A model generated the notes under the pieces. The model saw only the letters and a list, made by a program, of their open reading frames with translations, searched no databases and was not told the origin of the DNA. The translations under genes were made by a program, and so were the position numbers. Shown piece by piece: positions 1-64,000 of a stretch of DNA of 64,000 bases. How positions within the stretch are numbered: position 1 is the first letter of the stretch; each line of letters starts with the position of its first letter. Origin of the DNA: Escherichia phage vB_EcoM_PHB05. The DNA lies in sequence record NC_052652.1. The stretch is one strand, 5' to 3'.

Positions 1-561
1 TACTCTGCGATCTTTTGGTTGGATTTCCATTACCTTCATTGCTACACCAATGAATAAAAACTGTGGTGATTCAAAAACAACATCATTGATCGCATCTTTC
101 ACAAGATACTTATCAACCATCTGGCGCAGTACGGAATAACCATAAGTTAGGTTTTTATCGTGATTGACAATTTTACCAATCTCAATAATTTCTTCTTCTG
201 TATAATCCATTTTTCCCCAATAGCCTTTACTTACAGACATATTGTAGAAATCCAGGAGGGAGGGGATATTGTGATATCCCCCATGAGCCTGTTTATAAAT
301 CATACCAAGAAGTAACCGACCTGCCATATCACTATATGCCTGATCTTTCTTATCAATACATGCTGCTATCATAGCTTTATGTAAATCACGAGTAGGCACA
401 CCGTCGTAACAACGTTTAACAGCTTCAAGTTCAATTTCAGACCAATTTAATTTACCAGCAGCAAACTCTGACCATTTACGAAGTTTTTCTGGATTAAATT
501 CTTCTTTCTTGCCGTTTGTTTTTGTTACATAACGGATAGATTTGCTTAGATACTGAGTCAC
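1..561 (-). CDS. ribonucleotide reductase large subunit-like protein, N-terminal part with ATP-cone; CDS continues beyond window start
   Basis: Minus-strand frame open to position 1; GTG start at 561-559 after GGAGAGGA; translation VTQYLSKSIRYVTKTNGKKEEFNPEKLRKW looks like an ATP-cone. Confidence 0.4.
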   Translation of the reverse strand, partial: MTQYLSKSIRYVTKTNGKKEEFNPEKLRKWSEFAAGKLNWSEIELEAVKRCYDGVPTRDLHKAMIAACIDKKDQAYSDMAGRLLLGMIYKQAHGGYHNIPSLLDFYNMSVSKGYWGKMDYTEEEIIEIGKIVNHDKNLTYGYSVLRQMVDKYLVKDAINDVVFESPQFLFIGVAMKVMEIQPKDRRV

Positions 562-572
562 TTCCTCTCCTA

Positions 573-821
573 TTAATTGTGCATGTTTAGAACATCTACA
601 TCATAACCGCCACGCATCTCATTATATAAGCCATTTGCGTATAGAAAACCTTCAAAATGATCTATACCTTCAAAACCTTTTGCCTTTGCTTTGCGGTCTG
701 CTTCTTGTCTTTTTGGGGATAATCTTTTAGATGTATCAAGGATAACTGTTACATTGCAACCTAATGTTTCATCAAAATAGACTTCAATTTCACAGCCTTC
801 ATATTTATTACTTTCTGTCAT
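573..821 (-). CDS. hypothetical protein
   Basis: ORF 573-833; in-frame ATG at 821 preceded by GAGAGG. Confidence 0.4.
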   Translation of the reverse strand: MTESNKYEGCEIEVYFDETLGCNVTVILDTSKRLSPKRQEADRKAKAKGFEGIDHFEGFLYANGLYNEMRGGYDVDVLNMHN

Positions 822-833
822 TTGGCCTCTCAA

Positions 834-1244
834 TTAGAATTCAGAATCATCATCTCGTGATGGATCATGTTCATTTCCGAAGTCTTCCATTTTGATATGA
901 GAGCTACCCCAACCTGTAAAATCTTCTTCTCCAAAGTGCAAAATATCTACACCTTGATAGATTCGCTTATATTTATAGTCTTGTCGAACTGGGAAAGTAT
1001 ACAATGTAGTATTTGCAAACACCACACGTCGATTGTTGTTACTACGAATATTAACACCACGTTCTACTGTATAATGTCCATCGGTAGACATACCAAGCAT
1101 TACTAATGCTGCTCGCAATGTGGTGTTATGATACTCGTGAGGAATTTTTCCTCCGTGTTTTTTAGCCATTTCTTTCCAGATCGGTGTAGCCTTAATGGTA
1201 GACATACTTACGGTCGCCCAAATGGTTGTATTAATTAGTGACAT
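834..1244 (-). CDS. hypothetical protein
   Basis: 136-aa ORF, ATG preceded by AAGGAGA. Confidence 0.45.
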   Translation of the reverse strand: MSLINTTIWATVSMSTIKATPIWKEMAKKHGGKIPHEYHNTTLRAALVMLGMSTDGHYTVERGVNIRSNNNRRVVFANTTLYTFPVRQDYKYKRIYQGVDILHFGEEDFTGWGSSHIKMEDFGNEHDPSRDDDSEF

Positions 1245-1310
1245 AAATTCTCCTTCTCTCTTTTAAGGAGAGCATAGCTCTCCTAACGTTAGCCTATACT
1301 ACACGAATCT

Positions 1311-1342
1311 CAATTAAAAGTCAACTATAATTTTAAGTTGAT
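1311..1342 (-). terminator. stem-loop GTCAACT/AGTTGAT followed by U-run on minus strand
   Basis: 7-bp inverted repeat 1320-1342 with TTTTAATTG downstream on minus strand. Confidence 0.35.
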
Positions 1343-2313
1343 CACCATTTTGTATGGTTCGTCAAAAGTTGACGATGTTGAATCCAACCACAGAAGTTTC
1401 CACTCCACAAACGATGTTTACGATCCATATGTGTAATACCTTCTTCCCAAGAGGAAGGGAACGGAGGAATATTAATACCACCTTTCTGTTGTTTTAATCC
1501 TGACAAATCCATTTCTTTCATTGGCGTTGCCTGGTGTTCAAACGGAGATGCATGTACCTTTTGTCCAGACAGCAAACGAGAATAGATATCCAATGCTTTA
1601 TCTTTAGTATCATTCAACTTACGATAACTTACCTGAGCGCAACAAGAAGCTGAAATAGCTTTTGCTTCATCTTCTGTCAACATTTTCTCGTTGGAGAAGG
1701 TTTCACCCAAGAAATAACGGATCATACCAGTTTCTGGATCTCGATCACGATTAACGTAAGGTGTATGCCATTCTCCTGGGAAAAGAAGATATGGTTCAGA
1801 AGATTCATACAGCTTTTTAATTTCTTTAGCAAGAGCCTCAATAGTAGGATCTGCATCAGCATCTACGCGCAACCACAAGAAGTTTTCTAGCTCTGTAGTG
1901 GTTACTACAGTCTTCATACGCTGAAATGGTTCTAGTAGGCGGTTTGCAACCTGTTTATGATAACCAGCAAGGGCAAACTCTTCTGCAAAACGTGCAGCAC
2001 TTAGTGCAGCCAAGTCCCACCATTCTTTTGCAGTATAACCTGCATCAATCAGGGCATCGTGATCTGTGCCTTTATCTTGCATACCTGGTTGGTTAGCACC
2101 AAAACGATAAGGACGTGCTGGAGATTGCCGTACCATTTCAATTAGAGTTTTAACAGGGATAGCTCGACTTGATGCAGCATTACGAGAAAACAAACGATGC
2201 GTCATCAATTCAGAGTGAATGATTCGAGGATATTCAAGTTCAAAGGTAACAATATCCTTACCTTCGGATGTTTGAGAGTGTGCAATAATTTTTGCTGAAA
2301 TAGAATTCGTCAT
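1342..2313 (-). CDS. thyX: flavin-dependent thymidylate synthase (ThyX)-like
   Basis: 323-aa ORF with AAGGAGA RBS; segment THRLFSRNAASSR matches the ThyX RHR-x7-S-x-R signature except first R. Confidence 0.5.
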   Translation of the reverse strand: MTNSISAKIIAHSQTSEGKDIVTFELEYPRIIHSELMTHRLFSRNAASSRAIPVKTLIEMVRQSPARPYRFGANQPGMQDKGTDHDALIDAGYTAKEWWDLAALSAARFAEEFALAGYHKQVANRLLEPFQRMKTVVTTTELENFLWLRVDADADPTIEALAKEIKKLYESSEPYLLFPGEWHTPYVNRDRDPETGMIRYFLGETFSNEKMLTEDEAKAISASCCAQVSYRKLNDTKDKALDIYSRLLSGQKVHASPFEHQATPMKEMDLSGLKQQKGGINIPPFPSSWEEGITHMDRKHRLWSGNFCGWIQHRQLLTNHTKW

Positions 2314-2322
2314 TATTTCTCC

Positions 2323-2913
2323 TTAAGGTAGTAAAATACTTTCAATTTCTTCCCACTGATTATCTAAACCAGTGATAATTACATTAGGAAGTTTCTTTAA
2401 CTCTTCCAAATATGGATCTTCGTAAATAGTGTTGAAATATATTTTCAACGTTTCATCTGGAAACAGAACAAGATTTTCAGCCCTATCGTCAATAGTTACA
2501 TCGCAAGGTAATAAGTATTTTTCTTTTGTTGCGAAAAAACCATTACCAGATGTTCTACTAAAATCCACTTTATCTAAAGATCGTGTTACGTGTCTATATT
2601 TAGAACTAAGGTGTCCACCCTTAGTGTGACTCGCTATAGATATATTAGCTCCATTTGCAATTATACGATGAACAACATCTGTACTATTAGGTACTACTCC
2701 CATAGTATCATATAGATGTTGGTTATCCCAAAAAGAGTAAGGATCTACACCAAATTGCTTTTTAAAATCAGGGAAATATTTCGTAATATCATAGTGCACA
2801 GTTTTATGTGTCTTATCAAATTTGATATTAGATCTACTTACCGCATTTAACCAATTTAACCATTCTATATCCGCTGGAGCTATTACTAAATCCCAATCAC
2901 ATACTAGACGCAT
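2323..2913 (-). CDS. HAD-like phosphatase / 5'(3')-deoxyribonucleotidase-like protein
   Basis: Internal ATG at 2913 preceded by AGGAGA; N-terminus MRLVCDWDLVIAPAD has a DxD motif; longer ORF 2323-3027 would overlap tdk. Confidence 0.35.
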   Translation of the reverse strand: MRLVCDWDLVIAPADIEWLNWLNAVSRSNIKFDKTHKTVHYDITKYFPDFKKQFGVDPYSFWDNQHLYDTMGVVPNSTDVVHRIIANGANISIASHTKGGHLSSKYRHVTRSLDKVDFSRTSGNGFFATKEKYLLPCDVTIDDRAENLVLFPDETLKIYFNTIYEDPYLEELKKLPNVIITGLDNQWEEIESILLP

Positions 2914-3460
2914 TATTTCTCCTGTTATAACATTTTCTACACATTGTTTCGTAAATGTCTTCTCCTCCAATAACAATCTGTTCTTTAGAGTCGATAAGTC
3001 TAGCATTGAAAATAGCTTTTCTTCCACATTTACAAATGCTTTTCAATTCTGTAATTGAATCTGCTATGGCTAATAACCGTTCAGAACCTTCAAACAATTC
3101 TGTAGCAAAATCTGTTTTAAGTCCATAGCAGAATACAGGAATATCGTAATTATCTACCACATCTCCAAGAATGTCAACCATATCTTTAGTTAGGAATTGT
3201 GATTCATCCACAAATACTGCATCTACTGGATTTTCTTTAAGTTGTGTATAAATTTCCAGCATATCTTCTTTTGTTTTAACTGGTTTTGCTTCCTCTTTAA
3301 TACCTATCCTGGAAGCAATAGCACCACCAGATCTGGTATCTAAAGCTGAAGTTAAAAGAAGAACTTTCATATTTCTTTCTTTATAGTTCCAAGCTGTTTG
3401 TAGAAGATGTGTGCTTTTACCACTGTTCATCGGACTATATCGGAAATAAAGTTTAGCCAT
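2897..3460 (-). CDS. tdk: thymidine kinase
   Basis: P-loop MNSGKST, VFVDESQF, C-terminal Cys-rich zinc motif (CKCGRKA...CRKC); GAGGAGA RBS. Confidence 0.85.
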   Translation of the reverse strand: MAKLYFRYSPMNSGKSTHLLQTAWNYKERNMKVLLLTSALDTRSGGAIASRIGIKEEAKPVKTKEDMLEIYTQLKENPVDAVFVDESQFLTKDMVDILGDVVDNYDIPVFCYGLKTDFATELFEGSERLLAIADSITELKSICKCGRKAIFNARLIDSKEQIVIGGEDIYETMCRKCYNRRNNASSM

Positions 3461-3505
3461 ATTTTCTCCTCTAACGCTCCCATTTGTGGGAGCGATAATA
3501 CTTTA

Positions 3506-4081
3506 TTATTTCTCTTCGTCAAGAAGAATTTTTACTATTTGTTTTCTTCGCTTACTTACTGTACTTTCTGGTGAAATTCCGCGCTTCGTTAGCCAATTTT
3601 TATCCTTTTTAGACTGGCATAAAGCTATCGCTTCCTTCTCCGCTTTTGCTTCCCTGAATGTCATATCGTGCTTGTCAGCATAAGCTAGGATAGCGTTACA
3701 CTGCTTACAAACTACACGCAGGTCGTCTTCTGTTACATACAATAGGCGTAAAACAAAACTTGGGATATCTTCATAACAGGTTAATGTACCTGCTGCATTA
3801 ATATGGTCTACTTGAAAGTCTTTCATACCTCCTGTATGTCCACACAATTCACATTTACAATTCCAAACCTGTTTAGGTTTGCCTGTTTTCTTATCTAAAA
3901 CTACATTGCCATCTTTGTCCAACCTATCGGCTTTAAATCGTACAGATTGGATCTTTTTTATCTTATTCGGGTGTCTCACCCATGCTTTCCTTAAGCAGCC
4001 CCTTAAATATGTATAAAAGGCTGCTTGAGTTTTCCAAGGTGTTCCATCTCCCCAAATAACTTTAGGTTCTTTATTTTCCAA
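3506..4081 (-). CDS. HNH-family homing endonuclease
   Basis: CKCELCGH...DHINAAG...CKQCN HNH-like Cys/His motif; free-standing between tdk and replication genes. Confidence 0.55.
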   Translation of the reverse strand: MENKEPKVIWGDGTPWKTQAAFYTYLRGCLRKAWVRHPNKIKKIQSVRFKADRLDKDGNVVLDKKTGKPKQVWNCKCELCGHTGGMKDFQVDHINAAGTLTCYEDIPSFVLRLLYVTEDDLRVVCKQCNAILAYADKHDMTFREAKAEKEAIALCQSKKDKNWLTKRGISPESTVSKRRKQIVKILLDEEK

Positions 4082-4265
4082 TAGTGCTCACCTTTTTAGC
4101 TACATAATCTCCAGGTGGAATGTTATATTTAAAGAAAAGCATACGGTCTAAACCAGCCTTACACATGTTTTCTGGGATTGTGATTGTATATAGGAGTTTA
4201 TCTCCACGTTTATTGTATATTTTATATACTTCACCCTCTCCGTATTGTTTACCGTGAGAAGCCAT
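4071..4265 (-). CDS. hypothetical protein
   Basis: 64-aa ORF overlapping neighbours by a few nt. Confidence 0.3.
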   Translation of the reverse strand: MASHGKQYGEGEVYKIYNKRGDKLLYTITIPENMCKAGLDRMLFFKYNIPPGDYVAKKVSTIGK

Positions 4266-4650
4266 CTACACTCTCCTTCAATTGTTCAATAGCATCTGCT
4301 GCTTCAATATACTTACCTTTATACATTGCTTTTAAAGCCTTACGAACAAGATCATCGTCCGTGTATAAATCAATTAGCTGATTAGCTAACTCAATTTTTA
4401 CAGGATTTTTTAAGTTAGGGTAGGCTTCATACAACATATTGTAATATTTATCACTCAATTCTTTTTCAATATGAATAACGTGAATCGCTTTGTTTAGGTT
4501 GATCACACGATCACCTTTGTTTCGACAAGCATACTTAGCTAACTTAGTGAAACAAGGAGTTGCACCAATTAGATATGCAAGTTCCAAAGGTTGCATACGC
4601 ATACGTTTGTAGTGATCACCATCAATTTGAATATCCAGTGCTGTAGTCAT
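4249..4650 (-). CDS. hypothetical protein
   Basis: 133-aa ORF. Confidence 0.4.
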   Translation of the reverse strand: MTTALDIQIDGDHYKRMRMQPLELAYLIGATPCFTKLAKYACRNKGDRVINLNKAIHVIHIEKELSDKYYNMLYEAYPNLKNPVKIELANQLIDLYTDDDLVRKALKAMYKGKYIEAADAIEQLKESVDGFSR

Positions 4651-4665
4651 AAATCCTCCAAAAAT

Positions 4666-4687
4666 AAAGGGGCTTTCGCCCCTTTTT
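4666..4687. terminator. bidirectional intrinsic terminator hairpin
   Basis: AAAGGGGC-TTTC-GCCCCTTTT, A-run upstream and T-run downstream. Confidence 0.6.
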
Positions 4688-4688
4688 A

Positions 4689-5651
4689 TTAAATTCCAAT
4701 AACAGTGTTTACACGCTTCTCTTTGCTACGCAAATTAACACGTCCACGAGACAGGCTATTACATGATGTGCATCTTAGCACTTGGAATGTACTAACCGCT
4801 GTTGTGTAAACCTTACCAGGAACAACTTCAAGGTGCTCTTTACCGCAACGAGGACAACGAAGTTTTTCATCGTCATAGAATGCAGATACGTTAGGATGTT
4901 GTGGAATCCACGCACGAAGTTTGATGTAAAGATCTCTAAGAGAAACAACATCACCATCGTTGTATGTTTGCATACGGAAGAAGGCGTGTCTGTCTCCTTC
5001 ACAACATGCTTTCCACAAAGGAAAACCTTCATTATCAAGTTTAAAGTTTTCTGTATCAAAATACAAACACATTTCTTTAAGCGCATTAGAAGGTAGTGCA
5101 AACTGCTTCTTAGCTGCCTTGAGTGTATCAATTACAACATAGTGTGATGGTGGCTCCATACCGTGAAAAGCAAAACGTTGGTTAATATAAGCCTTATCAA
5201 ACTTAATACCGTTGTGCGCGATCACAATATCTGCATCGTCAAGCAAGTGCCACAGATCTTGACATAATTCCCAATCATCTGTATGATCTATGTCAAACAG
5301 AGGGTAATTGCTAAGGTTCTTACCTTCTACTTCTCCTGTTTCTAAATCAGCAGATGAATAGGAAAGCAAGTAACCTCGACGAATAACTTGTTCAGGTGCA
5401 ATAAAGGCTTTGAAACGTGAGAAGCTATACACAATCTCCGGTGCTGTCTCTACGTCAATAATTTTAATTACTGGCCCACCTTTATCTTGCGGAGCACCGC
5501 GATGTGGTGAATTTACACGAGCTAAGTAATCATTTACTGTGCTCTTCTTAGTAGAACTTCCCAACACCTCTTGTGCAATCTTACGCGAAGAATAACCTTG
5601 TGCTTTCATAGATACAATCAAGGCTTTCTGTTCGTCTGTTAATTTACTCAA
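4689..5651 (-). CDS. DnaQ-like 3'-5' exonuclease with N-terminal HTH and C-terminal zinc ribbon
   Basis: TTG start after AGGAGG; IIDVETAP, HNGIKFD, YNDGD exonuclease motifs; N-terminal GYSSRKIAQEV HTH-like; C-terminal CPRCG...CTSCN. Confidence 0.5.
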   Translation of the reverse strand: MSKLTDEQKALIVSMKAQGYSSRKIAQEVLGSSTKKSTVNDYLARVNSPHRGAPQDKGGPVIKIIDVETAPEIVYSFSRFKAFIAPEQVIRRGYLLSYSSADLETGEVEGKNLSNYPLFDIDHTDDWELCQDLWHLLDDADIVIAHNGIKFDKAYINQRFAFHGMEPPSHYVVIDTLKAAKKQFALPSNALKEMCLYFDTENFKLDNEGFPLWKACCEGDRHAFFRMQTYNDGDVVSLRDLYIKLRAWIPQHPNVSAFYDDEKLRCPRCGKEHLEVVPGKVYTTAVSTFQVLRCTSCNSLSRGRVNLRSKEKRVNTVIGI

Positions 5652-6682
5652 TGTTCCTCCTGCTCTGAAATATATGCTTGTAGCATACTTTCAAAAGTTG
5701 TTTCATCATTCGCCCAACGTTTCATATATACCAACTGAAAAATTGTCTCTATCCATTCGTCAGTTGTCATCTCTACTTCTTCACCATCCCAAGAAGTAAA
5801 TTTAACGCCATCTGGGAACCATTCATAATACTGATCTTTAACTGTCTGAAAAAGTTCAGCCTGTGTTTTACATTTGGAAATAAGATTAAAGCAAGTAATA
5901 TCTCCAAACTTAACATCGAAATCTTGGTAAGGTCGAATACTATCTGTCTTATCGCCCATTAACATTTGATAAGCTAACCAGTAACTACCCCAACCCTTAA
6001 TTTCTTTTTTCTTACCTTTTTCTACGATCCAGATATCACCGATAGATTCATCAATCAGAATAATGCAAGGATTTTTATAAACACCATCCTCTTTATAAAA
6101 GTTAAAGAGTAAACTTGGTGTGTGCAAGCTATCTTTGTCGATAGATGCTACAATATGAGAAAACTTACCAGTTTCCTTGTAGGCTTTATACCCTGCATAT
6201 CCATAGATTTCTAAAGCATCATCTGCCTCAATACCAGTAACAACGTCACCGTTATGTTTTTCAACTAGATAATCTTTAGTATCTGATAAATGGATTGGTC
6301 TTAAATCTGATCGTTCTGATTTATATTCTTTTGGCATTTTGAAAGAATGCCGGAAGGTTTTTCCTACCCCGATGACACCGCAATACTTTTGAAGTTTTAG
6401 GTGATCCATCATCTGGGTTATTTTTGTCTTTGCAGCTTGAAACGTAAAAGAAATATTATCTGGAACTATTTGAACGTCTTTTATTTCAAAATCTTCTCTA
6501 GAGAACAACTTCTTACCAGCAGCTTCGCGTTGCGCGTTAAGTGCTCCTAGCCATCCTCCAATATTTTTTGAAGATTTACCCCAAAAGTCTGTTCTTGTTT
6601 CAAACTCTTTTACATTACCGGAAGCCTTATGTACAGCGTGGATTTTTCTTTGTTCTAAAGCTGAAGATGCTTGGAACGCCAC
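5648..6682 (-). CDS. FEN-like 5'-3' exonuclease / flap endonuclease
   Basis: GIEADD, IVASIDKD and LMGDKTDSI motifs resemble T5 D15 / T4 RNase H family; start codon uncertain (GTG at 6682 or internal ATG). Confidence 0.5.
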   Translation of the reverse strand: MAFQASSALEQRKIHAVHKASGNVKEFETRTDFWGKSSKNIGGWLGALNAQREAAGKKLFSREDFEIKDVQIVPDNISFTFQAAKTKITQMMDHLKLQKYCGVIGVGKTFRHSFKMPKEYKSERSDLRPIHLSDTKDYLVEKHNGDVVTGIEADDALEIYGYAGYKAYKETGKFSHIVASIDKDSLHTPSLLFNFYKEDGVYKNPCIILIDESIGDIWIVEKGKKKEIKGWGSYWLAYQMLMGDKTDSIRPYQDFDVKFGDITCFNLISKCKTQAELFQTVKDQYYEWFPDGVKFTSWDGEEVEMTTDEWIETIFQLVYMKRWANDETTFESMLQAYISEQEEH

Positions 6683-6774
6683 TTGATCGTAGTCTATTGC
6701 AAGAATTGTGTTCTCGTCAACATATTTGTGCAGGTCTTCCGGTTGGATTAAAATGTAACCGCTAATATTACCTC

Positions 6775-6987
6775 CTATTCATCATCTGAACTCTCTGTTG
6801 AGAATGTTCGTGTGTAGGGACACTGACGACTTGCAGAAACCTCTATAACCTTGTCGTACATACCGTTAGAGTAAAAACAGTATTTTGTACTTCCAGAAAC
6901 TTGTTCTCCAGAATTAATTAAAGTTATTTGACCAGCATAAGAATAAGAACTGATTACTAAAAGTAAACCGACAAGAAGTTTTTTCAT
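6775..6987 (-). CDS. small secreted or membrane-anchored protein
   Basis: N-terminal signal-like MKKLLVGLLLVISSYSYA; AAGGAGA RBS. Confidence 0.4.
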   Translation of the reverse strand: MKKLLVGLLLVISSYSYAGQITLINSGEQVSGSTKYCFYSNGMYDKVIEVSASRQCPYTRTFSTESSDDE

Positions 6988-7004
6988 GGTGTGTCTCCTT
7001 AAAA

Positions 7005-7028
7005 GCCCACCTAACTAAGTAGGTAGGC
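7005..7028 (-). terminator. stem-loop with U-run on minus strand
   Basis: Inverted repeat GCCCACCTA/TAGGTAGGC; TTTT downstream on minus strand. Confidence 0.35.
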
Positions 7029-7061
7029 ATATTAACACATATTAAATTAGTAAGTCAAGTA

Positions 7062-7946
7062 TTATTTTTGAATAGTTGACTTGATAAGGTCTTGCATAAT
7101 ACCACGGATTTCGTTAAAGCACAGAAGGACAGATGCTTCAAAAGATCCTTCTTCATCATTAAAGTATTTAGGGAATTTAATACCACTCAACTTAAATTCT
7201 TTATCAACAATAAAGTTAACGAAACCGTCATATTCCAGGCCAATGGCAACAACGTGCTTACCATCTTCCATAAGTTCTACTGCACGAGATTCATAAAGGG
7301 ACTCTTTACTCCATACAACCACACCTTCCGAATCTTCAAGTTTAATATAATTACCCAGGGTCAGTCGTTCAGCCTCATGTTCTTCTAAGATGGTATCAAA
7401 ACCTTTAATAATGGCTTCTTCGTGTACACTAAACGGCAGAACTGGGAAAGTACCCAACACCTCACGAAGAAATACAGCAATATCTTCACTAATTTTCTTA
7501 GTACCATTAAGAACATAGGTAATACTGTTTTCAGTGTCTACAACAACATAGTTATAGAAATCATCTGCCTCTGTTTCTGGGAGCAGAGAAAACACAATAT
7601 CAGCCTCAATTGCTTTTTTGCTTTCTTTGTCCAAGAAGAACTCTTTAGTAGGATTTGCAGCAATAAACTCTTGTTCCATCTCCTGGAGTTTTTCATTAAG
7701 AATGCGTTTAACTTTCTTCTTATTAACTTTCTTAACAGACTGCCCTACTTTAATAACCTCTAAACCAGAGAACACTTTTACATAGGAACCATCATCTTCA
7801 AAACGAACAAGACCAATGGTATGTGCTTGTTGCCCCTGTGCCACAACAAAATCCAGCGGTTTGTCTGTTACTGTGTTCAGTGCTGAAATAGACAGACCAT
7901 CACCAGAAATCAGGGTTACGCAAGATTTGAAATTTTTAGCAAACAT
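7062..7946 (-). CDS. RdgC-like recombination-associated protein
   Basis: ATG at 7946 preceded by GAGGAGA; LLPETEADDFYNYVVVDTENSITYV and FPVLPFS resemble RdgC segments. Confidence 0.45.
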   Translation of the reverse strand: MFAKNFKSCVTLISGDGLSISALNTVTDKPLDFVVAQGQQAHTIGLVRFEDDGSYVKVFSGLEVIKVGQSVKKVNKKKVKRILNEKLQEMEQEFIAANPTKEFFLDKESKKAIEADIVFSLLPETEADDFYNYVVVDTENSITYVLNGTKKISEDIAVFLREVLGTFPVLPFSVHEEAIIKGFDTILEEHEAERLTLGNYIKLEDSEGVVVWSKESLYESRAVELMEDGKHVVAIGLEYDGFVNFIVDKEFKLSGIKFPKYFNDEEGSFEASVLLCFNEIRGIMQDLIKSTIQK

Positions 7947-7956
7947 AGTTTTCTCC

Positions 7957-8235
7957 TCAAATAACAACTACAAAATATTTTACACCATCATATTCGACAA
8001 TATGATCAGGATATTTAAATCCTTTATAAGATTTACCAAACAGACTAACAGCTTCATTAGCTTTGTTTTGCGGATTACTCAACCACTGTTCTTCTGTGTA
8101 AAACTTAAATTCTGTTCTCTTACCTTCTTTTTCTAAACCAACAATTTCCTGTGTGATATCTTCAATACCTGCATTCTTCAAGGATTTGATCACCTGACGC
8201 AAACCGTGTTTAAAGATATCTTCTGCTGTTAACAT
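7957..8235 (-). CDS. hypothetical protein
   Basis: 92-aa ORF with GGAGG RBS. Confidence 0.4.
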   Translation of the reverse strand: MLTAEDIFKHGLRQVIKSLKNAGIEDITQEIVGLEKEGKRTEFKFYTEEQWLSNPQNKANEAVSLFGKSYKGFKYPDHIVEYDGVKYFVVVI

Positions 8236-8244
8236 AATACCTCC

Positions 8245-8270
8245 AATAAGCCCCCGAAGGGGCTTTATTT
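8245..8270. terminator. GC-rich hairpin AGCCCC-CGAA-GGGGCT
   Basis: Perfect 6-bp stem with tetraloop, T-rich flank. Confidence 0.45.
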
Positions 8271-8271
8271 C

Positions 8272-8994
8272 TTAAGCAATGATTGCTGCGATATTAGGTT
8301 TAACAAAGGTAGATGGCTTCATAATTTTACCTTTGTCATCAAAGAATACGTATACCTTTTGAACTTCGTTATATACAGCATGTACTCCAGTATAAGAACC
8401 TTCTGCACGATCTTTGCTTCGCATCTCGATAGCATCACACTCTTTTTCAAGAGCTTCAACAATATCCTTAGTTTCCCAAATAGCCAGGAGTTGCTTCTTG
8501 GTAGGATACTTGGACTCATTGCTATTCAACACTTCACGCATAACCTTCTTCTCGTTATAAACAGAACGCACCAAAGTATCTCGTGCCATACGTGTAAGTG
8601 TAAGAGACATTAGGGCAAATTGCAAGTCATTTTCTACCATTTTATCAAATTCAATGATAACATCGTAAATGTTTTCTGCCAGAACATCTCCTGTCGGCAT
8701 TTCCAGAGCTTTATCAACACCTTCTTTACCAAAGAACATAAACGCCAAGTAGGATGCTACCACAAAAATATCTGCTGCTGCATCAAGTAATTCAACGTGA
8801 TCATTTTCCTGCGCTGCTGCTTGGAACTCTTTTAGTTCTTCTCGTACAAAAGAAAGTTGAGCTTCAAACATCTCTTGAGTAAATTCTGGAGTCACTCCAC
8901 CACGTGCCTTAGCATTCCAAGCAACAATTTGATCGGCAGCTTTGATAAAGAAGCTATTGTCCACTTTTACTTGTTTGAAAAAATTCTCGATCAT
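8272..8994 (-). CDS. MazG-like nucleotide pyrophosphohydrolase domain protein
   Basis: ELKEFQAA...ELLDAAADIFVV pattern typical of MazG/HisE-like all-alpha NTP pyrophosphatases; AAGGAGA RBS. Confidence 0.35.
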   Translation of the reverse strand: MIENFFKQVKVDNSFFIKAADQIVAWNAKARGGVTPEFTQEMFEAQLSFVREELKEFQAAAQENDHVELLDAAADIFVVASYLAFMFFGKEGVDKALEMPTGDVLAENIYDVIIEFDKMVENDLQFALMSLTLTRMARDTLVRSVYNEKKVMREVLNSNESKYPTKKQLLAIWETKDIVEALEKECDAIEMRSKDRAEGSYTGVHAVYNEVQKVYVFFDDKGKIMKPSTFVKPNIAAIIA

Positions 8995-9003
8995 TGTTTC
9001 TCC

Positions 9004-9183
9004 TTATTTAAAATATTGTTCTAACAAAACACTAATGCGAACTACCGATTCGCCCATATACGCCCCAGCACAGAGGAAAACAACAAATCTACAAAAATTG
9101 CAGTACCATTTGTTCACTGGAAACGAGGCTAACATTATAATTGCAATAGCAATTAACATCATAAGAAATGTTACTAATACCAT
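9004..9183 (-). CDS. small hydrophobic membrane protein
   Basis: 59-aa ORF MVLVTFLMMLIAIAIIMLASF... below the ORF-track cutoff; AAGAGG RBS. Confidence 0.3.
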   Translation of the reverse strand: MVLVTFLMMLIAIAIIMLASFPVNKWYCNFCRFVVFLCAGAYMGESVVRISVLLEQYFK

Positions 9184-9192
9184 ATTTACCTC

Positions 9193-10308
9193 TTACTCTG
9201 CTGGTTCCCAAGTACCTGGAATCATCTTACGTACACGTACACCTGTTGGTTTAGTAGGTATTCCACCATCGGAAAACTCTTCATACTCAATCTCAACAAA
9301 TTTACCAATTAACATTTCGGCATTTTCTGCTTTACGATAGTTAATGGTTTCATCTGAATCCTTACGCATCAGGAATTCGACTACTTTACCATTTTCCATC
9401 TCGCCTGTCAATACCCCGTCACCATTTTTATCACGTTTTGCACTTACCACCTTAACTTCAAGCGTCTGCCGTGGTTTACGTTTAATAACATCATAAGAAC
9501 GTTTATCAAACTCGTAAACACCTTGTGCATTACGATAAACAACACCTTCAGCTTTCTCACGCAGAGCTTTTGCATAGAACGCATCAAACTGCTCTTGGTT
9601 TTCAATGTACTCTGTATGCACTACACAAATAAGTTCATCTAAACCTTTATCTTCAACAACTTCTTTTAGAGCAGCCAAAACTTCAACCCTCTTCTCAAAT
9701 GGTACAGATGGTACAGGAACATCATATACATAGTATTTAAGAAGCGGAGTGTTAGCATTATGCTTTTTCCACGCACTATTAATTTGTTGAAGGCTAAGGA
9801 CACCCAAACCAGCAAAAACTTCACCGTCAAGAGGATGACCAACTACTTCTTTAATGAAGGTTGGAATTTCTTTCCAGTGAGGTGGAAGTTTATATACTTC
9901 CCCAGCTTTAGATAAGCATTCACCTTGCATGTTAATCATTGAACGTAGACCATTCAATTTATACTGTGCATAACCTGGGAACAAAACACGATCAGCATAA
10001 TCTTTATAATCCTGACATTTCATGGGCGTGGAAGGAACATGGTTTTCAGCTTCCTCTTTTGTTTTATAGTACCCATTCTTAAGTTGTTTTGTCCATTTGG
10101 CAAGAGCTTCTATTTCAGCTTGTTCTTCTGCTGTTGTTTCATTTGAGCGACCAATATTTTTAGGTTCTGCCGTATAAGATTTGCTAGTAATCTTTCCACC
10201 TAATTGACCATGAGCAACAGTTACAACACTACCTTCGGTATAGACTGACCACTGTTTAATTTTACCTGTAGAAGTTTTACCATATAGTGTAGGATTAGTT
10301 TGTTTCAT
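9193..10308 (-). CDS. ATP-dependent DNA ligase
   Basis: Nucleotidyltransferase motif YKLNGLR (KxNG); internal ATG at 10308 preceded by GGAGG. Confidence 0.55.
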   Translation of the reverse strand: MKQTNPTLYGKTSTGKIKQWSVYTEGSVVTVAHGQLGGKITSKSYTAEPKNIGRSNETTAEEQAEIEALAKWTKQLKNGYYKTKEEAENHVPSTPMKCQDYKDYADRVLFPGYAQYKLNGLRSMINMQGECLSKAGEVYKLPPHWKEIPTFIKEVVGHPLDGEVFAGLGVLSLQQINSAWKKHNANTPLLKYYVYDVPVPSVPFEKRVEVLAALKEVVEDKGLDELICVVHTEYIENQEQFDAFYAKALREKAEGVVYRNAQGVYEFDKRSYDVIKRKPRQTLEVKVVSAKRDKNGDGVLTGEMENGKVVEFLMRKDSDETINYRKAENAEMLIGKFVEIEYEEFSDGGIPTKPTGVRVRKMIPGTWEPAE

Positions 10309-10498
10309 CTTTAACCTCCAGTTGCGAAAGAACCCATTTAGCCATTTCAATTTCACCGTGTAGTCTGCCTAGTTCATAGGCATCATCAATATTACCACCA
10401 GTGTAATCATCCACCATAAAGTAAGGATCTTCACTACTGTTAGGTGCGTTTGCAATTCTCGTTAGTTCTTCAATAAATGTCATAGTTACCCTTACCAA
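10295..10498 (-). CDS. hypothetical protein
   Basis: 67-aa ORF. Confidence 0.3.
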   Translation of the reverse strand: MVRVTMTFIEELTRIANAPNSSEDPYFMVDDYTGGNIDDAYELGRLHGEIEMAKWVLSQLEVKDETN

Positions 10499-10716
10499 TT
10501 ATACACAAGAGTTTGAATCTCTTCCATCAAGTCTTCAAGATCTGTATCAACGTATTCAGAAGATGTTGCCATAAAGTATGTAATCATTGTGAACCCTTCC
10601 GAAGAAAGGGCATCAAGGATATCATTAAACATATCTTCCATTTCAGTATTCTCACCAAATGAGAATAACATTTGTTGATCTTCGCTTACACCTTTAACAT
10701 AGATAGCTGTACTCAT
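10492..10716 (-). CDS. hypothetical acidic protein
   Basis: 74-aa ORF. Confidence 0.3.
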   Translation of the reverse strand: MSTAIYVKGVSEDQQMLFSFGENTEMEDMFNDILDALSSEGFTMITYFMATSSEYVDTDLEDLMEEIQTLVYNW

Positions 10717-10719
10717 ATA

Positions 10720-11040
10720 TTAATCCTTAAGACGTTCATTTAAATCTGCAATAACATCACCTAAATCTTCACATTCCAGTGTTAACTCTGAAACTTGTCC
10801 ACTCAAATAACAAACTTCTTCATTTAAATCTGAAATAATGTTTTCTAATGAATCTACTTGGTCATCATACGAACGTTTTGTTTCTTCAAGTTCTTCCGTA
10901 AGATCATTAATCAAACGGAGCAAAGATAAGATATAGCCGTCTCCTGTCTCGTTCCTCCACTCACTTCCGTAGCGATAAATAATAATTTCACCATTATCGA
11001 CTACTGTAAAATACTTACCTTCACCAGAATAAATTTCCAT
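10720..11040 (-). CDS. hypothetical protein
   Basis: 106-aa ORF. Confidence 0.35.
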   Translation of the reverse strand: MEIYSGEGKYFTVVDNGEIIIYRYGSEWRNETGDGYILSLLRLINDLTEELEETKRSYDDQVDSLENIISDLNEEVCYLSGQVSELTLECEDLGDVIADLNERLKD

Positions 11041-11049
11041 ACACTCTCC

Positions 11050-11454
11050 TTATTGTAGCTTAAGTGAACTGCGAAGACGTTTCTCTTGCTGATCACGAAT
11101 ATGTTGTGGAACCTCATGAATTGAGTCGTTACCGTGCCTATTTTCAACAACTAAGGAGATAACTTGATAACCAAACTCTTCAGCAAGAGTTAAATAAGGT
11201 TTAAGTTCTTTCTCTGTGGTTGAAGTGTTAGAGACAATAATCTTTTTAATATTAGATGCCATAGCATCACGAACAATACTCTGACACCATGCGTGTGCTT
11301 TACCTACATTCTCTGGCTTCCAATCGTAAACACCACTTTCTGTGTAATGATATTGATCTGCCTCACAGATAGGCCAATAACCTTCAGAAATAATTTCTGC
11401 TACTGTAGATTTACCTGCACCTGAAACACCACGTAAAATGATAAGTTGTTTCAT
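11050..11454 (-). CDS. P-loop kinase, polynucleotide kinase-like
   Basis: Walker A GVSGAGKST at N-terminus; start abuts stop of upstream ligase-like gene. Confidence 0.5.
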   Translation of the reverse strand: MKQLIILRGVSGAGKSTVAEIISEGYWPICEADQYHYTESGVYDWKPENVGKAHAWCQSIVRDAMASNIKKIIVSNTSTTEKELKPYLTLAEEFGYQVISLVVENRHGNDSIHEVPQHIRDQQEKRLRSSLKLQ

Positions 11455-12387
11455 TTAGCCTCCAAAGAAGTTTTCTATTTCTTTACGTCGCTCTTGTGGA
11501 TCTAAAGCAGCCCATTGAGTCTTAGTAAAGTTGTTTCGAAGCCATTCTAGCAAAGTATAATATTCTTCGTCAACAATTTGTTTAGCATTTTTTGGGTTGT
11601 CCCAAATCATATCCCACTTCTTATTGCCACCACGCATAAGGAATTTCTTAGCAAGATAATATGGTGACTTAATCTTTAACAGCAAGTTAAACGGATAGTT
11701 TGTTTCCCGAACAACAAACCCTTCGTGCTTACAATGTTTAGACATTTCAACAACATCTGAAAATTTAATCATCGGATAAACTTCAGGACGTTTAAATTTT
11801 GTAATAGATGCAATCCCATCAAGCACACCTTCGGGTAGCATGAAACTTGTCCCATCAAGATTTTGAATTCTTGCTCCAATTAAGTATGCGCCTGGTTCTT
11901 CTTCGACAATATGTGGATCAGAAGGATCACAGATTTCAAAAAGGAAAGTTGCTTTTGCACTTTCTGTCCACTTAATGAAATATTCTATGTCATCACACTC
12001 GGAAACAATATGGTTCTTGGCAAGAGTTGCAAAATCTGACTCTAGGCTCCCTGTTGTTGATACAATAAGTTGCCCTTTGTACACACCTACAGATGCCATA
12101 AAACCGTTTACTTTACGGACAGCATCTACAAGCTGGTCTGCTGGAAGATCTGTACCATTCTCAAAACGATTAAAGATTTTAGTAAAAGGCCAGATAACAA
12201 CATTGTCTTCTGAGTCAACAACCAACCCACGACAATCTAGGAGTCGTTTGTCAACGTTCCACAAGTTATCCCAGAATACATTGTTTTTGTATTTAAGTAC
12301 AGCAAGACCAGCATACTCTCCAGATTTAACTTCTTTTTTATGCACTAAACCTTTTGCAATCAGGTCATCACAATTGAACTTAGCCAC
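11455..12387 (-). CDS. RNA ligase-like nucleotidyltransferase
   Basis: Motifs RKVNG (I), EGFVV (IV), LLKIKSP (V); GTG start after AAGGAGA. Confidence 0.5.
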   Translation of the reverse strand: MAKFNCDDLIAKGLVHKKEVKSGEYAGLAVLKYKNNVFWDNLWNVDKRLLDCRGLVVDSEDNVVIWPFTKIFNRFENGTDLPADQLVDAVRKVNGFMASVGVYKGQLIVSTTGSLESDFATLAKNHIVSECDDIEYFIKWTESAKATFLFEICDPSDPHIVEEEPGAYLIGARIQNLDGTSFMLPEGVLDGIASITKFKRPEVYPMIKFSDVVEMSKHCKHEGFVVRETNYPFNLLLKIKSPYYLAKKFLMRGGNKKWDMIWDNPKNAKQIVDEEYYTLLEWLRNNFTKTQWAALDPQERRKEIENFFGG

Positions 12388-12388
12388 C

Positions 12389-12940
12389 TTAATCTCCTTT
12401 GATTATCTTATGATGGTCTACAACAACAATATCACGCTTATCCATAATAGAGATGATTTCGTCAAAATGCAAGATTTTTCCGTGTGCATCCCAACCAACA
12501 TCCAACATTTTCCCATACAAATGATCAGGGAATGATCCGTGAGAGTGCCCGTGTAGCATGATTGATCCATGCCCTTGTTTATTCCAAGCAGCCATAGGGT
12601 AATGACTTAAGACGAAGAACAGTTTCTGATATTTCACTTCGTCATAATACACCACCTCGCCATATTCTGCAAGCACTTCTCGGTGTTTGCTGTAATCATG
12701 GTTCCCAACACAGTAAGTGATATCACCTTGAAGACGTGAAGCAATTTTACGGGTATCTTCTTCAGTCCCGAAACAGAAGTCGCCCAAATGCCACATCTTG
12801 ACACCAGGACTCGTAGCACATTTATTCCATGCTTCAATCAGTGCTTCTGTCATATGCTCCATATCTTCCCACGGGCGATATTCAGGAGCAAACTCTCGAA
12901 TACGTTTGTGCATAAAATGCAAATCACTTGTAATAAACAT
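12389..12940 (-). CDS. calcineurin-like metallophosphoesterase
   Basis: SDLHF, GDFCFG, GNHD, GHSH metal-binding motifs. Confidence 0.65.
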   Translation of the reverse strand: MFITSDLHFMHKRIREFAPEYRPWEDMEHMTEALIEAWNKCATSPGVKMWHLGDFCFGTEEDTRKIASRLQGDITYCVGNHDYSKHREVLAEYGEVVYYDEVKYQKLFFVLSHYPMAAWNKQGHGSIMLHGHSHGSFPDHLYGKMLDVGWDAHGKILHFDEIISIMDKRDIVVVDHHKIIKGD

Positions 12941-13344
12941 TAGTATAATCCCTCGCTGAATAGTTCACTGTCGTGACCATTTCTTTCATAGTTAATTTGT
13001 TTGGCGTTATCTGCAATGATATAAGCATCTTTGCGACTCCACCAATTATAATATTGATCAATAAACCCTTGATTATCAGGTAAGCAAAACAGTTTATCGA
13101 TCAATCCTGCATCTTTTAAAACATTAAGTTGTGCAGATAGTACAGGATTTGCATGCCTAACACAAGGAATAATTAACTCTTCGCCATTGTTGAGAATATA
13201 CTTATTCGCAGCGCAGACTATAACACGTTGAGCATAGTGATCCTCACCAATCCAAGTAAGAGGTTGGTAACAAATATCATGTTGATTAGTAGCGCACATC
13301 AATTTTCTACATACTCTTCGTCTGTATGTATATCGTAAAAGCAA
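12940..13344 (-). CDS. hypothetical protein, translationally coupled to phosphoesterase
   Basis: Stop overlaps downstream start (TAATG). Confidence 0.35.
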   Translation of the reverse strand: MLLRYTYRRRVCRKLMCATNQHDICYQPLTWIGEDHYAQRVIVCAANKYILNNGEELIIPCVRHANPVLSAQLNVLKDAGLIDKLFCLPDNQGFIDQYYNWWSRKDAYIIADNAKQINYERNGHDSELFSEGLY

Positions 13345-13454
13345 TCTTCAAAAGTTGCAAGTGCTTTTTCTACATCGGGCCAATGGTTAGTGTGTTTGTA
13401 TATATAAAACCCATCCCCTTCATCTACCCAAATAACATAAAGCATAACACCTCC

Positions 13455-13829
13455 TTAATAGTTAACACGTTTAATTTCAACACCATAGGATGAAATAAAA
13501 TTTTCCTTGGCTAACATATATTTACCAGCAGCAGAAGGATTTGATGTATGAACATAGATAGTTTTAAGAGCATCCCATTCACCCGCGTACAACATACATT
13601 CTACGTCTAAGAACGCATGATATCCTTCTTGATCTTCTCCAAGATCATTATCGAAGTGTATCTCTGAGATATTATTGAAATTATCTTCATCTGAAACAAA
13701 AGATAACCAATCCTCAAAAGATTTTAACCAAATGGCATCCTCATAACCATAATCTTTAGGATCTCTTAAATCGTCTAACCAAAGAATTTTAGCCACTATC
13801 AACCCCCTTCCTGTTTCTCTTCTTTCCAA
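13455..13829 (-). CDS. hypothetical protein
   Basis: 124-aa ORF. Confidence 0.35.
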   Translation of the reverse strand: MERRETGRGLIVAKILWLDDLRDPKDYGYEDAIWLKSFEDWLSFVSDEDNFNNISEIHFDNDLGEDQEGYHAFLDVECMLYAGEWDALKTIYVHTSNPSAAGKYMLAKENFISSYGVEIKRVNY

Positions 13830-13990
13830 GTTTTACCATTATCTACCAACTTCTTAGAAACAGCAAATCTTTCTCCATTGATATAAAACAAATAAAGAAT
13901 AAAGGATTTTCCTATAGTTACAGTATCTACTACTTTTACACGCTTCACACCTTGCATGTATTTGGCTTTACCTGAATAAATAAGGAACAT
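13799..13990 (-). CDS. hypothetical protein
   Basis: 63-aa ORF. Confidence 0.25.
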   Translation of the reverse strand: MFLIYSGKAKYMQGVKRVKVVDTVTIGKSFILYLFYINGERFAVSKKLVDNGKTWKEEKQEGG

Positions 13991-14268
13991 TACTTATTCC
14001 TTTTGTTGTTGATCACATCTAAAGCTGTGTAAGGTTTGTTTGTACCGCTGTATTCAAGAATAATTGGTACATATTCATAGACCAACTCAAAAGTACCATA
14101 CATAGAATCTGCAACTGAAATAAGCATTTCAGTGCCTTTGTCGTTCTTAATTAATGAAAATCTTGCCCCTGGTTTATTGAGCACTTCATATTTCTTACCT
14201 GCTGTCAGCAAACCTGAATACCATTCATTTTGCACAACAGACAAACACTTCAGATAAGTTTTTCTCAT
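13990..14268 (-). CDS. hypothetical protein
   Basis: 92-aa ORF. Confidence 0.3.
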   Translation of the reverse strand: MRKTYLKCLSVVQNEWYSGLLTAGKKYEVLNKPGARFSLIKNDKGTEMLISVADSMYGTFELVYEYVPIILEYSGTNKPYTALDVINNKRNK

Positions 14269-14606
14269 TTCTTTTTGCTCCTTCTTTTAGGCTTCTCGTA
14301 TAAACCTAACACAGCCGATTCTTTTGCGCAAATAGGAACTGACTTCATTCCTCGTTTTTTAGCTTCTGGTAGATTCAAAACCCACCAGCCAAACCAGTAC
14401 AATTCATCTTCTGTGAAAGGATCTGCCATAGGATCTGCATCCCGTTCTTCAAATTTAGCAAGAGCTTCTTCTATCTTTTCTATTGGAGTATCAAAGACAA
14501 AAGCCTCTGTGTCAAATTTTTGTTTCTTAGGAGCGGCTTTTGCCGCCCCATCTTTAGATGCGCGCTTTGTTACGGATCGCTTCTTCGGTGTTTTCGCCAT
14601 CAACAA
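14265..14606 (-). CDS. hypothetical protein with Lys-rich basic N-terminus
   Basis: MAKTPKKRSVTKRASKDGAAKAAPKKQK basic tail. Confidence 0.35.
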   Translation of the reverse strand: MLMAKTPKKRSVTKRASKDGAAKAAPKKQKFDTEAFVFDTPIEKIEEALAKFEERDADPMADPFTEDELYWFGWWVLNLPEAKKRGMKSVPICAKESAVLGLYEKPKRRSKKK

Positions 14607-14793
14607 CCTCCATGCGGTGTAAGAAATCTTGCTGGAATCGCCAATACTGTTGACCAGTCCTTACATCTTCGTAGATCACAACAGGATCAAATACTTTAGA
14701 TACACCCGCTGGTTTAGGAAAGCCAACTACACGATATAAACCGCCTTTGCTAATACAAGAATATGTTACATCAGTTAAAATTTCTTTTTTCAT
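14554..14793 (-). CDS. hypothetical protein
   Basis: 79-aa ORF. Confidence 0.3.
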   Translation of the reverse strand: MKKEILTDVTYSCISKGGLYRVVGFPKPAGVSKVFDPVVIYEDVRTGQQYWRFQQDFLHRMEVVDGENTEEAIRNKARI

Positions 14794-14987
14794 TTCTTAA
14801 TAAACTCCAATACAGGTACGTGATCAGCAGTTAAAGTTACACAATTGTAACTTACCTTTTCAACTTCAGAGAATGCTTCAACCCATAGCAAGAAATTCTC
14901 TTTAGCTTCTTCATAATTCAATGTTGACTTAACAACATGGAACTCACCAAGGATTACTCTATAGATTGTTTGCATAGTTTGATTCAT
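14790..14987 (-). CDS. hypothetical protein
   Basis: 65-aa ORF. Confidence 0.3.
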   Translation of the reverse strand: MNQTMQTIYRVILGEFHVVKSTLNYEEAKENFLLWVEAFSEVEKVSYNCVTLTADHVPVLEFIKK

Positions 14988-15053
14988 TTATTTTTCCTTT
15001 GTTTAAAATGTGTTAAACAATCGCAAATGCTTGTTACGCACTTTGTGATCCCA

Positions 15054-15461
15054 CTAATTAACGTCAGCACTATGATTGTTGAGAGTATAGGATACTCCAT
15101 CGCCCAAGTCAACATGAATCTCAACTCCTAACTGTCTTTCTAATGGTAAACGTTTTGAGAATTGATAATTACAAAGTTTACAGTCTAAGTCAAGCAACTC
15201 ATGTTTGCTTAAACCTGCAACGATAACTTTGCTTCCGACTGTCCACTCAATGCCTTCAAAGTTATCTTTTCTTTTCAAAATGTCAAGTAAGAAGATGATT
15301 TGTTGCCATTCCGTAGATAAGTCTTCTTCATAGAAGGCAGAACAAAAAGTTTTATCATCGTAGAAAGCATACATTATGCCTCCATCTATTGTTTCACTTC
15401 TAACGTAACGTGTGACCCTCATTATTCCCTCCTGTATAGCTCTGTAACGAGCTAATAGCAC
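15054..15461 (-). CDS. hypothetical protein
   Basis: 135-aa ORF, first gene of leftward block. Confidence 0.35.
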   Translation of the reverse strand: MLLARYRAIQEGIMRVTRYVRSETIDGGIMYAFYDDKTFCSAFYEEDLSTEWQQIIFLLDILKRKDNFEGIEWTVGSKVIVAGLSKHELLDLDCKLCNYQFSKRLPLERQLGVEIHVDLGDGVSYTLNNHSADVN

Positions 15462-15553
15462 CTAAGATATGCAATCACCTTACCTCACAGTAAAACTCGT
15501 TACAATCGTTTTTAGGAGGTTCAGGTTGTACTTAAAAATAATCTAAAAAGGTG

Positions 15554-15582
15554 TTGACAAACGCAAAAAAGTATGCTACCCT
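15554..15582 (+). promoter_or_regulatory. sigma70-like promoter candidate TTGACA-N17-TACCCT
   Basis: Perfect -35 hexamer; weak -10. Confidence 0.3.
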
Positions 15583-15763
15583 AACCCCCGAAAAACGCCG
15601 AGCGCAGCGAGGGGGTGTTATCTAATCTTGTGATACATGATCTAACAGACAACTGAGTAGTCTACATATAGCACTATGTTATGTCTATAATACTAACATA
15701 CATGCTCTATACTAACAATAGATTATTTATTAATTTTATTATTAATTAAATAATAAATATCTA

Positions 15764-15792
15764 TTGACTTTAGATCTATCTGTATGTAGAGT
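15764..15792 (+). promoter_or_regulatory. sigma70-like promoter TTGACT-N17-TAGAGT upstream of prs
   Basis: Hexamers with 17-nt spacer about 40 nt before the prs start. Confidence 0.5.
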
Positions 15793-15831
15793 AGAGAACA
15801 TAAAGTCCTAACTCAACTAAGGAGATAAAGA

Positions 15832-16725
15832 ATGAAAGTTAGTATTCTGCATGGTGTTGACTGTTATGTTACTGATGTAGACGTTAAAGTGTTTACATTC
15901 TCTGGTGGAGAACAACATGTTCAATTAGATACGAATCTATCAGGTTTCAATCATGCTACAGACAGAATCTTACTCACTTTAGAAGTAAGATCTGCTAAAG
16001 ACTTGATGACTTTGGTTATGACTAAGAATGCATTGGACAATATGCTATATCATAAACCATATTGTGTTGATTTACTCATGTTGTATGTGCCGTATGCACG
16101 ACAAGACAGAGTGTGTGAGCCTGGGGAAGCATTCGGAGTTAAAGCATTTGCTTCTATAATTAATTCATTAAATTTCTCACGTGTTATCGTTGCTGATCCG
16201 CATAGTGATGTTACTCCAGCAGTGTTTGACAGACTCTGTGTAATACCTCAAGAAGAGATTGCTTACGAAACTTTAAAGTGGAAGTTACGTATGGAGAATT
16301 TTGCTCTTGTTAGCCCTGATGGTGGTGCTCTTAAGAAAATATTTAAATTATCTAAGAAAATGTCTTTAGATGTGTTCTGTGCAGAGAAGGTTAGAGATAC
16401 CGCAACAGGTGCTATTGTTCGTACAGACATTTCTGTACAGGATTTCAATAAGCGTAACCTGATGATCGTAGATGATATCTGTGATGGTGGTAGAACTTTT
16501 ATTGAATTGGCTAAAGTGCTACGTGCTCGTAACGCAGGTAAGATTGAGCTATATGTTACGCACGGTATCTTTTCTAAAGGTCTTAAAGAGTTAAGTGAGC
16601 ACTTTGACTGCATTCATTCTCTTAATGTGTGGGAAGATAACATCCAAGAAGATTCTGGTGTTCTTGTTAAGAATCAGTCAGATTTGCAACAACAAATTGT
16701 ATCTCCATACGTGTGGAATTTTTAA
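15832..16725 (+). CDS. prs: ribose-phosphate pyrophosphokinase (PRPP synthetase)
   Basis: LMLYVPYARQDR and PRPP-binding MIVDDICDGGRTF motifs; AAGGAGA RBS. Confidence 0.7.
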   Translation: MKVSILHGVDCYVTDVDVKVFTFSGGEQHVQLDTNLSGFNHATDRILLTLEVRSAKDLMTLVMTKNALDNMLYHKPYCVDLLMLYVPYARQDRVCEPGEAFGVKAFASIINSLNFSRVIVADPHSDVTPAVFDRLCVIPQEEIAYETLKWKLRMENFALVSPDGGALKKIFKLSKKMSLDVFCAEKVRDTATGAIVRTDISVQDFNKRNLMIVDDICDGGRTFIELAKVLRARNAGKIELYVTHGIFSKGLKELSEHFDCIHSLNVWEDNIQEDSGVLVKNQSDLQQQIVSPYVWNF

Positions 16726-16735
16726 ATAATAAGTG

Positions 16736-16764
16736 TTGACAATAGGGAGTATGCTTAGTAAGAT
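16736..16764 (+). promoter_or_regulatory. promoter TTGACA-N17-TAAGAT overlapping 8-bp inverted repeat
   Basis: Spacer/-10 region contains GGGAGTAT...ATACTCCC palindrome. Confidence 0.45.
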
Positions 16765-16796
16765 ACTCCCACATTAACAAACAAGGAGACATAACT

Positions 16797-18530
16797 ATGA
16801 ATATTTTTGCACCTTTTGCTACTGATTGGTACAAACCTGGTCACAAGCAGATGTACAACCAAAATACAAAACTTATTTTCTCTAATTTAACTCCTCGTAA
16901 TGATAAAAACTTTGCGCACTATGCAGATCGTGAAGCACGTGGTGTGATTGTTTTAGGTATTCGTCGAGCAGTCACTGATGCTCTTGTAACTATGTGGGAT
17001 AGCTTCTTTAAAATGTCTCGTAGTGCAGCAGTAAATAAATTTTATCGTATGTCTAAAAATGCATTAGGTGCTTCTGCTCCTTCTGCTGAATGTTGGGGAG
17101 AATTGCACGATTTAGGTTATCTTCCGCTGGAAGTTCGATCTCTGCCAGAGGGTGTTTTGTGTCCTATTGGTGTTCCTGTGTTTACTGTGCATAATACTTT
17201 AGAAAAATTCTTTTGGTTAACTAACTATGTGGAAACACTATTGTCAGATGAAACTTGGAAGACAATGACTAATGCCACAGCAGCTTTTCAGTATAAGCGT
17301 ATCGCTATGGCATATGCGATGGCAACGTGTGATAATATTGATCACGTTAACTTCCAGTGTCATGACTTTAGCCTACGTGGTTTAAGTAATATCGAAGATG
17401 GTTATAAGAGTGGTATCGCTCACTTGGCATCGTTCACAGGAACAGATAATATTCTGGCTATTGAAACTGTGCATGACTATTATGGTATTGATTATGATCA
17501 GTTTGTTGCAGGTTCGATTCCGGCAACAGAACATTCAGTAGCAACGACTAACATTGGAGCTATTGTTGAAGATCTGAAGAAACATTTCCCACATCTTAAA
17601 GATGATGTAGATGGGCTTCGTTATGTAGCAGAAAAAGAGTTTCTTCGTCGTTATATCGAAGAAATTGTTCCAGAAGGTTTTTGTTCATATGTAGCAGACT
17701 CTTATGACTATTGGGCTGTATTGACTCGCATTCTGGTAGAATTGAAAGATTCCATTATGTCACGAAATGGTCGTCTTGTTATTCGTCCAGATTCAGGAGA
17801 TCCGGTTAAAGTTGTTGCAGGATACAATGTTGAATCTTTTGATAACTATGAAGACCTCTTAAATAATGGTATTGCGACAGCCACTGAAGTAGTTCATTTG
17901 GCTGATGTTAATAAGTATTACAATGTTCTTCAGGATTGCAGTATTGCTGACTGTATTGATGAAACTTATGAGATTCCTTATTGTGAAGCAGTAGGTTCTA
18001 TTCAAATCCTTTGGGAAGTGTTTGGTGGTACTATCAACCGAAAAGGCTACAAGGTTCTTGATCAGCATATCGGTATGATTTATGGTGATTCTATTACTGT
18101 TGAACGAGAACACGAGATCTTACGCCGACTGAAGAAGAAAGGTTTTGCAGCTTCCAATATTGTATTTGGTGTTGGTAGTTATACTTATCAGTTCAATACA
18201 CGAGATACTTTTGGTTTTGCTGTTAAAGCAACAGGTAGTATCATCGGTGAACACGAAATTTTGGTAAGTAAGGAGCCTAAAACTGATCCTGGTAAACGCT
18301 CTGCAAAAGGTTTTATTAAGGTTGTTAAGGATACCAATGGTAATCTTTCTCTTGTAGATAATCTTTCTTTTAAAGATATCCAGGATGAAGACAATGAGTT
18401 ACAAGTTATCTTCAAGAATGGTAAGGTTATTACACCACAAGTAGAAGGTCGTGATGAAACATTCACTGATATCCGCAACCGTGTTGATGTAGAGGTTCTT
18501 CGTACTATGGGAACCATCCAGGTTGACTAA
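16797..18530 (+). CDS. nadV: nicotinamide phosphoribosyltransferase (Nampt/NadV)
   Basis: 577-aa ORF; N-terminus FAPFATDWYKPGHKQMY characteristic of the Nampt family; AAGGAGA RBS. Confidence 0.75.
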   Translation: MNIFAPFATDWYKPGHKQMYNQNTKLIFSNLTPRNDKNFAHYADREARGVIVLGIRRAVTDALVTMWDSFFKMSRSAAVNKFYRMSKNALGASAPSAECWGELHDLGYLPLEVRSLPEGVLCPIGVPVFTVHNTLEKFFWLTNYVETLLSDETWKTMTNATAAFQYKRIAMAYAMATCDNIDHVNFQCHDFSLRGLSNIEDGYKSGIAHLASFTGTDNILAIETVHDYYGIDYDQFVAGSIPATEHSVATTNIGAIVEDLKKHFPHLKDDVDGLRYVAEKEFLRRYIEEIVPEGFCSYVADSYDYWAVLTRILVELKDSIMSRNGRLVIRPDSGDPVKVVAGYNVESFDNYEDLLNNGIATATEVVHLADVNKYYNVLQDCSIADCIDETYEIPYCEAVGSIQILWEVFGGTINRKGYKVLDQHIGMIYGDSITVEREHEILRRLKKKGFAASNIVFGVGSYTYQFNTRDTFGFAVKATGSIIGEHEILVSKEPKTDPGKRSAKGFIKVVKDTNGNLSLVDNLSFKDIQDEDNELQVIFKNGKVITPQVEGRDETFTDIRNRVDVEVLRTMGTIQVD

Positions 18531-18601
18531 ATAAAAACTTCGTGATAAGATTAAGGTAAGGAGAGCCTACAACTGCCCTGGATGGGCTTCACGAAGGATT
18601 T

Positions 18602-18823
18602 ATGAAACAACATAATTTTTATTTTCGTTGCCGAGCCTGTAACAGACACTTGACTAATCATTCCCGTAGAGACAGGAATGGTAATATTCAAGAGTCGGAT
18701 CTATGCTCGATTTGTACAAGTTTGGCATTCGATGACAGTCCCGAAAGGGTTTATCAACATCAAAGTGTAACTGATCTTCTTCTAAATTACACAGCACCAG
18801 AGGAGGAATTAGATTTCACATAA
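18602..18823 (+). CDS. small zinc-ribbon protein
   Basis: CRACN...CSIC paired CxxC motifs. Confidence 0.4.
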   Translation: MKQHNFYFRCRACNRHLTNHSRRDRNGNIQESDLCSICTSLAFDDSPERVYQHQSVTDLLLNYTAPEEELDFT

Positions 18824-18836
18824 TTAAGGAAACAGT

Positions 18837-18908
18837 ATGTCTACAGAAATTATTTTTGGCTTATCTGTTTTATTGCTATTGTATCTTTTGTATGCGGTTA
18901 TACACTAG
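18837..18908 (+). CDS. very small hydrophobic peptide (23 aa)
   Basis: MSTEIIFGLSVLLLLYLLYAVIH after AAGGAA RBS. Confidence 0.2.
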   Translation: MSTEIIFGLSVLLLLYLLYAVIH

Positions 18909-18942
18909 GTTACAGATCAAGAAAAAATATTGTAAAAACTAG

Positions 18943-18972
18943 TTGACAACATAGCTAGTTATTTGCTAAGAT
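18943..18972 (+). promoter_or_regulatory. promoter TTGACA-N18-TAAGAT
   Basis: Consensus -35 with TAAGAT -10. Confidence 0.45.
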
Positions 18973-19002
18973 AAGCACAAGTTAAACAAAAAGGAGAAAA
19001 CT

Positions 19003-19269
19003 ATGACAGAACGTACTTATGGTAAAGAATTGATTGAGAAGCACGTATTGATTGATAATAAAGGTGGAGCAATCTTTATTTTTGAACCTGAATCAGTTCT
19101 TACTGAAAACGAAAATGGTAGCGTTAGCCTTAAAACAGAAAGTTTGGTAATTGACTTCCTTGCTCTTCTGGATGAAATGGGGCTTCCTCACGAAGAAGAA
19201 GCAGCTATTGCTTTGATTACAGTTCTTCTGGAGAAACGCGAAGCTGGTGAAATGACCCAGTATGCTTAA
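19003..19269 (+). CDS. hypothetical acidic protein
   Basis: 88-aa ORF with AAAGGAG RBS. Confidence 0.45.
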   Translation: MTERTYGKELIEKHVLIDNKGGAIFIFEPESVLTENENGSVSLKTESLVIDFLALLDEMGLPHEEEAAIALITVLLEKREAGEMTQYA

Positions 19270-19276
19270 TATTCAA

Positions 19277-19349
19277 GGTTCCATAGCTCACTGACGAGAG
19301 CGCACACCTCATAAGTGTCGAGGGCAGGGATTGTAACCCTGGGGAACCA
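19277..19349 (+). tRNA. tRNA-like, anticodon CAU (Met/Ile2-type), atypical D and T loops
   Basis: Hand-folded cloverleaf; anticodon loop CTCATAA; T-loop ATTGTAA and D-loop without GG; CCA follows. Confidence 0.35.
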
Positions 19350-19383
19350 CCATTTAAAAGGAGGTGCTATGCATCTCCTATAT

Positions 19384-19469
19384 GCAAGTGTGGTGGAATT
19401 GGTGATACACATTGTGCTTAAAACGCAACGCTTAAATGATTGAGGGTTCGAATCCCTCCACTTGCACCA
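19384..19469 (+). tRNA. tRNA-Leu (anticodon UAA), type II, CCA encoded
   Basis: Acceptor GCAAGTG/CACTTGC, T-arm GAGGGTTCGAATCCCTC, anticodon loop CTTAAAA. Confidence 0.65.
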
Positions 19470-19471
19470 AC

Positions 19472-19577
19472 GCCTAGTAGGGTATTTGGTAATTCCGAGG
19501 CCATCAAAGCCTGAAAAATATGTTAGACCGCTTTGTCTAACTAAATACGAAATATGGTTCGATTCCATAACTAGGCT
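19472..19577 (+). tRNA. 106-nt tRNA-like element, anticodon loop CATCAAA (UCA), 6-bp D-stem with 4-nt loop, 39-nt extra arm
   Basis: Perfect acceptor GCCTAGT/ACTAGGC and canonical T-arm TATGGTTCGATTCCATA; internal 7-bp hairpin GTTAGAC/GTCTAAC. Confidence 0.35.
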
Positions 19578-19610
19578 TCAATTTAAATAATAATTTTTAG
19601 TAAAAATATC

Positions 19611-19639
19611 TTGACATTCACTTAGTTTTTTGTTATAGT
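19611..19639 (+). promoter_or_regulatory. promoter TTGACA-N17-TATAGT inside tRNA cluster
   Basis: Strong hexamers immediately upstream of the tRNA at 19651. Confidence 0.5.
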
Positions 19640-19650
19640 TGCTTTGAAAA

Positions 19651-19729
19651 CGGGGTGTATCTCACCTGACTTCTAATCAGGCGTTAACCGAGTAATTGGA
19701 GTATGCAGGTTCGAATCCTGTCACCCCGA
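19651..19729 (+). tRNA. tRNA-Arg-like (anticodon UCU) without a conventional D-arm
   Basis: Perfect acceptor CGGGGTG/CACCCCG, anticodon arm CCTGA-CTTCTAA-TCAGG, T-arm GCAGGTTCGAATCCTGT, CCA encoded; only 5 nt where D-arm should be. Confidence 0.4.
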
Positions 19730-19751
19730 CCAAAAAGTTTTTAAAAACTAC

Positions 19752-19781
19752 TTGACAAGCAAGATAGTTTTATGTTAGATT
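19752..19781 (+). promoter_or_regulatory. promoter candidate TTGACA-N18-TAGATT
   Basis: Consensus -35, moderate -10. Confidence 0.35.
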
Positions 19782-19796
19782 TAAAGTATGATAACG

Positions 19797-19883
19797 GGAA
19801 GGTAGGGCGCAGCGGTGCGCAACCAGGTTTGAACCCTGGCCCATTGTAGCGATACGGTGATGGTTCGACTCCATTATCTTCCT
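19797..19883 (+). tRNA. tRNA-Ser (anticodon UGA), type II
   Basis: Acceptor GGAAGGT/ATCTTCC, anticodon loop TTTGAAC, long variable arm, T-arm GATGGTTCGACTCCATT, CCA encoded. Confidence 0.65.
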
Positions 19884-19904
19884 CCAAATTCAACTAGGAG
19901 CTTT

Positions 19905-20057
19905 ATGAATTATAAAACTATTGGACAGGTTGTTACAGGAGTTAAGATTGTAGATAATAAGGTTGTTTATGAGTATTCTAATCTTCAACAATCTGAAGAT
20001 GGTAAGAATATTCGTATGGTAAAAGCAGAACAAAAAGACTCCGGTTGTTTTGAATAA
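19905..20057 (+). CDS. small hypothetical protein embedded in tRNA cluster
   Basis: 50-aa ORF MNYKTIGQVV... after AGGAG RBS. Confidence 0.35.
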   Translation: MNYKTIGQVVTGVKIVDNKVVYEYSNLQQSEDGKNIRMVKAEQKDSGCFE

Positions 20058-20065
20058 TTAAGAAC

Positions 20066-20148
20066 GGTAGATTGGTGAAATGGTAGCCACAACAGTTTGC
20101 TAAACTGTCGTCGGAAACGGCGTGTAGGTTCAAGTCCTACATCTACCG
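20066..20148 (+). tRNA. tRNA-Ser (anticodon GCU), type II
   Basis: Acceptor GGTAGAT/ATCTACC, anticodon loop TTGCTAA, T-arm GTAGGTTCAAGTCCTAC, CCA encoded. Confidence 0.65.
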
Positions 20149-20277
20149 CCAAGTTATCTTTAATGTAGCTTGTAATCTTACTTTAATAGAGTAAATCTTC
20201 GGCAAGTGGCGGTAACCACTTTACCGATATCCCATAGTCAAGTGCCGCAAACACTGGCTATTTTAAAGATAATTTAT

Positions 20278-20350
20278 ACATCGTTAGCTCAGTTGGTAGA
20301 GCAAGGGGCTTTTAACTCCAAGGTCGAAGGTTCGAATCCTTCACGATGTA
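20278..20350 (+). tRNA. tRNA-Lys (anticodon UUU)
   Basis: D-arm GCTCAGTTGGTAGAGC, anticodon loop CTTTTAA, T-arm GAAGGTTCGAATCCTTC, CCA encoded. Confidence 0.65.
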
Positions 20351-20358
20351 CCAAACAC

Positions 20359-20442
20359 GTAGGTATCGCATAGCGGCAATTGCTGGAGACTGTAAATCTC
20401 CTGCCCTTCGGGGCTTCGTTGGTTCGAGTCCAACTACCTGCA
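20359..20442 (+). tRNA. tRNA-Tyr (anticodon GUA), type II
   Basis: Anticodon arm GGAGA-CTGTAAA-TCTCC, T-arm GTTGGTTCGAGTCCAAC, CCA encoded. Confidence 0.65.
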
Positions 20443-20452
20443 CCAAATTAAA

Positions 20453-20534
20453 GATGGATTGGCCTAGTGGTTGGGCGACGGACTGTTAATCCGTGAACGA
20501 AAGTTCTAGCAAGGTTCAAATCCTTGATCCATCG
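20453..20534 (+). tRNA. tRNA-Asn (anticodon GUU) with unusually long variable arm
   Basis: Perfect acceptor GATGGAT/ATCCATC, anticodon arm ACGGA-CTGTTAA-TCCGT, 15-nt variable region with GAAC-GAAA-GTTC hairpin, T-arm CAAGGTTCAAATCCTTG. Confidence 0.5.
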
Positions 20535-20544
20535 CCAGAATTAT

Positions 20545-20621
20545 GGACTTGTAGAGTTAAGGTAAACCCCCAGTCGCCAAGAGGCTTCTGGAATTGCAGG
20601 TATCGAATCCTGCCGAGTCCA
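20545..20621 (+). tRNA. tRNA-like element with T-arm and acceptor pairing but no clear anticodon arm (possible pseudo-tRNA)
   Basis: Acceptor GGACTTG/CGAGTCC, T-arm GCAGGTATCGAATCCTGC with 8-nt loop; no CCA. Confidence 0.25.
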
Positions 20622-20627
20622 AGTATT

Positions 20628-20698
20628 GCTCCTATCGTATAACGGCTATTACGGTTGCCTTGTAAGCAACTTATCAGGGTTCGAGTCCTTGTGGGAGC
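20628..20698 (+). tRNA. tRNA-Thr (anticodon UGU)
   Basis: Anticodon arm GTTGC-CTTGTAA-GCAAC, T-arm CAGGGTTCGAGTCCTTG, CCA encoded. Confidence 0.65.
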
Positions 20699-20719
20699 AC
20701 CAATTTTAACTCTAAAGGA

Positions 20720-21049
20720 GTGTATGTGACAGAAAAAGAGTTAGAGAAATATTTTAATATCAATGTTTTCGATGGTTTTGATGATATTGAAGATGTTGAA
20801 AGATATTATGAAGTAGAGTTAGATAAGGATAACATTGTAATTCTTTCTGCCACTTATGATTGTGCATATTATGAAGGTGAATCTCACGTTTATTTTTATG
20901 ATATGAAAACATCTTTGTTTTATGAAGTACACGCATATCATTGTTCTTGTTATGGCTTAGAAGGTCAGTGGGAACCTGAAGAAATAGGTGATTTGGATTT
21001 TACTATTGCATATCTAAACAGACGTGGTGCATCTACTATTTTAAAATAA
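20720..21049 (+). CDS. hypothetical protein
   Basis: 109-aa ORF with GTG start after AAAGGAG. Confidence 0.45.
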   Translation: MYVTEKELEKYFNINVFDGFDDIEDVERYYEVELDKDNIVILSATYDCAYYEGESHVYFYDMKTSLFYEVHAYHCSCYGLEGQWEPEEIGDLDFTIAYLNRRGASTILK

Positions 21050-21063
21050 ATATCAAAAGCCTC

Positions 21064-21093
21064 TTGACAAAGGGGCTAATAATATGTTAGAGT
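21064..21093 (+). promoter_or_regulatory. promoter TTGACA-N18-TAGAGT
   Basis: Same hexamer pair as the prs promoter. Confidence 0.45.
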
Positions 21094-21104
21094 AATATTG
21101 TTAA

Positions 21105-21176
21105 GCGGGTATAGTGTTAATGGTAGCATATGAGGTTTCCACCCTCCAGGTGCAGGTTCAAGTCCTGTTACTCGCT
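21105..21176 (+). tRNA. tRNA-Gly (anticodon UCC)
   Basis: Anticodon loop TTTCCAC, T-arm GCAGGTTCAAGTCCTGT, CCA encoded. Confidence 0.6.
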
Positions 21177-21278
21177 CCAAGATTATTTAAATGGAATCGC
21201 TAGAGAAAATTTCTCTTTTCGCTCATGGTTTTCTCCTTCAAACTCTAGCGGTTCTTTTTAAGTGATTTTTAGTTTTAT

Positions 21279-21350
21279 TGGAGATTAGCCTAGTGGGAAG
21301 GCAACGGCCTTTGAAGTCGTGATGACTAGGTTCGATTCCTAGATCTCCAG
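21279..21350 (+). tRNA. tRNA-Gln (anticodon UUG)
   Basis: U1-A72 acceptor, anticodon arm ACGGC-CTTTGAA-GTCGT, T-arm CTAGGTTCGATTCCTAG, CCA encoded. Confidence 0.65.
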
Positions 21351-21360
21351 CCAGTATTTA

Positions 21361-21433
21361 CAGTGCGTAGCGCAGTTGGTAGCGTGGGAGCTTTGGATGC
21401 TTCGGGTCGCAGGTTCGAGTCCTGCCGCACTGA
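21361..21433 (+). tRNA. tRNA-Pro (anticodon UGG)
   Basis: C1-G72 acceptor, D-arm GCGCAGTTGGTAGCGT, anticodon loop TTTGGAT, T-arm GCAGGTTCGAGTCCTGC, CCA encoded. Confidence 0.65.
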
Positions 21434-21441
21434 CCAAATTT

Positions 21442-21513
21442 GCAGAGATAGCTGAGACGGATTAGTGCTACCCTGAAAAGGTAGAAAGGATGGATCGTTA
21501 CCATCTCTCTGCA
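21442..21513 (+). tRNA. tRNA-Phe (anticodon GAA)
   Basis: Anticodon arm CTACC-CTGAAAA-GGTAG, T-loop ATCGTTA (non-canonical), CCA encoded. Confidence 0.55.
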
Positions 21514-21593
21514 CCAAATAACACCATCCAAGGAGTAGACTTGGTTAACTGTCAATAGCACATTGAGGCTTCTTACAGTGGTGTGCTTATTAT

Positions 21594-21674
21594 GGCTAAG
21601 TGGTGGAATGGTATACACGATACGCTTAGAACGTATTGCCCCAAGGGATTGTGAGTTCGAGTCTCACCTTAGCT
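21594..21674 (+). tRNA. tRNA-Leu (anticodon UAG), type II
   Basis: Anticodon arm ATACG-CTTAGAA-CGTAT, T-arm GTGAGTTCGAGTCTCAC, CCA encoded. Confidence 0.6.
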
Positions 21675-21765
21675 ACCATATCTAAGAGATATCATAGGGT
21701 TTGCAACGGATATCTACCGTCCTGTTAAGGATACCACGCCAAGACGGGTTATAAAGGGTTAGCCA

Positions 21766-21838
21766 TTGATAGTGTGAAGCTGGCGTTTCGAGTGCTTTCA
21801 TAAGGCATTGCGAGAAGAGTTCGATTCTCTTACTATCA
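21766..21838 (+). tRNA. tRNA with anticodon CAU (Met or Ile2)
   Basis: Anticodon loop TTCATAA, T-arm AAGAGTTCGATTCTCTT, CCA encoded. Confidence 0.55.
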
Positions 21839-21856
21839 ACCAAATTACTACAGATT

Positions 21857-21932
21857 GCGCGGGATAGAGGAGTCTGGTCGTCCTCGCCAGTTTCATATGC
21901 TGGAGATCATCGGTTCGAATCCGATTCCCGCC
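21857..21932 (+). tRNA. tRNA with anticodon CAU (Met or Ile2)
   Basis: D-arm GAGG...CCTC, anticodon arm CCAGT-TTCATAT-GCTGG, T-arm ATCGGTTCGAATCCGAT, CCA encoded; position 1 mismatched. Confidence 0.55.
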
Positions 21933-21993
21933 TCCATTAAATACCTCCCTTCTGGTGTAATGATTAAATTGCATTGACACTTCAAGGAACTCA

Positions 21994-22073
21994 TAGCCGG
22001 GTAGATTTAAAAGAGTATGGTACTCAATATGGCTCCAAACCATAGATCAAGGGGTTCGATTCCTCACCTTGCT
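21994..22073 (+). tRNA. tRNA-Trp-like (anticodon CCA), atypical 5' half
   Basis: Anticodon arm TATGG-CTCCAAA-CCATA and T-arm GGGGTTCGATTCC are clear; acceptor and D region do not fold canonically by hand. Confidence 0.4.
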
Positions 22074-22081
22074 GCCAATTA

Positions 22082-22154
22082 TTGTGGTATCGTACAGATG
22101 GTTAGTACACTCGACCGATAATCGAGAAACAACGGTTCGACTCCGTTTACCACG
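22082..22154 (+). tRNA. tRNA-Ile (anticodon GAU)
   Basis: D-arm GTAC...GTAC, anticodon arm CTCGA-CCGATAA-TCGAG, T-arm AACGGTTCGACTCCGTT, CCA encoded. Confidence 0.6.
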
Positions 22155-22159
22155 ACCAA

Positions 22160-22236
22160 ACTCCGTGCCAGCGGTGTCTTCGAAGAACAAGCCTAGTTCC
22201 TTCTGAGATGGAGGGGTGCGACTCCTTAACGCACAT
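22160..22236 (+). tRNA. tRNA-like element (T-arm variant GGTGCGACTCC); anticodon unresolved, possibly GCC
   Basis: T-arm differs from neighbouring GGTTCGACTCC by one substitution; CCA-like end at 22237-22239. Confidence 0.25.
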
Positions 22237-22269
22237 ACCACTACTACTAAATACTTATCAGGAGATATT

Positions 22270-22539
22270 ATGTATACTTTAAAAGTAATTCGCAAGTTTC
22301 CTCAAGAAGAGGAAGTAAGAATTTATAACACTGTACCCTTCGTAGTAAATGAAGAAGAATTCTTTTATTGCTTAGAAGATGAAGTAATTATTCAATATCA
22401 TTGGGAAGGTTACGACAGACAAGATGGTGTTGTAGCTTCTGTGATTGCTGGTGAAAGAGTGTTATTCATTCACAAAACTGAATCAGCATATTTAATGAAT
22501 GATAAAGGACAAACTGTTAAAGTAATTAACAGACCATAA
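22270..22539 (+). CDS. hypothetical protein
   Basis: ATG at 22270 after AGGAGA; 89 aa. Confidence 0.45.
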   Translation: MYTLKVIRKFPQEEEVRIYNTVPFVVNEEEFFYCLEDEVIIQYHWEGYDRQDGVVASVIAGERVLFIHKTESAYLMNDKGQTVKVINRP

Positions 22540-22552
22540 AGAATTTTATAAA

Positions 22553-22576
22553 AGCCTCCTTTTTGGAGGTTTTTTA
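22553..22576 (+). terminator. intrinsic terminator
   Basis: GCCTCC-TTTTT-GGAGG hairpin followed by TTTTTTATT. Confidence 0.6.
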
Positions 22577-22645
22577 TTATCTGTAAAATAAAGATCTTTA
22601 CAAAACGTATAAAATATGTTATCCTTAAGTAAGGAGGTGCATATT

Positions 22646-22936
22646 ATGCCTAAATTGAAAAGAGGTCGAGGTAGACCTACAGCCGAAATGCAACAGATTT
22701 ATGCTATGGATGCTGCACAGGCGCAAGTAAAAGAAATTTTTGCTGGTCGTTATTTAGATGCTATGCGTTACATTGCAGATCTTGTTGTAGATGAAAAGGC
22801 TTCTGCTAATATCAAGTTGACTGCTTCTAAGATCATCAAAGAACAAGTAGAAGAATGGCTGGAAGAACATTATGAATCTATGGAAGAAGAAGATATTCTT
22901 CCAGAAAATTCTCCCCCTCAAAAAATCGTTATCTAA
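22646..22936 (+). CDS. hypothetical protein with basic N-terminus (candidate small terminase or DNA-binding protein)
   Basis: ATG at 22646 after AAGGAGG; MPKLKRGRGRP N-terminus; lies upstream of lysis/packaging genes. Confidence 0.35.
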   Translation: MPKLKRGRGRPTAEMQQIYAMDAAQAQVKEIFAGRYLDAMRYIADLVVDEKASANIKLTASKIIKEQVEEWLEEHYESMEEEDILPENSPPQKIVI

Positions 22937-22983
22937 TTCTCCTCTCTTGGGAACTTTGTTCCCCCTCTCCTTGTTAATTAACA

Positions 22984-23012
22984 CCCCTTTCCGAAAGGTT
23001 AGGGGGTTTTTT
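22984..23012 (+). terminator. intrinsic terminator
   Basis: CCCCT...AGGGGG stem enclosing CC-GAAA-GG, followed by TTTTTTATTT. Confidence 0.55.
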
Positions 23013-23073
23013 ATTTATACCTATTGCTTTTATATATGTTTTTATGATATGATTAATACAGGAGGACTATAAA

Positions 23074-23247
23074 ATGAGAAACTATGTAGCTAAACACGAT
23101 TTCAATAGGGCTTCTTATCACAGAGATAAGAAGAATAGTTATTCGCGTAAATGGGATCTGGAGGAAGAGTTAGATTATGATTACAGAAGAACAATGGAAG
23201 GAGATTTTGGAGAATGCACAACCGATGGTAGTGAAGAAGATAGTTAA
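23074..23247 (+). CDS. small hypothetical protein
   Basis: 57-aa ORF after AGGAGG RBS. Confidence 0.25.
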   Translation: MRNYVAKHDFNRASYHRDKKNSYSRKWDLEEELDYDYRRTMEGDFGECTTDGSEEDS

Positions 23248-23282
23248 TAATTCACCGAGTCTCCCTAAAGTAAAATTTAAAG

Positions 23283-23714
23283 ATGATGATACTGACTATG
23301 TTAATAAACCTACTGAAGAATAAATGGGTTAGGTATTTTGTTCTTATTATAGCATTGTTTGGTGGTTTGTATGTTGGTTTAAACAAATTACACGATGATG
23401 TGTATGCACAAGGCTACAACGCAGGTGTTGCTAAACAAGAACAAATATTACAACAAAACCAAATTAAAGCAAAACAGCAATTCGATATTTTACAAGCAAA
23501 AGCAGATTCAGAAAGATCTAAATTGAATGAAAAAATTCATTCATTAACGAAAGAAAAAAATGATCTTCTTATACAATTGGATAAGAAGAGTAATAACATA
23601 ACACAAGAGAGAATAGATTATGCGAAAACATCTTCTGGCGCTATGTCTTGTTTTAGCCCTAATGATGACGGGTTGCGCATCATCAACAACAGCTTCCCAG
23701 CCTCTACTGATTGA
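23283..23714 (+). CDS. i-spanin (Rz-like)
   Basis: N-terminal transmembrane segment WVRYFVLIIALFGGLYVGL followed by coiled-coil-rich periplasmic region; contains the start of the o-spanin gene in another frame. Confidence 0.5.
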   Translation: MMILTMLINLLKNKWVRYFVLIIALFGGLYVGLNKLHDDVYAQGYNAGVAKQEQILQQNQIKAKQQFDILQAKADSERSKLNEKIHSLTKEKNDLLIQLDKKSNNITQERIDYAKTSSGAMSCFSPNDDGLRIINNSFPASTD

Positions 23715-23949
23715 GCAGTGTAAAGCTGTAGCAACACAACAAATAAAAGCCCCTGATTCTGTTAGTATGGAGAAACCATCTACCCCTGTTTTATATACTC
23801 CTAATCAAATAAAGAAAGGAGTTACAAGATCAGAGGTAGTTGATAATCAAACTTTAAACAACGCTTTGTGGGAAAAAGATAGGATAAAACTTATCAGTTT
23901 GCAAAACTATATTAAAACATTACAAAGCGAAGGAATAATTTCTAATTAG
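23620..23949 (+). CDS. o-spanin (Rz1-like outer-membrane lipoprotein)
   Basis: Lipoprotein signal LALMMTGC with lipobox Cys; start embedded in i-spanin gene. Confidence 0.5.
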   Translation: MRKHLLALCLVLALMMTGCASSTTASQPLLIEQCKAVATQQIKAPDSVSMEKPSTPVLYTPNQIKKGVTRSEVVDNQTLNNALWEKDRIKLISLQNYIKTLQSEGIISN

Positions 23950-23957
23950 GAGGAGAT

Positions 23958-33451: not shown

Positions 33452-34858
33452 ATGGCAACTTTTCGTGATAAGGTAGTTTCCGTAACCCTTACCTACGGTG
33501 CTACTTCAATTAGTGAAACACAGTTTGATATCCCTCTAATTCTTACAGGGCATAACGTTACTGGCAATCTTGTAGATTATTTCACTTCTTCAGACGCACT
33601 TCTGCAAGCAGGTTTTGGCACTGCCGACCCAGCTTATAAAATGGCAAAACTACTATTTGACGGTCTGTTCGCACCAGAACAAGTTATCGTCGGTAAGCGT
33701 GATGTTTCTAAAACAACTCTAACTCCAGTAGTTGAAGATAGTGCAACTTACGTTATCACTATTAAAGCAAATTCAAAAAGCAAGGACTTCAAGTTTGTTG
33801 CCGATGATACTGCAACTGCTCAAGAGATTGTTGTTGGTTTAACAGAAATGATCAACGCAGACATGGTGTATAAAGAATTCTTCACTGTGTCAAACGATGG
33901 TAGTGTTATCACTGTAACCCCAGTTGCAGGTAAATACGCTACTATGGATAGTTCAGGATTCACAACTAAAGTAGAATATGCAAATGATATCTTAGAAGAT
34001 ATTGCTAAAATTGCAGATTATGAAAACAGTTGGTTCTGGTTACTATCTGATTCTCACGCAGAACAAGATATTATCGATCTAGCAGGTTATGTAGAAGAGC
34101 ACGATAAAGTGTATTTCTTCTCTACCTCGCAACCAGGTGTTCTAACTAAAGAAGAAGATAACATTCTAGAACGCTTAGGTGATATGGGCTACAATAACAC
34201 TTGTATGGCATTGTGGATGACTAACGCTGATACAGTGTTCCCAGAGGCTGCTGTAGTTGGTTCTATCTGCTCTGCAACACCAGGTACTACTACCCTGCAT
34301 GGTAAAACCCTTGTTGGTATCGAGATTGAAAAACTTGGTCAGACAGCAGAAAACTTTATCGTTCAACAGAATGGTAATATTTACCGTAAAGAACACGGTG
34401 TTCTGTTCTACCGTGATGGTTTCATGGTTAGTGGTTTCTATGTTGACTATGTGGTACACGCTCTGTGGTTCAAAGCTCGCGTAGAAGAATCTCTGTTTGC
34501 TCTATTCAAACAGCAATCTATGCTTGGTAGTGGTGTTAGAGCAACTTCTGCTGGTCTTGCTTTGATTCGTCAGGCTGTTACTGCAAACCCAATCCAAGTA
34601 GGTATTAACAATGGTTCTATTGCCAATGAGGTAGTAACTTCAGAGGAAACAGGACTTCTGGTAAGCCTTAAACCTACTATCTATATCCCATCTCGTGCAG
34701 ATATGACTGATGCTCAAATCAATGCACGTTTGGTTGATGGTATGGTTATTGAATACGTATATGCTGGATTCTTCCACTATGTTAAAGTGCAGGTAAACGT
34801 TCTGACGAACCGCACTGCAAATAGCCAGAATTCCAATAGCTCTACTGTATCTTCATAA
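33452..34858 (+). CDS. tail sheath protein
   Basis: 468-aa ORF immediately upstream of tube, chaperone and tape-measure genes. Confidence 0.5.
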   Translation: MATFRDKVVSVTLTYGATSISETQFDIPLILTGHNVTGNLVDYFTSSDALLQAGFGTADPAYKMAKLLFDGLFAPEQVIVGKRDVSKTTLTPVVEDSATYVITIKANSKSKDFKFVADDTATAQEIVVGLTEMINADMVYKEFFTVSNDGSVITVTPVAGKYATMDSSGFTTKVEYANDILEDIAKIADYENSWFWLLSDSHAEQDIIDLAGYVEEHDKVYFFSTSQPGVLTKEEDNILERLGDMGYNNTCMALWMTNADTVFPEAAVVGSICSATPGTTTLHGKTLVGIEIEKLGQTAENFIVQQNGNIYRKEHGVLFYRDGFMVSGFYVDYVVHALWFKARVEESLFALFKQQSMLGSGVRATSAGLALIRQAVTANPIQVGINNGSIANEVVTSEETGLLVSLKPTIYIPSRADMTDAQINARLVDGMVIEYVYAGFFHYVKVQVNVLTNRTANSQNSNSSTVSS

Positions 34859-34865
34859 TTAAAAG

Positions 34866-34886
34866 CAGCGGGGGCAACCCCGCTTA
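34866..34886 (+). terminator. GC hairpin GCGGGG-GCAA-CCCCGC (attenuator-like, weak T-run)
   Basis: Perfect 6-bp GC stem after sheath gene. Confidence 0.35.
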
Positions 34887-34916
34887 TATGAAAAGTAGTA
34901 TAAAAGGAGATCCACT

Positions 34917-35396
34917 TTGGATAAAATGCTTACTGGCGTAATGGCCTATGATCCTTCTCAAGTAATCCTGTCTTTGGGTGGTTGGGAACCTTGGGGTTTC
35001 GCCGCAGATACCAAAATTGTTATTAACAAAACTAACGATATCATCAACCCATATTCAGGTACTGATGGTGACGTTTCCTTGGCGCTTAGTCGTAACCGTT
35101 TAGGTACGCTAACAATGTCACTGCAACGTACTTCCCCAGCAAACGAAGTTCTTGCTGCTTATGCACAAACGATGTATTCTACTCGTCAAGTAGCATTTAG
35201 CGTATATCTAGAAGACCCTCGCGGATATTATATCAGCACAATTGGTTGGATTCAAAGCCAACCGGACGATACTATTGGTGAAACTATTCAAGAAAACCAA
35301 TGGGTGATCGGTCTTAAAGATGCAAGCCTACTTCGTTCTACTGTAGGTGTTGGTGTTAACGCACTTAACTCTATTAGTGCTCTAACTATTCAGTAA
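34917..35396 (+). CDS. tail tube protein
   Basis: 159-aa ORF after sheath; TTG start 6 nt after AAGGAGA. Confidence 0.45.
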   Translation: MDKMLTGVMAYDPSQVILSLGGWEPWGFAADTKIVINKTNDIINPYSGTDGDVSLALSRNRLGTLTMSLQRTSPANEVLAAYAQTMYSTRQVAFSVYLEDPRGYYISTIGWIQSQPDDTIGETIQENQWVIGLKDASLLRSTVGVGVNALNSISALTIQ

Positions 35397-35400
35397 TAAA

Positions 35401-35426
35401 AAGGGCAGAAATGCCCTTTATTTTTA
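35401..35426 (+). terminator. intrinsic terminator
   Basis: AAGGGCA-GAAA-TGCCCTT hairpin followed by TATTTTT. Confidence 0.6.
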
Positions 35427-35441
35427 AAGAGAGAGGAAATA

Positions 35442-35924
35442 ATGGAACAACAAAAAGATAATACTATTGCAAAATTTGCTCGTCCAGAAGTAATGGTTGA
35501 AATTGATCTGGATGAAGGACGCAGTGTAAAATTTAGAGTTCTCAAGTGGAGTCCAACTAAAGTTTTTGAAAGGATTCCAGAACTAGGTAGTGTACTGGCT
35601 GTTCCTATGACAATGTATAATACTGCTCTTATGTCAGCAGACGAAGATCTAGAAGCTCGTATTGCTATGGCACTGATCCAATTATTCAGTGGTCTGGAAG
35701 AAAAAAACTTAGCTGCATTCTTACGTAAAATTTTAGATGAAGTTTACACAGAAGCAGGACACAGTGTTTCCGATAATTTTGATGAATTGTTTTTTGCTCA
35801 CCCAGAATTAGTTGTTGACTTAGCTGCAAAAGTTCTTGAGGTGAACTATGCCCCTTTTTTCAAACGAGGTTTCGGAAAACTGTTGACCCAATTTCAAGGA
35901 ATAGAGACTCTAGCGAAGAGTTAA
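35442..35924 (+). CDS. tail assembly chaperone (upstream frame)
   Basis: Between tube and tape-measure genes; contains slippery heptamer near its 3' end. Confidence 0.5.
   Translation: MEQQKDNTIAKFARPEVMVEIDLDEGRSVKFRVLKWSPTKVFERIPELGSVLAVPMTMYNTALMSADEDLEARIAMALIQLFSGLEEKNLAAFLRKILDEVYTEAGHSVSDNFDELFFAHPELVVDLAAKVLEVNYAPFFKRGFGKLLTQFQGIETLAKS
35855..35861 (+). promoter_or_regulatory. -1 programmed ribosomal frameshift slippery site T_TTT_TTC
   Basis: X_XXY_YYZ heptamer in frame of 35442-35924; -1 frame is open from here through 36199. Confidence 0.5.
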
Positions 35925-35971
35925 GTCCGGCAATTAAATCAGCAATTGAAATTGCCTCACAAACCCTTAGC

Positions 35972-36199
35972 TTGACATGGTATGAAGTAATTCTTTGTAA
36001 GGTAATTAAGAATACCTCCGAAACCTTGTCCTCGTTAGATAATTATGGTGTAGATTATCTACTTAAAATTTATGAATATTTAACATTCGAAGACTATGTA
36101 CAAGATCTTCACGTTAAAGATGCGGATATTAAACGTGGTCAACAGAGAACAATAAGAGAACTGGATACGGCTATGAAAAAATTAATTCCAGATTCATAA
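35972..36199 (+). CDS. tail assembly chaperone, -1 frame extension (frameshift product C-terminus)
   Basis: In -1 frame relative to 35442-35924 with no stop between slippery site and this ORF. Confidence 0.45.
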   Translation: MTWYEVILCKVIKNTSETLSSLDNYGVDYLLKIYEYLTFEDYVQDLHVKDADIKRGQQRTIRELDTAMKKLIPDS

Positions 36200-36218
36200 G
36201 TAATACGGAGGATTACCC

Positions 36219-38201
36219 TTGTTAGAAATTAACACTTCCAAGATTAAGAATACAGTAACGTTTACTGTAGATAAAGACAGTTTAAAAAATACTAAAGACG
36301 CAATTAAAAACCTTAAAACTTTTACAGAATCTATTGAACCATCTTTAAATATGACTAAAATGCGTCGTCAGTTTAAAAGTATGGAAGAGTATGCTAAAAG
36401 AATAAGGCAGCAAATGTCAGGTCTTGGCGGCGGTAATCCTCCACCAATCCCACCAACCGGAGGTTCAAGGGGCGGTGGTGGAAAAGGAGGAAGTGGTAGA
36501 GGTGGTTCTGGATCTTCTGGAGGACGTAAAACACCAGAGGAAAGAGCCGCAGAAGCCGCCGCTAAACGTGCAGCACTTGCTAATATGAAGCAAGACGATT
36601 TTAGTTTTAAAGCTATGCCTTTTACAAAAGCAGACAGCAGAATTCTAGAAAAATCTAAAAAGATTGTAGAAGAAACTGTTGAACTTTATCGTAAAGGCGT
36701 GATCACTAGCCAACAAATGAATAATACTTTGGCTAGACAGTTAGAAGAACTACGCAGATCTCATAAAGAGAAGAATGCACAGCTTCTTGATGAAGAGAGA
36801 GCTAGACGTAGAATTGCCCGTCTGCAAGAAGCAGAAGATAAAAGAAGACAGCGTATCCGAGAAAGAGAAAGAAAGGATTTCGAACGTCAGCAAAGAAGAG
36901 AGAAAGAAGCAAGACAACGCGACAGACAACGTAAGCTATCTGGTGTAGGTAATGCTGCCATTGCTCTTAACCCTGCTATGTTCGGTGCTGCTCTTTTAGG
37001 TGCTGGTTTATATCAAGGTATAAGTAAAATTGCCGAAAGTATTACTGCATCGGCAGAGCGTGTTAATATGGTTAGTAGAGGTGGTCAGAACGTACAGGTA
37101 AACCCTAACGCAATCTTAACAATGCGTACTTGGGGTGAAATGAACGGTGTAGACTCTGCTAGTATTATTAAAGCTATTGATAACCTTAAAGACGTTCGTG
37201 AACGTTTAGGTAACACTGTACTCCACTCTGAATTTGATGAAAAATCAGGTAAATGGAAAGGTGGAGATAGTGGTATTAATGAAATCATGAACAAATTTGG
37301 TTGGTCGAAGGAAGATGTTGCTAAATTCCAGAACAGACCTTTAGACTTTGTTCAAGCACTTGTTAATGAAGGTCAAAAAAGAGGAATGAACTCTGCGCAA
37401 ATTGGTCGTCTGATGGAAAACCTTGGTGATGACTTAATGCACTACCAACGTATGTTTTTGGACAATGGTAAAGAGTTTATGGAAGTCCTGAGAATGTTAA
37501 GTAATTCAGGTGCAACTCTTAACGATGAAAACATCAAAGCAGCACAAGATTTTGTTAAACTAAGAGCAGAAATTAGTGCAGCAGGAGAAGGTTTTACCAA
37601 TAACTTACTTGTAGGTTTTATGGATGGTTTAAAATCTGCACCAGATTTTGCAGAGAATATGAAAACTTTCCAAGAGGCTGCTCGTGGTCTTGGTGAAATG
37701 TCTGGTAGTATTGTAAGTAGCCTTGCAAAAATTGCAAAATATTTCCTTGATTTTTCAAATAAGGTTGGGCCAAAAAACAATACTAAAGAAGCTGTAAGAG
37801 ATTATTATAATGGTACGCAGTATGGGTACGATGCACAGGTTGGTGGTAATCCTTGGGCTTATTGGCCTATTGGAAGAGATCAACATAAACCTGAAAATCA
37901 ACCTTTAGGTGACTTTGATAGTAGTTTCTTAACTAGCGCCTTAAATCCAAGTGCTTCTAGTATTGGTTACAACAGACCTGATTTAACAGCATCTATGCTA
38001 ACACCACGCCAAGGTGTTCCAATACCGTTAAATCTACAGAATACGGTTGTTATCCCAGACAACGCATTCCAGATTAATGTTATTCCAGATGGTTATGGTT
38101 TTAGTAATTATCTAGATGCAACAATGAATACCAGTTTTAGTAACTTCTCACAAGGTTTAACTCTTCAGTTAAGCAGTGGACAATCTTCTACTGGTGGTTA
38201 A
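36219..38201 (+). CDS. tail tape measure protein
   Basis: 660 aa; Gly-rich segment, Arg/Glu-rich coiled coil, hydrophobic segment MFGAALLGAGL; TTG start after ACGGAGGA. Confidence 0.55.
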   Translation: MLEINTSKIKNTVTFTVDKDSLKNTKDAIKNLKTFTESIEPSLNMTKMRRQFKSMEEYAKRIRQQMSGLGGGNPPPIPPTGGSRGGGGKGGSGRGGSGSSGGRKTPEERAAEAAAKRAALANMKQDDFSFKAMPFTKADSRILEKSKKIVEETVELYRKGVITSQQMNNTLARQLEELRRSHKEKNAQLLDEERARRRIARLQEAEDKRRQRIRERERKDFERQQRREKEARQRDRQRKLSGVGNAAIALNPAMFGAALLGAGLYQGISKIAESITASAERVNMVSRGGQNVQVNPNAILTMRTWGEMNGVDSASIIKAIDNLKDVRERLGNTVLHSEFDEKSGKWKGGDSGINEIMNKFGWSKEDVAKFQNRPLDFVQALVNEGQKRGMNSAQIGRLMENLGDDLMHYQRMFLDNGKEFMEVLRMLSNSGATLNDENIKAAQDFVKLRAEISAAGEGFTNNLLVGFMDGLKSAPDFAENMKTFQEAARGLGEMSGSIVSSLAKIAKYFLDFSNKVGPKNNTKEAVRDYYNGTQYGYDAQVGGNPWAYWPIGRDQHKPENQPLGDFDSSFLTSALNPSASSIGYNRPDLTASMLTPRQGVPIPLNLQNTVVIPDNAFQINVIPDGYGFSNYLDATMNTSFSNFSQGLTLQLSSGQSSTGG

Positions 38202-38208
38202 TGGATAA

Positions 38209-38236
38209 AGCCTCGCTTCGGCGGGGCTTTTTATTT
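38209..38236 (+). terminator. intrinsic terminator
   Basis: AGCCTCGC-TTCG-GCGGGGCT hairpin followed by TTTTATTT. Confidence 0.65.
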
Positions 38237-38239
38237 GTC

Positions 38240-38269
38240 TTGACAAAGAGTTGTTTTTCGTGATAAAAT
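38240..38269 (+). promoter_or_regulatory. promoter TTGACA-N18-TAAAAT with extended -10 TG
   Basis: Immediately after terminator, upstream of baseplate genes. Confidence 0.5.
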
Positions 38270-38316
38270 GAGTGATAAGGGAGAATGTTTCTTATCACAT
38301 TAAGAGGTAAAATTAT

Positions 38317-39033
38317 ATGGCAGCAAACACTCCAGAACAACACGTTCAAGCGGTTTATAAAGCGGAACAAGATATAAATTCTACAAAAAACACAAATAAC
38401 TCTGCCTCTACTGTGAAAGGGGAGAATGGTTTTTGTATTTTAGCAAGTGTTTACAATAGTGCAAGTGATCAATATATTCAAAACTACCAAGCTATAGTTT
38501 TTGATGCTGTGCCAAATATCGGTGTAAAACGCCAAGCAGATGTTACTAGCTATCCTGTAGAAAATGGTGCTAATGTGTCGGATCACGTTCAAGTTAAAAA
38601 TAATACTTTCTCTTTATCCGGGATGATTACAGAGACACCTGTAAGATTGATGCGGGATATGTTATATAGTGCTGGTGTTAACGGTACTCGTATCAGTCAA
38701 GCAATTACTTACTTAGATAAAATATTTGATGAAAGACAGCCTATCATTTTAATAACAGAACATAAGGTGTATGAGAATGTTATTTTGAAAGGCATATCAT
38801 ATGAATATCAAACAGAGTATGCAATGCAATTTGACTTGGAATTTGAACAAGTAAGATTAGTTTCTTACGGAGAAACCAACGCTATTGCACTTAAGACTCA
38901 ACCAAATAAAAACACAGGTGTTAAGAACAAAACAAACGCAACAGGTAGCAAACCAGATGCTGATTTGAACAAACGAGCAGGACAAGCAACAGGCACTGAA
39001 CATTTAAGTAATGACAGTCCAGACGGTAAGTAA
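38317..39033 (+). CDS. baseplate/tail structural protein (hypothetical)
   Basis: 238-aa ORF with RBS. Confidence 0.35.
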   Translation: MAANTPEQHVQAVYKAEQDINSTKNTNNSASTVKGENGFCILASVYNSASDQYIQNYQAIVFDAVPNIGVKRQADVTSYPVENGANVSDHVQVKNNTFSLSGMITETPVRLMRDMLYSAGVNGTRISQAITYLDKIFDERQPIILITEHKVYENVILKGISYEYQTEYAMQFDLEFEQVRLVSYGETNAIALKTQPNKNTGVKNKTNATGSKPDADLNKRAGQATGTEHLSNDSPDGK

Positions 39034-39047
39034 TAAGGAGTAATATT

Positions 39048-39467
39048 TTGGCTATTTCATCTTATTCAAGAGTAAGTAGAAGCACTTCAAACAGCGGATA
39101 TAACGCGGTATTTATTGATCAAAAGTTAGGTTATTCTTCTTGGTACTTACCTACAGAACAGTACCCAGATCAAACATATACAGTAACTCTCGATGGAGTA
39201 GATTATGACATACGTTTGAGATGGAATACAAGAGATCAAGCGTGGCAAATGCAATTAGGATTATCAGGAGACAATCCTAGTGTAACTTTTAAAGTAACCA
39301 ATGGTTTAGATCTTCTAGAACCATATAAGTATATAGAATCTGTGCCGGATGGTCAACTTTATTTGGTAGATACTGTTAAAATAAACGGTAGACCTAATTA
39401 CTATGACACAGGTGTAGATAAAAGATTTGCTTTGGTTTATATCGACGCTCTTCCATATCAAGCATGA
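39048..39467 (+). CDS. baseplate/tail structural protein (hypothetical)
   Basis: TTG start after AAGGAG. Confidence 0.35.
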   Translation: MAISSYSRVSRSTSNSGYNAVFIDQKLGYSSWYLPTEQYPDQTYTVTLDGVDYDIRLRWNTRDQAWQMQLGLSGDNPSVTFKVTNGLDLLEPYKYIESVPDGQLYLVDTVKINGRPNYYDTGVDKRFALVYIDALPYQA

Positions 39468-39483
39468 TAAAAGGAGTTTTTAA

Positions 39484-40494
39484 ATGGCAGAAGAAAGAAA
39501 TTACACAAAAGCTCCTGCACCCAATCTAAACAGAGCATACAAACTGTTAATAGGTACAGCTACTAATACTAAAGAAAAAAGGACAAAAAATTCCTCTTTC
39601 AAATCTACAGTAGACTTAGATACTAAACTAGGGGATGCTAAAAAATCAACCCCTAATTTGTATGTTATTACGGAGCACCAAATATCTTTCACAATAAGAA
39701 AAGATAATAATAAAGATCCTAATCAAGCCGAGATAACTATTTATAACCTAAGTGATGATACTGTTAATTATATTAACAAAGGTATTCGTAACAACTTGGC
39801 TGTTGCTTTGGCAGTAGGTTATGAAGGTCAAGAGTTAATTATGATCTTTAAGGGAACGGTGCAGTGGGTGAGTGATACCTTTAACAATACAGACAGACGT
39901 ACAGTGTTACATTGTCTGGATGGTGGTATTAACATCTCCGAAGCAAGGACAAGCAGAAGTTATCCGAAAGGTACAAAAGTAAGTAAGGTTGTTAAAGATT
40001 TAGTTAAAGATTTAGGTACTACAGAAGGTAATATTCACGTAGATACAGAGAAAACTTTATCATCTGCAACAGCTATGTGTGGGAACACATCACATTACTT
40101 AGAAAGTATCTGTAAAGGTATTGATCATAATGTGTCAATACAAGACGGATCTGTTTACGTGACACCAAGATCACAAATGTCTAGTGCAAGATGTGCATAT
40201 ATTAGCGCAGAAACAGGTTTAATTGGTAGTCCAGAACCTTTCCACAATGATATTAAACCGACACAAAAAGTAACCAAATCTTCTAAGAAAGCTAAAAAGC
40301 CTACAGATGGTGTTAAGTTCAGATGTGAAATGAACGGTGCTATCTTACCAGAAAAAACTGTTTGGCTCAAGAGCCATAACTACGATGGTGGTTTTAAGGT
40401 GGTGTCTGTTGTTCATACAGGCGATAGGGAAGGTAAAGACTGGACAACTGAAGTAGAGTCTGTATCTGTATCTGCAATTATTAAGAAGGGCTAG
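39484..40494 (+). CDS. baseplate structural protein (hypothetical)
   Basis: 336-aa ORF with AAAGGAG RBS. Confidence 0.35.
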   Translation: MAEERNYTKAPAPNLNRAYKLLIGTATNTKEKRTKNSSFKSTVDLDTKLGDAKKSTPNLYVITEHQISFTIRKDNNKDPNQAEITIYNLSDDTVNYINKGIRNNLAVALAVGYEGQELIMIFKGTVQWVSDTFNNTDRRTVLHCLDGGINISEARTSRSYPKGTKVSKVVKDLVKDLGTTEGNIHVDTEKTLSSATAMCGNTSHYLESICKGIDHNVSIQDGSVYVTPRSQMSSARCAYISAETGLIGSPEPFHNDIKPTQKVTKSSKKAKKPTDGVKFRCEMNGAILPEKTVWLKSHNYDGGFKVVSVVHTGDREGKDWTTEVESVSVSAIIKKG

Positions 40495-40496
40495 AA

Positions 40497-41234
40497 ATGG
40501 ATGCTTTAAATTTTGTAACAGCAATCCGTGGATTAATCAACGAACAAGTTGCGGAAGTACATACATCTTTACCTGTAAGGGTAATTGGTGTAGATTATGG
40601 ATCTAAGACAGTAACTTTAGAATCTATTGTAAAAAACACCAGATCTACTGAAGATGAAATAGATTACCCAACATTCCACGATGTTCCTTTTATGGTAAAT
40701 GGTGGTGGTACAGGTAGAATTTCATTTCCAATTAAAGCAGGAGATATTGGTGTTGTTGTCTTTTCGGAAAGAGATCCGTCGAATGCTTTCCAGACAGATG
40801 GAGATACAGCCAGCAGCGGAACATTAATTCAACCTTGCGGTTTGTATCCAGCCTGTTTTATTCCTAAGATAGCAACAGCTACAGATTCTTCAGAAGAAGT
40901 AGATTCTGAAAAAGTTGTTATCTCAAATAATAAGCAAACTTACGCTTCGTTTGATCCTAACGGTAATATATCTGTGTACAACACACAAGGTATGAAAATA
41001 GATATGACACCAAACAGTATCGTTCTTACTGATGCAGGAGGAGGAAAACTTACACTGCAAGGTGGGACTATGACATATAAAGGTGGCACTGTAAATTTAA
41101 ACGGTTTAACAATCACACCTGACGGTCGTATGAAAGATAGTGGTGGCATTGGTTTACACACACATACACACCCTGTACGCGGTGTTGAAACTGGTGGTAG
41201 CACTGTTACTTCCGACAAACCAAATGGAGGTTAA
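40497..41234 (+). CDS. baseplate central spike protein (gpV-like)
   Basis: C-terminal Gly-rich beta-helix-like repeats and HTHTH metal-binding-like apex motif. Confidence 0.45.
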   Translation: MDALNFVTAIRGLINEQVAEVHTSLPVRVIGVDYGSKTVTLESIVKNTRSTEDEIDYPTFHDVPFMVNGGGTGRISFPIKAGDIGVVVFSERDPSNAFQTDGDTASSGTLIQPCGLYPACFIPKIATATDSSEEVDSEKVVISNNKQTYASFDPNGNISVYNTQGMKIDMTPNSIVLTDAGGGKLTLQGGTMTYKGGTVNLNGLTITPDGRMKDSGGIGLHTHTHPVRGVETGGSTVTSDKPNGG

Positions 41235-41237
41235 CAG

Positions 41238-41873
41238 ATGGGAATACCATTTGATTTAAAACTTGATGGTTCTAACGATTTAGTAATGGTGGATGGTGAT
41301 TTAACACTAACCACAACTAAAAGTGAAATTGCAGCACAGACGCTTGGAATAACACTTAGAACTTTCCGTGGAGAATGGTTCCTCAATTCTAATTTTGGGG
41401 TTCCATATCTGCAAGAGATTATTGGTGTTGCCAAGAAGAAAGAGATTGTTGATCGCATTTTCTTATCAACTATCGCAAGTAATGTTTATATAGATAATAT
41501 TAATTCCTACACGTCCTCTTATGATAGAGATGATAGGTATTACTCAATGAACGTTACTGTTACAGTTGGTGAACAAGTTGTTAGTGCGCTGTTCAGTACA
41601 CAGCCGTCTGAAGAATATATTTATCCAGAAGCTGGTGATGATAATGCAGCAATCACTTGTGAAGCATTTGAAATTGTTGAATCTGCAAATAGACTCTATC
41701 GCTTTATTAACATTGTTGGTCTTCCTAAAGATACTTATTCTACTTGGTGGAATGAATGGTCTAACGAGGCATTGCTTGAAAAATACCTTGTTAACGAAGC
41801 CAATAAAGGTCTTGCAACCAATTACAACTATGCTATAACAGCAACAATGGGAGCTACAAATAATAATGGCTGA
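41238..41873 (+). CDS. baseplate wedge protein (gpW/gp25-like)
   Basis: N-terminal GIPFDLKLDGSNDLVMVDGDL...FRGEWFLNSNFGVPY pattern typical of the gpW/gp25 family. Confidence 0.45.
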   Translation: MGIPFDLKLDGSNDLVMVDGDLTLTTTKSEIAAQTLGITLRTFRGEWFLNSNFGVPYLQEIIGVAKKKEIVDRIFLSTIASNVYIDNINSYTSSYDRDDRYYSMNVTVTVGEQVVSALFSTQPSEEYIYPEAGDDNAAITCEAFEIVESANRLYRFINIVGLPKDTYSTWWNEWSNEALLEKYLVNEANKGLATNYNYAITATMGATNNNG

Positions 41874-42339
41874 TTTAACTACAATCAAGGTGTCTGATCT
41901 ACCTGTAACAACATCTGTTTCAGACACAGATTATTTTGTAACAGATCAATCAGGTATCACTAAGAAAACATCGTTACGTGTTCTTCTTGCGGGTGCTGGT
42001 GTTACACGAAATCGTCTTTCTGCAAGGGGTACTGTCACAAATACCCTAGCTTTAGATATTAGCACGGCAGAGTATTTCTCTGCCACTTTATCTAGTCCAA
42101 CTTGCAGTATTTCATTTAGTAATGTTCCAGTTACAACTAACATTGTTCAAAACTTTACTCTATCCCTACGTCAAGGAAGTGGAGCAAATAAAGTAACGTG
42201 GCCTCAATCTGTTAAATGGAGTTTTGGTCGCGCTCCTGTTTTGAGTTATAAACAGGGAGCTACAGATATTTTTGAATTTGTTAGTTATGATAATGGAGCT
42301 ACCTGGATAGGTAGTTTAGTGATGGCAGGAGTGATTTAA
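41866..42339 (+). CDS. tail fibre-related protein (hypothetical)
   Basis: N-terminus resembles that of the tailspike at 47392. Confidence 0.35.
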   Translation: MADLTTIKVSDLPVTTSVSDTDYFVTDQSGITKKTSLRVLLAGAGVTRNRLSARGTVTNTLALDISTAEYFSATLSSPTCSISFSNVPVTTNIVQNFTLSLRQGSGANKVTWPQSVKWSFGRAPVLSYKQGATDIFEFVSYDNGATWIGSLVMAGVI

Positions 42340-45215
42340 TGTCAAGAATTAAGCACAGAATTGACAATGTTTTTCAACTGATCGATGGACATATTCAGTT
42401 CTTAGATCGTAATACAGGTTTAACTGTAGATCCTACAGTGCAACACTATGTATTAAACCCACAAAACGTTCTAGCTAATAACAGACACTTTATAAACTGG
42501 ACTGCTCAAGAAGGGCAACCAAACGGGGATGCTACAACAGAAGGTCAATCCGTGCTTATTCTTGGTTGCGCTTATGCATACCTGGCTTCCGGCGATACAA
42601 AGTATTTAGACTCTGCTAAAAAATATTGGCAAGCCTATATAGATTACTTCTTTGGTGGTCAACCTATCCCAGATCCGCCAGCAAAATATCGCCCTAACTG
42701 GATTATTAACGGTAAAGAACCACGTCTTGCACACTATCCTCTTACAGATGATGGCTACCCTACACACGGAGGTTTTAAGGGTAGCTTAATGACGTGGACT
42801 AACGGTAGAACAGTTATTCCTCATGGTGCTCCACATTGGGGAGAATACCTTGACAAAGCATGGTTTGCTTTTAATGGTAATCTAGGATGGAACTCTGTAA
42901 ACGCTACAGTATATGCTGTTAATGCAGATGGAACAACAGATTGGTCTAAGAATGGAGATCAATGGGACGTTGATTGGATCATTGATCGTCTAGGACGTAA
43001 AGTTGATTGGGATGGAAATATCTTAGAAGAAGGTTTTCCAACATCTCAATACGGAACAGTTCAACTAAAAAATACTTCTGTAAACGGTACATATAAATTT
43101 AACTACGCAACTTGTAACCCTGTTGAACACGGTGGTTATTTAATGGAGCGTAACACTATGTGGCATAACAGACCAGTTAACGTTCCGGTAGAAATGGGCT
43201 TTCAGGATAATGCGTCAGATGCCGAAACTTGGTGGTGTGATGCTAATTACCTGATGTACCAAATTACAGGAGAAAGAAAATATTGGCTATGCTGGCAGTC
43301 TTCACTGTTAGTGTGTCAAGATTACTCAAACATTGATATGTTTGATAAATTCTTCCGTAAGTCTACATATGCAACTATCCCGTTTACAGATGGCATCTCT
43401 TACGATTATTCGTATCCATCTACAGCAATACCTAAATATTCAAGAGATACTTTAGGTTATATTGTTATTAGACAAGATGTTGCTGCTCAAACAACATTAG
43501 AACAGCAAGCCATTTGGTTTAAAGTTGATCAGAACTCTAAGTTACGAGTCCAGTTTCAAGGTGTAGATGACGCAGGAGATGGTATTCTTTTCCGTCCAGA
43601 GTTGGAATTAAGTAAGACCAAAGATGAAAATAACACAGTAACTTACCGTTGTGGCTTACCACTGGGTACAGCTAATATGACAAGCATGGATATTCCACTA
43701 TCCAGCTTTATGAGAAGCACCCCTCCGAATGGTGGAACATATATTATCGCAGACCCGCGAATTATTGTTGACTGGGGTGACAATACTGTGGTACAATATA
43801 AGTATGTAACAGGTATTGCTGGAACTAATAATGACCAGATTGTTACTGCATCAATGGATACGGATGGTGGTGTTACTGTTGGTTTTTGGTTAACTCCTAC
43901 ATCAAAAGCTAATGTTAAGTCTATTACATATAGAACATATGAAGATGACTTTAACATGACTATCACGGATGCTCAAGGTTGGAGATGGTGGGCTATGCTT
44001 CCTAAAACGCAAGGGGCATGGAGTACGAAGACTTTATCAGCTTCTGATTTTAAGTTAAGTGCTTACCAGCCTAATCATCCAGAAACAGATCCTAAACCTT
44101 CAGCAATAAACCTTACTGCTGTAGATCAGGTAAATTTAGTTCTCGATACGGCTCCTGTCAATGGTTTAACAGGAACAATAGATTTCTATTGTATTAACGA
44201 TGTACCTGAAAGATATTCGTCATCTTCTGGTGATGATTATACCATGTACTTCCGTATCACTGTACAGGCTTCAAATCCTCATACTGCTAAGTTAGGTGAT
44301 TGTACTATTATTGACTATAAGTTAAACAGTCTTAATTACACACCAGGAATAATTCCATTCTCTAATATCAGTGACCCAAACACTGCATTGTATGATGGTT
44401 GGCGTGGTATTCCATATCCAGGATACCAATACCCTTCCTTATACTGTTTTGCAGGTAGAGATATTGATTGGACGCGTTTAAATAACAGTATCAATTTCTT
44501 GTATGATGCTCAAATGTGGTTTTATAACACGTTTGATCCTGTGATGCCTGGGCCTATGGCACAAGCGTATGTGTGGGATCGTTGGGATGCAAGAAAATAC
44601 GGTGAACCGAATACGTTCACAATGAAACACTGGAATGAAAAAGCGTGGGATGGTTATGAAGCTCGTGCATTCTACTGTGCTTGTCATGCTGTATACGAAC
44701 TTGTACAAAGAGGAGAAACACCTCCTGAAAAACTGGTAACAGTTTGTAAAAATTGGATCAACTATCTTAAATGGTTCCAAGACAATAATGATGGAAGAAC
44801 ACCAACTATCTTTAACCCAGATGGTACAGTTCTTGCACCTATAGATGACTTTACTAGTCATATGTCGGCACTGTTTATGGCGGGTTGTTCAATCATGGGC
44901 TTGGCAGGTTATGATTCACAAATTCCAAACATTGGTATTGTAGCAGACAGATGTTTTGATCTGATTCAGCAAAACTATATTGTGCTTTCCCCTAACCATC
45001 CGATGAATGGTTGCTGGAGTGTTGCACCACGTCCAGATTCAGATAACGGAATGTTCTTTGGTTTCCATGCTGGAGAACTATTACGTGGTTTTGGTTTATA
45101 TGCCTTATATCGTAAACTAAATCCTCAAAACGCCTTACCAATTTTGGACAATAGTAACATACCGACACTAACTGTTCTAACTATGAATGATATTAGTGTT
45201 GATGTAACCAAATAA
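42339..45215 (+). CDS. large virion protein (958 aa), baseplate/tail-associated
   Basis: Long ORF in tail module with AGGAG RBS. Confidence 0.4.
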   Translation: MSRIKHRIDNVFQLIDGHIQFLDRNTGLTVDPTVQHYVLNPQNVLANNRHFINWTAQEGQPNGDATTEGQSVLILGCAYAYLASGDTKYLDSAKKYWQAYIDYFFGGQPIPDPPAKYRPNWIINGKEPRLAHYPLTDDGYPTHGGFKGSLMTWTNGRTVIPHGAPHWGEYLDKAWFAFNGNLGWNSVNATVYAVNADGTTDWSKNGDQWDVDWIIDRLGRKVDWDGNILEEGFPTSQYGTVQLKNTSVNGTYKFNYATCNPVEHGGYLMERNTMWHNRPVNVPVEMGFQDNASDAETWWCDANYLMYQITGERKYWLCWQSSLLVCQDYSNIDMFDKFFRKSTYATIPFTDGISYDYSYPSTAIPKYSRDTLGYIVIRQDVAAQTTLEQQAIWFKVDQNSKLRVQFQGVDDAGDGILFRPELELSKTKDENNTVTYRCGLPLGTANMTSMDIPLSSFMRSTPPNGGTYIIADPRIIVDWGDNTVVQYKYVTGIAGTNNDQIVTASMDTDGGVTVGFWLTPTSKANVKSITYRTYEDDFNMTITDAQGWRWWAMLPKTQGAWSTKTLSASDFKLSAYQPNHPETDPKPSAINLTAVDQVNLVLDTAPVNGLTGTIDFYCINDVPERYSSSSGDDYTMYFRITVQASNPHTAKLGDCTIIDYKLNSLNYTPGIIPFSNISDPNTALYDGWRGIPYPGYQYPSLYCFAGRDIDWTRLNNSINFLYDAQMWFYNTFDPVMPGPMAQAYVWDRWDARKYGEPNTFTMKHWNEKAWDGYEARAFYCACHAVYELVQRGETPPEKLVTVCKNWINYLKWFQDNNDGRTPTIFNPDGTVLAPIDDFTSHMSALFMAGCSIMGLAGYDSQIPNIGIVADRCFDLIQQNYIVLSPNHPMNGCWSVAPRPDSDNGMFFGFHAGELLRGFGLYALYRKLNPQNALPILDNSNIPTLTVLTMNDISVDVTK

Positions 45216-45223
45216 GGAAAATA

Positions 45224-47383
45224 ATGAAACAGGCTATTTTTACTGTAACTCGAAATACGAGAGTAAATGCCAGTTCATTCAGCTATAAGACCGTCGATGG
45301 AACGGCGGTCGCTGGTAGAGATTATGTAGCTAAACAGGGAACAGTAACGTTCCCTTCTGATGCAGATTCTGCTACTGTAGTGGTTGATGTATATGAACGT
45401 CCGGCAAACTCTTTAGATCTTTATTTTACTCTTGAGATTACTAGCATAAGTCAAAATAACATGATGATCAACGAAGAAATTCGTTGTGTTATTACGACTG
45501 ATCAATCGAATACAACCCCGCTAACTTGGCCTGTTGTGAAGTCTAGAATGTTTGATCCTAAGTTTTGGACAATAGATTCTCAAGCAACAGAAAGTTGTTC
45601 TATTATCTCTAATGGTGATTCTTTCACAGCAAGAATGGTTAATAGGACAGTGGCTGGTCTTGCTGGGATTATTTGGTCAACTTACGATAAATATGATCAC
45701 AAAGGATTAGGCTACCAAGAACATTCTGACTTAAGTAAAGAGAAACTTTGGTTTAAAATGGAACTTAGTCAAGGTGTTCCTGGATTAAAAGAAGAAAAAT
45801 TAATACCATCCTTAACAGTGACACTGAAGGATGAAACAGTTCATTATGTATCTCTAAACTTTTATGCAGAAGAAGTTTCAGAAGATGGTAAGACAGCAAC
45901 AATCAAACTAGATTTCTCAAATTTAAAATCTGGGTCAGAAAATGATATTGTTGTTGACACTACACAGATAGATAATATGTTCTTCTCCTTGATCTCCACA
46001 AGGTATCAAGAAATTGAAGAAATTATTCCTGTAGACAATGTGGATCTTTCCTTTAAATTTACCATACTGGAGCCTGACACTGGTTACAGTATGATGAATA
46101 TGGGTAATTTAAATGTTCCAGCACACACCATAAGAATGTGCACATCTTATGATGATATGTATAACCTGACCCCAGAGCGAGTTATTTCTAACACCTACAG
46201 ATTAGGTTATAGGGATATGATTAACCACTATAATGGTATGTCACACTATTATCAGTTTAGTTGGGATGCTGGTTCTAATAAATGGGTTTTGAATAGAACA
46301 GAATATTTAAACCCAGCAACAGAAGCATGGTTTGATAATTTCCACGCTAATGCAAAAGCTATGGGCTACACAGTAATGAATTCCTTAAGTTTTGAACTTA
46401 TGAGTACAGTGTGTCCTGTAGAATGGGTACAACATACTTGGAATGATGATCTGGCTGCTACAGGTTATGAGCCACCAAGTTATGTTTTATCTCCTTCAAT
46501 TGATGAAGGGATGAATTATTTACAAGGTGTAATAAATAAGATAGCTTCTATATCCGCTGCCAATGATCTTCCTGTTATTATTCAGGTTGGTGAACCGTGG
46601 TGGTGGTATAACACAGCTACCAATCTACCGTGTATTTATGATTATACAACCAAAGTTGCATTTAATAATGAAACTGGATTGTATGCACAAGATGTTGGTA
46701 CAGTTAAAAATTATAAAACTGGTACACCATATGATGAATATTATGCATTCCTATCTAAAACATTAGGACTGCGTGTTGCTAAATTTGCAACAGATACCAG
46801 ATTAGCATATCCTGGAGCTAAAGTTACATTATTACCATTTGTGCCATCCATTTTGGGTAATGGTATGATGGAGTTTGTTAACTTCCCTAAAGATTATTAT
46901 ATCCCAGAGAACTTTGACTTTTATTGTTCAGAATGTTATGACTGGTTGTTGGAAGGTAAGATGGAAAAATCTTTCGACGCTATCACAATACCTAATGAGC
47001 AACTAGGTTTTAGTTACGATAAGATACACTATCTTGCAGGGTTTGTTCCAGACGCAACTCTAGCACCATTATATGGCTTTGATCCTGAATCAGACTACAG
47101 AACATATTTGTGGAAAATGATTATAGGTAATATTGTATTGAATGATCAGAAGTTTGTTGGTTTATATCAATACATATGGGCTTACCCACAAATAATGCAT
47201 GATTCAATAACTGTTCTTAATTCAAAATCCCAAGTGTTTTATATGGGTAATGTGCCTTTGAATTGCTACTTGCAAGATATCACTCTTAAACAAGTAAATG
47301 CTGAGATTGCCACCATAAGTGGAATTACATTAGCCACTAAATCTGGAGAAGATTTAGTAACAACACAAAAATTTTATATATAG
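45224..47383 (+). CDS. tail fibre/baseplate protein (719 aa)
   Basis: Long ORF in tail module with AAGGA RBS. Confidence 0.4.
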   Translation: MKQAIFTVTRNTRVNASSFSYKTVDGTAVAGRDYVAKQGTVTFPSDADSATVVVDVYERPANSLDLYFTLEITSISQNNMMINEEIRCVITTDQSNTTPLTWPVVKSRMFDPKFWTIDSQATESCSIISNGDSFTARMVNRTVAGLAGIIWSTYDKYDHKGLGYQEHSDLSKEKLWFKMELSQGVPGLKEEKLIPSLTVTLKDETVHYVSLNFYAEEVSEDGKTATIKLDFSNLKSGSENDIVVDTTQIDNMFFSLISTRYQEIEEIIPVDNVDLSFKFTILEPDTGYSMMNMGNLNVPAHTIRMCTSYDDMYNLTPERVISNTYRLGYRDMINHYNGMSHYYQFSWDAGSNKWVLNRTEYLNPATEAWFDNFHANAKAMGYTVMNSLSFELMSTVCPVEWVQHTWNDDLAATGYEPPSYVLSPSIDEGMNYLQGVINKIASISAANDLPVIIQVGEPWWWYNTATNLPCIYDYTTKVAFNNETGLYAQDVGTVKNYKTGTPYDEYYAFLSKTLGLRVAKFATDTRLAYPGAKVTLLPFVPSILGNGMMEFVNFPKDYYIPENFDFYCSECYDWLLEGKMEKSFDAITIPNEQLGFSYDKIHYLAGFVPDATLAPLYGFDPESDYRTYLWKMIIGNIVLNDQKFVGLYQYIWAYPQIMHDSITVLNSKSQVFYMGNVPLNCYLQDITLKQVNAEIATISGITLATKSGEDLVTTQKFYI

Positions 47384-47391
47384 GAGTAAAA

Positions 47392-49965
47392 ATGTCAACT
47401 ACAATTACTAATTTACCAGAAACATCAAAAGTTAATGATTCTGATTACCTGGTTTTAGACCAATCTGATAAGACTGTTAAAAGCACAGTTTCCAAATTTC
47501 TTGCTGACACTGGGGTGGTTTTAGCCACCCAGTTGAAAGATACAGATGGAGCAGATTTAATACAATCCTCAAATGGTAATACTGTTCAGGAAGAGTTGAA
47601 TAACAATCTTCTTAATGATCGTGAACAGTGGCGTCGTAGTCTTGCAGAGGCAGGGTTAACACTTGTCGATGGTAGCTTTGAAGAGGGGGCTACAGTGGGC
47701 AGTGTAACTGATGCTATCTGGTACATGGCAGGTGCTCAGTGCTACACATGGGATGGTGTATTACCTAAAGACGTACCACCTAAATCAACCCCGACATCAA
47801 CTGGTGGTGTTGATTCTGGTGCTTGGGTTAGTGTTGGTGATATGTCATTAAAGGATAATCTTTCAAACTCCAGTAATGATAATTACGGTGATGCGCTGGT
47901 AGCAGTTAAGCAGCCGTATACTACCGCAATAAACAGAACGCAGCATGATAAAAATGCTGATGTACTTGATATTTCTGATTTTGGTGTAGATATAACTGGT
48001 GCTTCTGATGAGGGCAGTAAGTTACAACAGATATTTAATGAGTTGGCCGCAGCAGGCAAGTCTATTCGTATGCACGGGTCTGTAAAGACTACTATTAACT
48101 TAGATATACGGTGTAATGTGCTGTTTGAACCAGGGTTTAAATTAACTGGCGTGAAGCTAGAAACTGGACCGCAGACCTACATTAATATTTTTAATCGTAA
48201 TATAGATGTAAGCCATATTGTTCTAGATGGCATTGTTATGTGTTTCTACCCTGTAAGTTCCACGACTACTGTTAGAAACAAGAGATGTATTACGTTTACA
48301 TCAAATACGTTAGAAGACTCGTGTGTCCGGGTGGGCGGTGATAACCTCTCTGTGCGTAACGTGTTAATTTCTAACAATACTTTTAAGAACTCCGGGTCAC
48401 GTGTTCCAACAGCAATTCGCCTAATCAATGTCTCAAACGTTGAGGTAAGTTTTAACCTTATCCAGGAGTATGGTAGGCCTATTTATCAAACAGCAACTCG
48501 CTCTTTCTCTAACTACAATGTCAATATACACCACAATAATGTGGTTTGTGATTATGGTATAGTTCTTGAGGGTACTACTGCTTTTAGAGTTAGTAAGTTC
48601 ACAATTGCTGACAATGACATTGTTTGTGAGGTAAGGAACACAGCAGCAGGTGGACGAGATGCGATTGATGTCCGCTATGGCACTAGCGGACAAATACTCA
48701 ATAACAACATCAGAACTAATGGCAGAAACATTCGTTTATCCAATACTAAAGCTGATGTTCTATTTAATGATATGGTATCGAGTGCAACAAGTGCATTCTC
48801 TGTATTGATGGCTAGTTGCTATGAATCATCTTTTATTGGTAATAAAGTTTTCAATAATTCTACTGCTGAAATTATTGTTGTGCATGTGCAGACAGAGGCT
48901 GGAGGTCTTTACACGAGTAACAACGTAAGAATCGAATCCAACACTATCAAAGGTTTTGGTCGTCTGATTCGTGTGTTGGACACCAAGGATTATGTTGTTA
49001 CTAACAATAGATTAATAAGGACTTCAAACAATGGTAATGCAGTTATTGTTGCAGATGGTACTAGTGACAGAGGCCAGGTGCATAGCAATGTGGTAGTTGG
49101 TCCTGCTGGGGTTGTTGTATCTAGTATCAGCGGAACCAACAATGCAACAACCACTGCTGATACACTTCTGAGTGTTGCAGCTAACAGCAAGACCGTAACA
49201 GCCGTGGCGAATGGATTAGTTGATCCAGACTTGAATAATTCGAAGGCATTCATCTTCAATGTTCAGGTATCTGATGTTCAGATGTTACGAGCTTTATCAT
49301 CAACTGGTGCATCAAACGCCAAGACAGTATCTCAATTCATGGCTAGGGTATCCGGTGCAACCTTAGCTTGGAATGGTACTGCCTCAGTATCTGAAGTGGG
49401 TGGACCACCTGACATCTTCGTAAATGGTGTTCTTCAAGACTCATACGGTGCAGAAGATTATATATTCTACCGGTCAGGTATGCTTATTGACTCACAGAAT
49501 AAACTCAGTGTCCGTGACTTCCAGTGTACTGGCGATGGGGATACTACCGATGATGGTACAGGGGAAATGACGCTCCGTAATATGGCAGCAGCACAAGCAG
49601 CTGAGGGGGCTATTCACAGCGCATTCTTCCGTTCTCCTCTGGTTATGGATGGGGTTATTTACAATCCTGACACCACAGGAATTTATAAAAAATCTTACTT
49701 TGATACATCTCTAGATCCTAGAATGGCTATAGGACAAAAAGCTGATGGAACCTACGTTATTATTTGTGTTAATGGTAGATACGCAGATGGGGTAAGTCCA
49801 GGCTGCACTATGCAGCAGCTAGCATCTAAGTTTGTAGCCCTGGGTTGTATCAACGCAATGAACTTGGATGGCGGTGGTTCAGCTACTCTTTGGTATAACG
49901 GTACTATCCTTAATACCCCGTCGGATGGAAGTGAACGCCCTGTTTACCATTGTATGTATGTGTAA
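47392..49965 (+). CDS. tailspike protein with beta-helix-like central region
   Basis: 857 aa; N-terminal anchor-like region; Asn-rich repeats (NNTFKNSG, NNNIRTNG, NNRLIRTSNNGN); last 211 nt are part of the tandem duplication. Confidence 0.5.
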   Translation: MSTTITNLPETSKVNDSDYLVLDQSDKTVKSTVSKFLADTGVVLATQLKDTDGADLIQSSNGNTVQEELNNNLLNDREQWRRSLAEAGLTLVDGSFEEGATVGSVTDAIWYMAGAQCYTWDGVLPKDVPPKSTPTSTGGVDSGAWVSVGDMSLKDNLSNSSNDNYGDALVAVKQPYTTAINRTQHDKNADVLDISDFGVDITGASDEGSKLQQIFNELAAAGKSIRMHGSVKTTINLDIRCNVLFEPGFKLTGVKLETGPQTYINIFNRNIDVSHIVLDGIVMCFYPVSSTTTVRNKRCITFTSNTLEDSCVRVGGDNLSVRNVLISNNTFKNSGSRVPTAIRLINVSNVEVSFNLIQEYGRPIYQTATRSFSNYNVNIHHNNVVCDYGIVLEGTTAFRVSKFTIADNDIVCEVRNTAAGGRDAIDVRYGTSGQILNNNIRTNGRNIRLSNTKADVLFNDMVSSATSAFSVLMASCYESSFIGNKVFNNSTAEIIVVHVQTEAGGLYTSNNVRIESNTIKGFGRLIRVLDTKDYVVTNNRLIRTSNNGNAVIVADGTSDRGQVHSNVVVGPAGVVVSSISGTNNATTTADTLLSVAANSKTVTAVANGLVDPDLNNSKAFIFNVQVSDVQMLRALSSTGASNAKTVSQFMARVSGATLAWNGTASVSEVGGPPDIFVNGVLQDSYGAEDYIFYRSGMLIDSQNKLSVRDFQCTGDGDTTDDGTGEMTLRNMAAAQAAEGAIHSAFFRSPLVMDGVIYNPDTTGIYKKSYFDTSLDPRMAIGQKADGTYVIICVNGRYADGVSPGCTMQQLASKFVALGCINAMNLDGGGSATLWYNGTILNTPSDGSERPVYHCMYV

Positions 49966-50004
49966 TTATCTGGTGGGACTGAGCTAATGGCGTAGATTTC
50001 ATAG

Positions 50005-50027
50005 CAAAAAACCCCGCTTCGGCGGGG
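50005..50027. terminator. GC hairpin CCCCGC-TTCG-GCGGGG preceded by A-run (T-run on minus strand); second copy at 50595-50617
   Basis: Perfect 6-bp stem; U-tract orientation fits a minus-strand terminator although flanking genes are plus-strand. Confidence 0.4.
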
Positions 50028-50057
50028 TAATCATTGAGAATAACAATAGGAGTACAT

Positions 50058-50156
50058 ATGGAATCTCAACTCAGTCAACCTAAGCAGGTTATCAACGTCA
50101 AAGTGAACAAGCAGAGTATCGCTCATGATTTAAAAAGTAATGAGAACGCACTATGA
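50058..50156 (+). CDS. small ORF (32 aa) translationally coupled to holin-like gene
   Basis: AGGAG RBS; stop overlaps next start (ATGA); second copy at 50648-50746. Confidence 0.3.
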   Translation: MESQLSQPKQVINVKVNKQSIAHDLKSNENAL

Positions 50157-50362
50157 GAAAATTTTTAATAGGTATGTTCTGTACATATCCTGATAATAAA
50201 GTCAGTTCTACTAAAGTTTGGAATGCTATTGGTATGATTGTTATGTCCAGTATGTTTATTTATTTGGGAATTGATAAAGAAATTCCTGAATGGATGGGCT
50301 GGGCTTTTGTTTTTATGATCACACCATCCAGACTAATGAAGAATCGTTATTATTTGTGTTAA
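50153..50362 (+). CDS. holin-like small membrane protein, copy 1 with C-terminus altered by duplication junction
   Basis: Two hydrophobic segments; reads from codon 65 into the duplicated tailspike 3' fragment (ends RYYLC). Confidence 0.35.
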   Translation: MRKFLIGMFCTYPDNKVSSTKVWNAIGMIVMSSMFIYLGIDKEIPEWMGWAFVFMITPSRLMKNRYYLC

Positions 50363-50555
50363 TGGTAGATACGCAGATGGGGTAAGTCCAGGCTGCACTA
50401 TGCAGCAGCTAGCATCTAAGTTTGTAGCCCTGGGTTGTATCAACGCAATGAACTTGGATGGCGGTGGTTCAGCTACTCTTTGGTATAACGGTACTATCCT
50501 TAATACCCCGTCGGATGGAAGTGAACGCCCTGTTTACCATTGTATGTATGTGTAA
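50345..50555 (+). pseudogene. duplicated 3' fragment of tailspike gene 47392-49965 (no start codon)
   Basis: Identical to 49755-49965. Confidence 0.5.
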
Positions 50556-50934
50556 TTATCTGGTGGGACTGAGCTAATGGCGTAGATTTCATAGCAAAAA
50601 ACCCCGCTTCGGCGGGGTAATCATTGAGAATAACAATAGGAGTACATATGGAATCTCAACTCAGTCAACCTAAGCAGGTTATCAACGTCAAAGTGAACAA
50701 GCAGAGTATCGCTCATGATTTAAAAAGTAATGAGAACGCACTATGAGAAAATTTTTAATAGGTATGTTCTGTACATATCCTGATAATAAAGTCAGTTCTA
50801 CTAAAGTTTGGAATGCTATTGGTATGATTGTTATGTCCAGTATGTTTATTTATTTGGGAATTGATAAAGAAATTCCTGAATGGATGGGCTGGGCTTTTGT
50901 TTTTATGATCACACCATCCAGACTAATGAAGAAT
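50345..50934 (+). repeat. tandem direct repeat, copy 2 (590 bp)
   Basis: Identical to 49755-50344 at every spot checked. Confidence 0.85.
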
Positions 50935-50988
50935 TTAATAGATTTACGTTGGGGCAGATCACCTGCCCCTGATAAGGAGGATAACTAA
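50743..50988 (+). CDS. holin-like small membrane protein (intact copy, 81 aa)
   Basis: Two predicted TM segments (WNAIGMIVMSSMFIYLGI; WMGWAFVFMITP) and charged C-terminus. Confidence 0.4.
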   Translation: MRKFLIGMFCTYPDNKVSSTKVWNAIGMIVMSSMFIYLGIDKEIPEWMGWAFVFMITPSRLMKNLIDLRWGRSPAPDKEDN

Positions 50989-52475
50989 TGGCAGATTATG
51001 GTTTAACAGATGCTGGTTTTGTAATTCCAACGTTTGATGATATTTTAAATAATTATATGACAGCATTGAAAAACACTTTCGGTGCAGATACAGCTACATC
51101 TGAAGATACTGTCTTTGGACAACTGTTCCGTATTATTGCATACACAGATTACACCCTTTGGGAAGGTATGCAAGGTGTTTACAATACCCAAACCTTAGAT
51201 GGTGCAGAAGGTATTTACCTTGATGAAATCTTCTCTAAAAGAGGTTTTTATCGTAAAGCTGCTTCTGCTGGTAGTGGTTATGCTTATGTTAAATCTAACA
51301 ATAAGGCAGCTTGGACTTATGAACTAAGCACAGATGTTTATTTTAATGCCGATAACGATTTGACATATTATGTCAGTGCACCAACAATGTTGAATGCTAA
51401 GATTGGAGCATATACCATTTCTAAAGCAAACGCAACAGCTTCTGGTGAAACTTCTATTACTTTCTACATTCAAAGTGCTATTGATGGTGGTCTTAACAGT
51501 AAAACATTAAGTCCTAGCAATACAAACTTTATTTTAGATCTCACGAATTTCATTAAAGCTAACGTATCAACAACAGATCGTGCTTTAGTATGGAATGATG
51601 CTAGTAATGTTTATATGGGTTATAATCCAGAAGATAATGTTAACCCAATAGGTCTAGTAACACCAGTGAAATTTTATGCATCCATTGCAATTGGTACAAA
51701 ATGGAGTGAAATTCCAGTTACGTGTTCAGACGTTGGTTATAATCCAGTAGGTACAGAAAGTATTACAGGTATTTCTTCAACGTTTACAGGCTTTTTAGAT
51801 ACAGGTAACTTCTATCCGTTCTCTCCAGGTACAGATGTTGAAACAGATGCAGAATTCCGTTCTCGTTTCAATGATAATATGGATGAAGCTAATGCTGCTA
51901 CTCGTGCTGCTATTGTTAAAGCTCTATTACTGACAGATGGTGTGACAAAGGTTAAGATTTATGATAACCCTACACTACACGATCAGGAACATGCTCCAGC
52001 TATGACATTCCAGACTATTGTGTATGGTGGTACAGCAGAAGAAGTTGCACAGGTTATTTATAATACTAAGCCTATTAACACATTAACTTATGGTACGACA
52101 GCAATTACTATCGTAACAGAAGATGGTGGTCAAGAAGTAATTCGTTTTTCTCCTGGTGATAATGCGGAATACTCACTTAAACTGGTATATCAAACTGGTA
52201 ATGGTAGTGTGTTAAGTACAACAGAAAGAGAAAATATTGTTTCTGCTCTTGCAAACTTACAGGCTTATTTTGAATTAGGGTCAACAGTAACTAACGACCA
52301 GATAAAAGGTGTAATTTATTCTGCACTTGCGTTCGGACGCTTGACTTCTCTCCGTGTTTATGTTAAACTTAATACTGAGGATGACAGTAAATATAATGAG
52401 GGAGATATCACTCCAGCGTACAATGTTGTACCATCCTTTGACCTTGATAATATTTCCTACGAGTACGGAGTCTAA
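50988..52475 (+). CDS. baseplate/tail fibre structural protein (495 aa)
   Basis: AAGGAGG RBS; start overlaps upstream stop. Confidence 0.4.
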   Translation: MADYGLTDAGFVIPTFDDILNNYMTALKNTFGADTATSEDTVFGQLFRIIAYTDYTLWEGMQGVYNTQTLDGAEGIYLDEIFSKRGFYRKAASAGSGYAYVKSNNKAAWTYELSTDVYFNADNDLTYYVSAPTMLNAKIGAYTISKANATASGETSITFYIQSAIDGGLNSKTLSPSNTNFILDLTNFIKANVSTTDRALVWNDASNVYMGYNPEDNVNPIGLVTPVKFYASIAIGTKWSEIPVTCSDVGYNPVGTESITGISSTFTGFLDTGNFYPFSPGTDVETDAEFRSRFNDNMDEANAATRAAIVKALLLTDGVTKVKIYDNPTLHDQEHAPAMTFQTIVYGGTAEEVAQVIYNTKPINTLTYGTTAITIVTEDGGQEVIRFSPGDNAEYSLKLVYQTGNGSVLSTTERENIVSALANLQAYFELGSTVTNDQIKGVIYSALAFGRLTSLRVYVKLNTEDDSKYNEGDITPAYNVVPSFDLDNISYEYGV

Positions 52476-52477
52476 AA

Positions 52478-53107
52478 ATGGCAGTGAGTGTTGACCATGT
52501 GACAACGTGGGATAGTATCAATGAAGATGTTAAAGACCTACTGATTGAAGATTTTAAATCTTCTCCGAACATTGTCAAACTACTCTATATCATTTCTAGC
52601 GAAAAACAAAAGATAGATCAGGCAATGATCTATCTTGCCAAACACCGCTTAATCTCTACTGCAACTGGTAAGTATTTAGATCTTATTGGTGAAGAGATGG
52701 GGATGGAGAGAAATGGTGCTACGGATGAAGAGTATCGTACAATATTAAAAATCAGGGCTTATCGTGTTGCGTCTTCTGGTACGCGAGATGATATCATTGA
52801 TATGTTCGCTCGTTTTACAGGAACAGAAAAAGAAACGATCAATACATACGTTGGATTAAATAAAACATTCGACGTATTCTTTTATAATTTGTGTCTACAA
52901 TCCGATCAGGCAGTAGCACAGTTACTTAACGTTTTCCCGATCCTAAGTAGTTATCGCTTAGGTGCGAAAGCGGGTGCAGCCTTTGGTTTCACTTCCTATT
53001 ATGCCACAAAGCCACCTCATGGTATAGGTGGTTTAGGTTCTCTTTACACAGAGGCTGAAGGAGATGATACAGGGCGAATGACTATGCTGATAGCTCAAAT
53101 AGAATAA
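52478..53107 (+). CDS. tail structural protein (hypothetical)
   Basis: 209-aa ORF. Confidence 0.35.
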   Translation: MAVSVDHVTTWDSINEDVKDLLIEDFKSSPNIVKLLYIISSEKQKIDQAMIYLAKHRLISTATGKYLDLIGEEMGMERNGATDEEYRTILKIRAYRVASSGTRDDIIDMFARFTGTEKETINTYVGLNKTFDVFFYNLCLQSDQAVAQLLNVFPILSSYRLGAKAGAAFGFTSYYATKPPHGIGGLGSLYTEAEGDDTGRMTMLIAQIE

Positions 53108-53120
53108 GGAGTTACTCTTA

Positions 53121-54101
53121 ATGGCAAAGCCACAATACTACCCTGACTGGGCGACACAAACAGTAACCCTCCCAGGAACGGGAAACACAAACAAGATTAG
53201 ACCAAAAGAAACCATCCGTAATGTCGGTATGGACTTTGGTCAGATTATGACTTGTGAAGAAATGAACTGGATCTTAAACAATATTGGGTCTTGGATTCGC
53301 TATATGCAAGATGAATTCTTCCCAACATTGCCTACTACATATCTTCCTATAGTCGGTACTAAAATTACAATGGCAGGTGATGCTACAGGTGAAGTTACAT
53401 GGAACGGTAATGCTGCTGTAACATTGTCTATTCAAGTCGTAGATAACAGCCATAATCACTTATCAGCTAACATTACAGACGCAACATCAAACCAAGTTGT
53501 AGGGAATGTCCTTGTTAAGCGTGATAATGGTGGTGCTATCTATGCAGGTGATATTTACACTTGTGGTACAGGTGCTACAGATCCTGCAACATTATTTTTT
53601 AGAAACTATAACGGACAAACAGTAGGCAATATGTCTTCTGAACCAGGTGCAGGTGGTCAACTCTATATTTATAGAATAAATCCATCTACTGGAGGAACAT
53701 CTTGTGGAGTTCGTTTGTATGATGCAGGTTATGTTTTAATAGACAATCCTCGTTCTAATTCTGGTCAAGACACTGGCAATGGTAATGCTCTTGTAAGATT
53801 AGATTATCTTAACTCAAGACTAAACTCATTGCAAAGTACATTGCAAAATAATATTAACAACGTTAATAGCAACTTGCAAGGCCAAATTAATAACATTAAC
53901 AATAGAGTTTCTTCTGTTGTGTCTTCTATCCGTCTAGGTACACGTATTAAAGCTGGTGTATCTGAATCTCCTTTCTATGCTGGTCACGTGATCACAGGCT
54001 GGGGTTTTGGTGATAAGAAAGAACTTCGTGGTGCTTGGTATTGGTCTGCTCCGCTACAATATTACATTAATGGTAGGTGGATAACAGTAACCAACGTTTA
54101 G
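53121..54101 (+). CDS. tail fibre protein (hypothetical)
   Basis: Asn-rich heptad-like segment NNINNVNSNLQGQINNINNRVSS; AAGGAG RBS. Confidence 0.4.
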   Translation: MAKPQYYPDWATQTVTLPGTGNTNKIRPKETIRNVGMDFGQIMTCEEMNWILNNIGSWIRYMQDEFFPTLPTTYLPIVGTKITMAGDATGEVTWNGNAAVTLSIQVVDNSHNHLSANITDATSNQVVGNVLVKRDNGGAIYAGDIYTCGTGATDPATLFFRNYNGQTVGNMSSEPGAGGQLYIYRINPSTGGTSCGVRLYDAGYVLIDNPRSNSGQDTGNGNALVRLDYLNSRLNSLQSTLQNNINNVNSNLQGQINNINNRVSSVVSSIRLGTRIKAGVSESPFYAGHVITGWGFGDKKELRGAWYWSAPLQYYINGRWITVTNV

Positions 54102-54113
54102 TAAGGAGAACAC

Positions 54114-54665
54114 ATGAAAAAAGATGTTATTTACACTGGCTTTGAACTATATCAACCAGAATTGACAGAAGAAAATGTCATGTATCTTTCAATAGGTGCT
54201 GGTTTTCTTAAAGATAAAGATGGTAATGATTGGTACGAAATTCAGAAATATTTATCCAAAAATTACCCTGATGCCTATTTCTTAACTCTAGATCACAACA
54301 ATGTAGTTGTTGCAGCTACGAAAGATGTTTCTACATATTTTCCCGCTGGTCTTACTGTTCTTGTAACATACAATGTTCCAGATAAGATAGAAGAAGAAAG
54401 CAACCTAGGATCGTGGAGATATGACAATGGTAAGTTTGTTTCTCATAATGGGTTTGCAATAGAAGATGCCAACCTTAAAATGGAAAAAGAATTAACTTGG
54501 GCCACAAATCAAATATCTGCAATTCAAGATTTAGAGGAATTACAAGGTTTATCTGAAGAACAAAAAGATTGGTTAGGAAAAGTTAAACTATATCGTGCAA
54601 CACTGATTCAAATTAACGTTGAAGATGCACCTAATATAACTTGGCCTACAAGACCTAAGAAATAG
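54114..54665 (+). CDS. tail fibre assembly/structural protein (hypothetical)
   Basis: 183-aa ORF with AAGGAGA RBS. Confidence 0.35.
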   Translation: MKKDVIYTGFELYQPELTEENVMYLSIGAGFLKDKDGNDWYEIQKYLSKNYPDAYFLTLDHNNVVVAATKDVSTYFPAGLTVLVTYNVPDKIEEESNLGSWRYDNGKFVSHNGFAIEDANLKMEKELTWATNQISAIQDLEELQGLSEEQKDWLGKVKLYRATLIQINVEDAPNITWPTRPKK

Positions 54666-54674
54666 GGGTAATGT

Positions 54675-55016
54675 ATGGAGCTAACAGAAGTATGGGATAT
54701 CGCTAAAGAGGCGATTATCCCTCTTATTGGTGTAATCTGGGTGGTCTTCAAACAGAAGATAGATGATATAGCAAGTGATTTGGATAAAATGGAAGACAAA
54801 TACCGTGAACTAGAAAAGAAGTTGGTGTTTGTTGAATCCACTTATGCTACCAAAGCAGAACTTGCTCAAATGCTTAACCAGATCAACTCTACATTAATGG
54901 CAAATAATACTGCCTTAGAACAGAAAATTGAAAAAATAATGGATTTAAAAAATGCTCCTGTTCAATTAATGCTAGAGGAGATTACGAAGCGCACACAAAG
55001 TAAGGACAAAAATTAA
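54675..55016 (+). CDS. hypothetical protein with N-terminal hydrophobic segment and coiled coil
   Basis: 113-aa ORF. Confidence 0.35.
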   Translation: MELTEVWDIAKEAIIPLIGVIWVVFKQKIDDIASDLDKMEDKYRELEKKLVFVESTYATKAELAQMLNQINSTLMANNTALEQKIEKIMDLKNAPVQLMLEEITKRTQSKDKN

Positions 55017-57430
55017 TGGCGAATTTTCCAACATATCCTGCTACGACACTAGAACAAGGTGTTGATCTGGTTATATTCTCGTCTAACCAGATGCATGATG
55101 TTATTAACGGGGATGCTACAGCAACTGTAGAAACCGAAACAGGTTTAATACCTACACTGCGTAAAGCACTTGTTGATAACTTCTTCTTTAAGAGTCCTGT
55201 TGCTTGGTCAGCAGGATCAACTGAAACTGTATTTAACCAGTTACGTTATTTTGAAAACGGCATCTTGAGTGGGTACTACTATGCCCCATCTGCCACTACT
55301 GCGAACCCTGTACCTATGCAGGGTACACCTGTAGGAGACAGTAACTGGACTCTGTATGCTCTTAAAACTGAACAGTTAGCTTCAGATGTGTATCCTTGGT
55401 ATTTTAAAGGTGCTACAGGGTATGAGACAGAAATCAGTCCTCCTTATATCTTTGATAATGCTATTGTCACCATTAACGGTGTAATTCAGATTCAGGGTGA
55501 AGCATTTACTATCAAAGATAGTAAAATTATTCTGGCAGAACCATTAGGTTTAGATCCGTCTACTGGTCTACCTAACAAATTGTTTGCTTTTATTGGTAAA
55601 ACAACAGCCTCTACTTCTTACGTAGAGAAAAACCTTTTGTCATCTACCACTGGTGCAGCAATGGTTGGTCTTCCATCTGGAGGCAATCTGTTACAAGCTC
55701 AATACTTTGTAACGCCTGAGCAGTTTGGTGCAATTGGTGATGGAGTTACCGATGATACTCAAGCAATTCTAAAAACCATTACTTTCGCTAACACGAATAA
55801 CATTCAAGTACGTGCAGATAAGAATTATAGATTCACAAGCTCAATTGCTATGTCTGGTATTCGTTGGTATGGTGGTACATTCACTGGTAACGGTGGAACA
55901 ATGATTTCTACTGTGTCCTGTTGGATTGAAAACGTTCGCTTTGAAAAATGTTATGTTAAGATGTTAGGTGGTGATTGCCGATTCTATCGTAATATCTTCT
56001 CCAACGCAACATCTACAGCAGCATTCTTAATGCAAGCAATGACAAGTGAAGGTACGTTGGACTTCAGTTACAACGAGATGTATGGTTGTAAATATGCGAT
56101 CCTGCAACAAGGTACTGGAGAAGTAATGACCTATGGGCGTTACTCTAACAACTACATTCACGATATCAAAGGTGATGCTATTGAACTTAACGTAGTTCAA
56201 AGACACTACACTGAAGGTTTGATCATCGAGAATAACCACATTGCTAACGTAGATGCTTCTGGACAAGGTGCAAACTGGGGTATTGGTATTGGTGTAGCAG
56301 GTAGTGGCCCATATGGTGTTGATGCTCCTGATTCACAATATGTACGTAACTTCAGTATCGTTGGAAATAGAGTTTACAATTGCCGTCAATGTCTACACGT
56401 TGAAATGGGTAAAAACTTCACAATACGTGATAACGAAGTTTATCCTAACACAGCAGTTTCAACAGGTACAGGTTTAACTACTTGTGGTGTTGCATTATAC
56501 GGATGCCAAGACTTTGAAGTTGATGGTTTAACTGGTTATCTGCTTAATGATCCGTCTGTTTCAACACGCATGGTCTTTATTGACTGGGGTGTTAACGGTG
56601 GAAGATATGCGGGGCCACCAATTAACTTTACAATTAAGAATTTGGATATTCCAGAATCTTCGATTGAGATTGCAACGGCTGGATCAGACGCCTGGGAAAA
56701 CTCTACAATTGTTAGTAACATCAATTGTAATGATTTTAAATGGCGTGGGCTACCATCTAGCTCTACTTTTAATAATATTCGTTGCCGTAGTATTGACTTT
56801 ATTGGTCAACACGGAAGCGGAGAAGGAAGTGGTGGCGGTTTCTATGCTCGCAGCCAATTCACTTATATGAAGTGGGTAGGATGTACAGCACTTAGCGGAG
56901 ATGAAACAACAGTTTCTTTTGCTAAAATCTACACGGATCGTTGCGATCAGGTTGGAAATAACTTTGGTGTTCCAACTGCTGTTGATGGTACAGGTCATCG
57001 TGGGCCAGTCTTAACCACTATTTCTGAACAATATTTTACAGATTATGATGAATTCCCAGGTGGGCGTGACTTCCCTACTGGAACAGTTATTCATTGTGCA
57101 AGCGGTAAAAAACACGTTGTTACAGTAGGTGGTGCTTTCTTTAGTAATAAAGAGAAAATAAAAGCAACTGTTACAGGTCAAACCTATCTACAGTCTAATG
57201 CTTTAAACTGGGCTAGTAATGGCTACGCTAAAGCGGCAGGTACTAAGATTGTTATTCCAGGTGCAGGAGCAAATGGTGGCGATCTTGTGACAACTATAGC
57301 ACGTGCTACATATGTGACAAATAGTTTGTACACAATAGATATTGCAGATCCAATTGTAACACCTACAGCAGAGAATACACAAATTAAAGCTCTGAACCCT
57401 GTTACTTTTGTTACTGTCAATAATGCTTAA
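55016..57430 (+). CDS. tailspike/tail fibre protein (804 aa), beta-helix-like
   Basis: Long ORF with Gly/Asn-rich repeats. Confidence 0.45.
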   Translation: MANFPTYPATTLEQGVDLVIFSSNQMHDVINGDATATVETETGLIPTLRKALVDNFFFKSPVAWSAGSTETVFNQLRYFENGILSGYYYAPSATTANPVPMQGTPVGDSNWTLYALKTEQLASDVYPWYFKGATGYETEISPPYIFDNAIVTINGVIQIQGEAFTIKDSKIILAEPLGLDPSTGLPNKLFAFIGKTTASTSYVEKNLLSSTTGAAMVGLPSGGNLLQAQYFVTPEQFGAIGDGVTDDTQAILKTITFANTNNIQVRADKNYRFTSSIAMSGIRWYGGTFTGNGGTMISTVSCWIENVRFEKCYVKMLGGDCRFYRNIFSNATSTAAFLMQAMTSEGTLDFSYNEMYGCKYAILQQGTGEVMTYGRYSNNYIHDIKGDAIELNVVQRHYTEGLIIENNHIANVDASGQGANWGIGIGVAGSGPYGVDAPDSQYVRNFSIVGNRVYNCRQCLHVEMGKNFTIRDNEVYPNTAVSTGTGLTTCGVALYGCQDFEVDGLTGYLLNDPSVSTRMVFIDWGVNGGRYAGPPINFTIKNLDIPESSIEIATAGSDAWENSTIVSNINCNDFKWRGLPSSSTFNNIRCRSIDFIGQHGSGEGSGGGFYARSQFTYMKWVGCTALSGDETTVSFAKIYTDRCDQVGNNFGVPTAVDGTGHRGPVLTTISEQYFTDYDEFPGGRDFPTGTVIHCASGKKHVVTVGGAFFSNKEKIKATVTGQTYLQSNALNWASNGYAKAAGTKIVIPGAGANGGDLVTTIARATYVTNSLYTIDIADPIVTPTAENTQIKALNPVTFVTVNNA

Positions 57431-57470
57431 TTAAAAGGGGCGAAAGCCCCTTTATAAAAGGAGTAGTAAA

Positions 57471-59441
57471 GTGATTTTAACACGTCCAAATAGTGCCATT
57501 GCAGACATGGTAGAGTCTCGCTATAGAAAGCGTAGAAGTTTTGCAAGTGGTTTTACCTTAAGAGATGCTCGTGAAGCATTGCTCTTTGAAGCTGACGGTA
57601 ACTACTATCAGTGGAAAGGTTCTCTACCTAAAGTTGTACCTGCTAACTCTACTCCTACATCCACTGGAGGGATTTCAGATACAGCTTGGAAAAATGTGGG
57701 TAATGCAGATGACATTGCTCAAATAGAATCAGAATTAGATGCTATTGAAGCTGAAATTGAAGATCTTAGAGAATCCATCCCAGAAGCTGGTAAATCAGCT
57801 TACCAGATTGCCGTAGACAATGGTTTCCAAGGTACTGAGACACAGTGGTTGGCTTCTTTAAAAGGTGATCCAGGTGCTCCATTAAAGCTATTAGGGACAC
57901 TATCTAATACCAACCAATTACCTACAAGTGGAAACAATGCAGGGGATGCATGGATTGTAGGCGAGGATATGTATGCTTGGGATGGTACTGCTTGGAGAAA
58001 AGTAAACTCACAGGGGCCAGAAGGTAAATCTGCTTATGAAGTATGGCTTGCAGCAGGAAATGAAGGTACAGAACTAGATTATCTTGCTTCAATTAAAGGT
58101 GATAAAGGGGAGCCTGGCCCAGAGGGGCCACAAGGTGTGCCAGGTAACAATGCTAATGGTTTTGATTACCAAGGCGCAGCTAATTCCGTTTCAGATCTTC
58201 CTTCTGCATCTCATGGAAACACATCTCAAGCATGGAGTGTTGGTACATATCTATACGTGTCAAACGGTGTAGAATGGATCAATATGGGCGCTATAGTGGG
58301 GCCAAAAGGAGATAAAGGCGACAAAGGAGATAAGGGTAACACTGGTGATTCAGCTTATCAAGTCTGGTTAAATGCTGGTAACGTTGGTACTATTGACGAA
58401 TATATTGCCTCTCTGAAAGGAGAAAAAGGTGATAAGGGAGACAAGGGTGATCAAGGTGCACAGGGTATACAAGGCTTGACGGGGCCAACTGGTGCAGGGT
58501 TGACCATTATTGACATTCTGACTAGCACTTCTGAACTGCCACAAACTGGGGAAGATGGTGATGGTTATCTGATCAATAATGAACTTTGGGTCTGGTTGCA
58601 AGGAGCCACAGAGTGGACAAATGTTGGTCGTTTAGCTGGTACTCCAATCACTGCAAAAGGACACGTTGCGTTTGCAAGTGCGCTTCCTCCTACAGCCAAT
58701 TACGGTGATGCTTATCTGACGGAAGATACAGGTCATCTTTACATTTACACCTATAATGAACAAACTCAAACTGCTGAATATGTAGATATGGGTAGTTTGA
58801 AAGGTGATAAGGGTGAAAAAGGTGAGAAAGGTGACGCTGGTACTAACGGTACAGACGGTGCAACTTGGATTGTTAAAACAACAGATCCAATCTCTAGTGA
58901 TGGTAAACAAGGTGATTATGCCTTTAATATCTCCACTGGCGAAGTGTTCTTAAAAACATCTGCAACTGTCTGGACTTCTCAAGGTACACTACCTAGTATC
59001 ACAGATGCACCTAGTGATGGTAAGACTTATGCTCGTAAAGATGGGGCATGGGAAGAACTCACTAATTCTGTAGATGGTCAAGATATAGTTCCAACAAAAG
59101 TAACAACTAATTTTATAGAGGTTACAGCATATACCAATAATTCTGTTACAGGGGACTGGACACCTCCAGGAACACATAACATGAATGTGTTGAATCTTAC
59201 TGGTAACGCTACTATAAAAGCATGGCCTGGTGTCGAAGATAGTACAAAACCTAAACCATTCTCTGCAATAGTTTATCTTATCCAAGATGCCACTGGAGGT
59301 CGTACTGTTACTTTAGATCCATCTTACAAAGTAATTGGTTCCAGTGATATTAATACAGATCCTAACGGAGTAACAATACTACAACTAACATATTGTGGTG
59401 TTGGCGATTACGTGGATGCTATTGTTGCTAAACGCACATAA
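57471..59441 (+). CDS. tail fibre protein with collagen-like Gly-X-Y repeats
   Basis: GPKGDKGDKGDKGNTGDS, KGEKGDKGDKGDQGAQGIQGLTGPTGAG, KGDKGEKGEKGDAGTNGTDG; GTG start after AAAGGAG. Confidence 0.55.
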   Translation: MILTRPNSAIADMVESRYRKRRSFASGFTLRDAREALLFEADGNYYQWKGSLPKVVPANSTPTSTGGISDTAWKNVGNADDIAQIESELDAIEAEIEDLRESIPEAGKSAYQIAVDNGFQGTETQWLASLKGDPGAPLKLLGTLSNTNQLPTSGNNAGDAWIVGEDMYAWDGTAWRKVNSQGPEGKSAYEVWLAAGNEGTELDYLASIKGDKGEPGPEGPQGVPGNNANGFDYQGAANSVSDLPSASHGNTSQAWSVGTYLYVSNGVEWINMGAIVGPKGDKGDKGDKGNTGDSAYQVWLNAGNVGTIDEYIASLKGEKGDKGDKGDQGAQGIQGLTGPTGAGLTIIDILTSTSELPQTGEDGDGYLINNELWVWLQGATEWTNVGRLAGTPITAKGHVAFASALPPTANYGDAYLTEDTGHLYIYTYNEQTQTAEYVDMGSLKGDKGEKGEKGDAGTNGTDGATWIVKTTDPISSDGKQGDYAFNISTGEVFLKTSATVWTSQGTLPSITDAPSDGKTYARKDGAWEELTNSVDGQDIVPTKVTTNFIEVTAYTNNSVTGDWTPPGTHNMNVLNLTGNATIKAWPGVEDSTKPKPFSAIVYLIQDATGGRTVTLDPSYKVIGSSDINTDPNGVTILQLTYCGVGDYVDAIVAKRT

Positions 59442-59480
59442 TCAAAGCCCCTTCGGGGGCTTATTATTTAAGGAGATTAA

Positions 59481-62300
59481 ATGTATCCTATTCCTTTATT
59501 TATGTCAACAACATCAGCTTCAGTAGTAACAGCTACATCTATAACCACTTCCTCTATTGGTATTGCAATAGTTGGTAGTAAAAAGCAACTGACATACACA
59601 GTTTCACCAGAAGATGGTGCGTTATTTGATATAGCTTTTTCATCTTCAGATAATACCAAAATGGTTATAGATAATAATGGTATGATGGAGTTTGTTGCTG
59701 AAGGCGGTTTTGATGCAATAATGACAGCTAAAAATAATTTAGGTGCTGTCTTAACTGATCAATCTGGTGGCTATGCTTCAGAATTAAGTGTGTACACTGA
59801 AAGTCTGTCTGCTATGGATGCAGGAACTACTCAACAATTGGTTGCTACAATCAGTCCAGAAGGTGCTAAAGACCTTCCAGACATGGTGATTACGTACACC
59901 ACAACAGATCCAGAAGTAGCTACTGTAAGTCCTACAGGGTTAATAACTGCTCTTAAAGATGGTAGTTGCCGTATAGGTTGTACTGCAACTTATCAAGGAA
60001 CAGTGGTGGCCTCTGATAGTTCTTATTTAGGTGTTAATGCTGTTCCTGTTATTTCTAATGTAACAGCCGTGGCAAACAGCTATGGAGACATTCGTGTTGC
60101 TTGGGATGTAGCTGATCCGCTAGATGGTGATACTTATACTGTAGAAGTATTAGATTTAAGTAATAACAGTGTCCAGTGGACTACAACAACCACGAATACT
60201 CATGCTTACTTTGATATCTCTGACTCTATTCCTCTTTATGGGTTTGCTCCAACATACCTTAAAATTAGCGTTAAGAGCACCAAAGCAGCACCCGTTATCT
60301 TTAATAACTCAATAGCTACAGATGATTCGTTCATTAAAGAAGTTATTGTCTTTGCTGGACAAGATAACGTAAATGCACACTTTACAGAACTATCTGGTGC
60401 AAATAAAGCAGTAATGAGTAGCACAACAACCCGTAATGCATATGCTACGCAACGTGGTTTAGCAAATGCTGAAGTTCTTCCGTTAAATGCAGCTTCTGGA
60501 TCATCAGCAGCAGATAAATATGCAGATGATAAAGCCGGAACAGGTACACCAGACAACTACTGGTATGATCTGGATAACGCAGCAGATGGGCCATGCTTAA
60601 CTAATTTTATCACTAAAGTCACACCTTATGCAAGTAAGGTTAAAGCAATTATTTGGGGACAAGGTGAAAATGATGCTGTATCAGCATCTTCGACTGTTGC
60701 AGGTAGATACAGTAACACTACACGTTACCATGATGCTACGATAGCTATCTTTGATAAGATGCGTACAATAGTTCCTGCTTCTCAAGCAAAAATTGTTTGG
60801 CAGATCCTAGGACGTTCTTATCTATATGGTGTAGAAGTTAATGGTGTGGATTGGCAGAAATACAGAAATGTACAAAGAACCATCTCTACAGCACGTGACG
60901 ATGTTATCATTGGTTCTTGGGTGGATGGTGCTGAACGCTACAGTGGTTATGTTTATGAAGAAGGTATTGATGGTCGTATCCATTATATTTCTTCTGTATA
61001 CCAAACAGCAGCTACAAAACTTGCTAAATCAGCAGCAGACGGTACAGACTTAACATCAACATCACCTGTTTGGGTTGATATGGCTGTTCCAACTGGAGCA
61101 ACAGCTATTTCCCAAGCTAATCAAGATACAATTTTAGCATGGGATGCTCAAGGTTATAGTAAACACTACTTCCGTAATATTAACGTCTTAACAGCATCTG
61201 TATTAACTGAACAAACGCTTAATACGAACAGTTATACGTTTACCTATGCAGATCAAGTAGAACAATATGGTTTTGCAGCAGGTACTACGATATTTGATGT
61301 TGCATATTATGACGAAGCAAATGATGTGTTATCTCCTTTAGTACGTTTTAATGTTAGCGTTACAGCAGGAAAAGTAGAAGATAAACCTGTCGTGATGGAC
61401 TATGATTTGACGCAAGAAACTCTTCCATCAGATGTTAAGGTTAATGGTGGGAACTCTTTTGCTCGTGCCTCTGGAGATATACTTGTAGCCACTAACACCT
61501 TGGTTGCTCCGTTGGAGTATGTTGGTACTACCCCTGTAGGTAGACGTGTAACAGCTAACACAGCTACACAAATTTTTGTCAACAACGCCTTAACAAGTGC
61601 AAGCCCGTGGGTAAAGACCAACTTAACTGTTGCAGCTTCATCTGATAAATCTCCGGCTGGAACTACTGCTAATGTATTCAAATTAACTCCGACTACAACC
61701 TCTGGTAGTCATATCTTAACTGCAACATATACTAACGCGTACAACATATCTGCCGGACGTAACTGGTCTGCCTCTGTTTTCTTGAAAGCGAACGGGATTA
61801 CTAAGGCCAAACTAAGATTAAAAGCAGGAACTGAAGTTAATGAGGGTACTTTTGATTTAGCAGCAGGTACATTCACAGGAAGTGAAGCTAATATTATATC
61901 TATGGGCAACGGTTGGTATCGTGCTATTCTGCATAAAACAGGGATAGCCAAACAGTCCTCCATAAGTTTTGAAATAATTGCCTTGGATGCAACTGGTGCG
62001 GAGATTTTCGCTGGAGATGGTACTAGTAACCTTGCAGTTTGGTTGCCACAGCTTGAAGGTGCTTCTACAGGAGAAACATCAAAAGCTGGATCGCCTTATG
62101 TCTGCACATATCCTGGAAATTTAGGAGGAGTATCCTTCACTATACCAAGGAACGGACATACTGGTGTGGATGTTTACTATTCCAACGGAGACGTTGTTCG
62201 TGATGTATTCTCTGGCACAGCATCTACTTGGACAATAAACTACTCCAGCTTGTACGATTGGGGATCAGTCTTTATTACAGGTTTGAAATATTACGACTAA
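59481..62300 (+). CDS. tail-associated protein with Ig-like (Big_2-type) domains and SASA/SGNH-type carbohydrate esterase domain
   Basis: N-terminal Ig-like repeats; motifs FAGQDN and IWGQGENDA match GQSN / WxQGESD signatures of sialate-O-acetylesterase-like esterases. Confidence 0.5.
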   Translation: MYPIPLFMSTTSASVVTATSITTSSIGIAIVGSKKQLTYTVSPEDGALFDIAFSSSDNTKMVIDNNGMMEFVAEGGFDAIMTAKNNLGAVLTDQSGGYASELSVYTESLSAMDAGTTQQLVATISPEGAKDLPDMVITYTTTDPEVATVSPTGLITALKDGSCRIGCTATYQGTVVASDSSYLGVNAVPVISNVTAVANSYGDIRVAWDVADPLDGDTYTVEVLDLSNNSVQWTTTTTNTHAYFDISDSIPLYGFAPTYLKISVKSTKAAPVIFNNSIATDDSFIKEVIVFAGQDNVNAHFTELSGANKAVMSSTTTRNAYATQRGLANAEVLPLNAASGSSAADKYADDKAGTGTPDNYWYDLDNAADGPCLTNFITKVTPYASKVKAIIWGQGENDAVSASSTVAGRYSNTTRYHDATIAIFDKMRTIVPASQAKIVWQILGRSYLYGVEVNGVDWQKYRNVQRTISTARDDVIIGSWVDGAERYSGYVYEEGIDGRIHYISSVYQTAATKLAKSAADGTDLTSTSPVWVDMAVPTGATAISQANQDTILAWDAQGYSKHYFRNINVLTASVLTEQTLNTNSYTFTYADQVEQYGFAAGTTIFDVAYYDEANDVLSPLVRFNVSVTAGKVEDKPVVMDYDLTQETLPSDVKVNGGNSFARASGDILVATNTLVAPLEYVGTTPVGRRVTANTATQIFVNNALTSASPWVKTNLTVAASSDKSPAGTTANVFKLTPTTTSGSHILTATYTNAYNISAGRNWSASVFLKANGITKAKLRLKAGTEVNEGTFDLAAGTFTGSEANIISMGNGWYRAILHKTGIAKQSSISFEIIALDATGAEIFAGDGTSNLAVWLPQLEGASTGETSKAGSPYVCTYPGNLGGVSFTIPRNGHTGVDVYYSNGDVVRDVFSGTASTWTINYSSLYDWGSVFITGLKYYD

Positions 62301-62303
62301 TAA

Positions 62304-62327
62304 AAAAGGAGCCATTAGGCTCCTTTT
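62304..62327. terminator. bidirectional terminator hairpin AAAAGGAGCC-ATTA-GGCTCCTTTT
   Basis: Perfect stem with flanking A and T runs between convergent genes. Confidence 0.65.
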
Positions 62328-62335
62328 CTTTTATC

Positions 62336-62767
62336 TTAATCAGTGAAAATTACGCTCACATCTTCTTTAGAGAAGAGTTTATGATCTTCACCTTTTGTCT
62401 CAAGAGTTTCATACAGGTTAAGAAGTTCTGAAACATCTTTCTCTACCAGTTTCTTCAATGTTGCAATTTTCTGTTTGCGACTCTTAATACGTTCAGCTAC
62501 GACCTTACGTTGGTATCCAGCAGTACGATAACCTGAGAAAGTTACACCAGTAAGACTTGCAGTTACAGGATCGTAGTGACGTTCAATCTGAAATTTATTA
62601 AAAGGTACAGCGTCATCACGAATAATCTTACCGCCATTACTTACTTGACGAAGACCAGTAACTTGTTCCAGTCGTGCCATAGAAATCTTTGGAGACAGAC
62701 CAGAGTCCAGGTTCATACCGTTGTTAATCAGTGCTTTCAGGGTGATTTTGCTGTTCAGTGTACTCAT
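62336..62767 (-). CDS. hypothetical protein co-transcribed with DNA methyltransferase
   Basis: 143-aa ORF overlapping the MTase 3' end by 44 nt. Confidence 0.4.
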   Translation of the reverse strand: MSTLNSKITLKALINNGMNLDSGLSPKISMARLEQVTGLRQVSNGGKIIRDDAVPFNKFQIERHYDPVTASLTGVTFSGYRTAGYQRKVVAERIKSRKQKIATLKKLVEKDVSELLNLYETLETKGEDHKLFSKEDVSVIFTD

Positions 62768-63455
62768 TTAGTCGTTCCTCCGCTTGCTTAAAAATATTTA
62801 CATCGGCTTCACAGCCTAAGTATTCTCTACCTGTTAAAAGTGCCGCAACTTGTGTTGTTGCACTTCCAGAGAAGAAGTCTAAGACTACATCTCCTTCGTT
62901 GGTATGTATATTAATAAGGTCACAAAACAAAGTCAAGTGTTTTTGTGTTGGATGAAAACGATCTGCTCCTTGATAGATAGGATACTCAAACACACCCTTA
63001 TGGTAGGAAGCATTGAAGGTTGGCTTCGAACCTTTAACACAAACAATAGCCATCTCTTTAGCGTTACTAAGGTAGTTAACACCACTATTGATGGGTACAG
63101 GGTTTGTTTTAATCCATTCAATAGTACGGAACATACGAAAACCAAGCGGTTCAAGGATTTCACGTAGCTCCTGGATCTTCCAGATATCATACCAAACTAT
63201 GCAAGTACCACCTTTTCTAAGCACCCTATAGGCTTCTTTGAATACTTCTTTAAAGTAAGGAATATCTACAACGTCCCAGTCACCAAAGTTGTAAGATACA
63301 CGGAATCTATCCGTATTTTTTCCAGTAGGCTCTCCAGATTGAAAATTTGTGTCACGAGAAATAGCATATGGTGGGTCAGTAAGAATCAAATCTACACTAT
63401 TGCTTTCGAGGGTTTGCAGGTAGTTTAATGCAGTGTTGTTTACAAATTCGCTCAT
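62724..63455 (-). CDS. DNA methyltransferase (N6-adenine or N4-cytosine, beta-class motif order)
   Basis: DPPY catalytic motif near N-terminus and FFSGSATT SAM-binding motif near C-terminus. Confidence 0.7.
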   Translation of the reverse strand: MSEFVNNTALNYLQTLESNSVDLILTDPPYAISRDTNFQSGEPTGKNTDRFRVSYNFGDWDVVDIPYFKEVFKEAYRVLRKGGTCIVWYDIWKIQELREILEPLGFRMFRTIEWIKTNPVPINSGVNYLSNAKEMAIVCVKGSKPTFNASYHKGVFEYPIYQGADRFHPTQKHLTLFCDLINIHTNEGDVVLDFFSGSATTQVAALLTGREYLGCEADVNIFKQAEERLNEYTEQQNHPESTD

Positions 63456-63473
63456 TATATCTCCTTCAAAGAA

Positions 63474-63493
63474 AAGGAGCCGTTAGGCTCCTT
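63474..63493. terminator. hairpin GGAGCC-GTTA-GGCTCC, near-identical to the one at 62304-62327
   Basis: Same 6-bp stem sequence; differs only in loop first base. Confidence 0.5.
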
Positions 63494-63515
63494 ATATTCA
63501 CACAATATTTAACTA

Positions 63516-64000
63516 TTAGAAACAGTGCAGGAAGTTTCGACCATATTGCAAACCAATAGGAGCAAACGGGATATCATCATCGAAATCTTGAACAACAGGT
63601 TCTGGTTCTTTCGGTGCTGGCTCTTTCTTCTCTACTTTTTTAGTTTCTTTCTTAACTTCTTGTACTGGGGTAGACATTCCACGGATAGCCGCAGCTACTT
63701 TATCAGACAAAGCAAGAACTTCACGAGCAGCTTCAATAATCTCTTCTGCCGTTACAGTTTTACCTGTATGATCACGACAAGCGTTAAGAATTGCGTGTCC
63801 AACTGAAGCACCAAGATCATAGTCAGTCACATCAACACCACGATCTTTAGCAATTTCAGCTTTCAGAGTAACAGTTGCAGATTGTACCACACCAGCCAAA
63901 TCGAAAGCATCACCTTTCACACCAGCACGTAGAAGCTCCAGAGCGCCGTTTACAGCGTGTCCTGTTTCAATCCCTACGGTATCACGTTTTTTGTAGTTAG
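63516..64000 (-). CDS. hypothetical protein, C-terminal part (CDS continues beyond window end)
   Basis: Frame open upstream of annotated start through position 64000; Lys/Glu/Pro-rich linker and DFDDDIPF acidic motif near C-terminus. Confidence 0.4.
   Translation of the reverse strand, partial: NYKKRDTVGIETGHAVNGALELLRAGVKGDAFDLAGVVQSATVTLKAEIAKDRGVDVTDYDLGASVGHAILNACRDHTGKTVTAEEIIEAAREVLALSDKVAAAIRGMSTPVQEVKKETKKVEKKEPAPKEPEPVVQDFDDDIPFAPIGLQYGRNFLHCF

Follow-up and report, generated by a model that had tools for sequence, protein, structure and literature searches.

A split kinase, ligase and metallophosphoesterase gene set in an Escherichia phage: a probable RNA end-healing and sealing pathway

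In phage T4, the P-loop kinase Pnkp (PseT), which has a fused HAD 3'-phosphatase, and the RNA ligase Rnl1 (RnlA/gp63) make up a tRNA repair pathway that counters the anticodon nuclease PrrC; the pseT and rnlA genes lie apart in the T4 genome, and Pnkp also acts on DNA ends. In the bacterial RNA repair systems Pnkp/Hen1 and Pnkp1-Rnl-Hen1 (Clostridium thermocellum, Capnocytophaga gingivalis), a P-loop kinase, a binuclear metallophosphoesterase (MPE) of the lambda-phosphatase type and an ATP-dependent ligase belong to one polypeptide. The fungal and plant Trl1 enzymes (LIG-KIN-CPD) pair their ligase and P-loop polynucleotide kinase with a 2H cyclic phosphodiesterase, and they require a 2'-phosphate and Tpt1. 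Finally, a protein of 738 aa from a Fusobacterium phage, FNU2_90 (FNU2 gp90, PHROG 8238), carries AAA_33, Metallophos (PF00149) and RNA_lig_T4_1 domains in a single polypeptide, and its gene adjoins a tRNA cluster.

The V5-like phages and Proteus phage Mydo have a gene neighbourhood with a T4-like ligase, a cyclic-phosphate-processing receiver (cREC) protein, a small kinase, a calcineurin-like phosphoesterase and, as a peripheral member, a MazG-family protein; an RNA-repair role was proposed for it in silico, with a Sir2 protein central to the published model (Iyer et al. 2022, PMC9503650 section 3.7.3). A computational RNA-repair proposal is also found in PMC7824862, the role of cREC was predicted in both of these papers, and a kinase-ligase pair was proposed in 2025 for tRNA repair in Pakpunavirus (PMC12846349). 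Moreover, GenBank records are already labelled "RNA repair". The arrangement described below is thus not new, having already been predicted computationally. Our literature search found no biochemical or genetic data on any member of the kinase, ligase or MPE families.

The window (the whole 64-kb stretch of phage DNA that was analysed) is 99.8% identical to Escherichia phage vB_vPM_PD06 (Justusliebigvirus). All five components of the V5/Mydo neighbourhood are found in it between 8272 and 13796, and they are homologous to Vequintavirus and Mydovirus genes. The features of interest are the following:

8272-8994, minus strand: MazG-superfamily (PRA-PH) pyrophosphohydrolase, PF01503 at 3.2e-7
9193-10308, minus strand: ATP-dependent DNA ligase, about 0.75 kb beyond the kinase
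11050-11454, minus strand: kinase, 134 aa, GVSGAGKST at residues 9-17
11455-12387, minus strand: ligase, 310 aa, GTG start preceded by AAAGGAG
12389-12940, minus strand: metallophosphoesterase (MPE), 183 aa, with SDLHF, GDFCFG, GNHD and GHSH
12940-13344, minus strand: fourth ORF as first called, 134 aa
12940-13299, minus strand: Arn.3-like protein, 119 aa, homolog of T4 Arn.3 (the fourth ORF with its start revised)
13299-13445, minus strand: 48-aa ORF, annotated as a CDS in phages PD06 and PaulScherrer
13455-13796, minus strand: cREC protein, 113 aa, GTG start, PF20274 at 3e-14 (53.9 bits, cut-off 27)
19277-22158, plus strand: 16 tRNA genes (ARAGORN), including Lys-UUU, Tyr, Asn, Thr and Gln

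The original prediction of four tightly packed minus-strand genes at 11050-13344 is borne out, with all of the ORFs and their motifs in place and with junctions that read TAATG (fourth ORF/MPE), TAA-G-GTG (MPE/ligase) and TAAATG (ligase/kinase). As had also been predicted, the kinase, MPE and ligase are three separate genes, each with its own stop and start. Rather than forming an operon of their own, the four genes are embedded in a packed, co-directional array of about 20 genes that extends from about 15461 to 9193, on whose strand no terminator-like site was found, the promoter and terminator scans giving only background levels. Since each of the four genes has hundreds to thousands of homologs, and since the family alignments show no variation at the motif residues, these ORFs are real genes rather than chance ones.

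We consider it probable that the kinase, the ligase and the MPE constitute a split RNA end-healing and sealing pathway, the most likely task of which would be to rejoin, early in infection, tRNAs (of the host or encoded by the phage) that have been cut by anticodon nucleases. In such an anti-defence pathway, the binuclear MPE, possibly with the help of cREC, would open and remove the cyclic or 3' phosphate to leave a 3'-OH; the small P-loop kinase would use an NTP to phosphorylate the 5'-OH, the invariant Asp33 serving as general base; and the Rnl1-type ligase, adenylylated on Lys92, would pass AMP to the 5'-phosphate and seal the break. The classes of the three enzymes are those of bacterial Pnkp, and the presumed heal-then-seal logic, like the presence of phage tRNA genes, is that of T4. 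With respect to the tRNA-repair module of the original prediction, its ligase (Rnl1-type) and its kinase (Pnk-like) stand, and both the linkage of the three genes and the FNU2_90 fusion speak for it; the type of the MPE and the role envisaged for the fourth protein had to be revised.

The KVNG, EGFVV and LLKIK motifs (K92-G95, E222/G223 and K238/K240) had suggested an RNA-ligase-like nucleotidyltransferase, and this suggestion proved sound. The protein matches PF09511 (RNA_lig_T4_1), the family of T4 Rnl1, over profile positions 2-227 of 227 (5.7e-14, 52.9 bits, cut-off 28.3), as well as phrog_562 (1.2e-68), and T4 Rnl1 is the top match of its family profile in the PDB (2c5u, 6.6e-10). The residues K92, G95, E151, E222, G223, K238 and K240 are invariant across 26 homologs and align with K99/G102, E159, E227/G228 and K240/K242 of T4 Rnl1, so that the catalytic residues are the same. 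Mutagenesis by the Shuman laboratory reportedly identified R54, K75, F77 and K119 of T4 as Rnl1-specific essential residues. The first three are aligned with invariant residues of the ligase here (R53, K70 and F72), whereas the position of K119 is occupied in this family by Thr or Ser, within STTG, and not by Lys.

A profile search and structure prediction had been put forward as a check on the original prediction; applied to the ligase, they placed RNA and tRNA ligases nearest and DNA ligases far behind. Foldseek searches with the AF2 model (pLDDT 92) gave scores of 1.2e-13 to 9e-13 for T4 Rnl1 and of about 1e-12 for fungal Trl1-LIG, which the fold thus fits about as well; Rnl3 followed at about 1e-9, Rnl2 at about 1e-6 and DNA ligases at about 1e-4 or worse, some nine orders of magnitude below T4 Rnl1. 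On sequence and predicted fold, for both of which T4 Rnl1 is the best match, we assign the protein to the Rnl1/Trl1 clade of ATP-dependent RNA ligases. The conserved region past motif V comprises about 65 residues, predicted by AF2 to be all-helical, whereas the C-terminal tRNA-specificity domain of T4 Rnl1 has about 120; a specificity of the ligase for tRNA is therefore not to be assumed.

The kinase matches Pfam AAA_33 (6.9e-10), phrog_2071 (9e-58) and phrog_505, annotated as polynucleotide kinase (5.8e-9). Although the E-values of its family profile against the PDB are modest, the best are those of Pnkp1 (4xrp, 2.7e-6), the tRNA kinase PSTK (8e-6), T4 Pnk (1ly1, 1.6e-5) and CthPnk (4gp7, 1.8e-4). 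The alignments to the latter two run end to end (positions 2-133 against 1-146 and 4-135 against 10-143, respectively), whereas the adenylate, uridine and nicotinamide-riboside kinases reach no better than 1e-3, with matches confined largely to the N-terminal P-loop region. By these profile comparisons, the protein is nearest to the RNA-repair polynucleotide kinases and a tRNA kinase rather than to the nucleotide kinases, in agreement with the original prediction of a P-loop kinase of the RNA-repair kind. The Walker A residues (G9-x4-G14-K15-S/T16) are invariant, as is D33, which HMMER aligns with the catalytic D35 of T4 Pnk. R38 and R126 of T4 Pnk are essential as well; the position of R38 has His or is variable in this family, and an Arg that hardly varies (in NRHGN) is placed by the alignment four residues ahead of R126, within a gapped loop. 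The 134-aa protein ends with the kinase fold, and the HAD (DxDxT) 3'-phosphatase domain that is fused to the T4 enzyme is absent. It is accordingly best described as a candidate stand-alone P-loop polynucleotide 5'-kinase, a mini-Pnk without a phosphatase domain.

The clustering of the trio is real and widely distributed among phages. The three genes lie at most 7 kb apart in all 11 lineages of phages of Gram-negative hosts that were sampled (Stephanstirmvirinae, Vequintavirus, Mydovirus, Pakpunavirus, Otagovirus, Saclayvirus, two Demerecviridae genera, an Ackermannviridae phage, an Aeromonas phage and a Vibrio phage), with varying order and strand, and the same linkage was seen in two of the four metagenomic contigs reached via MPE homologs. 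The MPE gene directly adjoins the ligase gene here, in Vibrio PS17B-2 and in Aeromonas PhAER-3. The ligase and the kinase are found in nearly equal numbers from genus to genus (ligase/kinase: Escherichia 197/196, Pseudomonas 177/173, Klebsiella 36/36, Acinetobacter 24/24, Aeromonas 13/13). Moreover, the kinase and ligase parts of FNU2_90 are homologous to the proteins of the window (hhalign 2.6e-7 and 7.6e-14).

The DNA ligase gene noted in the original prediction is indeed present, at about 0.75 kb from the kinase rather than 1 kb, and such ATP-dependent DNA ligases are encoded within a few kb in 7 of the 11 lineages. This raises the question of whether the kinase and the MPE heal 5'-OH and 3'-phosphate ends of DNA for that enzyme, a task compatible with the action of T4 Pnkp on DNA ends, while the "RNA ligase" either acts on DNA or has a structural function like that of T4 gp63 in tail-fiber attachment; many database records do copy the gp63 name "tail fiber attachment catalyst". 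We judge this very improbable: in both fold and sequence, the ligase resembles RNA and tRNA ligases much more than it does DNA ligases, the kinase tracks the RNA ligase and not the DNA ligase across genera, FNU2_90 joins its kinase and MPE to an RNA-ligase domain, and the tail-fiber label is simply inherited from the T4 annotation.

The MPE of the putative RNA-repair trio differs from what had been expected, namely a calcineurin-type phosphoesterase acting as a Pnkp-like partner. The first half of this description stands: all six MPE motifs are kept, with D6/H8, G53/D54, G79/N80/H81, H113, G131/H132 and H134 invariant in 11 diverse homologs. The protein falls below the cut-off for Metallophos_2 (1.1e-4, 22.7 bits, cut-off 27) and matches phrog_547 (4.6e-55); the sole match of its family profile in the PDB is Aquifex aq_1665 (1xm7, 1.2e-20), the function of which is uncharacterised, and no Pnkp phosphatase or lambda phosphatase was retrieved from the PDB at E-values up to 1. 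Its sequence thus marks it as a binuclear, calcineurin-like metallophosphoesterase of the aq_1665 family with an intact active site. The lambda-phosphatase type of bacterial Pnkp can be ruled out in view of this family membership and of the lack of Pnkp-type profile similarity; even against the MPE-containing FNU2_90, hhalign gave a probability of 0.2%, without detectable profile similarity, so the PF00149 domain of that fusion is likewise unlike the MPE here.

The distribution of the MPE is also broader. Phage records number 1387 for its family, about twice as many as for the ligase (749) or the kinase (621), and those without a match to the ligase family include about 300 additional ones from Vibrio, 120 from Staphylococcus, 56 from Listeria, 50 from Bacillus and 44 from Enterococcus. 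The MPE of Vibrio phage D430, like that of a T5-like contig, stands alone, with no such ligase nearby; Kayvirus too lacks one in the vicinity, its MPE being 3.5 kb away from Prs-like and NAMPT-like genes. Because it is not of the Pnkp type, and because its family is common without the ligase and kinase nearby or in the same genera, a 2',3'-cyclic-phosphate or 3'-phosphate end-healing function for the MPE is one that we infer; with so many phages having the MPE without a nearby ligase, its role is the least secure of the three.

Considering these observations, only the kinase and the ligase might form a repair pair, the MPE being a frequent neighbor in an early counter-defence region with another job, such as the hydrolysis of immune signals derived from cyclic nucleotides or ADP-ribose, or of other phosphoesters. 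The 3' ends would then be healed by cREC, by an HD-domain protein (HD_4 proteins often adjoin the MPE) or by the host. In keeping with this, the kinase and ligases are the only repair enzymes named in the Pakpunavirus paper (PMC12846349). However, every sampled lineage with the ligase also has the MPE at most 7 kb away from it. Moreover, ligases of this class depend on a 3'-OH, and with no phosphatase domain in the 134-aa kinase, the healing of 3' ends must fall to some other enzyme; that an MPE can serve in this place is shown by the fusions in FNU2_90 and in bacterial Pnkp (PMC3675462). On balance, we regard a repair pair without the MPE as unlikely, though worth bearing in mind.

The proposed three-enzyme pathway also differs from its relatives in make-up. 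Compared with T4, the kinase is free-standing, a metallophosphoesterase encoded on its own would take the phosphatase role, the genes of the trio adjoin one another and there is a cREC gene. Compared with bacterial Pnkp, the enzymes come from three genes rather than being joined in one polypeptide, and the ligase is Rnl1-type; Pfam scans that covered most of the larger ORFs on the minus strand between 834 and 15461 revealed no Hen1 or methyltransferase. Compared with the V5-like phages, in which the MPE and kinase genes are divergent from that of the ligase, the trio here is contiguous and co-directional, and the Arn.3-like gene and the 48-aa ORF (which has no Pfam or PHROG match) intervene between the cREC and MPE genes. 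Neither did a phmmer search with the Sir2 proteins of the Vequintavirus "nom" and of Mydovirus against all window ORFs of at least 40 aa give any match at E-values up to 0.01.

The absence of a detectable Sir2 in the window bears on an NAD+-coupled route like that of fungal and plant tRNA splicing, which is the published model for the V5/Mydo phages (PMC9503650). In it, cREC or the MPE would open the cyclic phosphate to give a 2'-phosphate, the Trl1-like ligase would seal the junction, and the 2'-phosphate would then be removed in an NAD+-dependent reaction by Sir2 (in V5-like phages) or by the host KptA (here); the by-product, ADP-ribose cyclic-phosphate, would be cleared by the MPE, cREC and MazG proteins. 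The MazG protein of the window is homologous to nom_76 (1e-15) and to the Mydovirus "nucleotide pyrophosphohydrolase". Sir2 genes do adjoin the ligase gene in Vequintavirus and Mydovirus, the ligase model fits Trl1-LIG about as well as T4 Rnl1, and a Prs-like gene lies at most 7 kb from the ligase in 6 of the 11 lineages, accompanied in at least five of these six by a gene annotated as NAMPT-like (the Acibel004 locus examined ends inside its Prs-like gene). Such a route, if true, would link two counter-defence functions and explain why the repair genes are so often sited beside the NAD+-reconstitution genes of phages. Nevertheless, it seems quite improbable to us: no homolog of Sir2, KptA/Tpt1, Macro or Rnl2 was detected in the 64-kb window, nor any 2H or Tpt1 gene among the part of its ORFs that was scanned; Sir2 is absent near the ligase in most of the lineages with the trio; and the linkage to NAD+ genes could be explained by a shared placement in anti-defence regions.

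The fourth gene was originally described as encoding an unknown protein of 134 aa that might be an additional component of the module, which does not hold. Its start is almost certainly the ATG at 13299, which overlaps the TGA of the upstream 48-aa ORF (TGATG), so the protein has 119 aa, the version annotated in phages PaulScherrer and PD06. This homolog of T4 Arn.3 is found with the trio in this phage subfamily alone and has unrelated early-gene contexts elsewhere; it is not a conserved partner and not part of the repair pathway. The more relevant neighbor is cREC, which was absent from the original prediction and is encoded two genes upstream of the fourth ORF. Its invariant motifs WLDDLRDP, HxDNDLGE and VHTSNPSAAxK mirror the Asp/Asp/Thr/Lys set of receiver domains, its homologs adjoin the ligase in the Vequintavirus "nom" and in Mydovirus, and its sequence makes it a candidate for an extra enzyme that processes either 3' ends or ADP-ribose cyclic-phosphate.

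Finally, the tRNA genes of the window, originally put at about 21, number 16 by the ARAGORN count. They could be either substrates of the proposed repair or replacements. Clusters of tRNA genes are present near the module both here and in several other phages.

In a Megablast search with the region from 10500 to 14000, which returned 129 related records, Escherichia phage vB_vPM_PD06 matched the whole query at 99.8% identity; PD06 is a Justusliebigvirus of the Stephanstirmvirinae (phi92-like myoviruses). The GC content of the window is about 37%, and its genes switch from the minus to the plus strand at about 15.5 kb. The original prediction placed here a four-gene operon for tRNA repair, and the four minus-strand ORFs, the motifs cited for them and their stop/start junctions are all present in the sequence. 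The tight packing is real, but it does not delimit a four-gene unit: the genes sit within a much longer co-directional array that has no terminator-like site on its strand, so the packing is not specific to them, and promoter and terminator scans for the operon limits gave only background levels. The features that concern us are as follows.

834-8000, minus: nucleotide-metabolism/recombination block downstream of the repair region (including ThyX-like, thymidine kinase, NT5C-like nucleotidase, HNH protein, exonuclease/RNase H-like, RdgC-like)
8272-8994, minus: MazG-like gene
10720-11040, minus: 106-aa predicted coiled-coil protein directly downstream of the kinase (phrog_18076, 'hol-like chemotaxis'), kept in close relatives
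11050-11454, minus: kinase, a minimal 134-aa P-loop protein (AAA_33, 7e-10; PHROG 505 'polynucleotide kinase', 6e-9)
11455-12387, minus: ligase (Pfam RNA_lig_T4_1, score well over threshold; PHROG 562, 1e-68)
12389-12940, minus: metallophosphoesterase, MPE (Pfam score slightly under threshold)
12940-13299, minus: fourth gene, Arn.3-like
13455-13796, minus: cREC domain protein (PF20274, 3e-14)
15832-16725, plus: Prs-like gene, diverging from the repair array
roughly 16.8-18.5 kb, plus: NAMPT-like gene, next downstream of the Prs-like gene
19277-22158, plus: 16 tRNA genes (ARAGORN), including Lys-UUU, Tyr-GUA, Asn, Thr, Gln and four CAU-anticodon tRNAs

A single-sequence search of the PDB with the ligase found no match; a family profile of 26 homologs was required, and this gave a match to T4 RNA ligase 1 (6.6e-10) that spans the nucleotidyltransferase domain. 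Of the invariant residues, K92, G95, R53, K70 and F72 align with T4 K99, G102, R54, K75 and F77, and E151, E222, G223, K238 and K240 with T4 E159, E227, G228, K240 and K242. A Foldseek search with a confident AlphaFold model (pLDDT 92) ranked T4 Rnl1 first (~1e-13), followed by fungal Trl1 ligase domains (~1e-12), Rnl3, Rnl2, Rnl5 and then DNA ligases at 1e-4 or worse. The protein differs from T4 Rnl1 in having no lysine at the position of K119 and just some 65 helical residues after motif V, as against about 120 residues in the tRNA-specificity domain of T4.

For the kinase, a profile of ten homologs from different phage lineages found its best solved relative in Pnkp1 of the Capnocytophaga RNA repair complex (2.7e-6), followed by the tRNA kinase PSTK (8e-6) and T4 Pnk (1.6e-5, aligned end to end); the Clostridium thermocellum Pnk also aligned end to end (1.8e-4). 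Nucleotide and nucleoside kinases scored worse and aligned little past the N-terminal P-loop region. For the kinase NCBIfam gave P-loop noise alone, and the other proteins had no match in it. Asp33 of the kinase is invariant and aligns with T4 Asp35; the equivalent of T4 Arg38 is not conserved in the family and the lid arginine is ambiguous. These modest E-values, together with the context, make the protein a candidate kinase of the polynucleotide type. With DNA ligases ranked far behind the RNA and tRNA ligases, a role for these genes in DNA end repair, or a structural one, appears very improbable.

The ligase and kinase have closely parallel distributions. Searches by tblastn found the ligase in 749 phage records, the kinase in 621 and the MPE in 1387, with near-identical ligase/kinase counts by genus: Escherichia 197/196, Pseudomonas 177/173, Klebsiella 36/36, Acinetobacter 24/24, Aeromonas 13/13 and Cronobacter 7/7. 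The main surplus of ligase matches comes from 124 Streptomyces phages, and in Limpid, the single one of these examined, a gene with the annotation polynucleotide kinase accompanies the ligase. In loci from 14 phages whose ORFs were searched by phmmer, MPE, ligase and kinase lie mutually within less than 7 kb in all 11 Gram-negative lineages sampled (Justusliebigvirus, Vequintavirus, Mydovirus, Pakpunavirus, Otagovirus, Saclayvirus, Pogseptimavirus, Thalassavirus, Ralstonia phage RSP15, Aeromonas phage PhAER-3 and Vibrio phage PS17B-2). Their order, spacing and strand vary among lineages, which argues that selection acts on the linkage itself. Two of four metagenomic contigs reached through diverse MPE homologs carry the ligase, one of them with the full trio (hhalign: ligase 1e-40, kinase 7e-38). 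Finally, the Fusobacterium phage FNU2 encodes a single 738-aa protein, FNU2_90, with AAA_33, Metallophos and RNA_lig_T4_1 domains, which adjoins a tRNA cluster and whose kinase and ligase parts are homologous to those of the window. Family assignments, intact catalytic residues and linkage are what the analysis shows.

The best-supported model for the trio, and in our opinion a probable one, is heal-and-seal RNA repair, in which all of the enzyme activities, the RNA substrate and the anti-defence role are inferred. The MPE, perhaps with the cREC protein, would convert 2',3'-cyclic-phosphate ends to 3'-OH; the mini-kinase would phosphorylate the 5'-OH; and the Rnl1-type ligase would seal the break via Lys92-AMP. 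As a split RNA repair set, the original prediction is supported by homology and context for ligase, kinase and linkage, but not for the MPE as a Pnkp-type enzyme.

All six metallophosphoesterase motifs are invariant in an alignment of eleven diverse MPE homologs, and the family profile matches the solved Aquifex protein aq_1665 (1e-20), itself without an assigned function; in the PDB it matched neither the Pnkp phosphatase nor the lambda phosphatase. We considered homology to the Pnkp-like MPE and rejected it: at profile level the family does not resemble the FNU2_90 MPE domain, so that for this part 'split Pnkp' is an analogy, not a homology. A profile search of a large protein collection gave more than 7,600 MPE homologs, and the 120 listed are all stand-alone proteins of about 165-216 aa with uninformative names. 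In phage records the family is about twice as widespread as the ligase and kinase. A T5-like freshwater contig, Vibrio phage D430 and the Staphylococcus Kayvirus all have the MPE but lack a ligase near it, and in Kayvirus Prs-like and NAMPT-like genes are 3.5 kb away from it. Since the family is commoner than its partners and is found without them, its putative 3'-healing role is the weakest link of the model. The same distribution favors a repair pair of kinase and ligase alone, with an unrelated role for the MPE; given the trio's linkage across lineages, we regard this as possible but rather unlikely.

HD-domain proteins were seen next to or near the MPE in four of the comparison loci.

L005 4493-5053: Pakpunavirus
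L010 5735-6205: Otagovirus
L002 3942-4388: Ralstonia phage RSP15
L022 3656-4258: metagenomic contig

Those of RSP15 (weakly, 2.7e-4) and the metagenomic contig match Pfam HD_4; the Pakpunavirus and Otagovirus proteins are HD by annotation alone, and the PAK_P1 protein has no Pfam match. None was found among the window ORFs scanned. Such a protein might serve as an alternative phosphohydrolase partner, or it might hydrolyze alarmones.

The cREC gene was overlooked in the original prediction. Its product retains the receiver-like invariant Asp, Thr and Lys. The Aravind group, which defined this domain, predicted it to be an enzyme that processes cyclic phosphates and is linked to RNA ligases (PMC7824862). 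Section 3.7.3 of that group's 2022 survey describes a gene neighborhood in Escherichia phage V5 and Proteus phage Mydo (PMC9503650), all components of which, including the MazG-like gene, are found in the window except the sirtuin. Sir2 adjoins the ligase in the V5-like and Mydovirus loci, whereas queries with proteins of related phage loci found no Sir2, Macro, Rnl2 or HD homolog in the window. For Pakpunavirus, tRNA repair was proposed in 2025 for the homologous ligase and kinase, the latter noted to lack a 3'-phosphatase domain; the homologous Prs-like/NAMPT-like pair beside them was read as NAD+ reconstitution pathway 1 (Adps + Namat) (PMC12846349). The Prs-like gene lies less than 7 kb from the ligase in 6 of the 11 lineages, and this linkage may be functional or may just reflect a common counter-defence region. 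An NAD+-coupled pathway via a 2'-phosphate intermediate could draw on such neighbors, Sir2 included where present; we hold it to be improbable.

Several GenBank records already bear names such as 'RNA ligase/RNA repair' and 'polynucleotide kinase'. The gene set is real, widespread, ordinary for this phage group and already predicted computationally. A literature search found no experimental study of the kinase, ligase or MPE family, and the HIDEN-SEQ preprint on a V5-like phage holds nothing on these genes. The set differs in its split architecture and its phosphatase family from the T4 and bacterial Pnkp systems that are known from experiment.

The fourth protein, first given as 134 aa, almost certainly has 119 aa, starting at the ATG at 13299 that overlaps the stop codon (TGA) of a 48-aa ORF just before it, in agreement with the GenBank annotation. 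In the related BASEL phage Bas60 PaulScherrer (MZ501100) the genes of this stretch are bas60_0242 to bas60_0247, with the Arn.3-like and 48-aa ORFs as 0245 and 0246. It had been suggested as a further repair component; on present evidence it is not one. It is 44-47% identical to the T-even arn.3 product, a family in 1582 phage records, and among the sampled loci it accompanies the trio only in the window's own subfamily. Elsewhere it lies between arn.4 and arn.2, close to motA and asiA (IME08), or near topoisomerase genes (Kuttervirus). A profile search gave 1133 representative clusters, chiefly small stand-alone proteins. The family has invariant Cys, Arg and His and a C-terminal LFSEGLY; the confident model (pLDDT 85) has no PDB neighbor. 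Several records name the protein 'anti-restriction nuclease', which seems to have been copied from the adjoining T4 gene arn.

Anti-phage systems commonly cleave tRNA (PrrC, RloC, PARIS, retron effectors, Schlafen nucleases, Cas13a, Cas12a3), and the known phage answers, T4 Pnkp/Rnl1 aside, are mostly replacement tRNAs. The 16 tRNA genes found in the window, rather than the 21 or so first counted, include several isoacceptors that known anticodon nucleases attack; replacement and repair of tRNAs may thus go together in this phage. Some 620-750 sequenced phages, therapy candidates among them, carry the ligase-kinase pair; their hosts are Escherichia, Klebsiella, Pseudomonas, Vibrio, Acinetobacter and Aeromonas. 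If the repair model is true, RNA repair would be a common counter-defence, the large aq_1665 metallophosphoesterase family would gain a function and compact new RNA end-modifying enzymes would be at hand. At present this is a sound annotation of an already predicted gene set, whose value lies in the ease of testing it against the many tRNA-cleaving defences now known.

Some public records contain errors: the RSP15 ligase (L002 4932-5867) is named 'metallophosphoesterase', and the PD06 MPE (MH816848.1 104287-104838) is named 'MutT/nudix' in the GenBank copy. Three 'Campylobacter phage' records (MG065645, MG065639 and MG065656) are about 96% identical to the window's E. coli phage group, which suggests that their hosts were wrongly assigned.

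What the first reader, a model, noticed from the sequence alone, without database searches (positions are those of the whole stretch)
15832..18530. Phage-encoded PRPP synthetase plus nicotinamide phosphoribosyltransferase (NAD+ salvage module)
prs (PRPP-binding motif MIVDDICDGGRTF) and a Nampt/NadV-family gene are adjacent, each with its own sigma70-like promoter. Together they convert ribose-5-phosphate and nicotinamide to NMN. Phage-encoded NAD+ reconstitution has been linked to countering NAD+-depleting immunity (TIR/SIR2-type effectors). No NMN adenylyltransferase was recognised in this window, so the final step may use a host enzyme or a gene elsewhere.
Basis: partly seen in the sequence, partly recalled or inferred. 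Interest (0 to 1): 0.5.

Follow-up and report, generated by a model that had tools for sequence, protein, structure and literature searches.

The report
Known phage NAD+ rebuilding operon (NARP1)
The two genes are real and adjacent, but they are the already described phage pathway NARP1, which rebuilds NAD+ directly from the ADP-ribose and nicotinamide left by NAD+-destroying bacterial defences, so no third enzyme (NMN adenylyltransferase) is needed.

Summary
The window is a phi92-like E. coli myovirus (Justusliebigvirus), 99.6% identical to phage EC.P2.

This gene pair is the published NARP1 pathway (Osterman et al. 2024). Adps converts ADP-ribose plus ATP to ADPR-pyrophosphate. Namat joins that to nicotinamide, giving NAD+ directly. 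The phi92 and JohannJBalmer pairs, about 98% identical to the window in DNA, are listed in that paper's supplementary tables.

My own tests agree:
- The Nampt-like protein carries the Namat adenine-clamp signature GSYTYQFNTRD. True Nampts, including H. ducreyi NadV, lack its two aromatic residues.
- The Prs-like protein scores 202 bits against an HMM built from four experimentally studied Adps, against 88 bits for E. coli Prs. It keeps the catalytic lysine (K186) and fails every Prs equivalog cut-off.
- No NMNAT homologue exists in the window or in a relative's complete genome.
- No Macro-domain phosphatase flanks the pair, so this is the core two-gene form.

The chemistry (PRPP to NMN) and the "missing NMNAT" puzzle are not. 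Verdict: already known, low interest.

The parts
15764..15792 (+). Sigma70-like promoter candidate upstream of adps (TTGACT-17-TAGAGT, 9/12). It lies in the 370-bp divergent intergenic region 15462-15831, where transcription switches from the - strand to the + strand.
   Evidence: The GC skew changes sign at about 16000. This is a consensus match only.
15832..16725 (+). adps: ADP-ribose pyrophosphate synthetase, a PRPS-like enzyme of 297 aa. Catalytic K186. Acceptor and PP-loop residues F23, R90, H124, D163, D214, D215, C217, D218, G219-G220-R221-T222, F223.
   Evidence: The phi92 and JohannJBalmer genes at this locus are listed in Osterman Table S1 with 'Namat within 10 genes: Yes'.
16736..16764 (+). 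Internal sigma70-like promoter candidate in the 71-bp adps-namat gap (TTGACA-17-TAAGAT, 10/12), followed by the RBS AAGGAGA at 16783-16789.
16797..18530 (+). namat: nicotinamide ADP-ribose transferase with a Nampt fold, 577 aa. Catalytic core D10, Y12, F191, R194, D217, H246, R330, D332, G430-D431. Adenine selectivity-clamp helix GSYTYQFNTRD at aa 460-470 (DNA about 18174-18206). Selectivity-clamp loop N35-D36-K37-N38-F39. Two lineage-specific insertions at about aa 256-277 and 343-399.
   Evidence: The phi92 and JohannJBalmer proteins are listed as 'Adps-associated' in Osterman Table S2.

Best explanation
The locus is a core two-gene NARP1 (NAD+ reconstitution pathway 1) module of a phi92-like E. 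coli phage.

Proposed mechanism:
1. A host NADase defence (SIR2-HerA/Nezha, DSR1/DSR2, type I Thoeris, SEFIR, Kongming and similar) cleaves NAD+ into ADP-ribose and nicotinamide.
2. [quoted passage not shown]
3. Namat (16797-18530) uses Nampt-type chemistry to displace that pyrophosphate with nicotinamide, yielding NAD+ directly.

No PRPP, no NMN and no NMN adenylyltransferase are involved.

Shown here: gene presence and arrangement, clade assignment, conservation of catalytic and specificity residues, absence of NMNAT and of an associated Macro phosphatase, and conservation across the genus. Inferred from characterised homologues at 28-45% identity: the enzyme activities and the anti-defence phenotype.
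For: 1. Literature. Osterman et al. showed that the 'prs'+'nampt' operon of Bas63 counters SIR2-HerA, independently of host pncC and nadR. Purified SPbetaL1 enzymes make ADPR-PP and then NAD+. NARP1 cancels type I Thoeris, DSR1, DSR2, SIR2-HerA and SEFIR. Their Tables S1 and S2 list the phi92 and JohannJBalmer genes as Adps with Namat nearby, and as Namat 'Adps-associated'. Those loci are 97.8-98.1% identical in DNA to window 15500-18700.

2. Namat specificity signature. The published consensus is GSX-phi-X-phi-X-phi-TRD, with adenine-stacking aromatics at positions 3 and 7. The window has G460-S-Y-T-Y-Q-F-N-T-R-D470. Two phage Nampt-like proteins without the signature have GGGLLQ..RD. The closest solved non-Namat, H. 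ducreyi NadV, has GAQTYQRNTRD with no aromatic at positions 3 or 7. Of the 120 closest homologues, 119 have the motif; all of those have Y or F at position 3, and all but three have F or Y at position 7.

3. Structure. An AF2 model (pLDDT 90.8) finds the SPbetaL1 Namat crystal structures 9W5X and 9W5W as best hits (E about 1e-49, TM 0.91), ahead of NadV and mammalian NAMPT.

4. Adps. An HMM of the four experimentally studied Adps (Bas63, SPbetaL1, ICP1, FADO) scores the window protein at 202.5 bits and E. coli Prs at 87.7 bits. The window protein is 40% identical to the structurally characterised ICP1 Adps and 24% to E. coli Prs. The catalytic Lys, the DDICDGG PP loop and the acceptor residues are conserved. 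It fails all Prs equivalog cut-offs, for example 98 bits against 297.

5. No NMNAT. None was found in the window or in the complete genome of relative PD06, by phmmer or in its annotation.

6. Conservation. 54 phage records carry the locus at 95% identity or more, the same number as carry the major capsid gene at 95% or more. This is consistent with a core gene pair of the genus.
Against: - No phi92-type enzyme has been assayed. Identity to the characterised enzymes is only 28-45%.
- The variable selectivity-clamp loop does not follow the published rule exactly. The third residue is Lys, as in Bas63, but the fourth is Asn rather than an aromatic. A conserved Phe follows at position 5.
- ICP1 Adps F92 (adenine contact) is Cys95 here. 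It is Met in Bas63, whose operon was shown to work in vivo.
- The 'loss of C-terminal alpha11-alpha12' signature of Adps is not clear-cut. The tail after the THGIFS motif is 49 aa, against 61 in E. coli Prs and 34-47 in the characterised Adps. AF2 predicts one C-terminal helix at aa 282-294.
- Namat enzymes retain PRPP-dependent NMN synthesis in vitro, so some Nampt-type flux is not excluded.
- NCBIfam and Pfam models cannot separate Namat from Nampt.
Confidence: 0.9

Rival explanations
1. One reading: a true PRPP synthetase plus a true nicotinamide phosphoribosyltransferase make NMN, and a host enzyme (NadR, or PncC followed by NadD and NadE) or an undetected phage NMNAT finishes NAD+ synthesis.
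For: Pfam, NCBIfam and PHROG names say Prs and Nampt. TIGR01251 is just passed (118 against 113) and NF006629 is passed. Namat retains about half of human Nampt's PRPP-to-NMN activity in vitro. The E. coli host has NadR and NadD.
Against: For the homologous Bas63 operon, rescue did not need pncC or nadR, and the SPbetaL1 Prs-like enzyme gave no product in the PRPP-synthetase assay. The window Namat has the adenine clamp that true Nampts lack. The window Adps groups with the characterised Adps rather than with Prs and fails all Prs equivalog cut-offs. No phage NMNAT was found.
Confidence: 0.05
2. The chemistry is NARP1, but the main role is metabolic housekeeping rather than counter-defence. 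The pathway would recycle ADPR and nicotinamide made by phage or host NAD+-consuming enzymes, such as the Sir2-family protein that relatives encode, to keep NAD+ high for replication.
For: Relative PD06 encodes a Sir2-family protein (PF02146, 1.3e-22) and other nucleotide-metabolism genes. NARP1 also occurs in non-mobile bacterial chromosome regions, where a housekeeping role has been proposed. Adps-like proteins occur on cyanobacterial chromosomes.
Against: In Bas63, ADPR-PP appeared only when the defence system was present, and the deletion phenotype was defence-specific. The pair sits at the head of a transcription unit with host-type promoter-like sites, which would fit early expression, although the timing is untested.
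Confidence: 0.07
3. The module supplies PRPP for phage nucleotide synthesis, alongside the nearby ribonucleotide reductase, thymidylate synthase and thymidine kinase genes. The Nampt-like gene would be an unrelated neighbour.
For: Nucleotide-metabolism genes (NrdA/B, ThyA, Tdk) lie in the leftward operon of the same region.
Against: In 97% of Adps-clade genes a Namat is adjacent. The same pairing is seen in a metagenomic relative whose proteins are 43% (Adps) and 49% (Namat) identical to the window's. The specificity evidence is as above.
Confidence: 0.02

Closest known systems
NARP1 (Adps + Namat) of Escherichia phage Bas63/JohannRWettstein, Bacillus phages SPbetaL1 and FADO, and Vibrio phage ICP1 (Osterman et al. 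2024; Namat structures 9W5X and 9W5W, PMC12774641; ICP1 Adps structures, PMC13586617)
   Same: Gene order adps then namat on one strand. PRPS-like and Nampt-like folds. The catalytic Lys and PP loop of Adps. The Namat catalytic core and the GSX-phi-X-phi-X-phi-TRD adenine clamp. No NMNAT in the genome. The phi92 and JohannJBalmer genes at this locus already appear in the paper's homologue tables.
   Different: Only 28-40% (Adps) and 41-45% (Namat) identical to the characterised enzymes. A 71-bp gap with a promoter-like site separates the genes, whereas in SPbetaL1 they overlap. Namat has a helical insertion of about 23 aa (about aa 256-277) and a structured insertion with a net gain of about 46 aa (aa 343-399). 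SPbetaL1 and ICP1 lack both; Bas63 has a longer version of the second. The selectivity-clamp loop is N-D-K-N-F, against S-D-K-W-F in Bas63 and T-S-R in SPbetaL1.
NARP2 (Nampt + bifunctional Nmnat) of Vibrio phage KVP40
   Same: A phage-encoded Nampt-fold enzyme that uses nicotinamide to restore NAD+ against NAD+-depleting defences.
   Different: NARP2 uses PRPP, passes through NMN and needs a phage Nmnat. No Nmnat is present here, the partner is a PRPS-like enzyme, and the window enzyme has the Namat clamp rather than the GGGLLQ-type helix.
NARP1-AP (Adps + Macro-domain phosphatase Adpp + Namat) of Vibrio phage Gary
   Same: The core Adps and Namat enzymes.
   Different: No Macro-domain gene lies within the flanking genes (Pfam hmmscan). 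By analogy, this phage's module would not handle the ADPR-1''-phosphate made by aRES. A Macro-domain protein exists elsewhere in a relative's genome (PD06 gp061), inside a HAD / PRTase_3 / Ter cluster outside this window.
Haemophilus ducreyi NadV (9KE8, 9KEO) and mammalian or Xanthomonas NAMPT
   Same: The same fold (TM 0.88-0.92) and the same catalytic residues.
   Different: NadV has GAQTYQRNTRD and NAMPT-type enzymes have GGALLQ-type helices, none with the two adenine-stacking aromatics. They use PRPP to make NMN.

Membership tests
NARP1 | A PRPS-like gene and a Nampt-like gene adjacent on the same strand (Namat within 10 genes of Adps) | tested here: met
   The ORFs 15832-16725 and 16797-18530 are both on the + strand, 71 bp apart.
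NARP1 | The PRPS-like protein belongs to the Adps clade rather than to canonical Prs | tested here: met
   An HMM of four experimentally studied Adps gives 202.5 bits for the window protein and 87.7 bits for E. coli Prs. blastp gives 157 bits to ICP1 Adps and 72 bits to E. coli Prs. All Prs equivalog cut-offs are failed. The phi92 and JohannJBalmer genes are in Osterman Table S1. I did not build a broad phylogeny with many Prs sequences.
NARP1 | Adps catalytic lysine on the beta-hairpin (ICP1 K185, SPbetaL1 K162) | tested here: met
   K186 aligns with it and is invariant in 50 homologues.
NARP1 | Adps acceptor and PP-loop residues (ICP1 F18, R87, H121, D161, D212, D213, D216, PP loop) | tested here: met
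   F23, R90, H124, D163, D214, D215, D218 and C217-T222 are conserved. ICP1 F92 is C95 here and M102 in Bas63.
NARP1 | Adps lacks the C-terminal alpha11-alpha12 filament and regulatory module of PRPS | tested here: inconclusive
   HMM alignments to Prs end at about aa 250-257. The tail is 49 aa against 61 in E. coli Prs. AF2 predicts one C-terminal helix, aa 282-294, with no sequence similarity to PRPS alpha12.
NARP1 | Namat selectivity-clamp helix GSX-phi-X-phi-X-phi-TRD with aromatics at positions 3 and 7 | tested here: met
   GSYTYQFNTRD at aa 460-470 (Y462, F466). The signature is absent from NadV and from Nampts.
NARP1 | Namat selectivity-clamp loop supplying a third adenine-stacking residue (third residue R, K or Y; if K or Y, the fourth residue stacks) | tested here: inconclusive
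   The loop is N35-D36-K37-N38-F39. The third residue is Lys as required, but the fourth is Asn. F39 is nearly invariant and H41 invariant in the clade. A ligand-bound model would be needed to decide.
NARP1 | Nampt-type catalytic core, including the phospho-histidine | tested here: met
   D10, Y12, F191, R194, D217, H246 (ATEHS), R330, D332 and G430-D431 are all invariant in 49 homologues.
NARP1 | Enzymatic conversion of ADPR + ATP to ADPR-PP, then + nicotinamide to NAD+; anti-defence phenotype | not testable with these tools
   Shown only for homologues from SPbetaL1, Bas63, FADO, ICP1 and P. foliorum.
NARP2 | A phage-encoded Nmnat in the same genome | tested here: not met
   The best phmmer E-value for NadR or NadD against six-frame ORFs of the window and the whole PD06 genome was 2.3. 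The PD06 'nucleotidyltransferase' gp088 is only a weak PolyA_pol head match.
NARP1-AP | A Macro-domain ADPR-1''-phosphate phosphatase (PF14519, PF01661 or PF20016) within two genes of NARP1 | tested here: not met
   None of ten flanking ORFs hits a Macro family. hmmscan is less sensitive than the HHpred search used in the paper.
Canonical ribose-phosphate diphosphokinase (Prs) | Reaches the curated NCBIfam equivalog or subfamily scores | tested here: not met
   Only the broad TIGR01251 model is barely passed (118.3 against 113). NF002320 gives 98 against 297, NF002095 gives 97.5 against 296, and the others are lower.
Canonical Nampt/NadV | PRK09198 model score, and a PRPP-specific active-site entrance without the adenine clamp | tested here: not met
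   The model score is passed (463 against 405), but that model does not separate Namat from Nampt. The active-site entrance carries the Namat adenine clamp.

The most novel reading that the evidence does not exclude
The phi92-clade Namat differs from the characterised enzymes in two ways. It has a confidently predicted small alpha/beta subdomain (aa 343-399) inserted directly after the catalytic RPDSGDP strand, and a helical extension at about aa 256-277. It also has its own promoter-like site. The most novel reading not excluded is that these features give the enzyme an extra property. That could be regulation, binding of a partner, or a broadened donor range such as a physiologically used Nampt (PRPP) mode expressed independently of Adps.
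Probability: 0.07. Interest if true: 0.35.

Novelty: already known. Interest (0 to 1): 0.15.

Why it matters
The finding shows how database names (Prs, Nampt) mislead. Read naively, the pathway looks incomplete because it lacks an NMNAT, whereas the published biochemistry shows a complete two-enzyme route from the debris of NAD+ cleavage back to NAD+.

For this phage it predicts resistance to NADase-type defences: SIR2-HerA, DSR1/2, type I Thoeris, SEFIR and Kongming. Because there is no operon-linked Macro phosphatase, it also predicts sensitivity to aRES-type defence. That is useful for choosing phi92-like therapeutic phages, but it adds no new biology.

Tried and rejected
1. NMNAT search. 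I looked in the window and across the full genome of relative PD06, using annotation in three further regions and phmmer with NadR and NadD. Nothing was found. The annotated 'nucleotidyltransferase' gp088, just outside the window, is only a weak PolyA_pol-head match and not an NMNAT.

2. NARP1-AP accessory phosphatase. I scanned ten flanking ORFs with Pfam and PHROGs. No Macro-domain protein turned up, only families of unknown function and one cREC_REC domain.

3. Possible accessory gene between adps and namat in a metagenomic relative (L014). A 207-aa gene sits there, but it is an HNH homing endonuclease (1.8e-28 to PD06 gp087).

4. The 'C-terminal truncation' signature of Adps. I tested it by tail length and by AF2. 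The result is inconclusive for this protein.

5. Fold search of the Adps model. It returns only canonical PRPS (TM 0.70-0.77). The ICP1 Adps structures are not in the library used, which covers entries released up to April 2026.

6. Rfam scan of 12000-24000. It found only tRNAs.

7. PP-loop sequence as a discriminator between Prs and Adps. It is not crisp: DDICDGGRT here against DDMIDTGGT in E. coli Prs. I did not rely on it.
Full report
**Observation**

- The first ORF matches phosphoribosyltransferase and PRPP-synthetase models: PF00156, PF14572, TIGR01251 at 118 bits (cut-off 113), and PHROG 619 at 3.8e-91. It contains MIVDDICDGGRTF.
- The second ORF matches PF04095, NF006629 (463 bits) and PHROG 448 'nicotinamide phosphoribosyl transferase' at 1.4e-188.
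- Each gene has a Shine-Dalgarno sequence and a sigma70-like match upstream: 15764 TTGACT-17-TAGAGT and 16736 TTGACA-17-TAAGAT.
- The TTGACA-N17-TAAGAT motif recurs 5 times in the window against 0.82 expected, three of them in nearby + strand gaps.

**Setting**

The window is a phi92-like E. coli myovirus of the genus Justusliebigvirus.
- Region 15500-18700 is 99.6% identical to phage EC.P2 and 97.8-98.1% identical to phi92 and BASEL phage JohannJBalmer.
- The pair opens the rightward transcription unit, after a 370-bp divergent intergenic region where the GC skew flips.
- Downstream lie two small ORFs of unknown function, a tRNA array and then lysis and structural genes (16 tRNAs by ARAGORN; Rfam adds one at 19651-19729).
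- 54 phage records carry the locus at 95% identity or more. The same number carry the major capsid gene at 95% or more, so the pair looks like a core feature of the genus.

**What it is**

The combination of a 'Prs' gene next to a 'Nampt' gene is the published NAD+ reconstitution pathway 1, NARP1 (Osterman et al., bioRxiv 10.1101/2024.02.11.579819).
- Those authors started from the same Pfam-based reading as the first-stage reader (PRPP, then NMN, then host salvage) and refuted it. [quoted passage not shown]
- Infected cells accumulated ADPR-pyrophosphate.
- The purified SPbetaL1 'Prs' gave no product in the PRPP-synthetase assay but made ADPR-PP from ADPR and ATP. It was renamed Adps.
- The 'Nampt' made NAD+ from ADPR-PP and nicotinamide. 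It was renamed Namat.
- NARP1 cancelled type I Thoeris, DSR1, DSR2, SIR2-HerA and SEFIR. It occurred in 859 of 20,185 phage genomes (4.3%).
- Their Table S1 lists phi92 FR775895_00103 and JohannJBalmer MZ501084_00232 with 'Namat within 10 genes: Yes'. Table S2 lists the neighbouring proteins as 'Adps-associated'. The visible parts of those listed sequences match the window proteins.

This lineage's operon has therefore already been catalogued as NARP1.

**Independent test: Namat**

I fetched the experimentally studied operons: Bas63 (L004), SPbetaL1 (L006) and ICP1 (L001). I added the FADO Adps sequence from the paper's supplement, E. coli Prs (L005) and two phage Nampt-like proteins that lack the Namat signature (Aes508, D482), and aligned them.
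- The Namat crystal-structure paper (PMC12774641) defines a selectivity clamp. Its conserved helix reads GSX-phi-X-phi-X-phi-TRD, and the aromatics at positions 3 and 7 stack on the adenine of ADPR-PP or NAD+.
- The window protein reads G460-S-Y-T-Y-Q-F-N-T-R-D470.
- Aes508 and D482 read GGGLLQ..RD. Xanthomonas Nampt reads GGALLQKVDRD. H. ducreyi NadV, the closest solved non-Namat, reads GAQTYQRNTRD and has neither aromatic. The test therefore discriminates even against the nearest Nampt.
- Of the 120 closest database homologues, 119 have the motif. All of those have Y or F at position 3, and all but three have F or Y at position 7.
- All Nampt-type catalytic residues are present and invariant: D10, Y12, F191, R194, D217, H246, R330, D332, G430-D431.
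- An AlphaFold2 model (pLDDT 90.8, pTM 0.90) has the SPbetaL1 Namat crystal structures 9W5X and 9W5W as best PDB matches, ahead of NadV and mammalian NAMPT.
- The variable clamp loop is N-D-K-N-F. This shares the Lys and the following Phe with Bas63 (S-D-K-W-F) but lacks the aromatic at the fourth position. The third stacking residue is therefore undetermined.

**Independent test: Adps**

- The window protein is 40% identical to ICP1 Adps, whose structures with ADPR/ATP and with ADPR-PP/AMP are published (PMC13586617). It is 32% identical to Bas63 Adps, 28% to SPbetaL1 Adps and 24% to E. coli Prs.
- An HMM of the four experimentally studied Adps, built without the window sequence, scores it at 202.5 bits and E. 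coli Prs at 87.7 bits.
- It fails every NCBIfam Prs equivalog cut-off.
- The catalytic lysine (ICP1 K185, SPbetaL1 K162) is K186. The acceptor and PP-loop residues F23, R90, H124, D163, D214, D215 and D218 are conserved and invariant among 50 homologues.
- ICP1 F92 is Cys here and Met in Bas63.
- The AF2 model (pLDDT 93.3) has a PRPS fold, TM 0.70-0.77 to human and E. coli PRPS.
- The published 'C-terminal alpha11-alpha12 missing' signature is not clear-cut for this protein. Its tail is 12 aa shorter than that of E. coli Prs, yet a single terminal helix is predicted. I score that feature as inconclusive.

**What is absent**

- No NMNAT homologue exists in the window or in the complete genome of relative PD06. 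The best phmmer E-value was 2.3, while the Prs positive control found adps at 8e-17. No such annotation exists either. This separates the locus from NARP2.
- No Macro-domain phosphatase lies among the flanking genes. The module is therefore the core two-gene NARP1 and not NARP1-AP, which is the form that overcomes aRES.

**Differences from the characterised operons**

These are minor.
- Relative to SPbetaL1 Namat, the window Namat has a helical insertion of about 23 aa (about aa 256-277) and a structured insertion with a net gain of about 46 aa (aa 343-399). The second is predicted with pLDDT of roughly 89-96 and follows directly after the RPDSGDP strand.
- The same site holds a longer insertion in Bas63, whose operon works in vivo, so the insertion is compatible with function.
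- The 71-bp gap with a promoter-like site differs from the overlapping genes of SPbetaL1.

**Verdict**

The feature is an already known system whose orthologues in this phage genus were listed in the original paper. Interest is low. What remains unknown is limited to the untested activity of the phi92-type enzymes, the role of the Namat insertions, and expression timing.

Noticed in passing
window 13455-13829 (-), with neighbours to the left (about 10500-13400): A 124-aa protein with a 'cyclic-phosphate processing receiver domain' (PF20274 cREC_REC, 3e-14). In relative PD06 the adjacent genes are a T4-type RNA ligase, a calcineurin-like phosphoesterase and an AAA_33 kinase-like ATPase. Together these look like an RNA-repair module, possibly directed against tRNA-cleaving defences, and they sit close to the phage's own tRNA array.
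   Followed up: partly
window 19651-19729 (+): Rfam finds a tRNA (40 bits) that ARAGORN did not report. Conversely, ARAGORN's tRNAs at 19277-19352, 19797-19886 and 21767-21842 are not in the Rfam gathering-threshold list. The tRNA array begins about 750 bp downstream of namat.
   Followed up: no
window 16736, 18523, 18943 and 19752 (+): A recurring TTGACA-N17/18-TAAGAT promoter-like motif lies in successive + strand intergenic gaps: before namat, before two small ORFs and before tRNA-Ser. The window has 5 copies against 0.82 expected, and none of 100 shuffles reached 5.
   Followed up: partly
protein P0100 (867 aa, metagenomic Namat homologue): A Namat interrupted by an insert of about 300 aa that looks like an intein with a homing endonuclease. 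It sits exactly inside the catalytic RPD|SGDP motif (…VIRPDCYDGE…VMVCGNSGDPV…). I judged this by eye from the sequence only.
   Followed up: no
L014:731-1354 (metagenomic contig); Pectobacterium phages CB7 and phiTE in Osterman Table S2: An HNH homing endonuclease gene sits between adps and namat in a related contig. Namat is split into two ORFs in the CB7-like phages. NARP1 genes appear to be frequent targets of selfish genetic elements.
   Followed up: partly
PHROG phrog_12872 (profile of 547 positions): This PHROG, named 'nicotinamide phosphoribosyl transferase', aligns to the window Adps over profile positions 9-222 and to the window Namat over 221-536. It therefore seems to represent a fused or mis-merged Adps-Namat protein.
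   Followed up: no
outside the window, relative PD06 NC_052653: 32873-39504 and 136087-136899: The phage lineage also encodes a Sir2-family protein (PF02146, 1.3e-22). It further encodes a HAD hydrolase + PRTase_3 (ComF-like) + Macro-domain protein next to genes annotated as TerC membrane protein and tellurite resistance. From recall, I take this to be a Ter-associated nucleoside-metabolite cluster. The Macro protein might act on ADPR derivatives. I did not test any link to NARP1.
   Followed up: partly
literature lead (PMC11370490); not located in the window: The AntiDefenseFinder paper reports the anti-TIR protein Atd1 in Justusliebigvirus phages, so this phage may combine NARP1 with a second counter-measure against TIR-based defence. 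I did not search the window for it.
   Followed up: no
proteins P0181, P0182, P0211 and P0214 (Thorsellia, Geminocystis): Adps-like proteins 43-46% identical to the window protein are encoded on bacterial chromosomes, including cyanobacterial contigs of 3.9-4.2 Mb. This fits published reports of bacterial NARP1. I did not check whether a Namat gene lies next to them.
   Followed up: no

What the first reader, a model, noticed from the sequence alone, without database searches (positions are those of the whole stretch)
19472..19577. 106-nt tRNA-like gene with UCA (UGA-reading) anticodon and tRNA-Sec-like architecture
Between tRNA-Leu(UAA) and a promoter lies an element with a perfect 7-bp acceptor stem (GCCTAGT/ACTAGGC) and canonical T-arm, but a 6-bp D-stem with 4-nt loop, an anticodon loop CATCAAA (anticodon UCA; compare E. 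coli selC loop CTTCAAA) and a 39-nt extra arm containing a 7-bp hairpin. A long D-stem, long extra arm and UCA anticodon are the hallmarks of selenocysteine or opal-suppressor tRNAs; A33 instead of U33 is unusual. It could recode or read through UGA in phage or host genes, act as a decoy, or be a degenerate tRNA.
Basis: partly seen in the sequence, partly recalled or inferred. Interest (0 to 1): 0.6.

Follow-up and report, generated by a model that had tools for sequence, protein, structure and literature searches.

The report
Oversized phage tRNA-like gene, UCA anticodon
This is a real, conserved, tRNA-shaped RNA gene of a phi92-like E. coli phage. It belongs to an overlooked family of oversized phage tRNAs, and this copy carries an anticodon matching the UGA stop codon, but it is not a selenocysteine tRNA and its function is still unproven.

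Summary
Window 19472-19577 folds into a cloverleaf: 7-bp acceptor, Sec-like D arm, a 7-nt loop CAUCAAA (anticodon UCA, A33), a 39-nt extra region with a 7-bp hairpin, a canonical T arm and discriminator U.

ARAGORN and Rfam do not call it, because the extra region is too long. With that region trimmed, ARAGORN calls a tRNA(tca).

It is one member of a family of 96-110-nt tRNA-like genes in the tRNA clusters of large enterobacterial phages (Justusliebigvirus, rV5-like, PVP-SE1-like, Mydovirus, Henunavirus, one N4-like phage). Across 18 members, 99.7% of stem positions pair and 12 of 20 pairs show compensatory changes, including the tertiary G19:C56 to U19:A56 swap. Anticodon loops differ by lineage: UCA, UUU, UAU, or a 6-nt UCC/GCC loop. 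A33-U34-C35-A36-A37 is invariant in all UCA-type members.

It is not tRNA-Sec: the acceptor/T branch is 7/5, the discriminator is U73, and the Sec model gives no hit here and stays below threshold in relatives.

No phage gene has an in-frame TGA, TGA stops are not avoided, and close relatives lack the element through a clean 126-nt indel.

Best reading: a processed, probably aminoacylated tRNA that can pair with UGA (opal reader). A non-decoding role as a tRNA mimic remains a serious rival.

The parts
18943..18972 (+). Promoter-like site (TTGACA-18-TAAGAT), probably driving the small ORF, tRNA-Met, tRNA-Leu and the element as one transcript
   Evidence: Consensus scan. No terminator-like site on the + strand before the element. 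Co-transcription is inferred, not shown.
19384..19469 (+). tRNA-Leu(UAA) with encoded CCA, ending 2 nt before the element (context)
   Evidence: ARAGORN and Rfam at 57.1 bits. The order Met(CAU), Leu(UAA), element is also found in contigs L053, L058 and L209.
19472..19478 (+). Acceptor stem, 5' strand (GCCTAGT)
   Evidence: Pairs with 19570-19576. 4 of the 7 pairs show compensatory changes across the family.
19481..19496 (+). D arm GGTA-TTTGGTAA-TTCC. It can be drawn as 4 bp with an 8-nt loop, or as 6 bp with a 4-nt loop and a U.U mismatch in this copy.
   Evidence: Pairs 11-24, 12-23 and 13-22 covary. RNAalifold adds the two invariant U-A pairs. G19 covaries with C56 of the T loop.
19497..19513 (+). 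Anticodon arm G-AGGC-CATCAAA-GCCT-G, with loop 19502-19508, anticodon TCA 19504-19506 and A33 at 19503
   Evidence: Sequence. The A-U pair here is G-C in relatives. A33-U34-C35-A36-A37 is invariant in all UCA-type members, including L209, which was found without using the anticodon.
19514..19552 (+). 39-nt extra region: 5' linker AAAAATAT, a 7-bp hairpin at 19522-19541, and 3' linker TAAATACGAAA
   Evidence: Every family member has a 30-40-nt extra region with a hairpin of different sequence. The flanking motifs A-rich linker and AAUAC are conserved.
19553..19569 (+). T arm TATGG-TTCGATT-CCATA
   Evidence: Pairs 50-64 and 51-63 covary. The T loop is canonical.
19570..19580 (+). Acceptor 3' strand ACTAGGC, discriminator T (19577) and trailer TCA. 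Most relatives encode CCA at the trailer position.
19475..19600 (.). The stretch that is cleanly absent from other Justusliebigvirus genomes (126-nt indel; boundaries ambiguous by a few nt)
   Evidence: Alignment with phage VivaForever. The model finds no copy in the whole genome of J. alia.
19611..19639 (+). Strong promoter-like site (TTGACA-17-TATAGT) for the next tRNA-like gene. It marks the downstream limit of the element's transcription unit.

Best explanation
Positions 19472-19577 encode a genuine, selected, tRNA-shaped RNA. It is the UCA-anticodon member of a family of oversized (96-110 nt) phage tRNAs found in the tRNA clusters of large enterobacterial phages.

**Shown.**
- It has a cloverleaf with an L-shape tertiary pair.
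- It carries a conserved long extra region.
- The A33-UCA-A37 loop core is invariant.
- It sits 2 nt after tRNA-Leu.

**Inferred.**
- It is co-transcribed with tRNA-Met and tRNA-Leu.
- Its 5' end is cut by RNase P and its 3' end is trimmed. In this copy the host CCA-adding enzyme must complete the end.
- It is charged by a host synthetase that uses U73. Glycine-type or cysteine-type identity is most likely, because sister lineages carry UCC/GCC loops with U73, G1:C72 and C2:G71.
- It then pairs with UGA codons as an opal-reading (suppressor-type) tRNA delivered by EF-Tu, probably at modest efficiency because of A33 and the atypical anticodon stem.

It is not a selenocysteine tRNA. It does not serve a recoded phage genome.
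For: - **Structure.** 99.7% of positions pair, and 12 of 20 pairs have compensatory changes, including G19:C56 to U19:A56. RNAalifold returns the same cloverleaf de novo.
- **Specificity.** The family model scores 93.6 bits (E 8e-19) here, although this copy was one of the 18 sequences the model was built from. There is one copy per genome.
- **Why detectors miss it.** ARAGORN calls a tRNA with anticodon tca once the extra region is trimmed.
- **tRNA membership of relatives.** rV5-type and Avunavirus-type relatives pass the Rfam tRNA threshold at 35.5 and 33.1 bits. The Hena1 homologue is annotated tRNA-sup(tca).
- **3' end.** Most members encode U73 followed by CCA.
- **Identity coupling (suggestive).** The discriminator tracks the anticodon type: A73 with UUU, U73 with UCC, GCC and UCA.
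- **Anticodon conservation.** The UCA core is kept in lineages of three phage groups that are about 70% identical overall. This includes L209, which was retrieved with a pattern that ignored the anticodon; there positions 32 and 38 changed but A33-UCA-A37 did not.
- **Loop similarity.** The loop differs from the Rfam tRNA-Sec consensus loop CUUCAAA only at position 33. The run A36-A37-A38 is typical of tRNAs that read U-starting codons (established knowledge).
- **Second stop-reading tRNA.** One UCA-type phage contig (L058) also carries a canonical tRNA with the amber anticodon CUA.
Against: - A33 replaces the near-universal U33.
- The anticodon stem has 4 Watson-Crick pairs plus G.G, and there is no nucleotide 26.
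- A8/U14 replaces the usual U8/A14.
- The large sister group (PVP-SE1, GAP31, Klebsiella and Proteus phages) has a 6-nt (or 8-nt) anticodon loop. That is hard to reconcile with ordinary decoding, yet it is equally conserved. The family's selected function may therefore not be decoding.
- No in-frame TGA is found in phage genes. TGA makes up 33 of 218 stops both with and without the element. Interrupting TGAs against orthologues number 2 versus 4.
- The element is dispensable in close relatives.
- This copy has a D-stem mismatch, lacks an encoded CCA, and is not called by Rfam or ARAGORN.
- No expression or charging data exist.
Confidence: 0.45

Rival explanations
1. It is a non-decoding tRNA mimic. 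The RNA folds, is processed and is perhaps charged like a tRNA, but it works off the ribosome. Possible roles: a decoy or uncleavable competitor for host tRNA-targeting defences (anticodon nucleases such as PrrC, PARIS or ApeA-type HEPN enzymes, or toxins acting on aminoacyl-tRNA), a sink for a synthetase or modification enzyme, or a dedicated aminoacyl donor. The anticodon loop would imitate a target, and the extra arm would be a handle or shield.
For: - Non-canonical anticodon arms are conserved across the family: A33 or C33, 6-nt loops in the whole PVP-SE1/Mydovirus group, and 4 bp plus G.G in the others. The body of the molecule is under strong structural selection all the same.
- Anticodon loops switch between lineages on a constant scaffold.
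- There are conserved single-stranded linkers and a shared extra-arm loop GAACUAACAGUA.
- The element is an accessory indel.
- No TGA recoding is found.
- Vequintavirus and Justusliebigvirus phages are reported to be sensitive to an anticodon-loop nuclease, Ec2ApeA (bioRxiv 10.64898/2026.01.26.701840).
Against: - No host tRNA other than tRNA-Sec has a UCA anticodon to imitate.
- The body does not resemble any E. coli tRNA (no match in 5,426 genomes).
- A stoichiometric decoy against a catalytic nuclease is a weak strategy.
- The apparent coupling of discriminator to anticodon, and the encoded CCA, fit a charged adaptor.
- No partner protein is conserved next to it.
Confidence: 0.3
2. It is a decaying or neutral tRNA-derived relic in this phage. 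The family may be functional elsewhere, but this Justusliebigvirus copy is drifting.
For: - This copy has a U.U mismatch in the D stem, an AT-rich body, and the trailer UCA instead of CCA.
- It has the lowest model score in the family (93.6 bits against 99-121).
- Rfam does not hit it even at E<=10.
- Many close relatives lack it.
Against: - All stems stay paired through lineage-specific compensatory changes: acceptor positions 4 and 5, D-stem pairs 11-24 and 13-22, and T-stem pairs 49-65, 50-64 and 51-63 differ from relatives yet still pair.
- The copy is 98-100% identical in 29 phage records, and the changes seen fall in the hairpin loop or the trailer.
- The loop core is unchanged.
Confidence: 0.12
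3. It is a selenocysteine tRNA: serylated, converted by SelA and delivered by SelB to UGA.
For: - UCA anticodon.
- The loop matches the tRNA-Sec consensus at 6 of 7 positions.
- A D arm with a 6-bp stem and 4-nt loop can be drawn.
- It has a long extra arm.
- Relatives get sub-threshold RF01852 hits.
Against: - The acceptor/T branch is 7/5 instead of 8/5.
- The discriminator is U73 instead of G73.
- RF01852 gives no hit on this copy, and relatives reach only 36-42 bits (threshold 47), the same range as ordinary tRNA-Ser and tRNA-Tyr.
- No in-frame TGA is found in phage genes.
- The extra hairpin is separated from the anticodon and T stems by 8-nt and 11-nt linkers.
Confidence: 0.02
4. It is not an RNA gene on the + strand. 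It could be a small protein-coding ORF (some records annotate a 'hypothetical protein' over it) or a minus-strand intrinsic terminator formed by the hairpin followed by a T run.
For: - CDS features overlap it in several GenBank records.
- The scan reports a terminator-like site on the minus strand at 19541-19522.
Against: - Substitutions are compensatory in RNA stems.
- Family lengths differ by amounts that are not multiples of three (96, 103, 104, 105, 106 nt).
- The whole region is transcribed on the + strand.
- The T run is simply the complement of the conserved A-rich linker.
- The hairpin is weak (4-5 bp) in rV5-type members.
Confidence: 0.02

Closest known systems
Bacterial tRNA-Sec (selC; Rfam RF01852)
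   Same: - UCA anticodon.
- The loop is identical to the consensus CUUCAAA except at position 33.
- The D arm can be drawn with a 6-bp stem and 4-nt loop, followed directly by the anticodon arm.
- It has a long extra arm.
- The G19:C56 elbow pair is kept.
   Different: - The acceptor/T branch is 7/5, not 8/5.
- The discriminator is U73, not G73.
- Position 33 is A.
- The extra region is 30-40 nt with long single-stranded linkers.
- The model score is below threshold.
- Sister lineages carry non-UCA loops.
- No selenoprotein-type in-frame TGA is present in the phage.
selC* tRNA-Cys and allo-tRNAs (Mukai et al. 2017, PMC5389517)
   Same: These are non-canonical tRNAs found while searching for tRNA-Sec. 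selC* species have U73 with GCA or opal UCA anticodons. Allo-tRNAs have long variable arms and varied anticodons, and were proposed to be suppressors and/or regulatory RNAs. Some occur in phages.
   Different: - Those have 8/4 or 9/3 acceptor/T branches; this one is 7/5.
- They occur in delta-proteobacteria, Acidobacteria and their phages, some with a dedicated CysRS.
- No sequence relationship was shown here.
Classical E. coli glyT-derived UGA suppressor (tRNA-Gly UCC to UCA). Recalled from established genetics, not tested here.
   Same: The same one-base relationship holds between the family's UCC-type loops (CAUCCA) and the UCA type (CAUCAAA). U73, G1:C72 and C2:G71 are kept.
   Different: That suppressor is a laboratory mutant of a 75-nt canonical tRNA. 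This is a natural, conserved, 106-nt gene with A33 and a giant extra region.
Suppressor tRNAs of stop-codon-recoded phages (crAss-like, Lak and related gut phages)
   Same: A phage-encoded tRNA whose anticodon matches a stop codon.
   Different: Those phages have many genes with in-frame recoded stops. None are found here, and TGA usage is the same with and without the element. Their tRNAs are of canonical size.
Phage T4 stable 'species 1 and 2' RNAs (rnaC, rnaD) in the tRNA cluster. Recalled from the literature, not tested here.
   Same: Small stable RNAs encoded among phage tRNA genes, with tRNA-like ends and no assigned function.
   Different: No homology was tested. The present family keeps a complete cloverleaf with an anticodon arm.

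Membership tests
tRNA-Sec (RF01852) | UCA anticodon in a 7-nt loop | tested here: met
   The loop CATCAAA is at 19502-19508. However, position 33 is A, not U.
tRNA-Sec (RF01852) | 13-bp acceptor/T branch (8/5 in bacteria) | tested here: not met
   There are 7 acceptor pairs and 5 T-stem pairs. The Sec model has to force mismatched flanking bases into the acceptor stem.
tRNA-Sec (RF01852) | G73 discriminator (needed for serylation) | tested here: not met
   The discriminator is U in this copy and in all UCA-type relatives.
tRNA-Sec (RF01852) | 6-bp D stem with a 4-nt loop and no nucleotide 26 | tested here: inconclusive
   RNAalifold and the Sec model both draw it this way. The two extra U-A pairs never vary, so covariation cannot decide, and this copy has a U.U mismatch.
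tRNA-Sec (RF01852) | Score at or above the Rfam gathering threshold (47 bits) | tested here: not met
   There is no hit at E<=10 on this copy. Relatives score 23-42 bits, like ordinary tRNA-Ser (41.5) and tRNA-Tyr (33.7).
tRNA-Sec (RF01852) | In-frame UGA with SECIS in target genes, and use of SelA/SelB | tested here: not met
   No in-frame TGA candidates were found in the window or in a complete genome carrying the element. SECIS elements and SelB dependence were not tested.
Canonical elongator tRNA (RF00005) | Cloverleaf with a 7/5 acceptor/T branch, supported by covariation | tested here: met
Canonical elongator tRNA (RF00005) | D-loop/T-loop elbow (G18, G19 with Psi55, C56) | tested here: met
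   G19:C56 is replaced by U19:A56 in one clade, with both sides changed (5 of the 18 aligned sequences).
Canonical elongator tRNA (RF00005) | U33, a 5-bp anticodon stem, nucleotide 26, and U8/A14 | tested here: not met
   The element has A33, 4 Watson-Crick pairs plus an invariant G.G, no separate nucleotide 26, and A8/U14.
Canonical elongator tRNA (RF00005) | Detection by Rfam tRNA (29 bits) or ARAGORN | tested here: not met
   This copy is not called. It is called as a tRNA (tca) after trimming the extra region. rV5-type and Avunavirus-type relatives pass at 35.5 and 33.1 bits.
Canonical elongator tRNA (RF00005) | Aminoacylation and ribosomal decoding | not testable with these tools
   This needs charging assays and suppression reporters.
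Suppressor tRNA of a stop-codon-recoded phage | Anticodon complementary to a stop codon | tested here: met
   UCA.
Suppressor tRNA of a stop-codon-recoded phage | Phage genes interrupted by that stop codon | tested here: not met
   TGA accounts for 33 of 218 stops in genomes with and without the element. Interrupting TGAs against orthologues number 2 versus 4. The long in-frame extension that was checked is a separate gene with its own ribosome-binding site and ATG.
Long-extra-arm phage tRNA-like family (defined here; model R1) | 7-bp acceptor; D arm GNNC-UUUGKYAA-GNNC; G-flanked short anticodon arm; A-rich linker, hairpin and AAUAC linker (30-40 nt); canonical T arm; position inside a phage tRNA cluster | tested here: met
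   The model scores 93.6 bits (E 8e-19) over its full length, with this copy included in its seed alignment. The alignment is and the anatomy table.

The most novel reading that the evidence does not exclude
Large enterobacterial phages (rV5-like, phi92-like, PVP-SE1-like and relatives) share an unrecognised class of 'armoured' tRNAs. These have a constant scaffold with a giant extra arm and a deliberately non-canonical anticodon arm. The anticodon is swapped between lineages: Lys-like, Gly-like, Ile-like or opal.

These RNAs would be charged by host synthetases. They would then act in one of two ways:
- As natural opal suppressors that reprogramme UGA termination during infection of standard-code hosts.
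- As ribosome-independent decoys or aminoacyl carriers that neutralise tRNA-targeting host defences.
Probability: 0.3. Interest if true: 0.8.

Novelty: new variant of a known kind. Interest (0 to 1): 0.62.

Why it matters
- **A gap in annotation.** Standard tRNA finders and Rfam miss or mislabel this gene family in well-studied and therapeutically used coliphage groups. GenBank records label it nothing, tRNA-OTHER, tRNA-Lys, tRNA-TERM, 'tRNA-???(atcc)' or a hypothetical protein. A published genome description of a carrier phage lists 16 tRNAs without it (PMC12210895).
- **If it decodes UGA.** A charged UGA reader would be a natural opal suppressor carried by virulent phages of hosts that use the standard genetic code. 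That bears on how phages manipulate termination, on phage-therapy safety annotation, and on sources of orthogonal tRNA scaffolds that tolerate a 40-nt insert.
- **If it is a mimic.** It would add an RNA-based player to the conflict between phages and tRNA-targeting defence systems.

Tried and rejected
- **Host or prophage origin.** One scan of 185,579 species genomes with an anticodon-plus-T-loop pattern gave 24 hits, all chance matches or ordinary tRNAs. blastn against 5,426 complete E. coli genomes gave no match.
- **A loose D-arm pattern.** The model found no family member among the 99 of those contigs that were searched.
- **ARAGORN intron mode.** It gave mutually inconsistent calls (Asn with an intron here, Gln in rV5, Met in PVP-SE1). 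These were rejected as artefacts.
- **A paired 5'/3' linker extending the extra arm.** Possible in Hena1 (AUGU/ACAU) but not conserved in the window copy or in UTK0002, so rejected (inspection).
- **Descent from the phage's own tRNA-Gly(UCC) at 21105-21179.** No specific similarity.
- **TGA read-through candidates.** All same-frame open-frame pairs separated by a TGA turned out to be adjacent genes with their own ribosome-binding site and ATG, or non-coding frames.
- **Literature.** Seven full-text searches found no description of this family.
- **T5 stable RNA I.** I recalled this from memory as a possible relative, but no T5-like record appeared among the BLAST hits.
Full report
**1. What the window is**

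The region is 99.7% identical to Enterobacteria phage ECGD1 and 97-99% identical to other Justusliebigvirus (phi92-like, Stephanstirmvirinae) E. coli phages. The finding lies at the start of a tRNA cluster of 16 ARAGORN-called genes.

**2. Checking the observation**

- Acceptor GCCTAGT (19472-19478) pairs with ACTAGGC (19570-19576). Discriminator T is at 19577.
- The T arm is TATGG-TTCGATT-CCATA (19553-19569).
- The 7-nt loop CATCAAA is at 19502-19508, with TCA at 19504-19506 and A at position 33.
- The extra region is 39 nt (19514-19552) and holds the 7-bp hairpin at 19522-19541.

Two details need correction. The '6-bp' D stem has a U.U mismatch in this copy. The anticodon stem has only four Watson-Crick pairs, flanked by G.G.

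The element starts 2 nt after the CCA of tRNA-Leu(UAA). Promoter-like sites lie upstream at 18943-18972 and downstream at 19611-19639. The single-sequence fold is moderately better than shuffles (z = -2.7).

ARAGORN does not call it. Rfam gives no tRNA or tRNA-Sec hit, even at E<=10 over a 701-nt stretch. When the extra region is trimmed in silico, ARAGORN calls a tRNA with anticodon tca. The oversized extra region is therefore what blinds the detectors.

**3. Homologues and covariation**

blastn found the element at 98-100% identity in 29 Justusliebigvirus-like records. It also found it at about 70% identity in:
- Erwinia phages Hena1 and pEa_SNUABM_55 (Vequintavirinae, Henunavirus).
- The N4-like Salmonella phage UTK0002.

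In Hena1 the homologue is annotated 'tRNA-TERM / tRNA-sup(tca)'.

Pattern scans of viral and metagenome contigs, plus further BLAST searches, revealed a much larger family. It includes:
- rV5-like Vequintavirus.
- Avunavirus.
- PVP-SE1/GAP31/4MG Seunavirus.
- Klebsiella, Proteus and Raoultella Mydovirus.
- Several uncultured phages.

The gene always sits inside a tRNA cluster, usually 2 nt after another tRNA.

An 18-sequence alignment gave the following:
- 99.7% of stem positions are paired, against 29-48% when partners are slid.
- 12 of 20 pairs have changes on both sides.
- 0 of 500 shuffles reach these values.

The tertiary elbow pair also covaries. In one clade the D loop UUUGGCAA with T loop UUCGAUU becomes UUUGUCAA with UUAGAUU, so G19:C56 becomes U19:A56. 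This argues for a genuine L-shaped tRNA fold.

RNAalifold recovers the cloverleaf de novo, with a 6-bp D stem and a 4-nt loop.

A covariance model of the family gave these results:
- This copy scores 93.6 bits (E 8e-19). Because this copy is one of the 18 sequences the model was built from, that score is partly circular.
- It finds exactly one copy per carrier genome.
- It finds none in a related genome that lacks the element.
- It finds none in about 1 Mb of unrelated viral DNA.

No copy exists in 185,579 representative bacterial and archaeal genomes scanned by pattern. None exists in 5,426 E. coli genomes.

**4. Anatomy of the family**

The constant parts are:
- A 7-bp acceptor starting G1:C72 and C2:G71.
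- A8 and R9.
- A D arm GNNC-UUUGKYAA-GNNC.
- An invariant G on each side of a short anticodon stem.
- A 30-40-nt extra region. This is made of an A-rich 5' linker (AAAAUA), a hairpin whose sequence differs between lineages but which is always present, and a 3' linker (U/G)AAUAC(AUA).
- A canonical T arm.
- A discriminator, usually followed by an encoded CCA.

Several lineages share the extra-arm loop GAACUAACAGUA, whatever their anticodon type.

The anticodon arm differs by lineage:

| Type | Anticodon arm | Discriminator | Where found |
|---|---|---|---|
| A | 4 bp + CAUCAAA (UCA) | U73 | this window, Henunavirus, UTK0002, five uncultured lineages |
| B | UUUUUAA (UUU) | A73 | rV5-likes |
| B' | UUUAUAA (UAU) | U or C | Avunavirus |
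| C | 5 bp + 6-nt loop CAUCCA, CAGCCA or CCUCCA (or 4 bp + 8 nt; UCC or GCC) | U73 | PVP-SE1, GAP31, 4MG, Mydovirus, L077 |

Types A and C share the unusual C32-A33. They differ essentially by C36 to A. That is the same step as the classical glyT UCC-to-UCA opal suppressor (established knowledge).

In all type-A members, A33-U34-C35-A36-A37 is invariant. In L209, positions 32 and 38 changed (AAUCAAG) while this core did not, and L209 was retrieved with a pattern that ignored the anticodon. Several other type-A contigs (L053, L058) were found with anticodon-containing patterns, so they do not count as independent evidence for loop conservation. Hena1, SNUABM_55, UTK0002, the L041-L043 lineage and L209 do count.

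**5. Is it a tRNA-Sec?**

No. The defining 8/5 branch and G73 are absent (7/5 and U73). RF01852 gives no hit here. Relatives score 36-42 bits against a threshold of 47, the same range as ordinary tRNA-Ser (41.5) and tRNA-Tyr (33.7) of rV5.

The resemblance is still real in part. The Sec model aligns the D arm as 6 bp with a 4-nt loop directly abutting the anticodon arm, and the loop matches the consensus CUUCAAA at six of seven positions.

The nearest published analogues are selC* tRNA-Cys (Sec-like, U73, GCA or UCA anticodon) and the allo-tRNAs (PMC5389517). Those have 8/4 or 9/3 branches.

**6. Does the phage need a UGA reader?**

- In the window, 74 crude ORFs end in TAA 59, TGA 8 and TAG 7. 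TGA-terminated ORFs have in-frame extensions of at most 20 codons.
- Same-frame open-frame pairs joined by TGA are no more frequent than those joined by TAA or TAG. On inspection they are adjacent genes or non-coding frames.
- In complete genomes, a carrier (PD211) and a non-carrier (J. alia) use TAA/TGA/TAG 170/33/15 and 167/33/18 respectively.
- The one long TGA extension is a separate gene with its own ribosome-binding site and ATG, and it is present in both genomes.
- tblastn of each genome's ORFs against the other finds 2 interrupting TGAs in the carrier and 4 in the non-carrier.

So there is no recoding and no TGA avoidance. The element is a clean 126-nt indel among otherwise 97-99% identical phages.

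One type-A contig (L058) also carries a canonical tRNA with the amber anticodon CUA (Rfam 61.9 bits). This hints that stop-reading tRNAs may be collected in that lineage.

**7. Interpretation**

*Shown:* this is a selected, tRNA-shaped RNA gene of a previously uncurated family. Its UCA core is under constraint.

*Inferred:*
- Co-transcription with tRNA-Met and tRNA-Leu.
- RNase P and 3' processing, with host CCA addition for this copy.
- Charging through U73. Gly-type or Cys-type identity is most likely.
- Pairing with UGA.

I give this opal-reader model about 0.45.

The main rival (about 0.3) is a non-decoding mimic. The argument for it is that the equally conserved type-C relatives have 6-nt loops, all members have atypical anticodon stems, and position 33 is not U in types A and C. 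These features fit an RNA selected for something other than efficient decoding, such as interaction with tRNA-targeting defences. These phage genera are reported to be sensitive to the anticodon nuclease Ec2ApeA.

The remaining readings get the rest of the probability:
- A relic in this particular phage: about 0.12.
- tRNA-Sec: about 0.02.
- A small ORF or a minus-strand terminator: about 0.02.

**8. Novelty**

Annotation pipelines have tagged family members inconsistently: none, tRNA-OTHER, tRNA-Lys, tRNA-TERM, 'tRNA-???(atcc)' or hypothetical protein. A published description of the carrier phage BME3 lists 16 tRNAs without it. Rfam 15 has no model that captures this copy. Seven full-text searches found no study of the family.

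It is best filed as a new variant of a known kind: a tRNA or suppressor-type tRNA with a new architecture, forming a family.

Noticed in passing
window 19651-19729 (+): A second odd tRNA-like gene lies just after the 19611-19639 promoter. It has a 7-bp acceptor (CGGGGTG/CACCCCG) and no D arm: only TATCTCA lies between the acceptor and anticodon stems. The anticodon arm is CCTGA-CTTCTAA-TCAGG (UCU, Arg). A 23-nt extra region holds a CCGA-GTAA-TTGG hairpin, and the T arm is normal. Rfam tRNA scores it 40 bits, but ARAGORN does not call it. Relatives annotate it as tRNA-Undet or tRNA-OTHER.
   Followed up: partly
L058 2791-2865 (metagenome contig NODE_301, which also carries a UCA-type element at 1461-1568): A canonical-size tRNA with the amber anticodon CUA (ARAGORN 'tRNA-Pyl(cta)', Rfam tRNA 61.9 bits) sits in the same tRNA cluster. 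This phage lineage therefore carries tRNAs matching two different stop codons.
   Followed up: partly
L003 2496-2603, L004 2501-2608, L058 1461-1568, L197 151-259, L198 151-259, L209 5414-5522: The extra-arm hairpin of these members shares a nearly identical 12-nt loop, GAACUAACAGUA, although the stems differ and the anticodon arms are of different types (UCA or UCC). This suggests a sequence-specific contact or binding site in the extra arm.
   Followed up: no
L060-L063, L197-L201, L077 (Seunavirus GAP31/4MG, Mydovirus, one uncultured phage): This whole clade of the family has a 6-nt (or 8-nt) anticodon loop, C-CAUCCA-G, with UCC or GCC in the anticodon position. It also has a U19:A56 elbow pair instead of G19:C56. 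The genes are mostly unannotated in the records.
   Followed up: partly
window 19277-19352, 19797-19886 and 21767-21842: Three ARAGORN-called tRNAs are not reported by Rfam at gathering threshold: Met CAU, Ser UGA and Met CAU. tRNA-Ser(UGA) instead gets a sub-threshold tRNA-Sec hit of 35.3 bits. This shows that class-II phage tRNAs commonly cross-hit the Sec model.
   Followed up: no
phage records MG065639-MG065689 ('Campylobacter phage' A150, A145, C3 and others): Records labelled as Campylobacter jejuni phages are 93-98% identical to E. coli Justusliebigvirus and rV5-like sequence across the tRNA cluster. The host labels are probably wrong, or the samples were contaminated.
   Followed up: no
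window 18943-19781 (+): Near-consensus sigma-70 promoter-like sites (TTGACA with an extended -10) recur in front of individual tRNA or tRNA-like genes, at 18943, 19611 and 19752. The cluster therefore appears to be transcribed from several promoters rather than one.
   Followed up: no

What the first reader, a model, noticed from the sequence alone, without database searches (positions are those of the whole stretch)
35850..36199. Programmed -1 frameshift site joining the two tail assembly chaperone ORFs
Heptamer T_TTT_TTC (35855-35861) lies in frame near the 3' end of ORF 35442-35924, and the -1 frame is open from that point through ORF 35972-36199. The pair sits between tail tube and tape measure genes, the conserved position of frameshifted chaperones (lambda G/GT-like) in tailed phages.
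Basis: partly seen in the sequence, partly recalled or inferred. Interest (0 to 1): 0.45.

Follow-up and report, generated by a model that had tools for sequence, protein, structure and literature searches.

The report
Tail chaperone -1 frameshift site
This phi92-like E. coli phage almost certainly makes a long and a short tail assembly chaperone from one gene by letting some ribosomes slip back one base at UUUUUUC, a textbook phage trick that public records of this lineage leave unannotated.

Summary
Codons 138-140 of ORF 35442-35924 read CCT TTT TTC, so U_UUU_UUC (35855-35861) is in phase. The -1 frame is open from 35840 to the stop at 36197-36199.

The window is a phi92-like myovirus (Justusliebigvirus). 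Gene order is sheath, tube, chaperone (Pfam PF21822), -1 ORF, tape measure.

A heptamer in the 82-nt overlap is only about an 11% chance event. Comparative evidence decides it:
- TTTTTTC is invariant and in phase in 17/17 GenBank relatives (down to 24% protein identity) and 43/43 IMG/VR loci.
- The preceding codon changes amino acid (Pro/Cys/Ser) but always ends in T.
- Only 5 of 142 third-codon positions are invariant, and three of them are in the heptamer.
- The -1 frame is always open for 101-131 codons and has no conserved start codon or ribosome-binding site.
- A Barbavirus relative has G_GGA_AAG at the same spot.

I found no conserved downstream RNA structure. An SD-like GAGGTGA lies 10 nt upstream but is not universal.

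Predicted products are a 160-aa chaperone and a 252-aa fusion, join(35442..35861,35861..36199). This is an ordinary new member of the lambda G/GT class. None of the inspected records annotates the join. Expression was not tested.

The parts
34917..35396 (+). Tail tube gene (phi92 gp131 homologue); upstream neighbour
   Evidence: phrog_280 E 1.8e-36. Pfam PF11681 KPP10_Orf10, 27.1 bits against a cutoff of 25. Annotated as tail tube in BASEL records. The rV5 homologue gp52 was identified as tail tube by mass spectrometry (PMC3606486).
35400..35419 (+). Terminator-like hairpin (8 bp, followed by a T tract) between the tube gene and the chaperone gene; probably lowers expression of the downstream genes
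   Evidence: The homologous position carries an annotated terminator in PAK_P4. The attenuating function is inferred.
35442..35924 (+). Zero-frame tail assembly chaperone, TAC-N (160 aa; phi92 gp132 homologue)
   Evidence: Pfam PF21822 Phage_TAC_15 E 1.6e-22. phrog_3840 E 4.4e-54. RefSeq phi92 and muut name it 'tail assembly chaperone'.
35838..35844 (+). SD-like GAGGTGA (7-nt complement to the 16S rRNA 3' end), 10 nt 5' of the heptamer; possible lineage-specific frameshift enhancer
   Evidence: Sequence. An SD-like match of 5 nt or more lies 10-13 nt upstream in about 20 of 36 distinct contexts and is absent in 10 of 36. Sharma et al. searched for SD stimulators 6-17 nt upstream (PMC4066793). 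The stimulatory role is inferred.
35852..35858 (+). Overlapping alternative slippery heptamer C_CCU_UUU; in phase; gives the same product
   Evidence: Conserved only in Stephanstirmvirinae. The motif exceeded 0.1% frameshifting without a stimulator in E. coli (PMC4066793).
35855..35861 (+). Slippery heptamer U_UUU_UUC (zero-frame codons 139-140, TTT TTC, preceded by the T of CCT)
   Evidence: In phase. Invariant in 17/17 GenBank relatives and 43/43 IMG/VR loci. Three of the only 5 invariant third-codon positions in 142 columns fall here. H_HH.U_UU.Y motifs are among the most efficient in E. coli (PMC4066793).
35861..36199 (+). -1 frame extension (112 aa plus stop): linker and helical 'T' domain. 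It contains the separately annotated gp133 ORF 35972-36199. The proposed CDS is join(35442..35861,35861..36199), giving a 252-aa TAC-NC.
   Evidence: Frame open. phrog_16039 E 3.8e-45. The -1 frame is open for 101-131 codons in every relative. Residues conserved across subfamilies lie upstream of the TTG at 35972, and there is no SD. The AF2 model has a helix at residues 23-35, before the annotated start (mean pLDDT 68).
36219..38201 (+). Tape measure protein gene (660 aa; TTG start; GGAGG at 36207-36211); downstream neighbour and presumed client of the chaperones
   Evidence: phrog_16051 E 0 over residues 1-660. phi92 gp134 annotation. A terminator-like hairpin follows at 38207-38230.

Best explanation
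This is a programmed -1 ribosomal frameshift in the tail assembly chaperone gene of a phi92-like myovirus.

Proposed mechanism:
- Most ribosomes read 35442-35924 and release the 160-aa chaperone TAC-N.
- A minority slip when tRNA-Phe occupies both the P site (UUU) and the A site (UUC) at U_UUU_UUC. They move back one base, re-pair with UUU UUU and continue with CAA at 35861 in the -1 frame to the stop at 36197-36199.
- The result is a 252-aa fusion (TAC-NC): residues 1-140 of TAC-N, a linker, and a helical C-terminal domain.
- Slipping one codon earlier, on C_CCU_UUU, gives the same protein.

Inferred function, by analogy with lambda gpG/gpGT:
- Both forms coat the tape measure protein through the shared N domain.
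- The rarer C-terminal domain recruits the tube protein to start polymerisation.
- Neither protein stays in the virion.

What is shown and what is inferred:
- Shown: the anatomy, family membership, nucleotide-level conservation of the slip site and the lack of an independent start.
- Inferred: that slippage occurs, its efficiency (probably a few percent or less) and the binding partners.
For: 1. The heptamer is in phase inside the 82-nt overlap, and the -1 frame is open for 112 codons beyond it.
2. The locus is sheath-tube-TAC-(-1 ORF)-TMP, and the upstream ORF is Pfam PF21822 Phage_TAC_15.
3. TTTTTTC is invariant and in phase in 17/17 GenBank relatives across Stephanstirmvirinae and Vequintavirinae, down to 24% protein identity, and in 43/43 IMG/VR loci with 23 distinct contexts.
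4. In 46 distinct genes, third-codon positions are invariant at only 5 of 142 columns: the single-codon Trp36, codons 138, 139 and 140, and codon 143. Codon 138 encodes Pro, Cys or Ser but is always NNT.
5. No conserved start codon or SD precedes the -1 ORF. The window's TTG at 35972 has no SD, and conserved residues lie upstream of it. Database ORF calls for homologues begin at six or more positions.
6. Wider relatives keep the -1 architecture with the same or different slip motifs at the same place. Felixounavirus Alf5 and Aeromonas PhAER-4 have TTTTTTC in phase. Barbavirus has G_GGA_AAG. Vibrio qdvp001 has A_AAT_TTT.
7. U_UU.U_UU.C and C_CC.U_UU.U both gave more than 0.1% -1 frameshifting in E. 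coli without a stimulator, and H_HH.U_UU.Y is among the most efficient classes (PMC4066793).
8. A conserved -1 PRF on a GTTTTT motif was independently proposed for the chaperone genes of the related Vandenendeviridae and Andersonviridae (PMC12846349).
Against: - There is no direct evidence of the fusion protein. The rV5 genome and proteome paper does not mention frameshifting, a chaperone or a tape measure protein, and no held paper links phi92 with a frameshift.
- I found no conserved downstream hairpin or pseudoknot. The window fold has z = -0.88, RNAalifold found no consensus pairs within 85 nt 3' of the heptamer in either subfamily or overall, and Rfam returned nothing above threshold.
- The upstream SD-like element is absent from about a quarter of relatives.
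- No natural in-frame fusion exists among T-domain homologues; all are 138 aa or shorter.
- None of the 31 annotated regions inspected, nor the feature lists of about 150 hit rows, shows a joined CDS.
- A heptamer in the overlap is by itself about an 11% chance event.
Confidence: 0.9

Rival explanations
1. Two separate genes. The -1 ORF (phi92 gp133) is translated on its own from TTG 35972 or by reinitiation after the TAC-N stop, and no fusion is made.
For: This is how nearly every public record annotates it. All database homologues are short stand-alone ORF calls of 55-138 aa.
Against: - The ORF has no ATG before residue 105, and there is no SD before TTG 35972.
- Annotated and called starts differ between relatives, and some cut into the conserved SLTWYEV block.
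- Conserved residues (RFR just after the slip site, the P..A...A..SL helix) lie upstream of that TTG.
- The -1 frame is open back to the heptamer in 60/60 loci although 48 nt of it is 'intergenic' here.
- This reading does not explain the nucleotide-level invariance of NNT TTT TTC.
Confidence: 0.04
2. Transcriptional slippage. RNA polymerase adds an extra U on the T6 run, and ribosomes reach the -1 frame by standard decoding.
For: The signal is a homopolymer run. In more distant clades (Pakpunavirus PAK_P4, Acinetobacter YMC13) a T6 run is kept in a different codon phase (GTT TTT TCN) with the -1 frame still open. That pattern would suit a phase-independent mechanism.
Against: - The run is exactly six T in all 60 loci and never longer. 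By my own recollection of the literature, not a tool result, documented bacterial slippage sites use longer runs of about 8-9 or more.
- In this lineage the run is fixed in the canonical tandem-slippage phase, including the T of a codon whose amino acid varies.
- The Barbavirus and Vibrio relatives replace it with the non-homopolymeric heptamers G_GGA_AAG and A_AAT_TTT.
Confidence: 0.05
3. A chance heptamer. The -1 ORF is non-functional or the arrangement has no recoding role.
For: In-phase heptamers are common in this AT-rich genome: 1 per 221 codons, about 11% for this overlap.
Against: The heptamer, its phase and the open -1 frame are conserved across two subfamilies and beyond. The -1 product is a conserved protein family, phrog_16039 at E 3.8e-45.
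Confidence: 0.01

Closest known systems
Phage lambda gpG / gpGT (-1 frameshift at G_GGA_AAG); the class defined by Xu, Hendrix and Duda 2004, as summarised in PMC5009743
   Same: Two overlapping ORFs lie between the major tail/tube gene and the tape measure gene. [quoted passage not shown] The -1 extension has no start of its own, and no stimulatory RNA structure is evident. A Barbavirus relative of this locus carries lambda's own heptamer, G_GGA_AAG.
   Different: The heptamer differs (U_UUU_UUC). The host virion is a contractile-tailed myovirus. The chaperone belongs to Pfam PF21822 (Phage_TAC_15). The 30:1 ratio and the binding partners known for lambda are untested here.
Proposed -1 PRF in the chaperone genes of Vandenendeviridae (Pakpunavirus) and Andersonviridae (FelixO1/Moogle-like), 'GTTTTT' motif (PMC12846349, 2025)
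   Same: These are evolutionarily related myoviruses with homologous tube proteins. A poly-T slip motif sits at the 3' end of TAC-N, the -1 frame is uninterrupted, and the downstream ORF is routinely mis-annotated as a separate hypothetical protein. Felixounavirus Alf5 has the identical in-phase TTTTTTC within the motif NFGSFF, against NYAPFF here.
   Different: That paper did not analyse the Stephanstirmvirinae or Vequintavirinae loci, as far as its text shows. In PAK_P4 the T6 run is in another codon phase (GTT TTT TCT), so it is not a canonical tandem heptamer there.
Phage P2 gpE / gpE+E' (myovirus chaperone frameshift; recalled from memory, Christie et al. 2002)
   Same: It is a contractile-tailed phage with a -1 shift on a T-rich heptamer immediately upstream of the tape measure gene.
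   Different: The heptamer (recalled as T_TTT_TTG) and the protein family differ. This comparison was not tested here.
E. coli dnaX -1 frameshift (A_AAA_AAG with an upstream SD-like element and a downstream hairpin)
   Same: In this window an SD-like GAGGTGA lies 10 nt 5' of the heptamer, which is the spacing class that stimulates -1 shifts.
   Different: There is no conserved downstream hairpin. The SD-like element is not conserved in all relatives. Here the shift lengthens the product, whereas in dnaX it shortens it.
T4-like phage tail chaperones (Vladimirov et al. 2022, as described in PMC10885494)
   Same: They share the need for a short and a long chaperone form.
   Different: T4-like phages carry separate genes for the short and the fused long form. 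Here there is one TAC-N gene and a -1 ORF, and no in-frame fused homologue was found.

Membership tests
Lambda G/GT-type frameshifted tail assembly chaperone pair (Xu-Hendrix-Duda class) | Two ORFs located between the major tail/tube gene and the tape measure gene | tested here: met
   Order is sheath 33452-34858, tube 34917-35396, TAC 35442-35924, -1 ORF to 36199, TMP 36219-38201.
Lambda G/GT-type frameshifted tail assembly chaperone pair (Xu-Hendrix-Duda class) | Second ORF overlaps the 3' end of the first in another frame and lacks its own initiation signals | tested here: met
   The -1 frame is open from 35840, giving an 82-nt overlap. There is no ATG before residue 105 and no SD before TTG 35972. 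No start is conserved among relatives.
Lambda G/GT-type frameshifted tail assembly chaperone pair (Xu-Hendrix-Duda class) | In-phase slippery sequence within the overlap, conserved among relatives | tested here: met
   U_UUU_UUC at 35855-35861 is invariant in 60/60 loci. Third-position invariance is confined to the heptamer plus two other codons.
Lambda G/GT-type frameshifted tail assembly chaperone pair (Xu-Hendrix-Duda class) | Short and fused long products both made, at a fixed low ratio | not testable with these tools
   This needs mass spectrometry, western blotting or a reporter assay. No published data were found.
Lambda G/GT-type frameshifted tail assembly chaperone pair (Xu-Hendrix-Duda class) | N domain binds the tape measure protein, C (T) domain binds the tube protein, and both are absent from virions | not testable with these tools
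   Inferred from lambda (PMC5009743). The AF2 model of the T region shows a disordered linker and then helices (mean pLDDT 68), which does not bear on binding.
Pfam PF21822 Phage_TAC_15 | Score above the curated gathering threshold over most of the model | tested here: met
   80.8 bits against a cutoff of 22; model positions 3-123 of 127; E 1.6e-22. phrog_3840 'tail assembly chaperone' also matches at E 4.4e-54.
Stimulated -1 PRF signals (dnaX / IS3 type) | Downstream hairpin or pseudoknot 5-9 nt 3' of the heptamer, conserved or covarying | tested here: not met
   The window fold has z = -0.88. RNAalifold found no pairs in 15 sequences and none within 85 nt 3' of the heptamer in either subfamily set. 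Rfam returned nothing above gathering.
Stimulated -1 PRF signals (dnaX / IS3 type) | Upstream SD-like element 6-17 nt 5' of the heptamer | tested here: inconclusive
   GAGGTGA lies 10 nt upstream in the window. A match of 5 nt or more is present in about 20 of 36 distinct contexts and absent in 10 of 36. It coincides with the conserved Leu-Glu-Val codons.
Transcriptional slippage sites | Long homopolymer run (about 8-9 or more A/T; threshold from my own knowledge) | tested here: not met
   The run is exactly T6, flanked by non-T, in all loci.
T4-like arrangement (separate short and fused long chaperone genes) | A second, in-frame gene encoding TAC-N fused to the C domain | tested here: not met
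   There is one TAC-N gene in the locus. All T-domain homologues in 5.8 billion and 1.84 billion protein sets are 138 aa or shorter and carry no TAC Pfam domain.

The most novel reading that the evidence does not exclude
The signal is a structure-less U6C heptamer frozen unchanged across at least two subfamilies, Felixounavirus and an Aeromonas phage. Its efficiency might be set by unconventional means: the phage's own adjacent tRNA-Pro(UGG) and tRNA-Phe(GAA) genes (21361-21516), which decode exactly CCU UUU UUC, or the invariant CGGUUUCG motif 6-9 nt downstream acting as a new kind of stimulator rather than merely reflecting dual coding.
Probability: 0.08. Interest if true: 0.5.

Novelty: new member of a known kind. 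Interest (0 to 1): 0.2.

Why it matters
The main value is correct annotation. At least 369 GenBank phage records contain this locus (phi92-, phAPEC8-, rV5-, PVP-SE1- and phiTE-like phages, many of them therapy candidates). They list the second ORF as a stand-alone 'hypothetical protein' with arbitrary starts, or omit it. It should be annotated as join(35442..35861,35861..36199) with ribosomal_slippage.

The locus also gives a clean natural example of a slip site maintained at the nucleotide level while the overlapping amino acid changes. It extends the chaperone frameshift recently proposed for Pakpunavirus and FelixO1-like phages to the Stephanstirmvirinae and Vequintavirinae.

It does not change understanding of frameshifting or of tail assembly.

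Tried and rejected
- Downstream stimulatory RNA. I tried single-sequence folding, RNAalifold on 15 loci, subfamily-specific RNAalifold over four windows and Rfam at E up to 1. No consensus pairs appeared within 85 nt 3' of the heptamer, only a weak 5-bp hairpin about 88 nt downstream and weak pairings upstream of or across the heptamer. The two sub-threshold Rfam hits (SraG-like and a CRISPR repeat, both on the minus strand) look like chance.
- Natural in-frame fusions ('Rosetta stone'). I searched the T region against 5.8 billion clustered proteins and 1.84 billion representatives. Only short ORFs came back, so the result is neutral.
- Structure of the T region. The model has moderate to low confidence (mean pLDDT 68, pTM 0.37). 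I used it only to note a predicted helix upstream of the annotated start and did not run a fold search, because matches to such a model would be unreliable.
- Literature on phi92, rV5, Stephanstirmvirinae or Vequintavirinae together with frameshift. Nothing is specific to this lineage. Vladimirov et al. 2022 could not be read.
- Upstream SD as a conserved stimulator. I rejected it as universal and kept it as a possible local enhancer.
- Another high-scoring -1 extension at + ORF 14230-14622. I dismissed it because the real genes there are on the minus strand.

Full report
**What the sequence shows.** ORF 35442-35924 encodes 160 aa. It has an ATG start with GAGG 5 nt upstream and a TAA stop at 35922-35924. 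The -1 frame has a stop at 35837-35839 and is then open from 35840 to TAA 36197-36199. The two frames therefore overlap for 82 nt, and the heptamer sits 15 nt into that overlap. The +1 frame offers only 7 codons. A second canonical heptamer, C_CCT_TTT at 35852-35858, overlaps the first. Slipping on either gives the same protein...NYAPFF|QTRFRK.... The predicted fusion is join(35442..35861,35861..36199): 252 aa, made of 140 shared residues and 112 new ones.

**What the locus is.** The window is about 99% identical to phi92 and other Justusliebigvirus genomes (Stephanstirmvirinae).
- Gene order is tail sheath (phrog_205), tube homologue (phrog_280; Pfam PF11681), this ORF, the -1 ORF, then a 660-aa tape measure protein (phrog_16051).
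- The ORF is a tail assembly chaperone by Pfam PF21822 (80.8 bits, cutoff 22) and phrog_3840.
- In phi92 the two ORFs are gp132 ('tail assembly chaperone') and gp133 ('Phi92_gp133'), and gp134 is the tape measure protein.
- The rV5 homologue of the tube gene was identified as tail tube by virion mass spectrometry (PMC3606486).
- Terminator-like hairpins bracket the chaperone and tape measure genes at 35400-35419 and 38207-38230.

**Is it more than chance?** On its own, barely. The window's ORFs contain 90 in-phase X_XXY_YYZ heptamers in about 19,900 codons, so one in a 27-codon overlap has roughly an 11% probability. Of all 90, however, this site gives by far the longest -1 extension: 112-113 codons, 90 of them beyond the zero-frame stop.

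**Comparative evidence.** This is decisive.
- A tblastn search with the conceptual fusion found 369 phage records. In 58 of the 60 listed rows the match came in two pieces, one per frame.
- I fetched 16 diverse relatives from Justusliebigvirus, Phapecoctavirus, Avunavirus, Henunavirus, Seunavirus, Vequintavirus, Certrevirus, Mydovirus and unclassified groups, with TAC-N identity down to 24%.
- In every one, TTTTTTC occurs at the homologous place, in phase and inside the overlap. The -1 frame runs 107-131 codons onward to just before the tape measure gene.
- 43 IMG/VR loci with 23 distinct contexts behave the same way.
- In a codon alignment of 46 distinct genes, the third position is invariant at only 5 of 142 columns: Trp36 (single codon), codons 138, 139 and 140, and codon 143. 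Codon 138 encodes Pro, Cys or Ser but is always CCT, TGT or AGT. Phe-Phe is always TTT TTC, although four synonymous combinations exist. The adjacent Asn, Tyr and Gly codons vary freely. This is selection on the RNA sequence U_UUU_UUC, not on the protein.
- The invariance of codon 143 (GGT) is explained by dual coding: G-F in frame 0 and a conserved R-F-R in frame -1 immediately after the slip.

**The -1 ORF is not an independent gene.**
- It has no ATG before residue 105.
- The TTG at 35972 used in phi92 has no SD.
- Candidate starts are not conserved between relatives.
- Annotators and gene callers begin the homologues at six or more positions, several inside the conserved SLTWYEVILCKV block.
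- Conserved residues and a predicted helix (residues 23-35 of the extension) lie upstream of the annotated start (the model has only moderate confidence).
- In Vequintavirinae the segment after the slip is a Gly/Ser-rich linker followed by the conserved helical domain, as expected for a two-domain fusion.

**Wider relatives.** The tube protein has homologues in FelixO1-like, Pakpunavirus, Barbavirus, Aeromonas, Vibrio and Acinetobacter phages. Their chaperone loci all have a -1 ORF running to the tape measure gene.
- Felixounavirus Alf5 (motif NFGSFF) and Aeromonas PhAER-4 carry TTTTTTC in phase.
- Barbavirus has G_GGA_AAG, lambda's own heptamer, at the equivalent position.
- Vibrio qdvp001 has A_AAT_TTT.
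- Pakpunavirus PAK_P4 and Acinetobacter YMC13 keep a T6 run in another phase (GTT TTT TCN).

Replacement of one slippery motif by another at the same place argues that frameshifting itself is the conserved function. A 2025 paper independently proposed a conserved -1 PRF on 'GTTTTT' for Vandenendeviridae and Andersonviridae chaperone genes. It noted their relatedness to Vequintavirinae and Stephanstirmvirinae but did not, in the passages I retrieved, analyse these two groups (PMC12846349).

**Stimulators.** I found no conserved downstream structure. The window fold has z = -0.88. RNAalifold gave no consensus pairs within 85 nt 3' of the heptamer, only a weak 5-bp hairpin about 88 nt downstream in one subfamily window and weak pairings upstream of or across the heptamer. 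Rfam gave nothing above threshold. By my recollection lambda G/GT also works without a downstream structure, so this does not count against the reading.

In the window an SD-like GAGGTGA (35838-35844) lies 10 nt 5' of the heptamer, within the 6-17 nt range searched by Sharma et al.. Such an element is missing from about a quarter of distinct relatives and coincides with conserved Leu-Glu-Val codons. It is at most a local enhancer.

Sharma et al. measured more than 0.1% -1 frameshifting for both U_UU.U_UU.C and C_CC.U_UU.U without any stimulator. They place H_HH.U_UU.Y among the most efficient classes in E. coli (PMC4066793).

**Mechanism.** With tRNA-Phe on UUU (P site) and UUC (A site), both tRNAs slip 1 nt 5' and re-pair with UUU UUU. 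Decoding then resumes at CAA 35861. Non-shifted ribosomes add KRGFGKLLTQFQGIETLAKS and stop. By analogy with lambda (PMC5009743), many copies of TAC-N and a few of TAC-NC coat the tape measure protein. The C-terminal domain then recruits the tube protein, around which the sheath assembles. The anatomy and its conservation are shown here. The slippage, its ratio and the interactions are inferred.

**Rivals.**
- Independent initiation of gp133 (0.04) is contradicted by the missing start signals and by the nucleotide-level conservation of the heptamer.
- Transcriptional slippage on T6 (0.05) gains some support from the phase-shifted T6 runs in distant clades. Against it, the run is never longer than six, it is fixed in the tandem-slip phase here, and non-homopolymeric heptamers replace it in other relatives.
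- Chance (0.01) is excluded by the conservation.

**Known or new?** None of the 31 annotated regions inspected carries a joined CDS. The feature lists of about 150 hit rows show either two separate ORFs or only the first. No held paper links phi92- or rV5-like phages with a frameshift. The feature is therefore unannotated in this lineage, but it is an expected member of the conserved tail chaperone frameshift class.

**Verdict.** Novelty is 'new member of a known kind' and interest is 0.2.

Noticed in passing
window 19277-22158 (tRNA-Pro 21361-21436; tRNA-Phe 21442-21516): The window carries a cluster of 16 phage tRNA genes. tRNA-Pro(UGG) and tRNA-Phe(GAA) are adjacent, and these are the two tRNAs that decode the slip-site codons CCU UUU UUC. 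Any link to frameshift efficiency is speculation.
   Followed up: partly
window 35400-35419 and 38207-38269: Terminator-like hairpins lie just after the tube gene and just after the tape measure gene. The second is followed by a near-consensus promoter (TTGACA-18-TAAAAT, 38240-38269). Together they suggest a separately dosed chaperone and tape measure expression unit.
   Followed up: no
L063 2929 (Barbavirus); L066 2990 (Vibrio qdvp001); L062 4334 (PAK_P4); L067 3584 (Acinetobacter YMC13): Homologous chaperone loci in more distant myoviruses use other signals at the same place. Barbavirus has G_GGA_AAG and Vibrio qdvp001 has A_AAT_TTT. PAK_P4 and YMC13 have a T6 run in a non-canonical phase (GTT TTT TCN), which would need single-tRNA slippage or another mechanism.
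   Followed up: partly
GenBank MG065645, MG065635, MG065646, MG065650, MG065655, MG065676: Records named 'Campylobacter phage' (host C. jejuni) are about 99% identical to E. coli phi92-like, phAPEC8-like or rV5-like phages at this locus. This looks like host misattribution or contamination in those deposits.
   Followed up: no
L002 1004-1096 (phi92 RefSeq), equivalent to the window's sheath gene 33452-34858: phi92 RefSeq annotates a 'Hypothetical tRNA' inside the tail sheath coding sequence. ARAGORN finds no tRNA in the equivalent part of the window, so this is probably an annotation artefact.
   Followed up: partly
window 32366-32782 and 32730-33431: Two + strand ORFs upstream of the sheath gene overlap by 53 nt, with the second in the +1 frame relative to the first and starting at its own ATG. 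I did not examine them for recoding.
   Followed up: no
window 35865-35872 and homologous positions in all loci: The motif CGGTTTCG, 6-9 nt 3' of the heptamer, is almost invariant at the nucleotide level, and GGT at codon 143 is invariant in 46/46 genes. Dual coding (G-F in frame 0, R-F-R in frame -1) explains it, but a role as an RNA element was not excluded.
   Followed up: partly
window 35397-35524, minus strand: A sub-threshold Rfam match to SraG sRNA (34.1 bits against a gathering score of 50) overlaps the terminator hairpin and the 5' end of the chaperone gene. It is probably chance.
   Followed up: no
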